From Gekko japonicus (Eukaryota): 64,000 bases of DNA. Below, in pieces: positions 1 to 64,000 of this stretch. The notes beneath the pieces were generated by a model. It made no database searches and was not told the DNA's origin. It worked only from the letters and a program-made list of their open reading frames with translations. The stretch lies in the NCBI RefSeq assembly GCF_001447785.1, contig NW_015171537.1:325112-389111 (forward strand). The letters run 5' to 3'. A program made the translations under genes and the position numbers. Numbering within the stretch: the stretch's first letter is position 1; each line of letters opens with the position of its first letter.

Positions 1-260
1 TTGCCATAAGTCAGCTGTGACTTGATGGCAGAAAGAAAGGAAGGAAAGAAAGAAAGAAAATATATGAAGCCTTATGCAGAATTGTGCAATTAGTGGATTC
101 CACTCAGTGCTGTCTGTTCTGACTGACTCTAGGTTTCCGAGCTCTCAAGATCACCGGAGACGTTCAATGCAAAGCTTAATCTCTCCCGCACCCTCACAGC
201 CAATCCTGCAAAGTCACTGATTTTCATGAGATCTGATTTGTTGTGAAAAGGGAAAAAAAA

Positions 261-430
261 TGTTGTCGAAGGCTTTCACGGCCGGAGTTCATTAATTGCC
301 GTAGATTTTCCGGGATGTGTGGCCGTGGTCTTGGCATTGTAGAACCTGACGTTTCTCCAGTTACTGGCAAAACGTCAGGTTCTACTATGCCAAGACCACG
401 GCCACACATCCCGGAAAATCTACAGCAACT
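261..430. mobile_element. Penelope-like element 3' remnant with inverted copy (fold-back hairpin)
   Basis: 66-bp inverted arms at 296-361 and 363-428 with 4 mismatches. ggc(g)aaacgtcagg...acggccacacatcccggaaaatc and the gccgtgaaagccttcgacaaca end resemble lizard Penelope terminal repeats. Confidence 0.75.
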
Positions 431-1199
431 AAAAAAAAATGATTTGGCTACTGAATTTTTTATCAATCGTTATTAGACACATGGACAATTTCAGAGTGTG
501 TGTGTGTATGTGTGTGCGTGTATATATATTCATTTTTGCAGGTGCCTCACCAACACTTATCTGATTTTATGGCTCTCAATAGCCATCATTTCCAGCGGCT
601 GCATTTCCTTTTAACCTCTGTGACTTCCCCATCTAACCCTTAATCCTCCGCCTTGGCTCACAGTGGCTTATTGTCTTTAGCAAACTCCAAAGCACGAGTT
701 GTGGGTTTTATCACCTCACCACAGGCTTTCCTTGAAAGTGTGATCTTTCTTAAAGGTGTCGCCCACTGTGAAATTGAACACGTTGAATCCGAGAGTAATT
801 GCAGGCCGTAAGAACTGCTGAAAACTGGGATGCGAGACATATAATTTACAGAGCTCTTTTTATCCGATACAGTTTATCATGTATAGCAGAAGTCACGTGC
901 TTTGTCTTAAAACTTCCACAAAATTCATAGTTGTCAAGGAGACCGGCAAGTATCAGCAAATGGATAGAGATTCTTGTTTGTACTTGCCTTGTCCTTGGCT
1001 GAAGTGGGGATTGTGGTTCCTGGAACACAAGGGCTCGCCTTCATTAATGGCTTGCTCATGATTTTGGCTGCTCATGTCTTACCTGTTGGCTCTCACGCGG
1101 CCCCACTTCCTGTGGCAGTACGTACAAGTCCTGCTTCTTCACATGTGTCATGTTGGGCTTCGAGCAGTATTCTGATTGCATGAAATTGCTGGGAAATCT

Positions 1200-1272
1200 G
1201 TTGAAAGGTGCCCCACTGGACTCTAATTTTGTACTACTGCTTCAGACCAACACGGCTGCCCACCTGGATCTA
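1200..1272 (+). mobile_element. Penelope-like 3' terminal fragment
   Basis: aaaggtgccccactggactc...cagaccaacacggctgcccacctg; same family as the copies at 2530-2640, 7735-7822 and 15220-15335. Confidence 0.5.
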
Positions 1273-1378
1273 CTACTTTTAGAAAGTTATTCTTTCCTTC
1301 TTTGAACATTCACTTCCATACTGCATCCCAAAATCATTCTGAAAATATGTCTTATGTCTAATCAATGTATTGTGTAAC

Positions 1379-2468
1379 TAGGACCATTTCTGCACAAGTG
1401 CAAACCTCTACATCGCTGTTCTTAAATAACTGAAATTTGTAAAACTTTCCACACAACTTTTTGCCTTCGCAGGAATAGATCCAAATTTAGTGCCCTGTTA
1501 CCCTGTGTTTTCCAAATCCACTTTCCCCACAATTTTTCTCCTTCGGATCTGAACTAGCAGTTTTCCATTTGAGGAATTCCCAATTTTGATTTTTTTTTCG
1601 CACCCACCTTTTGTGTGGTCAGTGTCACATGTTCACCTTCCACCCACCCACCCCCTGCCTCCCTCAGGTTGTCCCTTGAGCAATCTGCTATTTTTAAGCA
1701 TAATTTTGATTGTGTTACAACACATTTTTTGCCTTTATAATATAGCAATGTTATAATGTTGGGACAAAATGGGCAGCAACATTTCATGTAGTGTTCTCCA
1801 TGCACTTAACCATCTATGAAGTCCCTTTCCTTTCATTTTTTTGGGGGTGGGTAGGTTTTGGGGACACACACTTGTGTTGTTTCTTCATCCCCCCTCTTCC
1901 CCTATAGCTCCTGGTGTGTTTTCTTCCTTTAACAATGTTATGATGTTACAACATTACTGCATATGCAAAAAAAAAAAGGAGGTTCCATCGCTGACAAAGT
2001 ACATGGGGACACATTTAGCATGCTTCATAATTATTGAATAACACTGTTATGAATTGGTGTATTCGGTTTGACAATCGCCAGCCATTTTCTTAGTTGGTGA
2101 CTAAGAAGGAGCGAGGGATCTTTGAAATGGCAGCAGCCATGCTGTTCCCAACAATACACCCAACCTTTTTAAAAACAGTGTTATGATGTTATAACATTAC
2201 TGCACATATGCAAAAAAAGAAAAGGTTCTGTTGCTGATGAAGTACATGACAAGTTGACATGGCCATACAACCCCTTTATTGACATGGCCATACAACCCCT
2301 TTTCAAAGGAAGTGCGGAACACATGGGGAGGGTCAGATCCGAATTCAAGGGAAAAAACCCCTGGGATAAATGCCCTTTTGCGGAAGGGGTGACACAGAGT
2401 TGGAGCATCAGCTGGGGATTCAACGTGCCGGGAAACAGCAGCAACATTGAAGTGCAGAAAAGGCCTAG
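1379..2468. mobile_element. Probable non-autonomous DNA transposon (PIF/Harbinger-like) with internal repeats
   Basis: Imperfect TIRs taggaccatttctgcac / gtgcagaaaaggccta; internal inverted ttcggatctga / tcagatccgaa; direct repeats at 1930-2005 vs 2173-2248. Confidence 0.45.
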
Positions 2469-2473
2469 CTTTC

Positions 2474-2640
2474 TGGTTTGAGTCCAGTAGCACATTAAAG
2501 ACCAAAAAGATTTCCAGGTATTTCTCTTTGGGAGCTTTGACTCTCAGAAGCTTATACCCTGGAAATCTTGTTGGTCTTTAACATGCTGCTGGACTCAAAT
2601 CTTGCTCCAAAGACCAATGTTGGCTACCCACCTGAAGGCT
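2474..2640. mobile_element. Penelope-like remnant with inverted duplication
   Basis: Arm 2477-2521 is the reverse complement of 2554-2599; contains the gggagctttgactctc...gcttatacc stem remnant. Confidence 0.6.
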
Positions 2641-4139
2641 TTTCCCAGCTTTTCCGCTAGAGATCCTTTAGCTGGAGATGGGGTTGAGTGCTGACCTTCT
2701 ACATGCAAAGCATATGTGCTGCCCATCATTGCATAACATTGATTAAGATATGAAGCTGCTGTATATTGTTGAATTAGACTATTGATCTGTTTGATCCGTC
2801 TAGCTTAATAATTTTTGCTGCACTTCAAGGTCTTGCTCTTTAGCCATGCAACTGGACAGCTGTCAAGACTTGGAGAAGCCATGCAGAGCATCTGGGACTT
2901 CAGCATGCAAAGCACTGAGTTGTAGCTCCTCTGTACTCTCCGGTCAGTTTCAAAAGTGCAGTGCAAGCCGTGGTGGTGGCAGTGATGGGATACTGTTCAA
3001 GGAACATGTCTAAAAGTCCTTTAGGCACTTGTGAATTCACACACACACACACCATTTCCTACTGGCTAATAAATTCCACATAAACTATGTTGTCTCCTGC
3101 AGAATCTGAGATTTTTGTTTTGAGTCCCTGTTTAAATGTATGGTCCTTCCATTTGCCTATATAAGAAGATGCTGGCGCAATTGGAAGCCTTTGGAATGCT
3201 TGCTTTCTTGCCTTTGGTGGAGATACTACAACTACCATGTTCCCTCCCTTCTCATTTCCCGTTCCCCTGTTCTAGTCTTATGGAGCTTCGGAATAAGCGC
3301 CTAATGAGAAGATTCATTCTTCCGAACAGATGAACAGCCCTCTTAAGTCCATTAGGGACTAAGATCCATACCCCTGCAGACTTTTTGGGTTCCCTCTGGT
3401 TGGCCTGTGTTCTTGAATTAAACACAATGTTAGATGATGCTGGCAGCCTTCTTGGTACAGTCTCATTTGTGAAGGATAATGCTCCTTGGCCAGCATTTTG
3501 TGAAACACAGTTTTAAAGACCTCCCTGAAACCAAATATAGCTATGTAGAACACTTGAGGATTTGAAAGGAGATATTTTGCAAGGGGAGAGTACTTCCCCC
3601 CCCAGCATACGCTCTTGTGATCAAATCTTTCTTTCCATCTCTGACATAAAGATTAAAGTCTCTCCTTTGAGTGAAACTGACCTTAAAGGGCATGCATTAG
3701 CGGCAGAACTTATCAGCATCTGTTCTCCATGTTTATTCTCAGCATAAATCCAAGCAAGTAATGCAGGCTTGACAGGGTAAAATGAGATCAGCTGTAGGGA
3801 AGCAGCTGCAACCGCCTTGTGTTAGCAAACGGGTGAAATTGTAGCAGGCAGGTGATATCTTTTTTTGCATTGGCAACAGTGCTAACCAGCAATTGGAACT
3901 TTTCTGTAAATGAGGTTGTGCATCCAGACAGCATCATGGGCAGATAATTTTTAGAGTTCTCAGTCGCATGTGAAGTCTCATTTCTGGTATATCACCTTGA
4001 AAGGATGACACAAGTTAGAATGCAGTAGTTTTAAAGAACATGAGAGCTGAGAATAAGAGTAGTTGTGTGCAAGAGGTTTCCATAAAAATGTAGGAACTGT
4101 CACACAAGTATTTGGGTTGCAGTAAGCATTTGATGCCCT

Positions 4140-4322
4140 GGCCTGGATAGCCCAGGCTAGGCTGATCTCATCAGATCTTGGAAACTAAACCAGGTCAGCC
4201 CTGGTTAATACTTGGATGGGAGACTATCCAAGAAGCTCAGGGTTGCTATTCAGGGACAGGCAATGGGAGGCTACCTCTGCCTCTTACTACAAGGTCACCA
4301 TAAGTTGGCTGCAAATTGACTG
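4140..4322 (+). mobile_element. 5S rRNA-derived SINE with RTE/BovB-like tail
   Basis: ctgatctcatcagatcttggaaactaaaccaggtcagccctggttaatacttggatgggagac matches the 5S internal control region. The tail ggcaatgg...ggtcaccataagt...tgac also occurs at window positions 1-30. Confidence 0.75.
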
Positions 4323-6867
4323 GGGGGATTTGATCAGCAGCTGCTACGTACTGAGGTTTTCACACTTCTTAAGCATGCCATAGGTAAAAGTCTAGAAGCA
4401 TTCCTGAAATAATCTTTTTTTTGGGGGGGGGATTCTGGAAACATAGTGTCTTCAGGCATTGGGTTGGATCCAGGCTAAATTGGGCATTTTTTGCTGATTT
4501 CCCTTTCCCTGTAGAGTCTTGCCAACTCCAGCTTGGGAAATTCCTGGAGATTTTGGGAATGTGCTTGAAGAAGGTGGGATTTGGGGAGGGAACTCAGCAG
4601 GGTAGTGATGCCATAGAGTTTCTTCTCCAAAGCTGCCATATTCTCTATGGGAACTGACCTCTGTGCTCTAGAGATTGTGTGTAATTCCAGAAGAACCCAA
4701 ACCACATTTGGAGGTTGGCAATCCTTACCCCCTCCCCCCCCCCCGGTCATCCGCAGAGTCCCCTGTCCCCCAACAGCAGCATTTTCTGGAGATCAGTACA
4801 CTGAAATGGGAGAGAAAAGGCAGGAATTTTCCATTTTTCCTTTGGAAGTTTAGTCTGGATCCAGCCTATTGGTCACAATCACAAGATGCCTGACTGGCTG
4901 CTATTGAATTGCCAGTGGCAGCCAGATTATGACATTAGTACGTAGCTGGACACAATTCAGTAGCATGATGAAAAAGTAGCAGGTAAACCAAGATCTATCT
5001 CACCCCATATTGTACTGGATACTGAGCAGGGTTCTGAAGAGGCATGGGAAACTTTTCAGAGCTTCTCATAGAACTAGGGAAAGACCAGCATCATTCACAA
5101 CTGGAACATCCAGGATTCGGCTGAAAACAACCACTGTCTACAGTTGTCTACAGACACTGAGATGCATCTCTCTCTTTCTTTGGTGAAATTCTTTGCATTG
5201 GACGTGAAAACCATGTCAGTTTTATTCCAGCAGTAATTGTGATGACCACATCAGGACTTGTACCTCCCTGTAGCCCTTCAACCAACCAGAGGTCCTAGGA
5301 CTGAGCTGTTGGTTTGCAAATTATCAGTAGGTTTTCTGTCTGATCTTTTGATATGACCAATCTGGTAGCTGGATTACTGTGGGTGTCAGCTGCCTTACAG
5401 GCTCCCACCCATCCAAAGGGTTGAAAGCTAATTCTATCTCCTTCCCCTGAAACTGAGAGTCCTTGCTCCCATTCCAAGAGGGCTGTAGATGGGTTTGAGA
5501 ATTGATAACTCTATGTGTCTTACAAGGAATTTATAGAACACCCCCAAGGCCCAAAGTCCTCAGTTTGAGAAGATACTGCCCTGCTTCTTGCCCAGGTGGT
5601 TCTTAGTTGAGAAAGGACTAGATTGGGGCTTGGAACCTTGCAGCCCTCTGCCATTGATTTGGGCCCCAGTGCACTTTCTGGAACCTCAAATACTTGTTTG
5701 CATAGAATGCCAAAGGAACACATTTATTTGCTTAAAATAATAATTAAAAAGTACACTGCATTCTGTTTGCTTTGTGCTAAAAAAAATGACTCGCTGCAGC
5801 TCAGATATGAGTTTTGTGTTTGCTTTCAGGTTTGACATGATTTTGGCATGAACTGGTATGTTAATGGTGGGAAGCATGTGAGTGAAGTGACTGAGGAGCA
5901 TGCCTGAGAGGACACAAGTGAAGGTTAGCGAAGTAGACCTGAGCATTTCCCTCCCTTGAATGTGGAATATACTGCAACGTGCTCTTCCGGGCATCATAAC
6001 AACTAGCTGCTTTCTGTATCCATTTTTCTTAGGGATATGTGCCGGCACACGGATTCTGAGCCAGCTATGTAATTCTACACAAATATGGTATGTGTAGAAT
6101 CATGGGAAACAAACAGCTCCATAGAAGATCCCTGGGGCAAGGAATGTGCAAACATTCAAAGCCATCAATTGAGAAAGGCCTCGAGTGTCTCCTTTCACAC
6201 CCCTCTGGTTCCTTCGGGCTCAGTGACTTTGTTCGGAGAACTTGCCTGTCTCCTTCTCCAAAACAACCTTTGTTCTGAAAGTCCTCCGGGCATGACAGGC
6301 AGTCCTCCCTGGTTCACTGTCATGGCTCTTGACAGGCCCTCATGTTTGAATAATAAAGCCTCTAATGTGTCCAAGCTCTCTGTGTAAGAAACCTCTTTCT
6401 CTTTGGCAGAGGTGTACTGCTAACTTGTTCATCTCTGTTGAAAGCCCAGTTAACATTTCATACCTTTAGTGACTCATTGATACTCGCCAGTCCTTGTCTT
6501 GGTGGTTGTAGCAGTGATAACTTAGAACTTGCTGGCTTGTATTCGGGAAACTGCCCCTCCTTCGCCCCAAGTTAGTAATGAGGGTGGGACTCAAAAAAGA
6601 GTAATAGTTAAGGGTTCTGTCCTAAGCAGAATTGCACTCTTCTAAGCCCAGTGGTCTGAATGGACTTAGAAGGAGGTTATGCCATTTAGGATTTCCTGGT
6701 AACCCACACAGACACAGTTGCATTATTCCTTGAGTAATGAAGCATCTTTATGATAATAACAATAATTAATAATAATCATATGGCAGTGTGTGTAGTATAG
6801 CCAGGAGATCTTAAGATTATCTGGCAGCCAGAAGTTCTAGCTCTTTTAGTGTTATGCACCACTAGGT

Positions 6868-7034
6868 GGTGACCAAGACTTGTTTTTAAGGCAAGAGATG
6901 TTTCGGAGGTGGTTTGCCATTGCCTGCCTCCATGTCATGTCCCTGGTATTCCTTGGAGGTCTTCCTTCCAAATACTAGCCAAGAACGACCTTACATAGCT
7001 TCCATGATCTGACAAGATCCGGCTAGTCTGGGTT
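6868..7034 (-). mobile_element. 5S rRNA-derived SINE
   Basis: Reverse complement reads gatcttgtcagatcatggaagcta...ctagtatttggaaggaagacctccaaggaataccaggg, then ggcaatggcaaaccacctc. Confidence 0.7.
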
Positions 7035-7431
7035 TATCAAGATGCAAGCCAATATTCTTGGTACATCTTTCAGATACTTTTTACCTACTGGTTAAACAAC
7101 AGGAAAGTTAGCAGGTAAGAAGAATAAATTGTGTCTTAAAAATGGCAGCCTACCAAGTTAAAATCTTTTCTTTGTTGGGAGAAGGGGGCACAATTCCCTG
7201 AGTCATTTCTTGGCAGCAAATACAGTCATACCAGGAAGGAGAGATTCCGTAAGCCGCTTCCTAATTTGCATTGTTTCTGACTGCTATGCTTTGTGAACAT
7301 GAGGTGCATGTTATGAAGACCTTGCTTTTTATTTATTAGATGGAGCCACCATTGTCTCATGTCCTAGAGCTTTTGAATGTATTTATGCATCACAATAAAC
7401 TATTTATAAACTGTTTGATCAAGCCCCGATT

Positions 7432-7575
7432 AGACTGCATCCATACATCATTGGATATTGTGCTATAGCAGTCCTCCACAACTGCATTGTCTCATCCACA
7501 CAGGAAAATGCAGTTGCAAATTATTGCAATAGCACAAACATAGCACAATAACAAATGATGTGTGGATGCAGTTTT
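7432..7575. mobile_element. Short palindromic MITE
   Basis: actgcatccatacatcatt...attgtgcta vs tagcacaat...aatgatgtgtggatgcagt inverted arms. Confidence 0.6.
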
Positions 7576-7734
7576 AGTTAAGATGTCTGAGTGCAAGGAG
7601 CTGAATAAAGCAAGGTCTGTTGGTTGACAATGAACTTGGCATATCAACTGTGGGATGTAGCTGGTTTGGAACTAGAAATCCCAGTTTATACTATCTGTGA
7701 TTTGTTCTGGTAGCTGAACCTGTAAACCACAACA

Positions 7735-7822
7735 AATTCAGAGTCCAGTGGCACCTTTAAGACCAGCAAAGGTTTATTCAAGGTATGAGCTTTCATGTGC
7801 ACGCACACTTTATCAAATATGT
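7735..7822 (-). mobile_element. Penelope-like terminal fragment with degenerate minimal hammerhead motif
   Basis: Minus strand: atat-TTGATAA-agtgtgc-gt-gcacat-GAAA-gctc-atac, then ttggtcttaaaggtgccactggactc-type family tail. Confidence 0.6.
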
Positions 7823-7968
7823 TAGAATGGCAGAAGGTTCAAACTTATAGCCAGAGAATGAACAGCAAATTAACATGCAACATGATGATGTTCAAGATAT
7901 GCAAAGTGACACTAAATAACCAGTTAAGGTTATAGGGTCAACTGTTCTAAAACAATAAATATGGCATA

Positions 7969-8304
7969 AAAGGTAAAGGTTCCCTTGCTCGAAAGCCAGT
8001 CGAATCCGACTCTAGGGTTGCGGTGCTCATCTCCGAAGAGCCAGCGCTGTCCGAAGACGTTTCCATGGTCATGTAGCCGGCATGACTAAACACCAAGGCG
8101 CACGGAACGCTGTTCCCTTCCCACCGAAGTGGTACCTATTTATCTCCTTGCAATTTCTTGCTTTCGAACTGCTAGTTTGGCAGGAGTTGGAACTAGAGAT
8201 GGGAGCTCACTCCATCATGCGGCACCTGGGTCTCGAACTGCTGAACTACTGACCTTCCACAGCCTGCAGTTCAGCTTCTTAACCACTTGAGCCACCACAG
8301 CTCC
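7969..8304 (-). mobile_element. Sauria SINE
   Basis: (acctt/tacct) tail and BovB-like 3' segment; perfect 13-bp TSD taaatatggcata (7956-7968 / 8305-8317). Confidence 0.92.
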
Positions 8305-8699
8305 TAAATATGGCATACTAGCAGATAAATGTCTAATTGTGGGAAGTGGCTGGGAATCTTCATTCTCAGTTTTAGTAGCACTTCCACAGAGACATTGAGG
8401 TGCAAAAGAGGCCAAAATCAGACAAACCAGGATTTGCTACTTATGACGTGCACAAACCAAAGTTCATTACATATTTAATCAAGCCACAGTTTATCATGAG
8501 ATCTGTAATGTAGTTCTTGCCCACTATCTCACTGGTCTTGGACAGCTGGGCACAGCCTTGGTTTCCCTTTAGGCACAGTTGCTGTGCTGTTCCACCTAAT
8601 CTGAGGAAAGAGAAGAAAAACTGAATTGCATTCCAAAATGTGGACCCTGTCATAGGTAGCTGGGGCTTGATTCAGTCGCTAGAGCCAGGCTGATGACTT

Positions 8700-8945
8700 A
8701 GTCAGTGTGGTGTACTGGTGAGAGTGTTGGATTAGGATGTGGGAGGCCCTGGTTTGAATCCCTGCTCTGCCACAGAAGCTTGCTGGGTGACCTTGGGCCA
8801 CTTACAGCCTAACCTACCTCAGCCTAACCTACCTCAGCCTAACCTACATCACAGAGTTGTTAGGAGGATAAAATGGAGGCGAAGGAGAATGATGTAAGCT
8901 GCTTTGAGTCCCCACTGGGAAGGAGATGAAGTAAATTAATAAATG
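8700..8945 (+). mobile_element. Older tRNA-derived SINE (Squam3/MIR-like)
   Basis: tggtgtactggt A box, ggtttgaatccc B box, gtgaccttgggc and cagcctaacctacctc core (locally triplicated), taaat tail. Related decayed copies at ~15345, ~21110(-), ~36585, ~39945(-), ~46005(-), ~46985. Confidence 0.7.
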
Positions 8946-9185
8946 GACAATTGTTTGCAGAAACCACTATCCATTCAAGACCCAGGAAGAGCCTTGTTGT
9001 TGTTGTTGTTGTTTTAAGTGAATTTCCTGTTGCCAGTTGAGAGTGAGTGGTGACAGAGGTTTCCTTCTGAACTTGTAGTCCATCCACCATTCACACATAA
9101 CTGCAAACAATGGCTTGGTTCTTTTTAAACATGTCTTGAAAGAACACAGAGTTTGTTGCATGATCCTTCCTTTCCCCTATGCTTA

Positions 9186-9528
9186 AAGGTAAAGGTAAAA
9201 GTAAAGGTTTCCCTTGCTCGAAAGCCAGTCGAATCCGACTCTAGAGGCCAGTGCTCATCTCTGTTTCCAAGCCTAAGAGCCAGCGCTGTCCGAAGATATT
9301 TCCGTGGTCATGTGGCCGGCATGACTAGATGCCGAGGTGCATGGAACGCTGTTACCTTCCCACCGAAGTGGTACCTATTTATCTACTTGCAATTTCTTAC
9401 TTTCGAACTGCTGGCTGGCCAGAGACGGGAGCTCACTCTGTCATGCGGCACTCGAGTCTCGAACTGCCAAACTACAGACCTTCTGGCCTGCAGTTCAGCG
9501 TCTTAACCTCTGAGCCACCGCAGCCCCC
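9186..9528 (-). mobile_element. Sauria SINE
   Basis: Homologous to 7969-8304; TSD tcccctatgctta / tcccctgtactta. Confidence 0.9.
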
Positions 9529-9861
9529 TCCCCTGTACTTACATGCTGCTAATTCATCCCTTCTGGATTTTTGCTCTAGTCCTGCAAACTGGGAATCAGC
9601 CATTGTTTGGGCCCTTGGTTTGCTAGATCAACACACATCACAGGGTGCCAGTTTGGATGCTATGGTATCACTCCGGTTTACCAAAAAAGCTTTAAATAAT
9701 TGTTGTGTGCTGTGCAAGGGCGGGAGAGAGGCAGAGGAGGGATTCTGCAGACAAATCTGAGGAGGCTCCTTAGAGGCTTCGGGTCACCAGCACCATTTTT
9801 GACCTGTTTGTTTCCACAATGGGTGGGTGAAGCATGCGTCATGTACCCTGCAATCAACAGA

Positions 9862-10128
9862 GAAGAAGAGGAGGAGGAGATTGGATTTGTACTCCACCCT
9901 TCACTCAGAGTGGCTTACAAACTCCTTTCCCTTCCCCTCCCCACAACAGACACCCTGTGAGGTAGGTGGGGCTGAGAGAGCTCTGACAGAACTGCCCTTT
10001 CAAGGACAGCTCTGACAGAACTATGGCTTGCCCAAGGTCATCCAACAGCTGCATGTGGAGGAGTGGGAAATCAAACCCGGTTCTCCCAGATTAGAGTCCG
10101 CGCACTTAACCACTACACCAAACTGGCT
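9862..10128 (-). mobile_element. tRNA-derived SINE (Squam3-like)
   Basis: Reverse complement starts ccagtttggtgtagtggttaagtgcgcggactctaatctgggagaaccgggtttgatttcccac; ctt/ctc simple tail; near-identical to 27417-27696. Confidence 0.85.
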
Positions 10129-10374
10129 AAATTGATTTGTAGTATATCCAGTCCTGGATCCATAGTCTTTGGAACCGCTGTTTACAGTAACTCAGGCTGC
10201 AATCATACACACAATTAGACCCGACATAGGTGTGAATGCTGGGTGGATTTAAAGGGTGGGATCAGACAACAACATCTGGGAAGCACCCCACAGCCGTCAG
10301 CAACCTGTTCTGCTCTGCCACAGAAGTGGAGTTAAAAGACACCAGGGGAAATCTAGTAGTAAACGGGTTGTGAC

Positions 10375-10581
10375 CATTGTTCCCTCTAAGCTGATTTAGT
10401 GTAAGTTAGCTCACAGTTTTTTAGCATCTGGTTCACATATTTTTTGTCTTAGCTGAGGAAGGATGGCTCCAGAGCAAACTCATTTATGCAGTAGCCAAAT
10501 CGCTCGCTCACAACTTTAATGCCAGTAGCTCACAAAGTAGAATTTTTGCTCAGAAGACTCCACAACTTAGAGGGAACATTG
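10375..10581. mobile_element. hAT-type MITE
   Basis: 16-bp TIRs cattgttccctctaag / cttagagggaacattg; 8-bp TSD gttgtgac / gtcgcgac; opposite-orientation sister copy at 50742-50947. Confidence 0.9.
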
Positions 10582-11824
10582 GTCGCGACGGGCCATGGAT
10601 GAACTTTCCCGTGTCTGATCGCTCCAGTGCACTCTCATGGTGTCGGGATGGTCTGATCAGGCCATCCCAACTCCATGCCGTTGTTCCCCCCTTCACAGTA
10701 TGTGCATCATCACAAACTCCATAGGGAGCCTTTGGTGTGGACGTGTGATTCATTGATTCCCCATTTAAGCGCATGGGAAAAATGGCACAAAAAAGACTCG
10801 CAGTTGCGTCTGATCACACACTGATGGACTGCACCCACAGCTTCAAAGGGAGGTGTGATTGTACAACTGCAGGTCAAATTCCTCCGGAGGAAATAGCCTT
10901 CCTCCCCCCCCCCCATTTTTTCTGGCGCATGTGGCCACAACCATAAATACAGGACTGCATTTGGGAGAACTGATTCCCCGGTTGTTAGTCTTAGACCTGG
11001 GTTCAAATACATCCCTGCTCAGCTGTGAACCTGCTGGCTGACCTGGAGCAAATCATTCTCTCTTCCCCACCATTAGTAGAACAGGAGTAACTGTGGCCAA
11101 TTTAAGGCTGTTCCGATAATTAAATAAGCAGGGCTGCTGTTCATATGGGCAATGGACAATTGCTGTGTGCTCTGCCCTGTAAGAAGAAAATTAAGACTGT
11201 ACAGCACTATAAATGTTACTGCTACTTGAATGCTCCTCATTCTCCCATAGCCACTGTGCCCCCCCCCATATGTGCACATGACATACTACCCCCTGTTTGC
11301 TTTGTCAAGAAGTGACGTGCATTTTGCTCTAGCTAGCCGTGCACGCTGAGTCTGAGCAGTGGAGCTGGCAATATTTTGTTAGAGGCAAATTAACAAAAAA
11401 AATGTCAGTGGGCAGCTGTAGCCTCCCTCTTAGTGATTCAGGGCACAGAAAACTGCCCATTGGGGTAAAATGCAGCAAATAATACATGTTTCAACTCTGG
11501 AGCGTTCATTTGGCTGGAGGCATTGTGGAAATTGTTCTGTGTTCTGCAAATATACAACCCTAGGTCCTCCCTATGATAAATGTGCCTGTGCTATACTACT
11601 TCAGTATGTGGGGGCTCACACGATGGAATGCTATCCCCCCAGTCCCTTCACATAGAAGCCTGGGAAGTCAAGGAGACAGCTTGAATTGAATCCCTCTATC
11701 TGACTTGCAAGGTGTTTCACCACCCTACCCTCCGTGTACACAAATTAGTCATGTGTGTCCTTTGAAATTTATGGCAAAGCACACCTTCCAGCGTGAGTAG
11801 CTTAAATCTTTCTTCTTCTCCAAG

Positions 11825-11975
11825 GGAAGAAGCGATGCTGTCCACCTACTTTGAAACCATCAATGATCTGCTCTCGTCTTTCGGGCCAGTCCGAGACTGC
11901 TCGCGAAACAATGGTGGCTGCACCCGCAACTTCAAGTGTGTGTCGGACCGTCAAGTGGACTCAACAGGTTGTGTG
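11825..11975 (+). CDS. ASTN2: Astrotactin-2 internal coding exon A, (R)[50 protein letters not shown]
   Basis: Acceptor ttcttcttctccaAG at 11823-24, donor GTatgt at 11976; 151 nt, phase 2 to phase 0. The peptide matches recalled ASTN2 (not ASTN1) and begins an EGF-like module. Confidence 0.96.
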
Positions 11976-12429
11976 GTATGTATGCCTTTTGAGATCATGG
12001 GATAAACAGCTTGTTGTGCTAGGTGCTAGAAAATTTTATACCTGGGGCTTGTGGGTCCCGATTAGGTTGTGGCACCTTGGATTCTCATTTGCATAGCATA
12101 GTGGGATGCGACTAGGAGGGTGAATGTGTTGTGAGAAAAGACAAGCATGTGCATGCCCTTGGTCCAGTTGCTACATGTAGATGCAGAGTTGATTACTTCA
12201 AATAAATGTTAATATTGCAGAATACTGCTTTGGAATTGGCTCTCACTTTGCAGATCATTGCTTTTGAGTCCGTTTGCTTAGAGTCATGGTTCTATTTCCT
12301 CACAGTCACACTTCAAGAATTGTGACTTGTACGCTCATTAAATTTCTTGAAGTATTGATGTGTGTACACTCATGATGTTGCTGTTTCCAGCCCATCCCGT
12401 ACTTTAGAAACTTTAATCCAACCATTCAG

Positions 12430-13257
12430 GGGAAGGATCTAACAGTCACACTACAAGAATAGTGGTTATTCAAGGGACTAATCTAGCAGTCGCAGTACGA
12501 GAATAGTGGCTATTTGGGGGACTGATATGTCTGTTGCACTAGGAGAATAATGGCTATTCAAGGGGAATGGTTAAGCAGTCACACTAGGAGAATAGTGGCC
12601 ATTTGGGGGACTGATCTAGCAGTCGCACTAGGAGAATAGTGGCTATTCAGGGGACTGTTCTAGTAGTCACACTGGAAGAATAGTGGCTATTCAGGGGACT
12701 ACCAGTCACACTAGGAGAACAGTTGCCATTTGAGGACTGATCTAGCAGTCACACTGGGAAAATAGTGGCCATTTGGGGGACTGATCTAGCAGTCGCACTA
12801 GGAGAATAGTGGCTATTAGGGTTGTGAACTTCCATGTAGGGGCTGGAGATATCCTAGAATTACAGCTGACATCCAGAAGACAGATACCAGTTCTCCTGGA
12901 GAAAATGGCTGGTTTGGAGGGTAGATCCTATGGCATTATACCCCGCTGAGGTTGCTCCCCAACCCAAACCCCACCATCCCCAGGATCCACCTCCAAATCT
13001 TCAGGTATTTCCCAAGCAGGAGTTGGCAAACATGGTGGCTCTTTGGGGATCTGATTGAGCAGTTGAAGTAAGAGAATAGCAGGTATTTGTGGGAATTATC
13101 TATCAGCTGTACTAAGAGAATAATGGTTTTTCAGGTGAATGAGCTAGCAGTTGCATTAAGAGAATAGTGACTATTCAGGGGATTGATCAAGCAGTCGCAC
13201 TAGGAGAATAGTTGCAGGGATTGATCAAGCAGTCGCACTAGGAGAATAGTTGCAGGA
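12430..13257 (+). repeat. ~44-bp minisatellite (about 14 units) interrupted by a MITE
   Basis: Consensus ggggactgatctagcagtcgcactaggagaatagtggctattca; 9 units before and about 5 after the insertion. Confidence 0.92.
12817..13034. mobile_element. hAT-type MITE (tagggttgcca family) inserted in the minisatellite
   Basis: Ends tagggttgtga...tggcaaacatg; 8-bp TSD gtggctat / gtggctct; related pieces at ~4515-4730 and ~63752-63852. Confidence 0.75.
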
Positions 13258-15219
13258 GTGAGGAATTTTTTAAGTGTTGCATTGGGAGTGATTGCAGAGT
13301 GGTACAGGAAAGGAAATGGAAGAGTGGATTCCTCTCTGAGTTCAGATAAAACATCCAAGATAAGCCAGAGTATTAGAACTGTGAATAAAGCAGTTGTGTT
13401 TGTGAGGGTGGCCTCTTTGAGTTGGCATTACAAGAAAGCCACACTGCTAGAACTCGAACCAGCAGTTGCAGTAAGCTTCCTGACTTCCTTGTAAAATGTC
13501 CTCCTTTTCCAGTGAGCATCTTCTTTGAATTCCAGCTCCACAACCAGTGATGTGTTTATGTGTGTAGTTCATTGAAAATGTTTTTCCACACTGTTTGGAA
13601 GTTTCAAGACAAAGCCGATCTGTTTTCCATAACTTTTTAAGATTTTTAGTGTCACCTGTGCAAACAAAAATGATGGTTTATAGACCACTTTTTAAACTAC
13701 ATTTCTTTTTTCCTATCCACTGCCTCAACACTCTGTGTTGGGCTTTGTTTGCCACCTCATCTTGCCAGCTGATGTGCCTCCCAGAGATGGGCAGCAAAAA
13801 AGGCCCATCCCATTTCTGCATGCCCCCAGGAGGAAACAGCAGTATCATGGCACTGTTTGAAGATGAGATGCATCAGGAGGGGAAACAGCTGAGAAATGGC
13901 AGCCCCGTCTCTCTGTCTGTCTCCCGGTGTTGTATGGAGTGGTGCCAGCGGAAATTGAAATCCTTGTCATTCAGTACAACAAGGAGGCCTTTTCCCTCTG
14001 ACGCAATGGTGGATTGTGCCTGCATTGTAAAATGGACAAAGCATCTGAGCAGCCAGCATTAGTGGTAGGAGGGAGCAGGAGGCATAGGCAGAGAACCCTT
14101 TTCCCCTCCCTCCTTGCACGGAGAAGGGCAGAGCAACAGAATCTAAGCTCCACTTCTGCAAGCAAAAGAATTGCTACTGGGAAAGGTGGGGAGAAATTAA
14201 AGACAGTGCCCCTCCATTTCAGCCAAAGGGTCAGGAGAAAAAGAACTTGGCTCTGTAAATTGCAAAAAAGCCACCTTCGTGGTGGATTCCTCCCCCTTCT
14301 CCAACTCACCCCTCATCAGTTTGAAAGGGGACTAGGGATTGGTAGAATTATATTGGCTTACAGTCACAACTCTCGACATCTGGATTTTTTTCTTTTCACT
14401 TTTTTTTGGGTTCGTTCCAGCAGCGTTTGGGCTTGGCAGGATGGGAGAACTGATGCTGTTAGTCTTTGCAGAAGAGAATTGCCTGCATGAGTTCTGTCAT
14501 GGCAGGGTTTCTGCCACTTGTGTTGCACACTGAGCCGAAGGGTGCCTTTTTCTGGTATGCAGCGTGAAGCAGAAGCATAATCAAATGTCTGTCTTCTATG
14601 GCTTCAGAGCAGTTTCAGTTTCTCATCTTGTGCCTCCAGACTTGCAGTTCCTCTGAGCATAATCTCTCACGCTTTTTCTCCTCACCTAACACATCACACC
14701 ATTCTTTGCCAAAACCAAACCTGGAATATCACATTCTCTCCCCCGCTCCCATTTCTTTTGGTCGGGGAGGGGGGCTCAGCACCTCCACGACGCTGGCTGT
14801 GCTTCGACTGAAGAAGCAGAGAGGAAAACAGCTTGTGTGCATGCACACACAGACAAAAAAAATCCAAGTGTTTTGGGTTTGCCATCTGGTCAGTTTTATG
14901 CCTACCTCAGTGTTTCGTTTCCTTGCCACCTGGCTGTTTATTTTTACTCTCCGCTTCAGTGCTAGACAGAAGTGATTTCCATAGGCACTCGCAAACGTGT
15001 TTCCAGGTGTAAATGCAATGACTAGGTAATGAGCCTCATAGTTGTACAAAGAGAAAAATGGGGGGAAGGGAGAGGGGAGACAAATGTGGGTGGCTGAAGA
15101 GCAGATTTATCTCCAGGCAGCAGCCCTGAAGGCTAAACCTCCCCAACTCTGGCAAAGGGAAAGAGGTATTTCAAATGATGACATCTCTCAAAATCATGGG
15201 AGATGGTTAACTCATACTC

Positions 15220-15335
15220 AAGGTAGCTTGGACTCTCAAAAGTTTGTTCCTCAAAACCTTGTTGGTCTCTAAGGTGCTTCTGGATTTGAATCCAGCTCTT
15301 CTACTGCAAACCAACATGGCTAACCTCCTGAAACG
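15220..15335 (+). mobile_element. Penelope-like 3' terminal fragment
   Basis: agcttggactctcaaaag...ttgttggtctctaaggtgcttctgga...accaacatggctaacc; homologous to 2530-2640. Confidence 0.5.
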
Positions 15336-18252
15336 GCAAAGGCAGTTTTGTGTAGTGGTTGAAGTGTGCAAGTAGGCGAAGAGAAATCTGGGTTCAACTC
15401 CACATTTTGTCCCGAGGCTCACTGGCAAGCTTGGGGCAATCTCACATTCACTACTGTTAACCTAACGGTTATGAAGCTTCAGTAAGGAAGGAGAGAATTG
15501 CCTTGAGCGGCTTGGAGGAGGATAGATGTGTAGTGGTTGGTAAATAATTTAGATTAAGAAGTTGTGTGGCTCCTTGCCCAAGCTACACCCCTTATCTTGT
15601 AGGCATGTGATGCCAGACAACCACTTGGGTAGTTGCTGGTAATTATGTGAACCACCCTGTTGAATAGTTGAAGACAGCAGTAAAGGATACAGGAAACCTG
15701 CAGCTCTCTGTTATCTTCAAGCTACCCTTCCTTTGGCATGAACCAAAACATTGTGCTTCAGAGGGATCAGTTGCTGTAAAAGAGGCCAAGTCCATCTATG
15801 CAGGAGCTTTGTCACATTCTACTTTCCCATAAGTAAATAAGCTTGTTAGCCTGGAAGTATTAATTACCACATCTTGGTCTCTGGGCATCAGTTGGATTGC
15901 CACAGGAAGCACAGAGGACAGCAGGATAAAGAAAGTCAGAAAGGTGAAGGAAGAATGTAAAAGGATAATTAACTGTGATCATTTTTGTTTATTTTGAAAG
16001 AAAGCTAGCTTGCAGAGAAGGTGTCTCCAAAGAGGTGTTTATTTATTTATTTGTTTGTTTGTTCATTAAAACATTTATATCCTGCCTTTCCTTGTAGTTC
16101 AAGGCAGCTTGTAGTTCAGTGTTGTGACTCCTCTCTGCTTGGGCATGCGTGAGCAGGACGTAAAGCCCATCTGTATGCATGCATTTGAAAAACAGCAGTT
16201 ACAGTCAGCAACCTGTACAGTCAGCAACAGTCAGATGAAAGGGACAAATCTGTGTGGGGACTGTGCTGGTGGAGGCTTGTTATGATTGGAGGCTCCTACA
16301 CATGATTTCATGCACGTAGAAAACTATCCTGTCAGGCAGAAGGGCTCTAACCCTTACCTGCTGCTTGCGTGTGTGTGAATGCATGTGTTTTATAGAGAAA
16401 CGTGTGTTCTCATGAGCCCATGTTGGCAGTCTGAAGTAGTACATACAGTCCAACCACAGGTTTAATGTCCAGGCCAGAGGAAAGTTCATAGTGTCTGGCT
16501 GAACGTTGTGCCCAGGTGGCAAAGAGAACTTGGTAAGCCTCTGAGACACATGTGGAAGGACAGTCATTCGGGAGGAGAAGTGGGGAGGCAGCCAGACTCT
16601 ATAAATTGAGGGACAGTTAGGATACTAGACAAAGTGACTTGGACAAAGAGGGAGGCTTGGGGGGGGGTAAATATATGTCTGTGTTGCACCAGCAGTGTTT
16701 AATTATAACTTGGGTGCCTCCATTATACTCTTGCATTTTCAGAGCCATTTGCCAGTCACACATGTTTGCTGCCGCAGGGGAGCGCTTAGCAAAATGTAGG
16801 GTATTGTGACTCGTGCTAAGATGCTCAAGAGACGGATGAATCAGAACTTCTGAAAATAAAGATGGATTCTTTTTGTAAACGACAAGATGTTTTTGGGGGA
16901 TAGGAGGGGGGGGAAATAGAGGTTGTTGTCGAGGAGAAACATTTGCAGCGACTTGCCTCAGGAAGGGTTCTTGGAAAAACAGAGAAGGTATTAAGTTAAA
17001 AGCTGCTAATGAGGAGCCAGAGGACATGATGGTAAAAGTTCTTCAGATATTTGTACCCCAGGGTTTGCAAGACAGCAATTTATGATTAGAGAATGGAAGG
17101 AGGGAGACAGGTTTTGTGTTCTGTTTGTGGAGGTGGCATGTCTCACCTTCACAGGTCTTGGAAACAGAGAGAAGTGGTAATGGGTGAGGTGGAAAGCTTT
17201 TTCTCTTTGTCAGCCTTACAGGCATGCTATTACTGCACTGGGCTCAGGTAGGATTTAACTTCCTGCTCTGTATACTTGCATGGTCATTGATACAAACTGC
17301 TTAAAAGAAGGGGCAGGTTCGCTTTTCAAGGTCCCAGTAAACCTCCATTCTCACCACTGCTGTAGGCCCTTTGCTTTTGCCTGGCCCAGCTAGAAATACC
17401 TCCAGAGTCTCTCTCTCTTTGCTGGCCAACAGTTGGACTCTGGCCTGCTTATGCAGCAGTCCAGTCTCACTCTGAGTATCTCTGCTTGCAGTTCTACCTG
17501 TTTCTCCATTCTTTCCCCATATACTTGCTCTGCTGCCCATTTCCTCTTGCCTGCCTTTCTGTTCCCTTATGCCATTGTTCCCAAACTCCCTTCAGAACTA
17601 TTTCTTAGTTCAGATCCTCTTTTTCAAGTGGTTGTACATCTGTATTGGCATTCTTGTGCATCTTCTGCAATCTCCCTGTATTTCAATATGTGCTTATTTT
17701 TTAAACAAATAAATAATTTATTTCTTTTTTAAAAAAACCATACACAAACCCCCCTCAAGGTGGCTTACATGATTGCAAAAGTGTTTGTTTGTTTTTAATG
17801 TACATAATTAAAGGACATCACAGAGTTGGAATATCTGAAAGATTCCTGAAGTCCAGGCAAGCAGCTCTTAGATAGGTTGCTCTTCAAATGCTCTTCAAAT
17901 ATGAATTACCTCACATACCATTCATAAGAAACACATTCTCAGATAGGGCGAGCTGGAGCAAGAAAAAACACAGAACCACACTGAGGACATGAAGAGAACA
18001 CTTGGATGGAAGGCCAAGCTGAGAGGAAAGAGGGTCTTCACAAGTGTGTGGGTTTGTACAGGGATTACTCAAGTCTTTAATGGTTACAGCCAGCACCTTG
18101 AATTAAGACAAGAAGCAAATCAGTACATAGTGCTGCAAAGTAATATGACCATAGTGTCTTGCTCCTGGTAAGCAGACTGGCAGCCATATTCTGCCCTAGT
18201 GGAGGTCTCCAGGCTGTCTTCAAAGGCAGCCCCACATAGAGTATGTTACAGT

Positions 18253-18710
18253 CAAGGCTATTTTTGGGTAGGAACGCACAGGAATGGAGTTCCGGCTGGC
18301 TTCAGAGTTGGCCACATCCACTACAGCCAAAACCTCTGCGTGCCTGGCTACAGAGGGAAGGCCTGGAGAGTGACCCCCCCCCAGCGACTCCGAGGCAGAT
18401 GGGCCAGGGGGGGCTGGAAGGATCGGGGAGGCATTTAAATGCCTCCCCATGCCTTTCCTGGCTGGCTTGCCCAGGCTCCCCACAGCCGCGGGGTGCCTGG
18501 ACAAGCCAAGGGAAGGCAGCTTAAACTGCCTCCCCTCCCCTCCAAGGGCCGGCTTGCCCAGGCAAGCCAAGGGAAGGCACGGGGTGTGGCCTAATATGCT
18601 AATGAGCTGTGCTGTCTGGGGTGTGGCCTAATATGCTGAGTGTCTGCTGTTGGGTATGGCCTATTATGCTAATTAGTTCCGGCTGGGCTTTTTCTACAAA
18701 AAAAGTCCTG
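18253..18710. mobile_element. hAT-type non-autonomous element
   Basis: Ends caaggctattttt...aaaaaaagtcctg; TSD gttacagt / gttacggt; shares both ends with 42366-42706. Confidence 0.85.
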
Positions 18711-20315
18711 GTTACGGTAATCCGTCCTTGAAGTCATAGTAGCCTGGAGCAGTATCGGCCAGCTCACCTGAGTCAAGAAGTGAAGATGGCCTCCTTCCAA
18801 GGTGTAATTGATAAAAGGCATTCCAGCAGCCATCCCAGCCTTCTTAGTGAAGAGCGGGAACACTCCTAAACTCTTCTCCTGACCAGCCAGACATGATCTT
18901 AGCCCATCCAGGACTGGCAGATCAGTCCCTTCAAGAACATCAGCTGACCAGCTAACATCCCCTCAGGCTTGTCTAGATTCAGTTTCCACTCATTCTCCCG
19001 CACCAGCTTGACCACAACTCCTGGGCACTAAGTCAGGGAAGTGATGGATGCTGAACCACATTCTTCAGCTTCTTATACACTCAGCTGCCTGCAGCTCTTC
19101 ACAAACACACCAGGGATTGTTTTTTAAGGATGCCAGTGACTTGATAAGGTTGGTATTCACTATGCGGTGAAGCTGATCTGCAGTAACAACAGCTGTTGTT
19201 GTTTGACATCAACCAGTATTAACAAGGTACTAAATGGGGGAGTTTGCCAGGAAATCAGCAACCGTACCTACCTGTGTTCTTTGTCTGGTCAGATGGGTGG
19301 TGGTGGTTGTTTAATACCATTTAATTGCACACACCCCTCTCATTGTTTCTGCGTAAGACAGGCTGCTACAGCTCCCCTTCTCAGAGGGGCTGCTACAGCT
19401 CCCCTCCACAAAACTGTTTGCTGCTTCTCCTCTTGTTCTCAGCGCCAGCTAGTTTTGAAATGCCAGCAGCATCTCTGTCGTACCTTTATTAAACGTTACC
19501 GACAAAGTGGTTGCTAATATTTAGAGGATGCAATAGAATATTTAAAAAGGCAGCAATTTGCTCTCAGCAGAAACTTCCTATTAAATATTCTTTTTCAAGT
19601 GTAATAATGAAGAAAGGGAGCTGAGCTTCATAATAAGAAAACACAGCCTCTTAGGCAATTTAGCTCACTTATTTCCTTTCAGCGTTGGGAAGTGTCAGTA
19701 ATAAGGCATTTTAGATGTTCCAAAAAAAGGGACACTCCCCCTCCCCTCCTCTGACCTTGTTGTTAATGAGCTTTGTACCTTCTGGAAGAAGTGGAAATAA
19801 ACAGGCAATGGTCCACATGTTCATTTTCTTGAGCAAATGGCCCAAGTCAGTGGATTTCGCATTATGGTTCCTTTCATCTCACCTTCAAAGTCCCTGGTTT
19901 TCCCTGTCCACTTTCAGTTGCATTTGGCAGTTGTAAGCCCGGTCAGTGTATATTTTTTTTGCTGTCTGTGAGAGCACCTGAGGAAAGCATCGGGAGAGTG
20001 AATGTCTGTGGCTTTTCCCTGTGTTTTCAGGCGGTCCAAATGGTGGCCACTGTAATACCTTTCAGATGTTCTACCAACTGTAAAAGTAGCTCATCTAAGA
20101 GCAGATTCTGCACTGGTGGGAGAATATTTAAATGATCCAGTTACAATGTGAGGCCCCTTCAGTGAGTCTTTCCTACAGAATCTGTATGCTTCAGTGCTGA
20201 ATCTCTGGGAAGGACCCACACAGTCAGCCCACATAGCTGGGGTGTTTAAACTTTGCACTTCGCCGCAATGGGTTTTTGCTCCAGCTTGGCTTCTTAACTG
20301 CATCATGTTTTCCCC

Positions 20316-20523
20316 CAGGGGTCATTTCGTAGAAAAAGAGCTAGGGGGACTCATTAGCATAACTCATTAGCATATGCCACACCCCCTGACATCACCGGAA
20401 GTGTGTCCTCCCCACAGCCGGCAGCGACCTCCAGCAGGCACCAGCAGGGAGCTCCAGGCCCCGCCCTCCCGCACCTCACCCGGGGGGATGGCATCCCCCC
20501 GCGTCCCCCCCAAATGACCCCTG
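20316..20523. mobile_element. hAT-type MITE
   Basis: TIRs caggggtcattt / aaatgacccctg; TSD ttttcccc / tttccccc. Confidence 0.8.
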
Positions 20524-23315
20524 TTTCCCCCTCCCTTACACACAACATTGTTTGCCAGTCCTTGCTCTCTGTTAGTTTGTTTCCCCCTCTGAGTCAACCC
20601 CCATGTTTTTCAGATGGTCTGAAAAAACACAGGGGGGAAACATGAAGACGAATCAGGAGAGTGATGATACTGTGTGGGGGGGAGGGGGAAACCCGATGAC
20701 ACAAGCTGGAGCGAAAACCTGGTGCAGAAAATCTCTTTCTTCCAAGAATAAGCAGGACAGATTGGGAGGAGTTTAGCTGGCAGCTTTAACATTTAAGCCA
20801 AGGGTTTGTTAGCTCTTCCTGTCTCCAGGTGTAGAGTTTGGGCATGGTCAGAGGCATGAGACCTCGGGTGAAAACCAAAGGACTTGTAACCTCTGCTCTT
20901 TGACCTTTGATGAGCTGGCCCATTGGAAGCTACTTTTTGTTGTTGTTGTTCATTTAATTTCATTTTCCCCCCAATTGTTGTAAACCACTGTGGATCACGG
21001 ATAAAAGTGGGGAATATTCTAAGTAAGAAAGAACAACACCCATCAGTTGCATTTGCATCGTGCCTTTCCTTCAAAGGAATCAGTGTGGAGTACATGAGTC
21101 TCATCACCCTGATGTATCCTCAGAACAGCCGTGTGAGATAGCTTAGGTTGCAAGATAGGAACTGGCTTAAAGTCACCCAAGTTTCTGTGGCTGGGGATTT
21201 GAACCCAGGTCTCCTCACTGCTCATGCAGCATGCCACACTGGCTCTCAAACATCTGAAAGGCACTGGATTATGCAGGAATTTGCAGTCACTGGCTGAGAA
21301 CGCTTTACAAGCTGATGATTCGGCACAGAATGGCTGTTCATTCCCTGGTAACAATACAGTCATTGCCTTTACTCTGTTCCACCAAGCTGTCACCTTCACT
21401 GTAGTGTGGCTGGTGAGTATATCTGGTGCAAAGTCTGGCCAGTCTAATAACAATACCAATTTGGGTTGTTTTAGAAATAACCATGATGCTGCTGGCTCAA
21501 ATGAGAGACCCCTCCCCAGTGAAACCATTTTAGTGAATGAACCAGTGGTTTATTTACTTGTCACTTGATGAATATGTGTAATCTTTTTCAGTTAGCCTTT
21601 GGTGGACATCCCAGCACAATGTGGATTGATTTCCCCTGAGTCAGCTATATTAACATTATGTTTTACCAAAGAACAAATGTGTTTAGAAGAAACAAGCAAT
21701 AGTGGGGAGTGGACCTCATTTAACAAATGTTGATATTAAAGCCCTCTGCATACCCTAGGGGGGAATGAACTTTAGGTCAAATAATAATATGGCACAGGAG
21801 AATCATCCGCCTCTGTATTTGTGACTGTCAGTCTACCCAAAAAAAGTCTTTCATGCTCACAGAGTTAATAAGAAGATCTTGCTAAATATAGCTTGTGTGG
21901 TCTTAGGAGACTCTGGGATTCTACAGTTCTGTTCTCACCATGACCTTCAGGAATGTTCCTTAAAATTGGTTGTTCTGCTCCAAAAAGTAGGCAAGTTAGA
22001 AATAGCTCCTTCTTATTCAGCTCATCTAATGTACGTGTGTTGTGAGTGGGTATATGCACACCACAGTCTGCGGGGACAAGAAGCAAGCAGTCCCCTCTGG
22101 TTTTTATTCCTCTCTTTTCTTCCAATGTCAGGATAGCAGTGAACATGCTTGAGATGCACCCTACCCTCTGCTCTGAGGACACAAAAATATGCAGCTTTTC
22201 TAAACTCTAGAGCTGGAGTTTAGCACTTGCATGTAGCACACTAAAATATACAGTACTCCAGTAGAGGAGGGGGGCAAATTCTGAGAGTTTTAGCAGGTCT
22301 GCTAGTGACAACCATTGCATGGGCTCTTGTTAGTCTGATTGGGTGACCGAAGAGCTTCCAAACTCTAACAGTTGTGCTTGAGGCATTTCTCATCCACAAA
22401 CATGATTTGGGTCTTCATGTGGCAAATCGCATGCACTTTCTGCCCTTCACCCTGTCTCAGCTAGTTAGGGCTCCATTTTCTTTGGGAGCCTTCCTGTGAA
22501 AATAAATAACTTGTGAAAGAGGTACTAGCTGTTTGGTGACATCCCTCATGCTTGCTTGGAGAAACAGGCCATGTTTTCCTTTGTCTTCACTGCCTTTCCA
22601 GATGCTTTGCTTCCTCTTGGTGGTCACTGTTTTTGACAGTCTCCTCTCTTCAAGTTAATGCTAAATATGTATCACCTTCCACTAGCCCATTCATTCCCCA
22701 CCACCAGACTGCTCACTTGTGTGTGTGTTGCTTAAAATCGGCTGGGAATATTGTTTTCTCCTCTACCCACACCATTCATCCCTCCTTTTTTCGTTCTTAA
22801 GGAAGCACATGCAGCTGTCTGTGCACCTATCCACAGTTCTTTTGAAAGAAATGCCATTTCCCAACCTGAAAAACAGCCCACCATCCTAATAAGATGAAAA
22901 ACATTTATGGGTGAGAAGCATGCAAAGAGCCGTAGAAGAAGAAAAAAATGAGGACAAATAGAGGGGAAACATAAAAGCTGTACCAAAGAGGCTGGACACA
23001 CACACCAAAAAAAACCTGTTTAGCAGTGGCACGAGAGGCAAAGAAAAGCAGGAAACCATGAGTCCATGTTTGATGAGTCTACTGTTTTTGCCAGCTCCTA
23101 GACAAATAATTATCAGGGGAAAAAACCCCTCCCATTTCAAAGATGAAACCAATGCACTGATTGCTAGGCGCAATTTGGGATCATGCCATGCTTGGTGTTC
23201 CATTTCAGATACATGAGGGTCTTGGAAGCTGGTTTGCCTTGTCAGCTGTTGGTGCTGGCCATGAATCCATTTCCCCCTCCCCACAAACTATAGTGGAAGG
23301 GTAAAGTCAAGGATG

Positions 23316-23664
23316 AGGAGCTACGGTGGCTCAAGTGGTTAAGACGCTGAACTGCAGGCTGTGGAAGGTCAGTAGTTCAGCAGTTCGAGACCCGGGTTGC
23401 CTCATGACGGAGTGAGCTCCCGTCTCTAGTTCCAGCTCCTGCCAACCTAGCAGTTTGAAAGCAAGAAATTGCAAGTAGATAAATAGATACCACTTTGGTG
23501 GGAAGGTAACAGCATTCCGTGCGCCTCGGAGTCTAAGTCATGCCGGCCACATGACCACGGAAACGTCTTCGGACAGCGCTGGCTCTTCGGTTTTGAAACA
23601 GAGATGAGAACCGCAACCCTAGAGTCGGACTCGACTGGCTTTCGAGCAAGGGAACCTTTACCTT
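23316..23664 (+). mobile_element. Sauria SINE
   Basis: Full-length copy with acctttacctt tail; TSD taaagtcaaggatg / taaagtcaaagatg. Confidence 0.92.
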
Positions 23665-25646
23665 TAAAGTCAAAGATGGAGAGATTGTCGATTTGATGGA
23701 AGAGGAAAGCCAATGATAGGGAGATTATTGATGAGGTCAAAGTAGGGCAGAGTGCAGTCAGATAACTGCTTACTGCACAGTGGGTATTGTTAGACTTTGT
23801 GTGATATGGCTAACTACATAGCCTACACAGTAAATCCTCCTCCTCAACTGTCTGGGAATCCCCAGGCAGATGACGTCATGGTGCTCTGCTTATTTTTGCT
23901 ACCAAATGCTTAGCCTGTGGTTGGGGCCACCGTGTAACAAGCTTTAAAAACATGCACACAGAAAAACACACCTACTGTACTATATCAGATGGTATTCAGT
24001 GTTCGGTGACTATGAGGTAAACAAAGCAAACTTCGCTGAATATACAGCTCAGTTGGAGGAGGTCAACACTCAAGGAGTTCCAGGCTCAATTAAACCCTAA
24101 TATGATTTGTCCATTTAGGAGCATGCAACGAGCATGTGCCCTCTTTTCTGTTCCCCTTCCTCTTGCCAATTCAATCCAGTGCTTCCTGATCTGGGCAAGC
24201 TGTAGTTTCTGTAGAACAGAATCAACAACTCCACGTTTCTCTCCAAATGGGAAATCACTGAATGTGGGGTTCTGACTCTGGTTTCAAGGCAAACTGGTAA
24301 CCATAATTTGCCCAATTGGCATAATTACTGCAAAATTTGGCTATTACAAGGCATAATTACTGCAAAATTTGGCTATTATGAGGTAGGAAGTGGAGAAAAG
24401 ACTGATCATGTGTCAAAAGGAGAGTGCAAACCTAGAGTCGGTTCTTCATAGCTGTCATCGTTTGCCCATATCATCAGTCCCCTGATTTTGTGATATGGAA
24501 CTAACGGTTCCATTTGACTGATGAATATCCAACCATCCATAGGCTTCATAGAATAGGACTTTCCCTATTCCCCTTTCCACTGCAACTGACTGAACTCCCC
24601 CACATTTTGTTCCTATCACTCAGCAGACTCTCAGGAACAACAGAGAGGGTAATGTGGGGGTCTGCAGTGAAAGGAGGGAATTGGCAGAAATCATTGCTCC
24701 CTCTTTCGCAAGTGAACAGTCAAATGGAACCATCAAATGGAACTATTGGAAGACCTGCATGGTTGAATATGTGCCCCTGACTTTTTTTCTTGACTTTTCT
24801 AGAGATCGGCAAATGCTTTGTCTTATATTAAGCATTTGTTCAGTCTTGCCCCTACCACACATACTTTAGCATCTGGTTACATTTTGGATGAATAATGTGC
24901 ACAAAACGTTATCCCCTGTACTGTATCCCAGCCATCCAGGAGAACATTCTTGTGTGTGTGTGTGGGGGGGGGGTGTATTGACTAGGGACACATTGCCCAC
25001 GATTATCCAGAAAGAATCATTGGCCAAGGTGGCTATTGATTTTCTAATAATTTCCAGACCTCCCCCCACCTTGTGTCACCAGAGAGGCAGATCACAAATT
25101 GAACTGCAGCTGAATTGCTGCAGGATTGATTAAAACTCACAGTAATTATTGCTTCTCTGCTGCTCAAGGCAGGCTGATCAATGTTAGCAATAACTGATAG
25201 GATTCTTTAGGCGCTCTCAAGAAACGGGCACGAGGGTGTTCACTTGGCATGCGCCCAGGCAGCTGTGGCAGGCATGCAAAAACAGCCTGTGCTGGCCACA
25301 AGGATTGTCTGTCTTGAAATCTCTACAAGAAAAACTACTACAAAGACATTGCACAAACAAGCCAATGTTTTAGAAGGTAACTGAACTCTACAAGGCTTTT
25401 GGCTAGCATTTGGCTTTGCATGTGGAGAAGCTTAGCATACTTTTTTGGCTCTGGCTAGCATTTGAATAAGCTCAGTTTACTTTTTCTTAATGTGAGGGAG
25501 ATGTGAATAAGCTCAGTTTACTTTTTCTTAATGTGAGGGGGCTTAATAGGGCAATCTGAAAGACCAGGCAGAGGGGTCAGTCCTTATGGAGTAGCAGGCC
25601 ATGAGGAGTAAATGTAGAATGGCATTAAGGTCATGACAAGTGTCAC

Positions 25647-26121
25647 CGGGGTCATTTCGTAGAAAAAGAGGTGCAGGAGCTCATTAGCATAACTTATTTG
25701 CATATGCCACACCCCCTGACATCACCGGAAGTGTGTCAGAAGGCAACACCCACCGCTCAGGCTCCACTGGACTGTTTTGGATTGCTAGCTATTGGGTGGG
25801 GGGACGTGCAGATCTGTCCTCACAGAGGAGGGAGAGCTTGTACCTGAACAAAACTTGGTCTTAAAGGTGCCACTGGACTATTTTGTATTGCTAGCTATTG
25901 GGGGGGGGGACGCGCAGATCTGCCCTCACAGAGGAGAAAGAGCTTGTACCTGAAGGCGGGCCGGGGGGGGGCTCTGCAACTTACCTGGCTGCTTCTTGCT
26001 CCTCATGGCCCAACTGAGAGCTGCTGGGAGCAGGGGGTGGGGCTTGTTGCATGTGTTCGCCCCCTGGGCTCCTTACTGCCGGAGCTCCGCTCCTGTGTGC
26101 TCCCACAGGAAATGACCCCTG
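25647..26121. mobile_element. hAT-type element (same left end as 20316) with internal duplication
   Basis: cggggtcattt...aaatgacccctg; perfect TSD agtgtcac; ~85-bp internal direct repeat. Confidence 0.82.
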
Positions 26122-27416
26122 AGTGTCACAGATCTTGGTAGTAGAGCAGAAGAGAGTTTGAGGGTCAGTTTCCCGCAGAACAGTAGGGGACGGTTCCAGG
26201 TTCAATCTCTGGCTTTTCCAGGTAAAAGAATCCCAGTTGTGCCTGAGAGTCTTGAGACCTACTGGCAATCTGGATAGACAGTACCAAGCTTAGATGGACC
26301 AATGATCTGACTTGGTGTAAGGCAGCTTCATATAGTCAATTTAGTGTGTGTTTGATGAGAGTTGTTGTCCAATCAAGATGTAGCTATCAATTGCCAATTC
26401 AGGGAGCAGGAAAGCTAGTCACATGGCAATTTTCCTAGGCTTGAGTGGAATGGTTATTTTCTCAGCTGGAGGCAGTGATTAAGGGAGTAAATGAATACCA
26501 CACACTGAAGACTGAGCTCAAATAATGAAACACCATGCAAGTGTAGAGCCCATGGCATTCCCCGAGAAGCACTGGGTGTCACACCAATGTTGGTGTCACA
26601 CAGCAGAACAAAGCTCCTTACTATTCCCCCCCCCAAGTTGCCTGTCTCCAGTCGCAGGTGTCTGCTGGCTCCCTGTGCCGTCTGCTTGCTGAGCTCCTGC
26701 TGTTTGGCAGAATCCCTGAAGCTTCTGGCATGCACGCTATTTGGCGCGGAGATGATGAACTGCTTGCAATTAAAGATCGAGGGCTTGCAAGTGCAAAATA
26801 GTTTGCAGATATTAAGTTAATCATGATGATACAGGTTTATTTAAACAATAAACATATTACCATGGGTCCTGAAGTGCTGCCAGAAGTCCTCCTGCTACTC
26901 CCCCCTCCCCCAACCCATTTTGGTTTGAATTTACTGTGTGGGTGAATCAATTTGTCTCCTTCGCCCCCATTTTTTTCCCCCTGAGACAGATGTGGAGGTC
27001 AAATGAAACATTCAGAGTCAGGGGAACAAAAGACAGTTAAAATAGTTGGTGCAGATTTATAGTAAACTGGGGAGAGGATGTGGCTCAGTGGTAGAACATG
27101 TGCTTCATATACAGTAGATACCGGCTTTAGTTTCCTGCATCTACAGTTTAAAAAGAATTTTGTTGTGGTAGCTGCCAGTAGATCGTACTGAGCTAGATGG
27201 ACCAGAGGTCTGATTTTGCATAGGGCATCTTCATGCGCTTTGAAGAAAGGAACATATGAAGTGGTGTACACAGCACTTTCCCCCACAGTTGTATGATTTA
27301 AGCGAGTGCATTTTATTACCTAGCACATCTTCGGCATTTTTCAATGCACATTAATCATTCTCTCATTGATCCTCATAATAAACCTGTGAGGTCAGTTGGG
27401 TTGAAGGTCTTGTTAG

Positions 27417-27696
27417 AAGAAGAGGAGGGGGGGGGGGAGATTGGATTTATACCTCACCCTTCACTTGGAGTCCCAGAGTGGCTTACAAACTCCTTTCCCT
27501 TCCCCTCCCCACAGCAGACACCCTATGAGGTAGGCGGGGCTGAGAGAGCTCTGGGAGAACTGCTCTTTTTCAAGAACAGCTCTGACAGGACTATGGCTTG
27601 CCCAAGGTCATCCAGCAGCTGCAAGTGGAGGAGTGGGGAATCAAACCCATTTCTCCCAGATTAGAGTCCGTGCACTTAACCACTACACCAAACTGG
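27417..27696 (-). mobile_element. tRNA-derived SINE (Squam3-like)
   Basis: Near-identical to 9862-10128. Confidence 0.85.
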
Positions 27697-28437
27697 GCAA
27701 GCAGCTTTCCCATAAGGGTCTTCTGTATTTTTGTCTAAGGCACTTTTACCTACCCCTCTTCTGAAGGCAGGTTACAATTTGATTTAAAATGCATACTTAA
27801 AAAAAAAGGAAAAGGAAAAATCACTATTTAAACACACAAATGCAAAAATTACTCCAGAATCCAACCAGGAACCAAGAGGGATGCCCTAACATCTGCTGAT
27901 TCGGCTCACTTTCTGGTTGCCCATGGCAGTCAGGCAGATGATTACTTGACAGGCTGTTTGAAACTGGAAATCCATAGACAACCAAAGCAATACTCTTAAC
28001 AGTACTATATCATGAATGGGAGGCAATTGGCCTTAGGGAAATGCACACAGTTCTGTGGATCCCACCATACAGTCATGAAGATGGCTTTATTTAGGACCAC
28101 ATTTGGTTAAGTGTACTTTGCAGTCTTGAGTTGTGATTTTAAATATTGGGTTGTGGTTTTTTTTGTTTTTAAGCTTTTAATACATTTTATTGTATGTATT
28201 TTATTTATGTTGTAAGCCAGCTTGAGCACTGTAAGTAAGAACGGCTCCTAATAAATGTTTTAAATAAATAAATGCATAAATGCCTTGAGTTCCATCCAGG
28301 AAGAAATTAGTAAGAACATGGTGACACATGGGTGGAAACCTTGTGTGTGTTCGTGGGGTGTGTGTCACCATTTGGCTGAATTGTCAGAGTGGTTAGTTAG
28401 TAGTTCAACCTAGATCCCTAATAATCAGTAGTGCAAG

Positions 28438-29753
28438 CAGAGCCGGCCCGAGGATTTTTTGCGCCCTAGGCGAGGCTACCTTCTGGTGCCCTCCCAGTGT
28501 GCACCCAATTACGGGGTTGCCAACCTCCAGGCGGGGCCTGGAGAGAAGGAACCCCCTCCTGCTCCTGGGCAAGAGGCGCCCGGGCCGAGCAGCAGCAGCA
28601 GCGAGACCTCATTCCCCCCCGTCGGGCTCCACCATGCCTTCCCCCCCCCTCCATGGCCCAGCCTCGGTCCTCCTCCTCCAAAGTTATTTGGCAAGCTAGG
28701 ACCTTACTCTTGAGGGCGACTTTACCACAACACACCTTCCAGTTTGGCTAATTCTGGAATTGGGTCTCTCACCGACTTCTCAGACTCCGCATATCACCTC
28801 TGGTGGGTGAGCCTGAAATGCACCCCAAGAACCAACAAGACTCAAGGTCAATTCTGCTGCCTTTAGAAGCAACTATAAAGAGAAGACTCCAGGCAGACTC
28901 CCCCTCCCTGGCCAGCTGTTGCTGAGGGGGCTGGCCACCCAAGTGGGATAGAGTTCCTCCTTCCCTCCCAAGTCCGCAGACCCATTCCTTGGCAACAGCC
29001 CTGCCTCTTCCATTCTCCCTCACCAGGTCCTCCTCCTTAGGGGCGGGGGGGGGGGGATAGTTCAAGGCAATCACCAGCCTTTGTTGCTGAGGTAGACAGA
29101 GAGAGCAATGGTCCTGTTCTTAAGAAGGCAGATCAAGAGGGTTGGTAAAATATGGCCACCTCGCACCACACAGTTCACAGTCCCTTTACCAGAAAGGGAA
29201 AAAAAACCGAACGCACGCAAAGTGCCCCCTTGCCGAAGTCTGCTTCCTTCGAAGTTGTTTGTGGTGGGCAAGAGCCGCATGGTCTGCTCGGCTCCTCCCC
29301 CTTGAGCCCTGGTTTCACCCTCCACTACGCCGAGTGAGAAATGGATTTTCCCAAGTCGATCGCTAGCGCCGGACACGGAATGGGGATCTTCGCCCAGCAG
29401 CCACATGTACGAGCAACCCCCCTCCTGGCTGTTGCAACATGCGCAAGGCCACCCCGCCCAGCGGGCTGCCTGTCTCCGGGCGAGCCTCCGGGAGGAAGGT
29501 GGGGAGCCGCAGGGGAGGTGGGAAGCTGCGGTGGCAGACTTGGCGCGGCACAAAGATGCACGGGAAGCCAGCGAGGCACTCTTGGCGTGGCTCCTCCTCA
29601 CACGCAGGCCCGGGCACGGCCAGCCAGCTCCAGTGGCTGCACGGGCTTTTGGCGGGGGTTCGGGGGCTTTGGCGGGGGGTCTTGTTTGGTGCCCCTAAGG
29701 GTCTGCGTGCTCTAAGCGAGTGCCTAGTTTGCCTAGCGGGTGAGCCGGCCCTG
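28438..29753. mobile_element. 1.3-kb GC-rich non-autonomous hAT transposon
   Basis: TIRs cagagccggc / gccggccctg; perfect 8-bp TSD agtgcaag (28430-37 / 29754-61); no transposase ORF. Confidence 0.87.
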
Positions 29754-31813
29754 AGTGCAAGACCTGTTTGGTAGAATGATGGAATAATTGTTTGAATGAG
29801 GCTTTGCAGGATGTTGGAGATTGGGAGAAGACCCTGATGGCTATGTGCCAGAAGTTAGTTCAGTATAGGTGGTACAGTTGAAAGCTTGGTGGCCAGTCCT
29901 TACATGGCAGCAATGGTGGACTTCCAGAGAAGGGCTCTCCTGAGTTCATTAATATAGGCTTGTGCTTGCATGGCAAATTTATTTTCAACTTTTCCCTTAC
30001 TGGACAGAAGATGTTTGTAATTTGCTTTCATGCATCTCAATACTGGTTATGGTTCAGCTCATTTCCAGGAATTTCATAACACAGACTTAATTGAGAACTG
30101 CTCTTAAGCTATATTCACCCCCTACCCCCAGGGAATGTTTTGTGTGTGTGTTACTTGAAAGAAACAAGGGTAAAACTGGAGTAAAGTGTAATAAGGATTT
30201 AGTATTGATTGATAGTGCTGAATACTTTCCTTTTTAATCATTTGGGAGATTCTGTGCTTGCAAGGAAGATGAAATTAAAAGAGGAGGGTAGAATTGGATC
30301 AGAATTCCAGCTGGTAGAAATCAAGTATATATCACCAGGAGCACAGATTGTCCAATTTAAGAATGTTGAAGCAAATCCATTTGGATCCTAACTACTTGTT
30401 TGTCATAATCTGCATCAGCCCACTGACTTCAGTACAGCTTTCCTAGGGGATGCCAACCAAGTTATAATAATCAATGTATCTATTTCCAAACCATGTCATA
30501 AAGGATTATGGTTGAGAGAACTGCAAAATTGAGCTAGGCACAGACCTGTGGGGCTCTACAAGCCTGAAGGAAGTCTCAGGTTGTAGAAAAATCTGAAATC
30601 TTTATGTAAAAGAAAGGAGGGGATTAAAATCCCCCCCAAAACATAAATACCTGTAGCTTTAAGAAAATAATGCCTATGGAAAGTTTTGGTTTCTATAAAG
30701 CAAAGCCATGGGGAGGGGAGCAGGAATGGATTGGGAGGCTGAAACAACTGTGAAAAAAGTCCTGACCCCACCTATACTGTCATGTTTCCTGATGGAGGTG
30801 GACTCACTGCAGAAAGCCCCAGGAGTAACTACCAGAAACTTGTTATTCTCCGGTTGTCCTGGGAGTGAGGCGGTCCTCCAATTCCTGAACTCCTGGGACT
30901 TAGCTCCTCCCCTTCCGCTTGCAGGGCCGGCAGAAACTTGATCCTGAAGGGGAGGGGCTTGTCCTCTGGTTCCCCAGTTCTACCGGCCCTGCCTTCGGAG
31001 CAGGGCGTTTCGGCTGTGCTCTCGGGAGCACGAAGATCCTGTTGTTGTTGTTTTAAAAAAATTGGAGAACGAAGTTTATAGTGAGTGGTTTCATGGAGGC
31101 GGAGGAAGGGTTTTTCCTCTGCTAGCCTCCTTACCATGCCCGGTCCTGCCTTCATTGAGCGGAATACGGCTGCCGGCAGCATCGGGAGGCCCCCGATCGG
31201 TCGCAGCAGCCGGTGAGCATGCCCCCGCCGAAGTGTGAGTCTTCGCCTTGGCATCAGCAGAAGTTTCCTCCCTGCTCCGGTCGGGAGAGGGATGAGGGAG
31301 AGAAGCGGGGGCAGCTGGAACGCGGGTGGTGTGGCTTTTTTCACTGGTGTGATCCTGTGCAGTGCTGGAGCCTGTGTTTTCTCACCCTCAGTGGTTCCGT
31401 GTAGCGCCTTCAGTCCATCTGAACCACGGTAGGAGATTAATTCCCAGACATTGGAGGGCGGGAGCCGAGTATTGCAGGCTAGATTCTTTGGACTGGCTAA
31501 GCTTGTGCATTGTGTGTGGGGCTTGTTATATCTCCACCCCTCATTATTCTCAGTCTATGGCTGGTAACACTAAGTGGCTGGTTTTGATGGGCAGATGGTC
31601 TCTTCTGAGGTGCCCTCGGCTGTGCTTTGGGCTTCAGGGGAGTGTGTTTCCCAGTTCTTGGTCTGGGAAGGGGGGTTGTTTAGTAATACCCACCCTCCCA
31701 CTTGGTGGAGGATAGAGAGCTGGGGGTGGGGGAAGAGGAAAAAGGCGGGAAAGGTGGCCATTTTATGAGTATTGCTGATGGTGGATTACTTTCACTTTCA
31801 GGAGTCACAGAAA

Positions 31814-33182
31814 ATGGCTGACAAGGCTGGTCTTTCCTGCTCTCTCACATCAGAGGAGATAGAGTCCTCTCAGATTCCCCATAAGGATGCTATCTGGGAC
31901 TGGAATTATCTAGGGAGGAAGCTCAAACTAACCTACTTTCCTGGCTAAAGGTGGAGGTGAAGAAGGAACTCCAAAAGATGGTTGCTCATTCAGACACTAA
32001 TCAACCTAGTGGGAGTAAAATACATGATCCTTGCAGTACCCAGGACAGCCCTTCTCCTAGAAAAAACAATAGGAAATCCCTCTCTAGGGAGGAACAGGTT
32101 AGTCCTTTATTTAGCGACATGGATGAGGATTCGGGTGCTGAGTCTTCTGCATCTTCGAAAGAGGAGGGAGAGCTGTCTGGGGAAGAAAAAGAGGCAGTCC
32201 CTCTTATTCAGTCCAGATTGTTTCCTACAGATCTGTATAACAAAATGCTTCCTAAGGTGCTGAGAGCTCTGAAACTCTCTTACACGCCTAAAGCTAAGGG
32301 GGATTTAGAGGCAGCAGATTTTCCTGTTGGGTCTGGCAAGGCCATTCCTAAACCAAATATTAAATCTACAATGGTACCTTTGCCTGCCTCCTCCTTTAAT
32401 ATTATCATGGCAGAATGGGAACACCCAGCTAATCCCAAAACAAATAACCCTATGTTTGCCAAACTTTATTCTTTGATTCCAGAGGCCACAAAGAAGATTA
32501 GGCCGCCAGTGGTTGATGATCCCATCAACTCTCTGTATTCCTTGTCTGTTCTGCCAATGGATGCTGATGGTCTCCCCAAAGACAATTGTGATAAGCGTGT
32601 TGAAAAAGCCTTGAGACGGGACTTTGAGGTATCTGCTAGTTCCTTGAGGGCTTCTGCCACGGGCTCCTTGTTTGCCAGGGCGGCATATACGTGGGCCTCA
32701 GATCTTACCACAGTGGACAGTGGCTTACCTAAGAGTTTAAAAGATGAACTTAAAAAGATAGTCTTGGCTACAGCCTTTGTGGCAGATGCATCCTTGCATG
32801 CACTCCAGTTAGGTGCCAGAGCAATGGCCTGTAGTGTTACAGCCCGGCTAATACGTGGCTTAGAGATTGGGAGGCAGACCAGTCAGCCAGAGCAAAGGTG
32901 GTGGCAGTGCCTTTCAGAGGTGTTAATCTATTTGCTGAAGGTCTAGACAGATTCTTAGTGGAAGGCAAGGACAAAAAGAGGGTCCTACCTTCAAAGAAAA
33001 AGGATGTAAAAACTAAAAGGCGTTTTCAGTTCTTTCGAGACTTCAGGGGAGATGATAGACATGGCTACCATAGAGCCTTCAAGGGCAAATGGCAGCACAG
33101 GGCTAGGGATAACAGAGCTCGGCCTTTCGCAGGAAAGGCAGGGCAGAACCCAAAGAACAACAAAAAGGGAGCGCAGGCATGA
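31814..33182 (+). pseudogene. DIRS gag-like ORF1 with frameshifts (~31895, ~32850)
   Basis: 331-aa ORF 31951-32946 plus 32898-33182; conserved DIRS gag-type PVVD, DKRVE and WL..W...PF.G..LF blocks. Confidence 0.85.
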
Positions 33183-33189
33183 TTATGCT

Positions 33190-35068
33190 GAGATAGTGAG
33201 TGTACAGAAAATGGGGGGTCGCCAGCAGTTTTCACACCAGTGGCAGCAGTCAGTCACAGACAGGTGGGTGCTGGAGACTGTATCACAGGGCTATTCTCTG
33301 GAATTCGAGAGGCACCCTCCATATCGGTTCTTGAAACTTCCAAGGAATCGTTCAGGAGTCAAACACAATTTACTCAAGGTGGCTATTCAACATCTCATCG
33401 ATATTGGGGCCATAGAACAGGTTCCAGTACAAGAAACATCGCAAGGAGTTTACTCCATCTTCTTTATGGTCCCCAAGAAAAATGGGGAGTCAGAGTTATT
33501 CTGGATCTCAAGTGGTTAAACAGATTTATAAGGACCAGAAAATTCAAAATGGAGACCTTGAGGTCAATTCTTTCGGCTATTCAGAAGGAAGAGTTCATGG
33601 TGTCACTGGATCTAGTGAATGCTTACCTGCACATTCTGATCAGGGAGAGCCATCGCACATTTCTGTGGTTTGCTTACCATGGAAGACATTTTCAATATCG
33701 GGCTCTCCCGTTTGGACTAAAATCATCGCACAGGGTTTTCACCAAGGTCTTGGTGTCACTGATAGCGGTATTAAGACTGAAAGGTGTGTCCCTGTTTCCA
33801 TATTTAGATGATATTCTGATAAAAGCTCCCTCAGCGCAGTTGGTGAAGCAGCATCTGGAGATGACAATGCAGGTGTTGACCCAGCATGGTTTCATAGTCA
33901 ACATACAGAAGTGCGTGTTAGTTCCATCACAGACATTGACTCACTTAGGGGTGTTGATTCACTCCACTTGGGACAGAGTTTTTTTGTCGCAGAAGAAGCA
34001 GCAGAAAGTTGTGCAGTTGCTGAGTCAGATTCTCCAGCGATCCTCGGTAGATCTGATGCCTTTGGCGGCCCTTTTGGGAATGATGGTTTCCTGTCAGGAT
34101 GTGGTGCCGTGGGCCAGGTTCCATACATGCCCCCTTCTGTGTCTATATCAGGAGGACATTGCACACAAGAGAGTGAAGTCTGTGCTTCTACCAGCCTTAG
34201 TGAAAAGAGAGTTGCAGTGGTGGTTGGAACCAGCCAGGTTTGTCATGGGAATGCCACTGAGAGATCCCAAGAGGCTAGTGGTAACGACGGATGCCAGCCT
34301 GTTTGGTTGGGGAGCTCATGTCCTGGGTCACATGATGGAGGGAACCTGGTCAGAGTTGAAGATGACCAGGAGCATAAATTTGCTGGAATTGAGGGCGATA
34401 AGGTTGGCTTTGGTTCACTTTCAGAGATTTCTGAGGTAACAACACGTTCTCATTCACACAGACAAAATGACGGCCAAAGCCTTCATAAACAAACAAGGGG
34501 GCACCCATTTCAAGAGACTGATTCAAGAAGCAGTGCAGGTGATGGAATGGGCAGAGGAAAACATTCTGTCCCTCAAAGCTGTTCACATGGCAGGCCGAGG
34601 AAACGTAGTGGCAGACTGGTTGAGTCGTCAGACGGTGGACCAGTCAGACTGGATGCTCCACAAGGAACTATTCAGTCAGATATGCAGGAGGTTTGGAGCA
34701 GTGGATGTGGACCTCTTTGCAACGCACCAAAACAAACAAGTGGATGCTTTTGTGTAAAAAATAAGAGACGCCAGAGCCATGGGGATGGACGCTCTGAGTC
34801 TGTCATGGCCAAAGGGTCTGTTGTATGCCTTTCTACCGGTTCCGTTAATCCCAAAGGTGGTACAGATTATGGTGGATCAGAAGGCGGATCTGATTCTAGT
34901 CACGCCCTTCTGGCCAAAGAGGGCGTGGTTTCAAGATCTGCTGCGGTTATCAGTAAGGGATCCGTGGCGTCTGCCAAAAAGAGATTATTTGTTGATGCAG
35001 GGTTGACTTGTCACCCGAGACTGGAAATGTTGCAACTAGCAGCTTGGAGATTGAGAGGCGGCAGTTGA
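33190..35068 (+). pseudogene. DIRS pol: reverse transcriptase, RNase H and DNA adenine methyltransferase-like domain, disrupted
   Basis: LPFGL, YLDD, TTDASLFGWGAH, INLLELRA, ADWLSR, DLFAT, LYAFLP, P.WP.R.WF; frameshift near 33485, stops at 34437 and 34755. Confidence 0.92.
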
Positions 35069-36090
35069 AAGACATGGGGTATGAGGATAGGGTGGTGTCC
35101 ACTTTGCTAGCCTCTAGAAAGAAGTCCACAAATTCAGTGTATAATAGAACCTGGAAGGTGTTTGCTGATTGGTGTGAGGGACGGTGTCTGAATCCACTAT
35201 TGGCTAAAGTAGGGGAAGTATTAGCTTTTCTTCAGCAAGGGTTAGATCAGGGTCTCAGCACGAGTACACTGAAGCATCAGGTGGCAGCTCACTCAGCGGT
35301 GACGGGCGCAAAGAAGGGTAGCTCGTTAGGGCAGCATCCTCATATTAAACATTTTCTGAGGGGCACTTCCCTTATTAACCCTCCACAGGTCCATAGGTTC
35401 CCATCTTGGCACCTAAATACTGTATTGAGAGCTTTATGCGAGATGCCATTTGAGCCCATGGCCTCCTGCCCAGTTAAGGAGCTTACCTTTAAGACGGTGT
35501 TCCTGGTAGGCATTACTTCAGCTCGGAGGGTGTCAGAGTTGAAGGCGTTATCTGCGCACAAAGATTTGTGTGTCTTTCATAAGGATAGGGTGGTCCTTTG
35601 TTCGGATCCAGCCTTTGTGCCTAAAGTTAATTCTTCCTTTCACAGGTCAGAAGATATTGTGCTGCCATCCTTCTGTCCGGACCCCAAGCACGAGAGGGAG
35701 AAAGTTTGGCACTGGTTGGATTTTCGTAGGGCACTCAGCTTTTATCTGGACAGGACTAAGGGGTGGCGAAAATCGGAGTCCTTGTTTGTGGCCTTTAGAA
35801 AATCGGTGTTGGGCAATGCGGTTTCCACTTCCACCCTTAGTAGGTGGATCAGGGGCTGTATCATTCTGGCTTACAAGGCGCAGGGAATGGTTCCCCCTGA
35901 GGGGATTACAGCTCACTCTTTATGAGGAGCGGCCACATCAGTGGTGTATAGGGGATTCCCGTCCTTAGACATTATTTGTAAGGCAGCCACTTGGAAGTCT
36001 ACTCACTCCTTTACTAAACATTATTGGATAGATAAGGTGGCTTCGGCTGAGGCCGCATTTGGCAGGAGAGTTCTTCAGCATGTCCTGTGA
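35008..36090 (+). pseudogene. DIRS tyrosine recombinase
   Basis: ARRVSEL, ITAHSL*GAATS (the catalytic HxxR Arg position is TGA at 35923), then AATWKSTHSFTKHY; in-frame stop at 36088-90. Confidence 0.92.
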
Positions 36091-37582
36091 GTTGCAGAAG
36101 TCGTCAGACCTGCCCTGGGGAGTACTGCTTTTTTATTTCCCAGGAGTTGGGGAATTCCTTCATCGGCCAGCACTCCACTGGGCCACCACATAAATGTGAG
36201 TGACTGAGCATTAGATGCTACTGTACATCTGAGCCCAGCCCTGCAATGGTGGCCACTGCACAACTCAGCCAGAGTTTTTCCAGGGTGAGGGAAGGAGGGA
36301 AAGGTGAAAACAGGAGGGGCATAAAGGAGAGAAGGAAGCAGGGATAGGGAAGAGGTTATGGAGGCTGCCGGTGGGGGAAAGGGTACTAAGAGGTTGCTGG
36401 TCCCCCACTTGTCCCTTTCTATTTGCCTGCGAAATTCCTGGCCCTTTGTAAAACCAGTGTAGATTTCTAGAACCAGTGTAGATTTCCAGCTCTGCATTGC
36501 AGGAGGGCTAGCACCTTGGATTTGTTTTTTAGTTTTTTCCCCCCTATAAGAATATCCTAGACATAACTGAAATGTGAATCAGTGTGATTTAGTGGCTAGA
36601 GTACTGGGCTGAAATTTGGGAGACCGGGGTTCAAGTCCGTACTCAGCTATAAAGCCACCGGGTGGTCTTGGAACAGTCACTCTCTCCCAGTCTAAGTCAA
36701 CTCATAGGTTTATGAAGGGACTGTGTATGAGATTTTGCATCAGGTGCCTTCCAGCCATCCTCTGTCATCACCCAATTTGCAACTGTAGTTTTGGTCCCCC
36801 TAATTCATTCCCCCCCCCAGGCTTCTGAAATATTTTTTCCTCCTTCCCATACATTTTGAACAGGGGTGGATGGCTGAGGTACAGTGTGGTCATACCTTGG
36901 TCTGCAGCTAATAATAGAGAAACAGCACAAATCCACGTGACAAGATTTCCCGTAATTGTATACCCGCAATCTCGAGAGGAATCAAGGCTCTGCTCTTGTT
37001 CTGTGCTTAGCTGACCGTTGATGCGCTGCTGGCTGCCCTTAATTAATTGAGGTTTTATTTTTTCACAGTGTGGGCATGTGCAGAATTCAGATACCTGGGA
37101 AGTTTCCAGCATTTGTTTCTCTACTAGCAGGTCCAATGATTAACAGTGCTGTGAAAAGTTTGACCTCAGAGGCACCATTGCTGGGAGATGCTTCACCTAC
37201 TGCACTGCTCATTTGTTTGTTGGTGATACGATTTAAAAAAAAGGATGAGATGGAGGCGATGGCATCTGTTGGGATCTTAATGTCTTGGCCTCCTTTTCAA
37301 GGTGCAACATGACCACTGAAGAACCTTCCTACCATAATACGCTGTGAATTTTATACTGCCGATTTTATGATTGTTTTTTTTAATTGTTCTCAGATGAGGT
37401 GAATTGCGTTGTCACTCTTAACTTAATTTGGTCTTGTTAGCCACTTTGTAAGTCTTCACACTGAGAAGTGTGTGTGAATAATAAACAGGAACTGGAAGAA
37501 GCATTTGTGGAAAAGATGCCACAAGGAGAAAGGAGTGGGCTCACACACTTTGACTTGATTTCCCTCACCTTCCTCCATGCAG

Positions 37583-37749
37583 TGCCCCGAGGAGCTGAGG
37601 CCCATGAAGGATGGTACTGGCTGCTATGACTACTCCAAAGGAATCGATTGTTCTGATGGCTTCAATGGTGGTTGTGAACAGCTGTGTCTCCAGCAGACTC
37701 TTCCTCTCCCATCGGACCCACTGTCCAGCACCATCTACATGTTCTGTGG
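37583..37749 (+). CDS. ASTN2: Astrotactin-2 internal coding exon [56 protein letters not shown](G)
   Basis: Acceptor cctccatgcAG at 37581-82, donor GTaagc at 37750; 167 nt, phase 0 to phase 2; joins exon A in frame. Not in the ORF track; translated by hand. Confidence 0.96.
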
Positions 37750-40657
37750 GTAAGCGTCCTTGAGCTCTGATTTCAAATAGGTCTACAAATTGAACTGATT
37801 GTGAACTCTTGTCAGCTACATGTGCTCTTCCCACTGGGTCCTGTCTGCTTAAACCACCATGATATTGCAGGGATATAAATGGATCTCTCAGATACGCAAA
37901 CATACTCTCACCAGATAGTTAAGGGTGAAGTGCTCTGAAGAAGGACCGAGAGATGCCTATATTTATTTATTTTTATTTATTTGTTTGATTGATTTTTACC
38001 CTGCCCTCCCCGCCTTCAGGTTTGACCACATTGGTCTGCAGGGGTTGATGTTACTATATGGTTGTTCATGCTTTACGGCTAGATTGTTTAATGGGACAGA
38101 TGGGGTGGACCAGGGGTTGCTAATATTGTGCATGCCAAGTGTTTTCAGAAAATAGCTGGGACCAGACGGGGCTTTTGCCTAGCAGGGTTTCTGACTGGCT
38201 ACTGGAGATCTGATTGGCTCTCATGGTAAGCTGGGTGTATGCAAGAAAATATTTTTAAACAGTATTTTTATTTTAGAAGGCATCCCATTAAACCAAATTG
38301 CCTGAGTTGAAGAGTTAAGTTGAAGGGCTGTCTTATACAGGGATCCATAGTAGTGGTCAGTTAGATCTGTTGTGTTGAACAGGTATCTTATGCTTGGGTT
38401 CTTGCAGAGTTTTGGTTATTTCCACATTAACTGAGTTTGAAATGACAAGGAAAGAAGAACGGGGGAGGTATGAGCTGGGTGATGAGGAGGCACCAAGAGC
38501 AGACATCCAAATATGCTGCCCTCCCTCCCCAATGCTGCAAGCCACTGACAGCTCCTTTTGCTTAGTTTTCTGAGTCTTTAACCAACAGGTTGAGATAGAG
38601 AATACCCTTCCTGTATCGATATATAGGGTGCCACTTGCATCCATTACCAGAAAGGCTTTGATTCTGAAATGTGGGACAAAACCTAGAATTCACAGTGAAT
38701 GCAAGCCACATGGAGTCATGTGTCATTCTGACAGCTGTGCCGCTGTGTCATCTGCCAATAAGTCCTTAGGGCAATAAAGCATGTGGGGGTAAGGCATGCA
38801 GAAGTAACTTCCAGATGGAACAAGGCTGCATGATGCCAAAGATCTGGTAGGTGTTTCTGATGGTGAACTAGCCACTTGTAGGCTTCCTTTCATAGCAACA
38901 TGCCCAAAGTGCAGCACACAGTACTGATTTTGCTTCCATTAGGCACCCTTCCATTTTAGAACATCTCTCAACATTGGATCACAACGTTCAGTCCCTGACA
39001 GTTTAGTGCGTCAGAGAGGCATTAGCTGCCCCCCCTCCAGTACTGTATGTACATTTGTCTAGTGGCAGCCACTGCTGTCTCAACACCACTTTGACCTTCA
39101 AAGGAATGTATGCTGTGGATTTGTGCAATGGAGGAGCAAATTCCTGAAAGTAACTCCGAAGAACATCTGTCAATTCCTGACACGTCCAGGTGCTCAGGCA
39201 GCAGAGATCTTGCTGCGTTCCAGCCCTTCATGGTTCCCTAGGGCTTTGGGTTCATCAACTACTTTTTTATGGCTCTATTGCTCAGAATAGTGAAGAATAA
39301 GTAAAGAGTAAACTACATTCTACAGGATGAGCAATGAGTCCAATAAGGGGAGCTGAAGCACGCAGTCATCAAAGCTCTGCTTTCCAGTCAAACATGATGT
39401 TGTGTTGATGGACGAGGGGCATAAGAATGGCTGCACAATGCCTTGTGATGAGCCATCCATCTAAATTCAGAGGCAAAGGGCCTGATTTTAGCCCCTGTCA
39501 CCTGATAATAAGAGAAACACTGTCTGCTGAGGCATGTTGGAGTTTCTCATTTTGTCCCTGTTGTGATTGCTATTGCTGCAGCTGGTGTTATTGTTATTTT
39601 AATGCTGTCCTGATAGCCAAGAGAGCAGCATCCCGTGGCAGCAAGTTAAAAAGTTTGTTGAGCTGAAACTCTTCTTTTAATCATAGCCATGTTAATTTCT
39701 ATGGAATATCTTTTAAAAAATAAGAATGTGTATGCATTTCTGTTATTATTCGGGATCTGAGAGCTCTGTAATGCTCCCTGACCTTGTTTAGGATACTTCA
39801 GAGCATCTCTCTACATTGGCTCTGCATATTTCAGTTGTGAATCAGAGTGTAATTGAGCAATCTGCACCTCTCCAGTATCCTTTAAGTCTGCTGCACATCT
39901 TGAAGATAGAATGTGGTAAAATCCAACATTTTTTAAAATCTACTTAATTTTTATCCCACCCTTCCTCCAAGTTGTTCAGGGCAGAGTACATCGACCCCTG
40001 CATTAATTTATCTTTACAACAGCCTTGTGAGGTAGGTTAGGCTGAGAGAAGGTGTCTGGCTCAAGGTTGCCCAGTGTGCTTTACGGATGAATTGGGATTT
40101 GAGTACAGGTTGCCCCACATACTATGATCCTCTAATTCCTGGCTTTCTTAGTAGTGGGGACAGGTGGGGGGTTTGCAGTGAGAACAGAGCCATAAAAAAG
40201 CACAGCTCTTTGGAAAAAAATGTTTGTAGTTAGGGGTAAATACATTTTCTGTAACATCGCTTTGGTGGGCTTTCCTTGATAGGGAGTACCATATTATGAA
40301 AGAATCATAAGCACATGAGTAACATCAGGAGATTGATTTAGATCATCAGGTTCCAGAAAGTTTTCTTGTTGTTGTTTTAAGCTAGATTGTGACCATTGTC
40401 ACCTCTTGGCATTATTCATGGGCATCAGTGATGCTGGTTGCTCTCCATGGTGCTGAATATAGACTTTTTGTTTGCCCCAAGAAACAAAGGCCTGGTTCAG
40501 ATGGTCTAGGAGGTTATCAGCCTTCAGCTCATTGGTCAAGCCATCAAGTGATTTGCAAAGTCCCTGCCCTCAGGGTCATGAGCCCCTCTAGAGCTGTCAT
40601 TTTTGGCTGCCTTTCAGAAGGGTCTGGTGGTGGAGCATATGCTTAGAAAGCAAATTA

Positions 40658-41612
40658 TATAAGAACATAAGAGAGGTCATGTTGGATCAGACCAATGGCC
40701 CATCCAGGCCAGCACTCTGTGTCACACAGTAGCCAAAACCCAGGTGTCATCAGGAGGTCTACCAGCAGGGCCAGAACTCCAGAAGCCTCCCTACTGCTGT
40801 CCCCCTAACATCAAGAATACAGAGTATCACTGCCCCAAACATAGTGTTCCATTTATACCTTATGACCTTTGCTCCATATGTTTATCCAGTCCCCTCTTGA
40901 AGCTGTCTATGCCTGTAGCCACCACCACTTCTTGTGGCACTGAATTCCACATGTTAATTACTCTTTGGATGAAGAAGTACTTCCTTTTAGCTATTCTGAG
41001 TCTACTGCTCATTAATTTCATTGAGTGTTCACAACTTCTTCCATTATGAGAAAGGGAGAAATGTACTTCTTTCTGTCTTCTCTATCCCATGCATAATTCT
41101 GTAAACCTCTATCATGTTACCTCTCAATCATCATTTCTCCAGGCTACAGAGCCCTAACCTCTTTAACCTTTCTTCATAGGGAAGGTGTTCTATCCCCTGG
41201 ATCATTTTAGTTGCCCTTTTCTGCACCTTTTCCAATGCTATATCTTTTTTGAGGTGCAGTGACCAGAACTGTACATGATATTCCAAATGAGGCAGCACCA
41301 TCGATTTATACAGGGGCATTATGATACTAGCTGATTTGTTTTCAATCCTCTTCCTAATAATCCCTAGCATAGCATTTACCTTTGTTTATTGCAGTTGCAC
41401 ACTGAGTCGACATCTTCAGTGAGTGACTCCAACATCTCTCTCCTGATCAGTTAGCACAGGTTCAGACCACATTAACATATATTTATAATTAGGGGTTTTG
41501 TCTCCAATGTGCATTACTTTGCATTTGCCCATGTTGAACCACATTTGCCACATTGACTCTCACTTGCCCAGCCTTGACACATCCCTCTGGAGTGCCTCAC
41601 AGTCCTCCCTAG
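40658..41612 (-). mobile_element. CR1 LINE 3' fragment
   Basis: MLGIIRK...LYKSMVLPHLEY.VQFWS.HLKKD..LEKVQKRATKMI...[10 protein letters not shown]; 3' UTR ending tcttatgttcttat. Confidence 0.93.
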
Positions 41613-42365
41613 TGCCATGGTTCCTGAGAGGAGCCACAGGACAGATCTCTGAACAGTGGAGAAGGTTTCCCTGTGGCTCTGACCTTTGGTTTGTTCATCA
41701 CTACAGTATAATTCCTGGTATTCATCTTGTATTTTCAGTCTTCAGCCCTCTTAATCTTCTGCCCAAAGCCCTTGGCGTGGCACCAGTGAGGTCATAACTC
41801 TGGCTTCCCTTCTTCTTGCCATATGGCTGTGATATCACATGGCCATAGCTCAGTGAGTCTTTTATCTGGAAAGGCTGAGGAACTCATGGCAGCTTCCCTT
41901 AGCTGGGTTTTCTGCATTCTGAGCAGTCACTACACATGGCTGTGGCTGCTAAAACTTCCCCGTGTTTGCATTCCTGATGTTATATCTGTTCATGCGAAAA
42001 CCTAACAATTAGTTGTGAGTTTAAACTGGCATTGATTTAGCTCAAAACCTCAGAAATTCCCCTTATCATGAAATTCAGGGTCTCTCCCAATGTATTTTTC
42101 TTTTCAAATGGAAAACTGCTTTTCATGGCAAATACATACAGTGAAAACTGAAATGGGACCTGAAATGCCACATTGTTCTGTGTATAGGTATTGCGGCTCT
42201 GGAGGATGTGGGTTTTTGGAGGGGAGAGGGGCACAGACACCTGCTGCTGATCTCTGCCACCTTTTTCACTCCATCACCAGGTCCTACTGTGAACCAGTGA
42301 GGGGATTGCCATGTGCCCTTTGCTTCCCATTTCTAAAATGTCTGAAGAGTCTAGATTGTTTCAGC

Positions 42366-42706
42366 CAGGGCTATTTTTGGGCAGGAACGCACAGGAACGG
42401 AGTTCCGGCTGGCTCCCAAGCTGGCCACGCCCAGCAGGAACTCATTAGCATAATAGACCACACCCAACAGCAGAAACTCATTAGGATTGGCTACAATTAG
42501 GGGTGTGTGGCCTAACATGCAAAAAGCCCTGGGTTTTGACAACAAACAAGGTAAAGAGAATAAGAAGCAATAGGTGGGTGTGGCTGGATGACCACACTTC
42601 TGGTAACATGGGGGTGTGGCCTAATATGCAAATGAGCTGTGCTGTCAGGGTGTGGCCTAATATGCTAACGAGTTCCTGCTGGGCTTTTTCTACAAAAAAA
42701 GCCCTG
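42366..42706. mobile_element. hAT-type non-autonomous element
   Basis: cagggctattttt...aaaaaaagccctg; TSD gtttcagc / ctttcagc. Confidence 0.85.
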
Positions 42707-43162
42707 CTTTCAGCCATGCGTGTGGTGTGATTTATGGCTACTATGTTTTATAGTTAATAAAAATACATATAGCCCTTATGTATTACACAGATGACAGAAG
42801 AATATCACAACTAGCAGTGTGATCCTATATCACAAATTTAGACAAGTCCCACCCTTGTGATATTGTAGAACAGCTTCTGTGATAAGTTGTAGTAAATGAC
42901 GATTATCTAGATGCAAGCCCATTTCATAGCTGATCTTCTCTCAGAAGTTATTCTTAGTGGATCTTCTTCAGACGTTGTTGCCCTAGAATTAACCATAATC
43001 ATTATAACACAAGGGACACTACATAGCTGAATGGAATCTTAGTATTATAAAGGAGCATATGCTGTGTTATATAAAACATAGTAGCCATGAATCACAGTGA
43101 TTGCTTGGTTGTGGGTTTTTACACTGTGATCCCGATTTGATTTTCTGCTCTTATATAGAGGC

Positions 43163-43196
<34 letters not shown>
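43163..43196. repeat. (AAT)n microsatellite
   Basis: About 9-10 taa repeats. Confidence 0.9.
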
Positions 43197-43197
<1 letters not shown>

Positions 43198-43481
43198 GAC
43201 ACTTTTCTTCCACTTTCCCCCATTTCTTACAACACACATCTGCACTTACCAGGTTTTGTGAGCTTCTTCCGCCTCCTGTTTATGGGATAGAATATTTGAC
43301 TTCCTTAACATCAGCTTTAATATCTATGGTGTTTTTTTTCCTTTCCACCCCTGCAAGTTGGACTGTTTTAACCTTCTCTGTCTCCTGACCCCCCCCCCCC
43401 CCCCCCCAATCACTCCTGCCATTTTGAAGGATTGGCTTTTGTTTGTTATTCATTGTTCCTTTTGTGTGGGTTCTCTCTCAG

Positions 43482-43670
43482 CTGTGTTGAGGAATACAAG
43501 CTGGCTCCAGATGGCAAATCCTGCCTCATGTTATCAGACATCTGTGAGGGCCCCAAGTGCCTCAAACCAGATACAAAATTCAACGACACTCTCTTTGGGG
43601 AAATGCTGCACGGCTACAACAACAGAACCCAACATGTCAACCAAGGGCAGGTTTTCCAGATGACATTCAG
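43482..43670 (+). CDS. ASTN2: Astrotactin-2 internal coding exon C, CVEEYKLAPDGKSCLMLSDICEGPKCLKPDTKFNDTLFGEMLHGYNNRTQHVNQGQVFQMTF(R)
   Basis: Acceptor ttctctctcAG at 43480-81, donor GTatgt at 43671; 189 nt, phase 2 to phase 2. GG|C completes Gly with exon B. Matches recalled ASTN2. Confidence 0.96.
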
Positions 43671-44037
43671 GTATGTGTTGTCATATTCCCCCTTTCCCTT
43701 TTAGTAGAGTGAAACAGATCTGCAAATTCAGGTTCTTATGCTCAGAATCATGCATTTGCAATACTATATATCTCTAGATGGACCTGGGCATGCCTGTGCA
43801 TCTGCTAGCATTTGAAAGGCATTGTGGCTCTTTAGACTGAAAGAAGTATTGTCTTGGTGCTGAAAGAATTTTGCAAGAAATTCAAGGCTTAAGAGTGTAA
43901 CAAGTTTTGCAGAGTTGTTCTGGGGAAGGAATGTTAGCACTCTTATGGCAGATGGAAGTCGGAACTTGGGGCAATCCTTGTGGTACCTGCATCATGAGTA
44001 TGAGTTCTGCTTCTTAATCTCCATCCAGAATGGATGT

Positions 44038-44242
44038 GTGGATGTGGCTCAGTGGAAGGGCCTGTGCTTGGCCTGCAGAAGATCCCAGGTTCAATCCCTG
44101 GCATCTCCATTTAAAAGACTCTGGCAATAGGTGATGTGAAAGACCCCAGCCTGACATGCTGGAGAGCCTCTGCCAGTCTGTGTAGACAGTACTGACCTCG
44201 ATGGGCCAATGGTCTGATTCAGTATCAGGCCACTTCATGTGT
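44038..44242 (+). mobile_element. tRNA-derived SINE with CR1-like tail
   Basis: gtggctcagtgg A box, ggttcaatccc B box, gatgggccaatggtctgattcagtat...cttcatgtg tail; decayed relatives at ~27070-27240 and ~26190-26335. Confidence 0.8.
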
Positions 44243-47200
44243 GTGCATGACTGCAGGTGGGCACATGCACGTACCACTTTGGAATAACATGAACTTTGTC
44301 TAGATTTCCATGTTTTGCAGCACTAACAAAGTTACATAGCTCCAAATGGTAACACCTTGCCTGCTATTCACAAGCATGTGCTCTTATTTGTCTATAATCC
44401 TTTAAGCCTACTTCAATTACCCAATTAACAGCAAATAAGTTGTCCTAGAATTGATCCACTCTCATTTATAACTAAAAAAAATAGAAAAGGGGGGGTCAGT
44501 TTGTGAGAAGTGTTTTGCTTTTTTTTCTGAAATGTACATGCAACACACTCTAAATTTCTGCAATCTCCAGTCTGTTCAGTGGAACCCCTCCTGTTTTTAA
44601 GGCTTTGTTGAAATATTTCCATAAACTTTCAGGCATTAGAAAAGGTATTCTGCAGCATGCAGTCATGACTACAGTGATGCATACTGTTAATCTCCAACCT
44701 GGAGAAAAGGATATTGTGCCCAAGGAACAGTGTGATGTAGTTCATTTTTGAAGCTAAGATCTGGGCTTTGCTGAGAAGCCTGCAGGCCATGAACTCTTTT
44801 GAGGAAGAATGGAATAACTGTAATGCATTTTTTAAAACTTGCTGAATGCAACCTCTGTCTTGCTCCAACAAGCAGCCGATTTGATGAGGCTCAAAGCAGA
44901 TATGTCCGCACACCAGCAGACTTGGATATATTATTGCTTCCCTTCTTGCTGTATCTCAAGTTGGATGCCTGGTTATATGGGTGTGTGGGAGGTGCTTCAA
45001 GGCCCTTTGGAGAGATTCCTCTGGCAGCAATCTGGCCTCTGTCCCCTTTTGTTGTTCTCCTGATCTGGAGAAGCTCAGTTTATATATTGGCTCCAGGGAG
45101 GGGCCTGGATCTGTGTGGTCAAGGGAAGTCAAGACTCAGACCCCCAAGGCTATGTAGTAGCCATAAAGGTTTTTATAACTCTTTCCCTTCCTCCTCTTTT
45201 CTTCCTTTATGGTCTGAATTGCCCAATTTCATCTGCAGTTTTACTGGCAAGCTGAAGTTGGACACAGCTGCTGTGTCAATGACAGCTGGGACGATTAGAG
45301 TCCTGCGAGTCATCTGCTGATTCAGCAGCCCTGTTCTCCACCGCCCTCCTCACCAGATAAAGGTTGATGATGTTGCAAATCTTAAAAGGCTCTTCATGTC
45401 ACAATAGACAGTGGTTTGTTCACGAGAGGCTGCCCTGGGGCACTCAACAGCTTTCCGAAGGCCTTGGAGAATAATTAGGGAGAAATTCTGGAAGAGCATC
45501 TGTGTTCATCTGTAGCAGTGAGAAGGCAAACATGGTTGTGAAATCAGAAAGGGGATGGGGGGGATGGGGCTGTTGCCCGGACAGAGATCTGTGCAAAGAA
45601 GTATCTTGCTGTCCAGTCAGAGTGCCAATCCAGATACTTTGTATACTTCGAACAGACTCTTTTCTAATTGTTTTGAGTGTCCCTGCATAAATGATAAAAT
45701 GCAATAGTGGTCTGATTCAGAGGAAGTTGTGCGTGTTCATCTGTGTTCAAGAAGGGATGTTGGATATAGCTATAAAAAGTGCACAGTGTTTTCCAGTAGA
45801 GAGGCATACAGGAAACACGAGGGCATTCAGTTGGACTTGTTCCAACAAGTTGATTAGTGTAGTTCTTCTGTGGTGTGAGGTATGTGTTGGAACTTAGTTT
45901 TGTTGTTTTCTATTAATAAATTATATTGGTTTTTAAAAAATGAAACTTGAAATTCAAGCTGAGGTTCTTGGGCATTTGAGGAATTTATGTATTTGTATTT
46001 ATTTTTACTTTTTAATGACTGTTCTTCCTCTAAAGACTTCAGAGTGGTATACATGGTTTCTTCTTCTCCTCTTCTCTCATGTGTCCTCACCAACCACAAC
46101 CCTGTGAAGTAGGTCAGGCTGAGAATTGATTGGTCAGGGGTTACTACAGTGAGCTTCGAGGCAGAGTGGGGATAAAAACCTACACCCCCCCATGGCCTGA
46201 GTCCGCCACTGTAGTCGCTCTGCCACATTGGTTCTTTTACGTCCTGCACTTCTCTTCCCTCCCTCTAAGGAACTCAACATGGCATTTTAGCATCATCATG
46301 AACTCTGTAATGTGACTGAGACTGAAAGAGGGAGAGACTTGTTGAAGGCCATCCAGTAAATTTCATAGCTGAATGAAGTCCCCACATACAATTTAGGATT
46401 TTCTAGCCACTTTCTGTACCTGGATGTAGGCAGGTAGCTGATCCATTTGCCTGTGCCCAGACCCATTCTGAACTTACATGAAACAGTACTTGGGAGCAGT
46501 CTGTCATAAGTGGGATTGATGATGGGTACCAGCAACCCTGAAAGAGCCCTGCATGCTCTTCTGAGTCCCTAGCAGGTTTATCATGTCTTTTGCACACCTC
46601 TGTCCACACATGTGAGCTGGGAATACATTACCTCCGGGGGGGGGGAGCTTTTCTTGCCAAAAGGGCTCCTGGGCAAGTGGGGGGAAAACCCACACCTGGT
46701 GTGAGCACTGTTGAGAAATGCATGATTCTCCTTTGCTGGTTGTGTGTGATGTAGCTTCTGAACTCTGTGGTGTGTCAAGAGCAGCTGTAGATGTTACAGG
46801 GTGGTACCCAATGAGAGTGGGAAAGGGCACAAGTGCCTCTTGCTTCCTATTCCCTGTGCTCATTCATGTTGTCCAAAATAGAACTGCCTCTTTCTCATTC
46901 ACACACATAGCAAGATGTACAAGTTCCATGGACAAAAGACAGCTTGCATGTCTCATTACAAACTGTCCCATACCTCTCCAGGATGAAAAGTGTAGAGTAG
47001 TGGTTAGATCAGGACTGGAGAGACCCACCTTCAGATCCCTACTATGCTATGAGACTCATTGGGGGGGGGGGGGGGTTGGATCAGTTACTTTCTTTGCCTA
47101 ACCTAACCTTCCCTTGTAAGGTGGTTGTGGGGAGAGAATGGGGAGGAGAGAATCATGGACACTACCACAAGGAAGAGGAAAAATCTCATAGGTGATAGAG

Positions 47201-48262
47201 GAAATAAAATAAGTGGGAGAAGCAGATGTGATGCATCTTTCTTCCCCCTATAGTATTCAAAACAGAGACCTACAAAGGCATGAGGACCATGCACAGCCCA
47301 CTCCCTCATGTCCTTTGGTGCTCGAAGCTGTTCTTCATTGTGCACATAAACAGAGATGATCAGCATAGGTCAGATGTGCCATTTTGCAGTTACCAATCTC
47401 TCTCCTTTCTGCTCTCTCTCTTTTAGAATGAAAAGATAAACAATGCCTTACAACTGCTGTGAAAAGAAATGATACACATATTGTAAAGCACGGTGCATAG
47501 CAAGTGTACATTTTTTGTGTATTTCTACATCTTAATGCTGGGTCTCTTTCTGACAATTATGTCACTAGTGCTAATTTTCTGGATTTAAATGTATGCTTTT
47601 AGCTTGTCTGTACACTTCTGTGTACAGCATTTGCATGTGGAGTCTTTGTCTAGTTGCTGTGCAGGGACAGGTGCTGTGGGGTTGGAACAACATTCCATCA
47701 CCCTGTGACAAGGGATGAGAAGGGAAGCTTAATAGGGGAGAAATTATTAACTTAAAAGATGCAATTTGGCCTAATTTTCGTTGATATTCAAGGACCTCTC
47801 TAAGCACCAAGGGTACCAGCTGTTTGAGAAGCCCTTAATTTGGTGCGTGTGAAACATAGCAGGAAACCGCCTAATACAGGGGATTAAAAGCTTTCTTTGG
47901 CAAATCAGGAGCACACCGTCAGAATCAAGGGACTGCATCTTTTGGAGAGATTGATAGTTCCTTGGATCCCTCAGCTAAAAGAATGAGTCAGCCTGCTTCC
48001 CAGGTCTCTGTAGCTTCCTGAATAAATAAGTACATGTGTCAGCATGGGACGAGAACAGGCAATGGCTGCTAGAAGGTCTCTTTCCCGGACCTTTCCTGGG
48101 CCTTTATCCAAGTATCTTCTGGAGTCATACACCTTAGGCCAACTTTAGAGAACGAGCTAGGTAGGAAAGAACAGGGAGACCCAGAGAAGTTTGGATGGAG
48201 GCAAAAGAGTAAGTGTGGATTAAAGGTAATAATGCAATGAATGTACATCTTTCTACATCTTA

Positions 48263-48928
48263 GGGAGCGATGGTGCAGGTAGTACGACGCCTGCAGGTAA
48301 CATCAATAGCGAACAGCCACAATGGCTGTTCAAATCCCCACCGTGGCCGGGTTGAGCCCCCGGCCCCAGTCCCAGCTCCCGCCAACCCAGCGGCTCAAAA
48401 GTAATAACAAGTAGACAAATGGGTACCTGCCCTAGGTGACAGGGGGGCACCCTCCTCCTGGTTCGTGCCAGGAGTGCGGTCGATGGCGGCAGTGGCGGCA
48501 GGCGGAGCGGTGAGAGTAATGGCGGCGGAGCAGTGGCGGAGCAGCGACGATCCCAGGAGGCGGCGACCAGATTGAGTGGTGGAGGCGGAGCCAGGTTGAC
48601 GCAGCAACGAGGGGACGCAGCACGACAGGAGCCCAATGGGACGCATAGCCGGAAGCTGCGCCCCGAAGCAACTGCGCACCAGCGGGAGTCACCAGAGCCT
48701 GCCCGGAGACGGTTGCTAGCCATCCGAAGTCGTCCGAATCGTCAGGAACGAGGCCCGCCGGAGAAGGAATAAGATACGCCGCATGGGTGCTGGTAGGGAG
48801 CCCCCTCCCCGCGGAAATTGTGGCCCTAGTTAGGCATTCAACTACGCAAGTAGTTCATTGTAAACCGCTCTGAGACCCATTAGGGGTTATGAGCGGTATA
48901 GAAATCGAAATATATAAATATAAATATA
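48263..48928 (+). mobile_element. Unrecognised composite CpG-rich SINE-like element
   Basis: Pol III-like A/B boxes, a segment homologous to the Sauria SINE core, a GC-rich body, and an L2-type tail with (aaatat) repeats. Confidence 0.7.
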
Positions 48929-50741
48929 TACATCCCAGAAGAGTGAAGATTGAGCTTTTGAGAGGCACAAAAAGAACTTCAGCCCCCTCACTTGGTAGAG
49001 CTTCACTTTTTTGCTCCCAGTTTCATTCATTATTCTGATATGTCCCTGTTTCAGTGTGGTTTTTAGGGCTTCTTTCTTCTTCTTTATGTGACGTGCAGAT
49101 GTGATGATGATGACGATGACATGGCAACCAGTCAGAGTTGGCTGTCTGATGGGATCACAGGGCTTTACATTGCCCACAGTTGGAAGGGAAGGGAGAAAAG
49201 AGGAATGGGTCCCTATTGCTGAAATAAGGGAAGCAATGTTCTGTGACCTGTTGTGCTGTTCAGTTAATGTCATGGCCCACCAACATTACATGGCAAAGCT
49301 TCCCCTATAATCTAGCAGTAGGCATGCATAGGTTATGGACTTCAACAGGATTAGGATCTACATCTCCAGCAGCTTTCTGCCTGAACTAGCTAACAACATA
49401 AGATAGGACTGGGGCAAGGGGGAGTCGGACCTGTTGCCTGGACAATGGGATCAGCACTCACACACACTGTTGTTCAAGATGCCTCAGTATTGGCTCAGCA
49501 CTAATTACATTTGCAAAAATATAGAGAAAAATTGAACTTTGGGGTTGGAAGAGAGATGAAACAAATCAGCTATTGGCAAGCATATTTCCTCCCTTCATGA
49601 AAGGAAGATTTTTAGATCACTTCCTAGCAATTGGTTTTTCACCCCTTGTTGAGACTGCAGCTGGTGATTGCAAAAGAATAAAGATTGCATGTTGCTACTC
49701 CCCCCATGTTATATTGGTGAATTATCAATAAACATTAGGGGAATTGCTTGCAGCCACACAGCTTTATTTAGCTAGGGGCTCAGCTCTGGGTCCAAGATGT
49801 AAAGAGTGATCACAACTCTACCTCCCTTTTCTCCCCTGCAGGGCACATGTTTTGCTTAGCAGTGGGGCAGAGCTCAAGCTTTTGCTAGCTGTTCCCAAAT
49901 ATCAGAGGGGATTAGCCCTCAAATGGCTTGTTTGTTTCCTCCTAATCTGTTCTCCCTTCATCCTCTTCCCCTAGGGAATAAAAGGATTTCTTGTTTAAGA
50001 GCCGTTTGCACTTTGTAGTTTTAAGCTGTTTGTAGTTAGAAACCCCTAAATTATCACACAGGGCTTGGGACTTGGTTTGCTACATTATAAATGCCCAGAT
50101 AAAATATTTGACTGACAGGTTTCCTTTCTGTCTCTTTCCTCCTTTTTTGTTGTTTCGTTCCCTCTTGCTCATTTTCTCCCTTCTGTAAATTGAGGGGAAG
50201 CTGGTCTGATCTCCCTAAACTGGAAGGTCATACAGAACTGCCTGTCCCTTGCCTTCCCCTGTTCTGTCTGCTTTAGCCATGACTGATTTGATCTGTAGGC
50301 TGCCACTTGAGACTCCACTGCGTGGATAGCAACAGGCTGCTGTAGCTGATATGAGGCGCACGTCCCTAATTCCTGCTGTTATGCATTTAGGATCCCCAGG
50401 ACTTCATAGTAGGCATGCCAACAGCTAAGTAATAGACAAGGAGGATCGAGATCTGTAGGGAATCAAGGAAGCGTCAGGAAAAACAGCAAACAATCTTTAT
50501 AGCCAGGGAAGCTGAGGTCTTGTGGGATGGCTGGGGACAGTATAGTGGACCAAGACGTAGAGTGACATCACATCCCTGCAGAGCTCCCTCCCCTTCCCAA
50601 ACTCCGCCCTCCCCAAACACCACTTCCAACTCTTCAGAAATTCCATTATCTATTTATTTACTTCATTGTGAAGTAAAGATCCACCTGACAGGCTGAACTC
50701 CAGTGGCTTCTGAAACTAATAATTCCCAGGGAAGACTTGAG

Positions 50742-50947
50742 CAATGTTCCCTCTAAGATGTGGAGTCTTGTGAGCAAAATTTCTGCTTTGTGAGCTACTG
50801 GCATTAAAGTTGTGGGCGAGCAATTTGGCAATAGCATAAATTAGTTTGCTCTGGAGCTATCCTTCCTGAGCTAAGACAAAAATGTGTGAGCCGGAGGCTA
50901 AAAAACTGTGAGCTAGCTCACACTAACTCAGCTTAGAGGGAACACTG
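50742..50947. mobile_element. hAT-type MITE
   Basis: TIRs caatgttccctctaag / cttagagggaacactg; perfect TSD gacttgag. Confidence 0.92.
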
Positions 50948-53288
50948 GACTTGAGGTAAACACCCCTCTCCCAGCACTTTCATTAACTTCCTTGGATGGA
51001 ATATGGTTGTTCAATAAAGAAGCCTAAAGCTTTGCTGGTCTCACATAGTCTTATTTATTTATTTATTTATTAAATGTTTACCCTGCCCTCCCAGCCAAGG
51101 CCAGCGCAGGGCGGCTTACATAATATCAAATACATAATTTACAATAAAACATGAATAATTTAAATTAAAACAAAACTAATATCATTTAAACTATACAACT
51201 CAATAAGTGCTAGTAAGTTTTCAGGTGTTGTACATTTCAACAAGAAGAGGTGATATCCATGTTTTGAAGTGGTGAGAATGTTTCTGGATGCTGGGTAAGG
51301 AGGGGAAGCTCCCTTGCATTGGTCCATAATGACAGGCCGGATATATAAAGATGGACAGCCAGATTAGGTACTCTGTAGGATAATGGTGGGGGAGTTGCCT
51401 GCAGGAGAAGAATATTGCAGAAATTCATCTAGGGCACCAGCATTCCAGAGATGAACTGTAGGCTCTGTAGTAAGAGAGAGACTGTCTGCACAGAAACATG
51501 CATGCCATTTAGCTGTTGGTGCACCAGAATACAGTACCCAAAACAAAACTATTTTCTTTGGGTTTTCCCCCTTTATTCCCCCCCCTCCATTATATTTATT
51601 TGTTTGCCTCTACTAGATAACTACCCTGCTCCTGTAAATTCTGTTTGTTTCCCTTAAGTGCCTTTTAATCTTTCTCCCTCTCAGTGTATAGCGTTACCAC
51701 TCCAAGGCTGTGTGTTTTCCAGTTCTACAGTTGCATTATATTGCATTTTTGGGTGGCCAATAAATTGAAGTGTTGGGGTGGGTAAAGAATTCATATTCTG
51801 TCTTTCCAGAGGAAAGGATGGAAGGTCTAAGTACTTCTGTGACTGTGTGTGTGTGTGGGGGGGGGATTGTTGAATAGGCATTGCAACCATTACTGTACTA
51901 TTGTCTTGCCCCCTCCTAATCGTAGCCACTTACACTTTAAAAGAACATTTACAAAATGATGCCAAGAGAAACCTCTTCCTATCTTGTTGAAGTGCCAAGA
52001 ACTTGCACATGTTTCTTTCTTTTTTTTCTTGCCAGAGGCTGCATGTATATATGGAAGACTTTGAATATTTATAAAAGAAGCCAGGCAGGGGTGAAAGTGA
52101 TAAGGAACTATCTATGGTATTTAGAATTCAGCAAAAAAAGTTCTTTTTGCTTTGTTTTAATGTTCATTATTGTAAAAAAAAAAGTATTATTTTCCCCTAG
52201 TGAACTTATGATTCCCTCCTTAGCTATTCATTTACAAAAGCCCCCAAATCTAGTGTTTGTTGGCTTCAGGGAACAAGCTATCCCTGAGCTTGTGCACAGT
52301 GCCTATCTCAGGGAAACTGTCAAAGTCTGGGAGCATGGGAACTGAGTAATCCTTCAGCCTGTCTGACCAAGCTCTTGGAAGCTCCTCTGCTCCATCACAG
52401 AAAAACCTAAGACTGTGTGCCTTTAAATGCAATCTGTGGGACCTCCCTGCACCCATTCCAACCATAGCTACAGTCATTGTGGGCTTTGTGGAGGTCTTAG
52501 AGAGAATGTATAACGGTCCCTGTGCTGTTTGCTTCTTTGTTTAACCAAAAGGCTGTTCCTTGTTGAGCATTCAGATTTAGACACGGAAGGCAAAACTCAT
52601 GAAAATTCAGCTGAAATTGTGGGTGTCATCTCCCTCACACACCCCCACCCCGAAAGCAGTCCTGGCTTCCAGATCCAAAGTGGCAGGCTTTTGTTTCAGC
52701 AAAGCTTTGTTAATATTGTCAAGCTTCATGTCAGGTCAGCAAACCGACGAGGGAGAAATTGTCATAATATTGATGGCAAGTCTGGGAAGTTAATTTTAAA
52801 GCTGTCACTGGGTTTCTCCCCAGCTGCTGCTTCTTAATAAAACTCCATGATGATTATGGGTCATGCCTGACAGCTCGAGAGCAAGCCTTGTAACTGGAGC
52901 CTGCATGCGAGGCTATCTTTATTTCCCCAAGCCAGTACCCTCTTCCCCCTCCTGTCCGCCCTCTTGAGCCTGGTTTATCACACAACATTACAGCCGGCCC
53001 AAATGGATCTTGCTTTAGTGAATTTGGGAGGCTCTAAATAGAGACCTGGATCTGCATTTCCCTGCCTCATACCTTACCTTCTCTCTTGGAGACTTCTGTA
53101 GCTTCCCTTTCTCAGTGTGGTTGGAGATCTTGACCATAACAGTTGCTAGGCAACTGGCATGTACTTCCTCCTATAAATGTTGACTCTTTAAATATTTTGT
53201 GGGGCTGGGGGGGCACTTTACTGTCACTCTGGATGAATTAGCGTGTTTGTACTAATTTTTTATTATCATTTTAAGGCCTCTACACTAC

Positions 53289-53625
53289 TAGGGTTGCCAG
53301 ATCCCTGGTCTAGGCAGGGGTTCCCTGGTTTTCGGGGCTTCCACCCTCTGCCAGCCAGCTGGCCGGGGGGGGGGGGAACCCACCCCCGAACAGCCTCCTC
53401 TTGCGGCAATGTCTCCGACACGATGATGTCACATGGAAGTGATGTCATCATGCTGGGGACATCACGTGGTGACACTCCAGTTAGAACGTTACCATGTGAT
53501 GTCCCTGGCATGATGATGTCACTTCCATGTGATGTCATGTGTTGCTGATGTTGCCCCACCCACCCCACTCCTGGAAAGCTCCCTTCCACCCCCCACTGTC
53601 AGGGTAAATTGACCTGGCAACCCTG
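53289..53625. mobile_element. hAT-type MITE with internal palindrome
   Basis: TIRs tagggttgccag / ctggcaaccctg; TSD tacactac / ttcactac. Confidence 0.88.
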
Positions 53626-53964
53626 TTCACTACTGAGGTGTAGAGCTGTCTCACAACAATAGATGCATCTACAATTTCCAAGAACTTATCTAGATCTTGA
53701 ATTGCAGAACACTATCTACCAGTCAGATATCTGACTGACAATTCATCCTCCTCCTCAGTTGATCATATGAGCTTTATGATTAATCATTCCGATCACTATG
53801 TATTTGCATATGAACAAAGTAGTAGCTTTGAAGAAATGAGCATGTTTTGCTTCAAAACAGTGAACATGTTTTTTTCAAAACCATTTAGAAGAGGCATTCC
53901 CTTATATAAGGGAGAAGGGGGAATACCTCTTGAAACTGTGAGGCTTAAAATATTTAATATAGTA

Positions 53965-54400
53965 CTTTATTTTATTTCAAACAATACAATGACCCAACGG
54001 TTTTGGACAACATAAATCACACTAATACCACCCTCTAATTCCACCCTCAAGTTGAAGACACTGCAGCCATAAAAATTGCCATAGCCAGGGCTGTACCAAA
54101 ATCAGTATCAGCTAGCAAAAAAGCCAGGGAACTGGAAAAGCACCAGAAACTCTGGTTGAACCCAGAAACTTCTCAAAGGGGCCACCAGCTTGCAAGCAAA
54201 GAAGACATGTGCCAGAAGACATCTGTCAATGTTTCAGTTGCACCAGATCCACCAGGGCAGTCTATCTGAGTAAGCTGGGAAGTTGTCCAATATTTAGGGA
54301 CAGTCAATTGATATTAAAAAAAATAAGATGGAAGTGTAGAAGGTGGCACACTACCAAAAAATATTGTGGAGCACATTCTACAAGCCCTAGCAAGGGCCAG
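53965..54400 (-). mobile_element. Degenerate non-LTR retrotransposon 3' end
   Basis: Reverse complement shows YSDRL.P...ETL..HVFFAC (CCHC knuckle remnant), LLADTD and an aataaa-rich end. Confidence 0.4.
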
Positions 54401-57400
54401 CTGACAATCTAAGTTCTACAGTGCTCCATCAAGAGAGAGCCTTCGAGCCAAAGGGACAATAGATAACAAGAACACAGAAGACATATTTAAGATACTTATG
54501 TTTGTTTTGCTTAATTGGTATGGGTTTTTTTAGTTGTTCAAAAGGTTTTTAATTGGTTAAATTATCCATTTAGTCAACTTTATATTGTAATCTTAATCAA
54601 ATCTCAGCTGTTTGTTTGCCTTCTTTGGTGAGTAAAGACAGACAATAAGAGCACTGAGCCTTTTACTGAAATGTCTTCTGTATGTTACTCCAGAGGAATT
54701 CAGGACAGGTTCTAGTACACATGTCCTTATCTCATGGTTTTCCATTGAATTATAACTTACTATTTTTGACTGTTTCTTAAATTTTAATCCTACTTCTCAG
54801 ACAAAATTGGCTCCCAAAGCCGTGTGTATAAACTAAAAATATACAAATTACATCAAAAATCAGTACAAATGTTCCTAGGAGAAAGGATTCTGAACTGAAT
54901 TGGATCCAGGTGTGATGGCATGGTGCTTAGTTGCTTCTCATATTCCCTCTGCAGTCCTTGTCAACAGGAATTCTGCTTGGCAAGAATGAGAATTTTGGTT
55001 CTCCCACAACCATTCTGATTACTTTGCCACAATGTCCCCCCTTGGTACCCATTCAGATGAGCCTGTGTTGCTAGAGTTGTGGTCATATAAATGCTCAAAC
55101 TCAGTGTCCTTGTTGCTTTCAGACTCCTGTTTTTGTAGAAAGCTGGTGTGCCTAAAACTGTCTTCTTGCAGGGCCAGTTCAAACCTCTGTTGACATGGTA
55201 CATAACCCTCTGTAGCATACCATTTATAACTGGGGAGTTTCCTCTGTGTCACTGCTGACCTTAAGTTCAGTAGATTGTGACAGTATGGAGAAAATTGCCC
55301 TTTCCACACTAGATGGAGGCAGCTGCCATGTAGAACAACTTAAAACATGTTCTACGCAGTGGCCATTTAAAGTGCATCAGCCCCCAAAGATGAATTAAAG
55401 AGAGAAGGGAACAGGATTATGTAGTCTTCTGTGAACTGAAGGGTGCATGCAACTGCTGACGTTTGTAGAATGGGGATATTGGTGAAGTTGAGCCTTTGCC
55501 ATCCTTTACTCAGTCCGTTTCTGTCTGTCCATTCTAGGCTTCTTCCTCTCAAGGAAACAGAGTTGAGGAAGACTATATCTGTATATGGCTACATGTAACA
55601 GGATACTGCTTCTGTTCAAACACCGTGTGTGCAAAAATACATATTGAAATGGTACAGAAGTAAGGTTCATCCTTGGGTATTAACCTGAGAAAGGTGCAAA
55701 CCATTGTTTTCCTTTCATTGTATCAGCACAGCATGGAACCTTTATTTCTATGACACACTTTCCTCTCTCCAAGGATGCATATGAAACTCATTTGGGTGGG
55801 AAATGACAAAACATTATATTAAAAACCATAAAATCTCCAAGAAAAGCAACAACTCCCCCCCCCCCAAATCACTGTTAAAAACAACAACAGATAACATTAA
55901 CGTACAGCAAAAGCAGCCCAGGGTTATAACAACTAAAAGCTGGGCAGAAATAGTCTTGTAATCTTAGCAAAAGCTGTATAAGAAAGTATTTTCCAGAGAA
56001 CTGGAACCATCACCATGAAAGCCCTAGATCTCTCTGCTTTAGGTTTTACTTGGTGGGTAGAAGGTTCTACTGATAATGCCTGTTAGCCAGATCATAGCTG
56101 CAAGTGGGCTTCTGCTCTGGTATATGGCATAAAATGAAGTTTTCTTTGTAATACTACACATTGATCTTGACTACGATGTGTTTATCAAACCCTGGGGTCT
56201 TGTTATTAGCACATGACTGTTGATCTGTAGAAAGGGCTGCTGCATACATTGTCCAACAGAGAGAGTGTGGCAGGGTGATGTTAGGCTTCTGCAACTCCCC
56301 CCCCCCCCCCTCTCTATAATTCTGTGCAATGGCTTGTATCTCCAGGATGTGGGCCAGCTCTTCTCCATGCTGCTCTGTCACCCAAGCCAAGGCCTGATTC
56401 GTAGATCTCTGAGTACATTTTGAGTAGCCCTCTGGGAATCTTAAATGTAAAGCATGTAACAACATTAAATTAATTTCATTGATTTTCAGAAGAGGGGTCC
56501 TTTGAAACATCTGAATGCATAAAGAATAATTGGTCTGTTTATTATTCCTGCCCCGGAGAGCACAGCATTTTCTCGGTGGCTTGAATAGCTTGTTTACCTC
56601 TTACCCTTCAGCTTGGCATAATAGATAGATCTGCTTTCCTGGGGCTGGCTTCTATTTCATTCTCTTTTATTATTAGTTTTTTGTGCAATTCTATTACCTG
56701 TTCAGCGCTCTAAAGCCTTAGACATATTGGTTGGAGGGTAATGATGGTTTTCGAACCCAGCTAATGCCTCAGAAACACACGCCACCCCAATGGATTGGAC
56801 CAAGCGACGTGCCGAGTGGAGCGAGAAACTGAGTCATTGTCGTTTAAGTGACATAGCGGAGCCCTTGTGCAGGCGGGCTGGCCCATCGTCTCCCATTTGC
56901 TATGCAGGCTCACGCAGGGAAATTCAAAGCAGCATGCAAAAACCAAAGGCCTCCTGCCATCTGAGAACGGCATTAGTTCCCCGCAATCCATTCTGAATGA
57001 GCCGGGCTCCTACTGGCACCGATGTCTCTTTGAGGCAATTTGGCCTTTGTAATTTTCTCTGCATGCAGATGAGTCCCCCAAGGTCACAGAGCCCTGTCAC
57101 AATACAAGTGGGCACATGCCCTACATGATCCATCTGCCCCGATTATGCTTCACTGGCAAGATAACTGGAGTGCTCTTTAGTTGCTGTTTTGGGGACACTA
57201 CACAGTGGCAGTTACCAACTTAATGGAAGGGGGTAAATGAAAAAAAGGTGGGTTTATAAACATATCCCCCTCTCCCAATTTTATCATACAAATTATTGCT
57301 ACTTTACCTGATTTCTGGTATTAGGGATACAATTATTGCTTGTTTCTTTGCAAATTTTGTTAGTCGCATGTTTTGGTTTGGGATGGCCAGGTAGAAAAGA

Positions 57401-58383
57401 ATGGATGGAGTAGGAATCATGAACCCATAAAGAGAGAGAGAGAGCTAATTCTGAGTAATGAAAAAGATCCTGAGCTGGTCCATCTCCCCAGGCATGTTAC
57501 TAAGTTTTGTTCTGTCTTGGAAACAGAACATGGAGTAAGAAGAGCACCAGAAATGAAGCTACAGTGTCAGCATCACAGAGAGCAATCCAGTTGTTGTTGT
57601 TTTTTGGGGGTAAATAAAAACTATTTTTTTTAAAAAAAATGTTTATGCAATAAAATCCTAGAGCATATCTTTCTACAGTCTTTTTTACAACCAGGGTCAA
57701 GCTACCATTAGCTGACACCCAAACAGCAGAGAAGCATGGAAGGGAATAAGTTATACAAAAGATACAAAGGATCCAACCGTGTATAAATAATTAAAAATAT
57801 ATATTCAACATTCAATGAGTATGATAATCTAAACCTATATAAATAGTGTAGTTTTTCAAGCAGCTGGGATTAAGCTGCCAGTAGCTTACAAGCTACCTGC
57901 TGGAGACCCTGGGAGCAGAACAATGGCTTGTGGACACAAATAGACCTGAGGTCTATGGAGGAGGGAAAGGGATTTGTGTATAGTTCTCACATTGTGATGG
58001 TTGGTAAATGAGCTTGTGAGACATCAACATAAATGCATCTCATATTTACTTTCATGACTTTTTGGGGAGGGGGGTAATTCTTCAGTGATTTAGGCTTAAG
58101 CAACAAGTGCTTTGTTTTTAACGAGTGCTAAGGATTCCCCAGCACTTAACAAATTCTGCAGTTTAGACTGTGTTTGGATGCTGGTGATGCACTAACAGTC
58201 GTGCAGACTCTGAGGTTCCTGATAAGTGGAGCTGATTGCAAAACAAGTAGGGATGGTTCATTTATTGGCAGTTTCTACCTGTTTGAAGCTCCCACCCCAC
58301 TTCCCTCCAGCCATAATTTGTATTCCAAGCTTGACTAAGCAGTGCAAACACTTGGGAAACGACATAAGGAGAGGCTCCAAAAA

Positions 58384-59840
58384 ATTGCAAAATTCAGGCT
58401 TAAACTGAAGAAAGTTGGGAAAACTACCAGGCCATTCAGATTTAACCTAGATCACATCCCTTATGAATATACAGTGGAGATGAAGAATAGGTTTAAGGTA
58501 CTAGATTTGATAGAGTGCCTGAAGAACTATGGACAGAGGTTCGTGGTATTGTACAGGAGGCAGCAATCAGCACCAAACCGAAGAAAAAGAAATGCAAGAA
58601 AGTGAAGTAGCTGTCTGATGAGGCTTTACAAATAGCTGAGGAAAAAAGAAAAGCAAAACGCAAAGGTGAAGAGGAAACATTTACCCGATTGAATGCAGAT
58701 TTCCAGAGAACAGCAGGGAGAGATAAGGAGGCCTTCCTGAATTAACAATGCAAAGTAATAGAGGAAAACAACAGAGTGGGCAGGACTAGAGATCTCTTCA
58801 AGAAAATTGGAGAAATCAAGGGAGCGTTCCATGCAAAGCTGGCCATGATAAAGGACAAAAACGGTAGGGACCTAACAGAAGCAGAAGAGATTAGGAAAAG
58901 ATGGCAAGAATACACAGAAGAACTATACAAGAAGGACCTCAATGTCCCTGACAACCACGACGGTGTGATCAGTGTTCTTGAGCCAGACATCCTGGAGTGT
59001 GAAGTCAAATGGGCCTTAGCAAGCGTTACTAACAACAAAGCTAGTGGAGATAATGGTATCCCAACTGAGCTATTGAAAGTCCTAAAAGATGATGCTGTTA
59101 AAGTGCTGTGGTGGCTCAAGTGGTTAAGACACTGAACTGCAGGCTGTGGAAGGTCAGTAGTTCAGCACTTCGAGACCCGGGTGCCGCATGATGGAGTGAG
59201 CTCCCATCTCTAGTTCCAGCTCCTGCCAACCTAGCAGTTCGAAAGCAAGAAATTGCAAGTAGATAAATAGGTACCACTTCGGTGTGAAGGTAACAGCGTT
59301 CCGTGCGCCTTGGTGTTTAGTCATGCTGGCCACATGACCACGGAAATGTCTTCGGACAGCGCTGGCTCTTCAGCTTTGAAATGGAGATGAGCACCGCAAC
59401 CCTAGAGTCGGATTCGCCTGGCTTTCGAGCAAGGGAACCTTTACCTTTACCTTTTACAGTATGCCAGCAAATTTGGAAAATGCAACAGTGGCCACAGGAT
59501 TGGAAAAGGCCAGTTTACATTTCAATCCCAAAGAAGGGCAATGCCAAGGAATGTTCAAACTATTACACAATTGCACTTATTTCACATGATCAAGATTCTA
59601 CAAGCTAGGCTTCAGCAGTACGTGGATAGAGAACTGCCAAAAGTACAAGCTGAGTTTTGAACAGGTAGAGGAACTAGAGATCAAATTGCCAACATTCACT
59701 GGATTATGGAGAAAGCAAGGGAGCACCAGAAAAACATCTACATCTGCTTCATTGACTACACTAAAGCCTTTGACTGTGTGGATTACAAAAAACTGTGGCA
59801 AGTCCTTAAAGAGATGGGAGTACCAGGCCACCTCACATGT
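58384..59840 (+). mobile_element. RTE-BovB LINE internal fragment (interrupted by a Sauria SINE)
   Basis: GRTRDLFKKI, RWQEYTEELYKKDL, EPDILECEVKWAL, LKDDAVKVL | CQQIWK.QQWPQDWKR, PKKGNAKECSNY, CFIDY.KAFDCVD. Confidence 0.95.
59105..59456 (+). mobile_element. Sauria SINE nested in BovB
   Basis: Near-identical to 23316-23664; splits the BovB KVL|..CQQ sequence; no TSD. Confidence 0.92.
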
Positions 59841-61272
59841 CACATGATAGACAACTTAAAAAATGATAAATTACAAGGCCTGGATGGCATACATCCGAGA
59901 GTTCTGAAAAAACTCCAATATGAACTTGTGGATCTCCTGACAAAAATATGTAATCTTTCATTAAAATCTGCCTCCATTCCTGAGGACTGGAAGGCAGCTA
60001 ATGTTACTCCCATCTTTAAAAAGGCTTCAGAGGAGATCTGGGAAATTATAGGCCAGTCAGTCTGACATCGATACCGGGTAAGTTGGTGGAAACTGTTATT
60101 AAAGAAAGAATTAGTAGGCACATTGATTAAGGCATACTCAGCATGGGCTCTGTAAGGGAAGATCTTGTCTCACTGACCTGTTAGTGTTTTTTGAGGGAGT
60201 GAACAAATATGTGGACAAGGGGAACCCAATAGATGTTGTTTACCTTCCAGAAAGCTTTGATAAAGTTCCTCATCAAAGGCTCCTAAGTCAGCTCAATAGT
60301 CACAGGATAAAAGGACAAGTCCTTTTGTGGATCAAAAACTGCTAATTAACAGGAAACAGAGAGTGAGTATAAATGGGAAATTTTCTCAGTGGAGGGTGGT
60401 AAGCAGTGGGGTACCACAGGAATCAGTACTCGGTCTTATGCTTTTTAACTTGTTCATTAATGATTTGGAGTGAAGTGGCTAAATCTGCAGATGACACGAA
60501 GTTGTTCAGGGTGGTGAGAACCAGGGAGGATTGTGAGGCACTCCAAAGGGATCTGTCAAGGATGGGCAAGTGGGCATCAACATGGCAAATGGAGTTCAAA
60601 GTGATGCACACTGGAGCCAAAAATCCTAACTATAAATACATGTTGATGGGGTCTGAACTGGCAGAGACTGACCAAGAGAGAAATCTTGGAGTCGTAGTAG
60701 ATAACTCAATGAAAATGTTGAGACAGTGTACGACTGCAATAAAAAAGGCAAACACTATGCTTGGTATTATTAGGAAGGTAATTGAAAACAAATCAGCCAG
60801 TATCATAATGCCTGTGTATAAATCAATGGTGTGACCTCATTTGGAGTACTGTGGACAGTTCTGGTCACCACACCTCAAAAAGGATGATATAGCATTGGAA
60901 AAAGTGCAGAAAAAGGCAACCAGAATGATAAAATGGTTGGGACACTTTCCCTGTGAAGAAAGGTTAAAGCGCTTGGGCCTCTTTAGCATGGAGAAATGAC
61001 AGCTGAAGGATGACATGATCGAGGTTTATAAGATTATGCATTGGATAGAGCAGGTAGAGAAAGAAGTACTTTTCTCCCTTTCTCACAGTACAAAAACTTG
61101 TGGGCACTCAATGAAATTGCTGAGCAGTCAGGTTAGAACAGATAAAAGGAAGTACTTCTTCACCCAAAGAGTTATTAACACATGGAATTCACTGCCACAG
61201 GAGGTGGTGGCGGCTAAAAGAATGGACAGCTTCAAGAGGGAATTGGATAAACATATGGAGCAGAGGTCCATC
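59841..61272 (+). mobile_element. CR1 LINE RT/3' fragment
   Basis: DGIHPRVLK, PEDWK.ANVTPIFKK, KAFDKVPH, ADDTKL, VYKIMH, FFTQRVINTWNSLP; same family as 40658-41612. Confidence 0.94.
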
Positions 61273-62789
61273 ATTATTTTTATTTTTTAAAGTTTTGTGG
61301 CAGATAAAAGTAACAAGAGAGAGACAGGTGTAACATTAGTTTAGCAGCAATAAAACCTGAGCAACTAAACAGGGAGACAGAAAGGGAAAACCATATAAAC
61401 AAATCACTAAAAGCCCAATAGAAAATAGGTGGGTAGGTAGGACAGACAGACTGACTGACTGAGTCCTGCCTGGGAGTATACTCTCACTTTATACAGGGTG
61501 CTCTCCTACATCCATATTCAAAGTGAAAGCACATGCCCATACAGATTTTTGCTGTATGCTGGATGAACAAAGTGAGGCATGGAGGTGTACACCATTTTGC
61601 AAGTAGCTTGCAAGACTTTGATGTGTTCCACTCAGTGTGTCAGGTACATCCTTTTTGCCTTATGGCGACACCTTATCCTCAGAAGCCTCTGGGACATGTC
61701 ACATCATACCCCATGCCCTATGCTCCACATCTTCTCACTAGCAGCTGCCTTTAGGCCCAGAGCAGTTGTTCCAGATGTCTTCTCTCTCTTGCTCTTGGCA
61801 GTCTTGTTCATAGCATTAATATAGAGGAAACACTCCATGTGGTTATGTCTCCAGTAGGCTGGTTGGTGGTGCCCTTGACTTGAAGTTAGTTTTTAAGCTG
61901 TTCCTTGACCCATCTTTATGGTTGGCAATGAACTCTGATTTCACTGCACATTACTGTTGGTTCTGCATTTCTTTATAGCCATATATCATGGCTGCTAAAC
62001 AGACAAACCAGTACTTATAAACAAATAATGCACTTATTATTACTTTAGGAATTATTATCTGTTGAGGAATGCATTCTAGTCACTCTGGCAAGACCTAACC
62101 ACGGTGTTGGGCAGAGGGCCCTTAGCACCTCAAACACTGCTGTTAAATACCTTTAGAATCCAGATTAGGTCTTAATCAAGAAATTGGATGGTCCTGACGA
62201 AACCCAGACTCCTCCCTTTTCTGACCAGAAGACTCTGACCGGAGTCATTGTATTACTAGGTTAAAAACACCCTCCCTCTCAAGGCAGGAGCTTGGAGCTA
62301 CAGGTCCTCATATCTAGGTGTTTTGGCTTTGAGGCTGGAACTCAGAAATGTAAGCAGTTCTTTTAGAGCAGAGTGCAGGGTGCATTGTCAGGCTGAAGAG
62401 CCTCCTGCAAAGCCTTATGTTAGAGAACCAAACAGAGAGGCCCAAGCCAATTCAGGCTGCTGCACAGAACTGCCCCATCTCACTTATTTTTCTGTCACAG
62501 AAGTAGTTTTGGATACCTCAAGTCTCATTGGAATCTGCATGACAGGAAATGTGCCTTATTTTATAACATAAGAAGAGTCCTGCTGGGTCAGACCAGTGGT
62601 CCATCTAGTGGCCCACCTAGTATAGCAGCCTATCTCACACAGTAGCCAACATTTCCTCCTTTGCAGAATGGCACTTTGGCATTTAGCAGAGCACTGTGGA
62701 ATGACACCCCAAATGCAACAAACTTTCCCACTTTGTTTATGTATAAAACTGTACGTGCTGCCTCTCCAGATACCATTTTGAGGCAGCTC

Positions 62790-63360
62790 CCAATATAACA
62801 ATCCAGCAAAACTATTTTGAAGCATAAAATTATCAATATAATAATAATCCATTAAAACAATATTAAACAGCTTAAAATGAAATCGATAAAGTGATCCTCA
62901 GGCTAGAAGCAGAACATAAAACAGTTTAAGTAGATGAAGTACTTCAATTTAAAAGTCAGGGTACAAAGAAATGTTTTGGCCTGGCACCTGAAGGTTAAGA
63001 GCCAGGAAGGTCTTTAGGGGAGGTGCCACCACTTAAATAGCCCCATCTCTGGTTGCTACCCACCTCACCTCTGCAGGCAGGGGCATAAGGGGGTGGGTCT
63101 TGGGGGGAAGATTTTAACCATTGGGCTGAATGGGAGGAGGTGGTCTTTCAAGTACCCCAGCTCCAAATCATTTAAACACCTTAAAGTTAAGAACTGGAAC
63201 TTTGAATTGTGCCCAGAAACAAACAGGCAGCCAGTAATGATCTATCAACTCTGGGCTGATAAATTCCCTGTATCCAGTCCCTGACTGGCAATAACCCGAG
63301 TGCTGCAACCTAAACCTGACTGTTTCCAGAGGCAGCCTGTTGTAAAACACATCACAATAA
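62790..63360 (-). mobile_element. L2 LINE 3' fragment
   Basis: HYWLPVCFWAQFKV.VL.FK motif on the minus strand. Confidence 0.7.
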
Positions 63361-63361
63361 C

Positions 63362-63539
63362 CTAGGGTTGCCAAGTGCTTTTTGAGCCGCAGTGGGGGAC
63401 TCCCGGCTTTTCCCTCGGATGACCGTGGCCCTGCCCCAGCGTGCCCGGCGTGGCCGTGTCACTTCCGGGTGACGTGCACATCGGGGTGGGGTTCCCCCTG
63501 GGGCCCGATCTGCCGGCGGCGGGGAACGGGCCTCTGGGG
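63362..63539. mobile_element. Start of a GC-rich tagggttgcca-family hAT element running into the gap
   Basis: tagggttgcca terminus, CpG-rich, tgtcacttccgggtgacg. Confidence 0.55.
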
Positions 63540-63701
63540 NNNNNNNNNNNNNNNNNNNNNNNNNNNNNNNNNNNNNNNNNNNNNNNNNNNNNNNNNNNNN
63601 NNNNNNNNNNNNNNNNNNNNNNNNNNNNNNNNNNNNNNNNNNNNNNNNNNNNNNNNNNNNNNNNNNNNNNNNNNNNNNNNNNNNNNNNNNNNNNNNNNNN
63701 N
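63540..63701. other. Assembly gap (N run)
   Basis: Run of n. Confidence 1.
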
Positions 63702-63868
63702 GCATGAACCTCCAAGCATAAGCAGGAGCACCCCAAGGAACAGACCTCCAGCTAGGGTTACTGCCCTCCAGATGGTGGCTGAAGATCTCCTGAGATTACA
63801 ACTGATCTCCGGTGACAGAGATCAGTTCACCTGGAGAACATGGCCGCTTTGAAATAGTGAAAAAAAAA

Positions 63869-64000
63869 ATGATTGTATGGGCCCAGAATATAGGCCACAA
63901 TATTAATTTAGAAGAGTGGGAGCAGATTTGGCTGAAGAATATAAAATTAACTAATGCTGTGTCATATAAAGAGAACATGTATAAAACGTTTTACAGATGG
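63869..64000 (+). mobile_element. L1-type LINE ORF2 C-terminal fragment (continues beyond the window)
   Basis: MIVWAQNIGHNINLEEWEQIWLKNIKLTNAVSYKENMYKTFYRW; W..IW...KEN.YK..YRW pattern. Confidence 0.75.

Follow-up and report, generated by a model that had tools for sequence, protein, structure and literature searches.

A long SINE that joins a Sauria core to an L2-type 3' end forms a swarm of lineages in Gekko japonicus

Introduction

SINEs built on a Sauria core have been filed with more than one kind of 3' end. The repeat tables for Anolis carolinensis place ACASINE2, ACASINE2a-d and ACASINE3 under SINE/tRNA-Sauria-L2, and those for A. sagrei list five de novo families in the same class; ACASINE appears there as tRNA-Sauria-RTE, and AnolisSINE2 and SINE2-1_ACar as tRNA-Sauria (PMC9596491). 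AnolisSINE2 is reported to be mobilised by Anolis L2 and SINE2-1_ACar to be partnered by Vingi (PMC3747384, PMC4476161). Tail exchange between SINEs is an established process (PMC5786205) and a tail swap on this core is in itself not new, since existing catalogues list Sauria-core SINEs with RTE or L2 ends, as well as SINE2-1 and SINE2-1B_ACar with Vingi ends. Two further squamate families bear on what follows: Squam2, a tRNA-derived SINE (PMC10702118), and Squam3, which is described as 218–271 nt long with a CORE-derived body and a different head, an L2-derived end with (TAAA)n and rare target duplications (PMC7983390). The 175 SINE families listed in SINEBase in 2012 range from 75 to 662 nt (PMC3531059). 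Searches of main-text literature for tRNA-Sauria-L2 and related terms found no paper, and the tuatara and CR1 supplements contained no relevant rows.

Here, we analyse a candidate composite SINE in a 64,000-nucleotide stretch of the Gekko japonicus genome (contig NW_015171537.1, positions 325,112 to 389,111), hereafter the window, to which all unprefixed coordinates refer. The initial annotation, made from the sequence of this stretch, described a tRNA-like head, a Sauria core, a GC-rich body and an L2-type tail and proposed an undescribed composite family. Our results support a composite family with a Sauria-type 5' part, place its design in a class already labelled in Anolis, and reveal something that the annotation had missed: the window copy is one twig among at least ~5,000 copies that belong to many lineages.

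Results

A full-length copy with a Sauria-type 5' part

The element occupies 48263–48928 on the plus strand (666 nt) and is a whole copy, as other copies share both ends. It was annotated as a CpG-rich island in an AT-rich intron. The island is evident (59.8% GC and a CpG observed/expected ratio of 0.87, against 0.25 for the window), while "AT-rich" overstates the case for 2-kb flanks of 44.6% GC, and among the joints listed across 39000–58900 none resembles a splice over the element. All of the motifs named in the annotation were found where it had placed them.

The tRNA-like head (48263–48345) contains an A box at 48271–48282, a 9-bp hairpin at 48311–48331 and a B box at 48328–48337. Its resemblance to tRNA is weak, with 2 of 100 shuffles scoring as well for the window copy. 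Gapped alignments of the heads at loci L043 (48/72) and L051 (46/73) to tRNA-Lys(TTT) give 63–67% identity, equalled by 0 and 2 of 100 shuffles, in a comparison set made up only of Lys and Cys genes and tRNA-Ala-like repeats; SINEBase asks for ≥60% identity to a tRNA over ≥60 nt, and with so small a set the fit of the heads is tentative. An Rfam search of the element and six relatives returned nothing relevant and no tRNA match, and a Pfam search of the frames within the element was likewise empty. Tandem arrays of tRNA-Ala-like heads elsewhere in the genome displaced genuine tRNA genes from the Rfam results.

The head is followed by the segment held in common with the Sauria SINE, the core (48346–48427; BLAST E 2e-11). 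Compared with two Sauria-type copies in the window it scores z 17–21, a value equalled by none of 300 shuffles. The identities first reported for this segment were reproduced against the Sauria-type copy at 59101–59447: 28 of 34 letters at 48368–48401 are the same, with all six differences transitions, as are 17 of 19 letters at 48409–48427. Over the first ~180 nt the two elements are 70–74% identical in aligned columns; the head taken alone compares weakly (z 0.1–3.0), as does the tail (4 of 300 shuffles equal), and neither the middle nor the 3' module rises above the shuffles.

The window holds four Sauria-type copies, at 59101–59447 (+), 23316–23664 (+), 7970–8305 (-) and 9198–9528 (-), which are 4–14% apart and were named by their ACCTTT end, their length and a by-eye match to a Podarcis sequence (PMC13295347). 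To the eye, that Podarcis sequence shows a similar stretch of head plus core (PMC13295347). The copy at 59101 lies in a reverse transcriptase-bearing LINE fragment, and the one at 7970–8305 carries a 13-nt target duplication.

Downstream of the core the annotation had recorded some 400 bp of unrelated sequence. As a single block this stretch did not survive; it resolves into a hairpin in the position that it has in Sauria, a variable middle of ~310 nt and a conserved 3' module of ~75 nt. The first segment (48426–48474) consists of hairpin H1 (48426–48443), a conserved GGCACCC and hairpin H2 (48455–48474), with both hairpins present in the centroid fold. The middle (48475–48779) is GC- and purine-rich with 11% T, changes fast, shows graded homology across lineages and is ~270–390 nt long among copies. 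The 3' module (48780–48858) includes the family motif at 48819–48834 and a variable hairpin at 48840–48855. The L2-type 3' stem-loop (48859–48911, stem 48865–48896) leads into an A-rich repeat tail (48912–48928), here (AAATAT)n and in most copies (TAAA)n.

The window copy is young, as the annotation had suggested on other grounds: measured against the leave-one-out consensus of the six copies closest to it, it differs at 9 of 432 non-CpG positions (2.1%) and at 8 of 100 CpG positions (8.0%). A candidate 6-nt target duplication, TACATC, lies at 48254–48259, 3 nt ahead of the head, and at 48929–48934; a further TACATC is present at 48244–48249, upstream of the candidate left copy. The left junction is present in two DNA sequencing runs, neither of which lists an empty-site joint for this copy. 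In RNA runs, 75–83% of the reads at the element continue into other copies.

The family is a swarm of lineages

A search of the source genome, which the annotation had recommended, used a 681-nt query and scored 40 of 5,068 candidates, the window copy among them. The 39 other scored matches are 80–94% identical to the query and 32 of them span from query nucleotide 33 or earlier to 664 or later. Copies begin at a common GGGAGCGG and finish in (TAAA)n. Exact matches to short motifs, which are lower bounds on copy number, number 4,952 for a 16-nt motif of the 3' module (5 for its control), 1,821 for the core, 878 for the head (control 0), and 557 and 1,379 for two tail patterns; reversed patterns served as controls and matched 0–5 times. 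Dispersal over many contigs and lengths of 588–743 nt agree with the SINEBase description of SINEs as interspersed elements under 1 kb, and all three counts for head, core and 3' module exceed its threshold of at least 100 copies.

The lineage of the window copy is itself small, with a 19-nt marker that occurs 45 times. A second copy in locus L015 pointed to a sister lineage in which head, core and tail are the same and the middle is different. Such lineages are numerous. When motif hits were taken by contig order, the first 30 yielded 22 usable copies that fell into 18 clusters at 85% identity, and 74 usable copies out of 90 formed 55 clusters with a median pairwise identity of 63%. One singleton was followed up and had 39 relatives at 76–89% identity over its middle, indicating that it represents a lineage rather than a decayed copy.

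Full-length copies number 46, lie on many contigs and measure 588–743 nt, counted to 60 nt into the tail; their median CpG observed/expected ratio is 0.83. A recognisable head is retained in 41 of 100 parsed loci, consistent with frequent 5' truncation. Total tree length is 10.0 for the middle and 4.2 for the 3' module, and the distances for three modules agree across 42 copies (rho 0.72–0.85). These data argue that the middle has mostly evolved by vertical descent and rapid change. The lineage at L080 and L161 is at most a possible recombinant: its 5' part and middle place it in one clade and its 3' module in another, in a post hoc comparison with a p-AU of 0.14 for the 3' module.

Conserved stems and scarce T runs

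Covariation supports H1. In 24 stem variants all 48 pairs are legal and 40 are Watson–Crick, where shuffles give 28.5 and none of 5,000 does as well; these pair counts ignore kinship and come from a parse that kept 65 of 139 loci and allowed restricted letters. The window copy has one change in this stem, at 48439. At the variable position of the tail stem, all 29 copies parsed out of 30 have a legal pair (T-A 18, C-G 7, T-G 4, C-A 0); these counts again disregard kinship and were taken from copies picked by another motif. For the variable hairpin of the 3' module, 16 of 18 variable segments fold, compared with 55% of shuffles. The fold of the whole element is no better than that of shuffles (z -0.87). 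A long-range pairing of GGCACCC with GGGTGCC around the middle was also considered and dropped: the two are complementary and near-invariant, show no compensating change and are unpaired with each other in the predicted fold.

TTTT occurs inside 1 of the 46 full copies where 8.9 are expected and in none of 21 lineage representatives where 4.5 are expected, a depletion that would be expected were pol III obliged to transcribe the whole element. The A and B boxes together with this scarcity of T runs suggest that members of the swarm are likely transcribed by pol III.

The tail resembles the 3' end of a reverse transcriptase-encoding LINE

The proposed L2-type tail held up. Aligned with the 3' end of a local LINE, it matches at 38 of 48 letters (z 8.4; none of 1,000 shuffles equal), and it is about as close to the tail of a Squam3-like SINE (38/54). 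We used the LINE 3' end found in locus L035 to gather 30 LINE loci; in all 30, a stem-loop and (TAAA)n of the SINE-tail form come after the end of an ORF, and the same ORF contains RVT_1 (E 1.5e-35). This LINE likely belongs to the L2 clade, a placement that follows its ORF2 motifs and tail form rather than a reference tree. The Squam3 account describes L2-derived tails of this form (PMC7983390). The 3' module had no match in the LINE 3' UTR. A LINE with the exact tail of the SINE was not found among 60 loci drawn with two tail patterns. At none of these loci did an ORF extend into the tail; almost all contained the SINE 3' module, and the rest resembled short 5'-cut stubs.

Target duplications in the swarm are 0–7 nt long. 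None of 41 copies has one of at least 8 nt, and 4 have one of at least 6 nt, where flank-swapped controls give 2.75%. Insertions at L059, L051 and L103 into other repeats, each of which could be compared with its uninterrupted form, leave the host continuous, with about 0, 3–4 and 6 nt repeated. Short or absent duplications fit the 1–9 bp reported for L2 (PMC4476161).

Members are joined to Squam3-like sequence at the shared stem-loop in two places: at L015 2080–2200 the tail of a member runs into a Squam3-like 3' piece, and at L019 2100–2260 a member sits antisense in a Squam3-like tail. At L027 780–1600 the head of the element, together with its 5' flank, is present twice, ~700 nt apart, reflecting a local duplication or an assembly artefact.

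Discussion

Altogether, these data lead us to favor a model in which pol III transcribes the SINEs of the swarm and L2 provides, in trans, the target-primed reverse transcription that mobilises them, many source copies having been active at the same time; we put the probability of this reading at roughly 85%. We envision a scenario in which pol III initiates from the A and B boxes and transcribes through the T-poor body. The ORF2 protein of L2 would then bind the 3' stem-loop and start priming at a nick, assisted by pairing between (TAAA)n and the target. Concurrent activity of many sources would have let a weakly constrained middle diverge while the stems at either end were retained. The Sauria core and the L2 tail were likely fused by a template switch in an ancestor, and the family may be either an offshoot of Sauria that exchanged its tail or a sister lineage.

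Several alternatives must be weighed against this model. Chance assembly at one site, from pieces of a tRNA and of a Sauria SINE plus an L2 end, was one of the outcomes that the initial annotation had named as fatal to its proposal, and nested insertions are indeed frequent here (L033, L054 and L168); recurrence of the whole arrangement in 32 of 39 other matches refutes it, and with 46 full-length copies from many lineages and module distances that agree, we consider it vanishingly improbable. An internally deleted non-autonomous LINE, whose 5' UTR would supply the GC-rich middle and to which a SINE head would have been added, is hard to credit on present evidence. SINE middles derived from LINE 5' UTRs are known (PMC5786205), and local LINE 5' regions are likewise GC-rich and variable: the L2-type LINEs at L145 2297–3650 and L143 2400–3480 have long GC-rich 5' regions of about 1.1–1.4 kb that differ strongly between subfamilies, with short motifs near the ORF in common and no clear ORF1 seen. 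Against these regions the middle reaches a best z of 4.4, with mean z of 1.4–1.6 in sense and 0.0–0.5 in antisense. However, this best of 38 comparisons is matched by antisense controls (4.0), neither of the two 5' regions gives a convincing match to the middle, and the only donors identified in PMC5786205 are RTE and Vingi. The comparison covered two 5' regions because the long "open frames" of full-length LINEs proved to be assembly gaps.

A third alternative accepts the mechanism and holds that the family is already catalogued, as a counterpart of ACASINE2, ACASINE3 or another Repbase or Dfam entry; we regard this as distinctly possible, though we lean against it. The tRNA-Sauria-L2 labels in the Anolis tables, which cover several subfamilies at 11.7–15.1% divergence in A. 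carolinensis and five families in A. sagrei (PMC9596491), and the presence of ACASINE2 among the named tuatara SINE matches (PMC7116210) speak for it. On the other side, the three squamate SINEs of PMC10702118 are about 190–350 nt long, compared with 588–743 nt for the swarm, and the main-text literature yielded no description of a comparably long family.

How new is the element? Its design is not, as the Anolis labels show that this design has been catalogued (PMC9596491), and to that extent the description "undescribed composite" is weakened. Judged by class label and module make-up, the window copy belongs by design to tRNA-Sauria-L2: it carries a Sauria core and an L2-type 3' end, the clade name of the latter resting on ORF2 motifs and the Squam3 description. 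In label the swarm is like ACASINE2, ACASINE2a-d and ACASINE3, with a tRNA head, a Sauria core, an L2-type end and subfamilies, a likeness of labels rather than of consensus sequences. The swarm itself is 588–743 nt long, with a fast middle of ~270–390 nt and a conserved 3' module of ~75 nt, features that may set it apart from these families. AnolisSINE2, compared by its published description, is listed as tRNA-Sauria and reported to be mobilised by L2, as is likely for the swarm; its class label lacks an L2 end.

The other relatives are more distant. The Sauria SINE (Squam1; ACASINE, tRNA-Sauria-RTE) resembles the swarm in the first ~180 nt, the core and the hairpin directly after the core, which stands at the same place in both. 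It differs in length (331–349 nt in the four window copies, about 330–350 nt for the family) and in its Bov-B tail with ACCTTT, whereas the swarm copy is 666 nt long, ends in the (TAAA)n type of tail and lacks the Sauria 3' half; Sauria can also bear long duplications, as the 13 nt at one of four window copies illustrate. Squam3 has an L2-derived end, (TAAA)n, rare target duplications and a tail stem-loop that in local copies is similar to that of the swarm (PMC7983390). Its length of 218–271 nt, its CORE-derived body and its head are unlike those of our element, and the likeness is confined to the last ~60 nt: a local Squam3-like copy matches only nt 563–622 of the consensus. Squam2 is a squamate tRNA-SINE like the swarm (PMC10702118), and the likely Squam2 copy at 44037, so labelled by inference, has no BLAST match to the element.

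The length of the swarm members and the coexistence of many young lineages may be unrecorded. A bolder reading, to which we give somewhat less than even odds, is that the swarm is an unrecorded SINE superfamily at or above the top catalogued size. It would consist of small and young lineages, tens to hundreds of them existing together in place of a few master subfamilies, with a fast ~300-nt middle between selected stems. Its members, at 588–743 nt, reach or exceed the 662-nt maximum of SINEBase in 2012. Such a superfamily would provide a natural covariation map of what the L2 enzyme and pol III require in a passenger RNA. It would also offer a case, independent or ancestral, of a Sauria core riding L2. 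Were the family unrecorded, it would also mean thousands of unannotated CpG-rich inserts in a reptile genome, young insertion markers, and an unusually large stock of natural variants from which the RNA structure recognised by the L2 enzyme could be mapped.

Other repeats in the window and genome

Sauria and swarm families overlapped in time, as each is found inserted in the other: Sauria copies lie within members at L054 and L168, and a member lies within a Sauria copy at L033. At L054 (about 950–1500) the Sauria copy is antisense in the swarm member and is flanked by an unusually long duplication of ~70 nt. At L033 1110–1880 a 5'-cut member sits in the Sauria 3' end, creating a chimera with a Sauria head and an L2 tail followed by the ACCTTT end. 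This chimera could be the seed of a new composite.

The window also contains, at 31885–35925 (+), long frames that match LAP2alpha (E 1e-6) and RVT_1 (E 3e-18) and are followed by a frame that by eye is tyrosine recombinase-like; this is likely a DIRS-type retrotransposon. At 44037–44110 (+), ARAGORN calls a "tRNA-Pro" that is similar to tRNA-Ala-like repeat heads; it is likely no tRNA gene but the head of a Squam2-type SINE, by inferred label. Heads of the tRNA-Ala-like type also form tandem arrays, with a period of ~138 nt, at L201 672–1710, where 8 units were called, and at L190, L191 and L209; these arrays resemble the 139-nt Squam2-derived satellite described in PMC10702118. At L002 1–450 a Squam3-like SINE has its 3' part repeated in tandem with a period of 121 nt, an array that resembles described SINE-derived satellites. 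Finally, short repeats at 42366–42706 and about 50740–50948 have very deep RNA-seq coverage that stems from copies elsewhere, and the many strand-switch joints at the first of these suggest an inverted-repeat (MITE-like) element.
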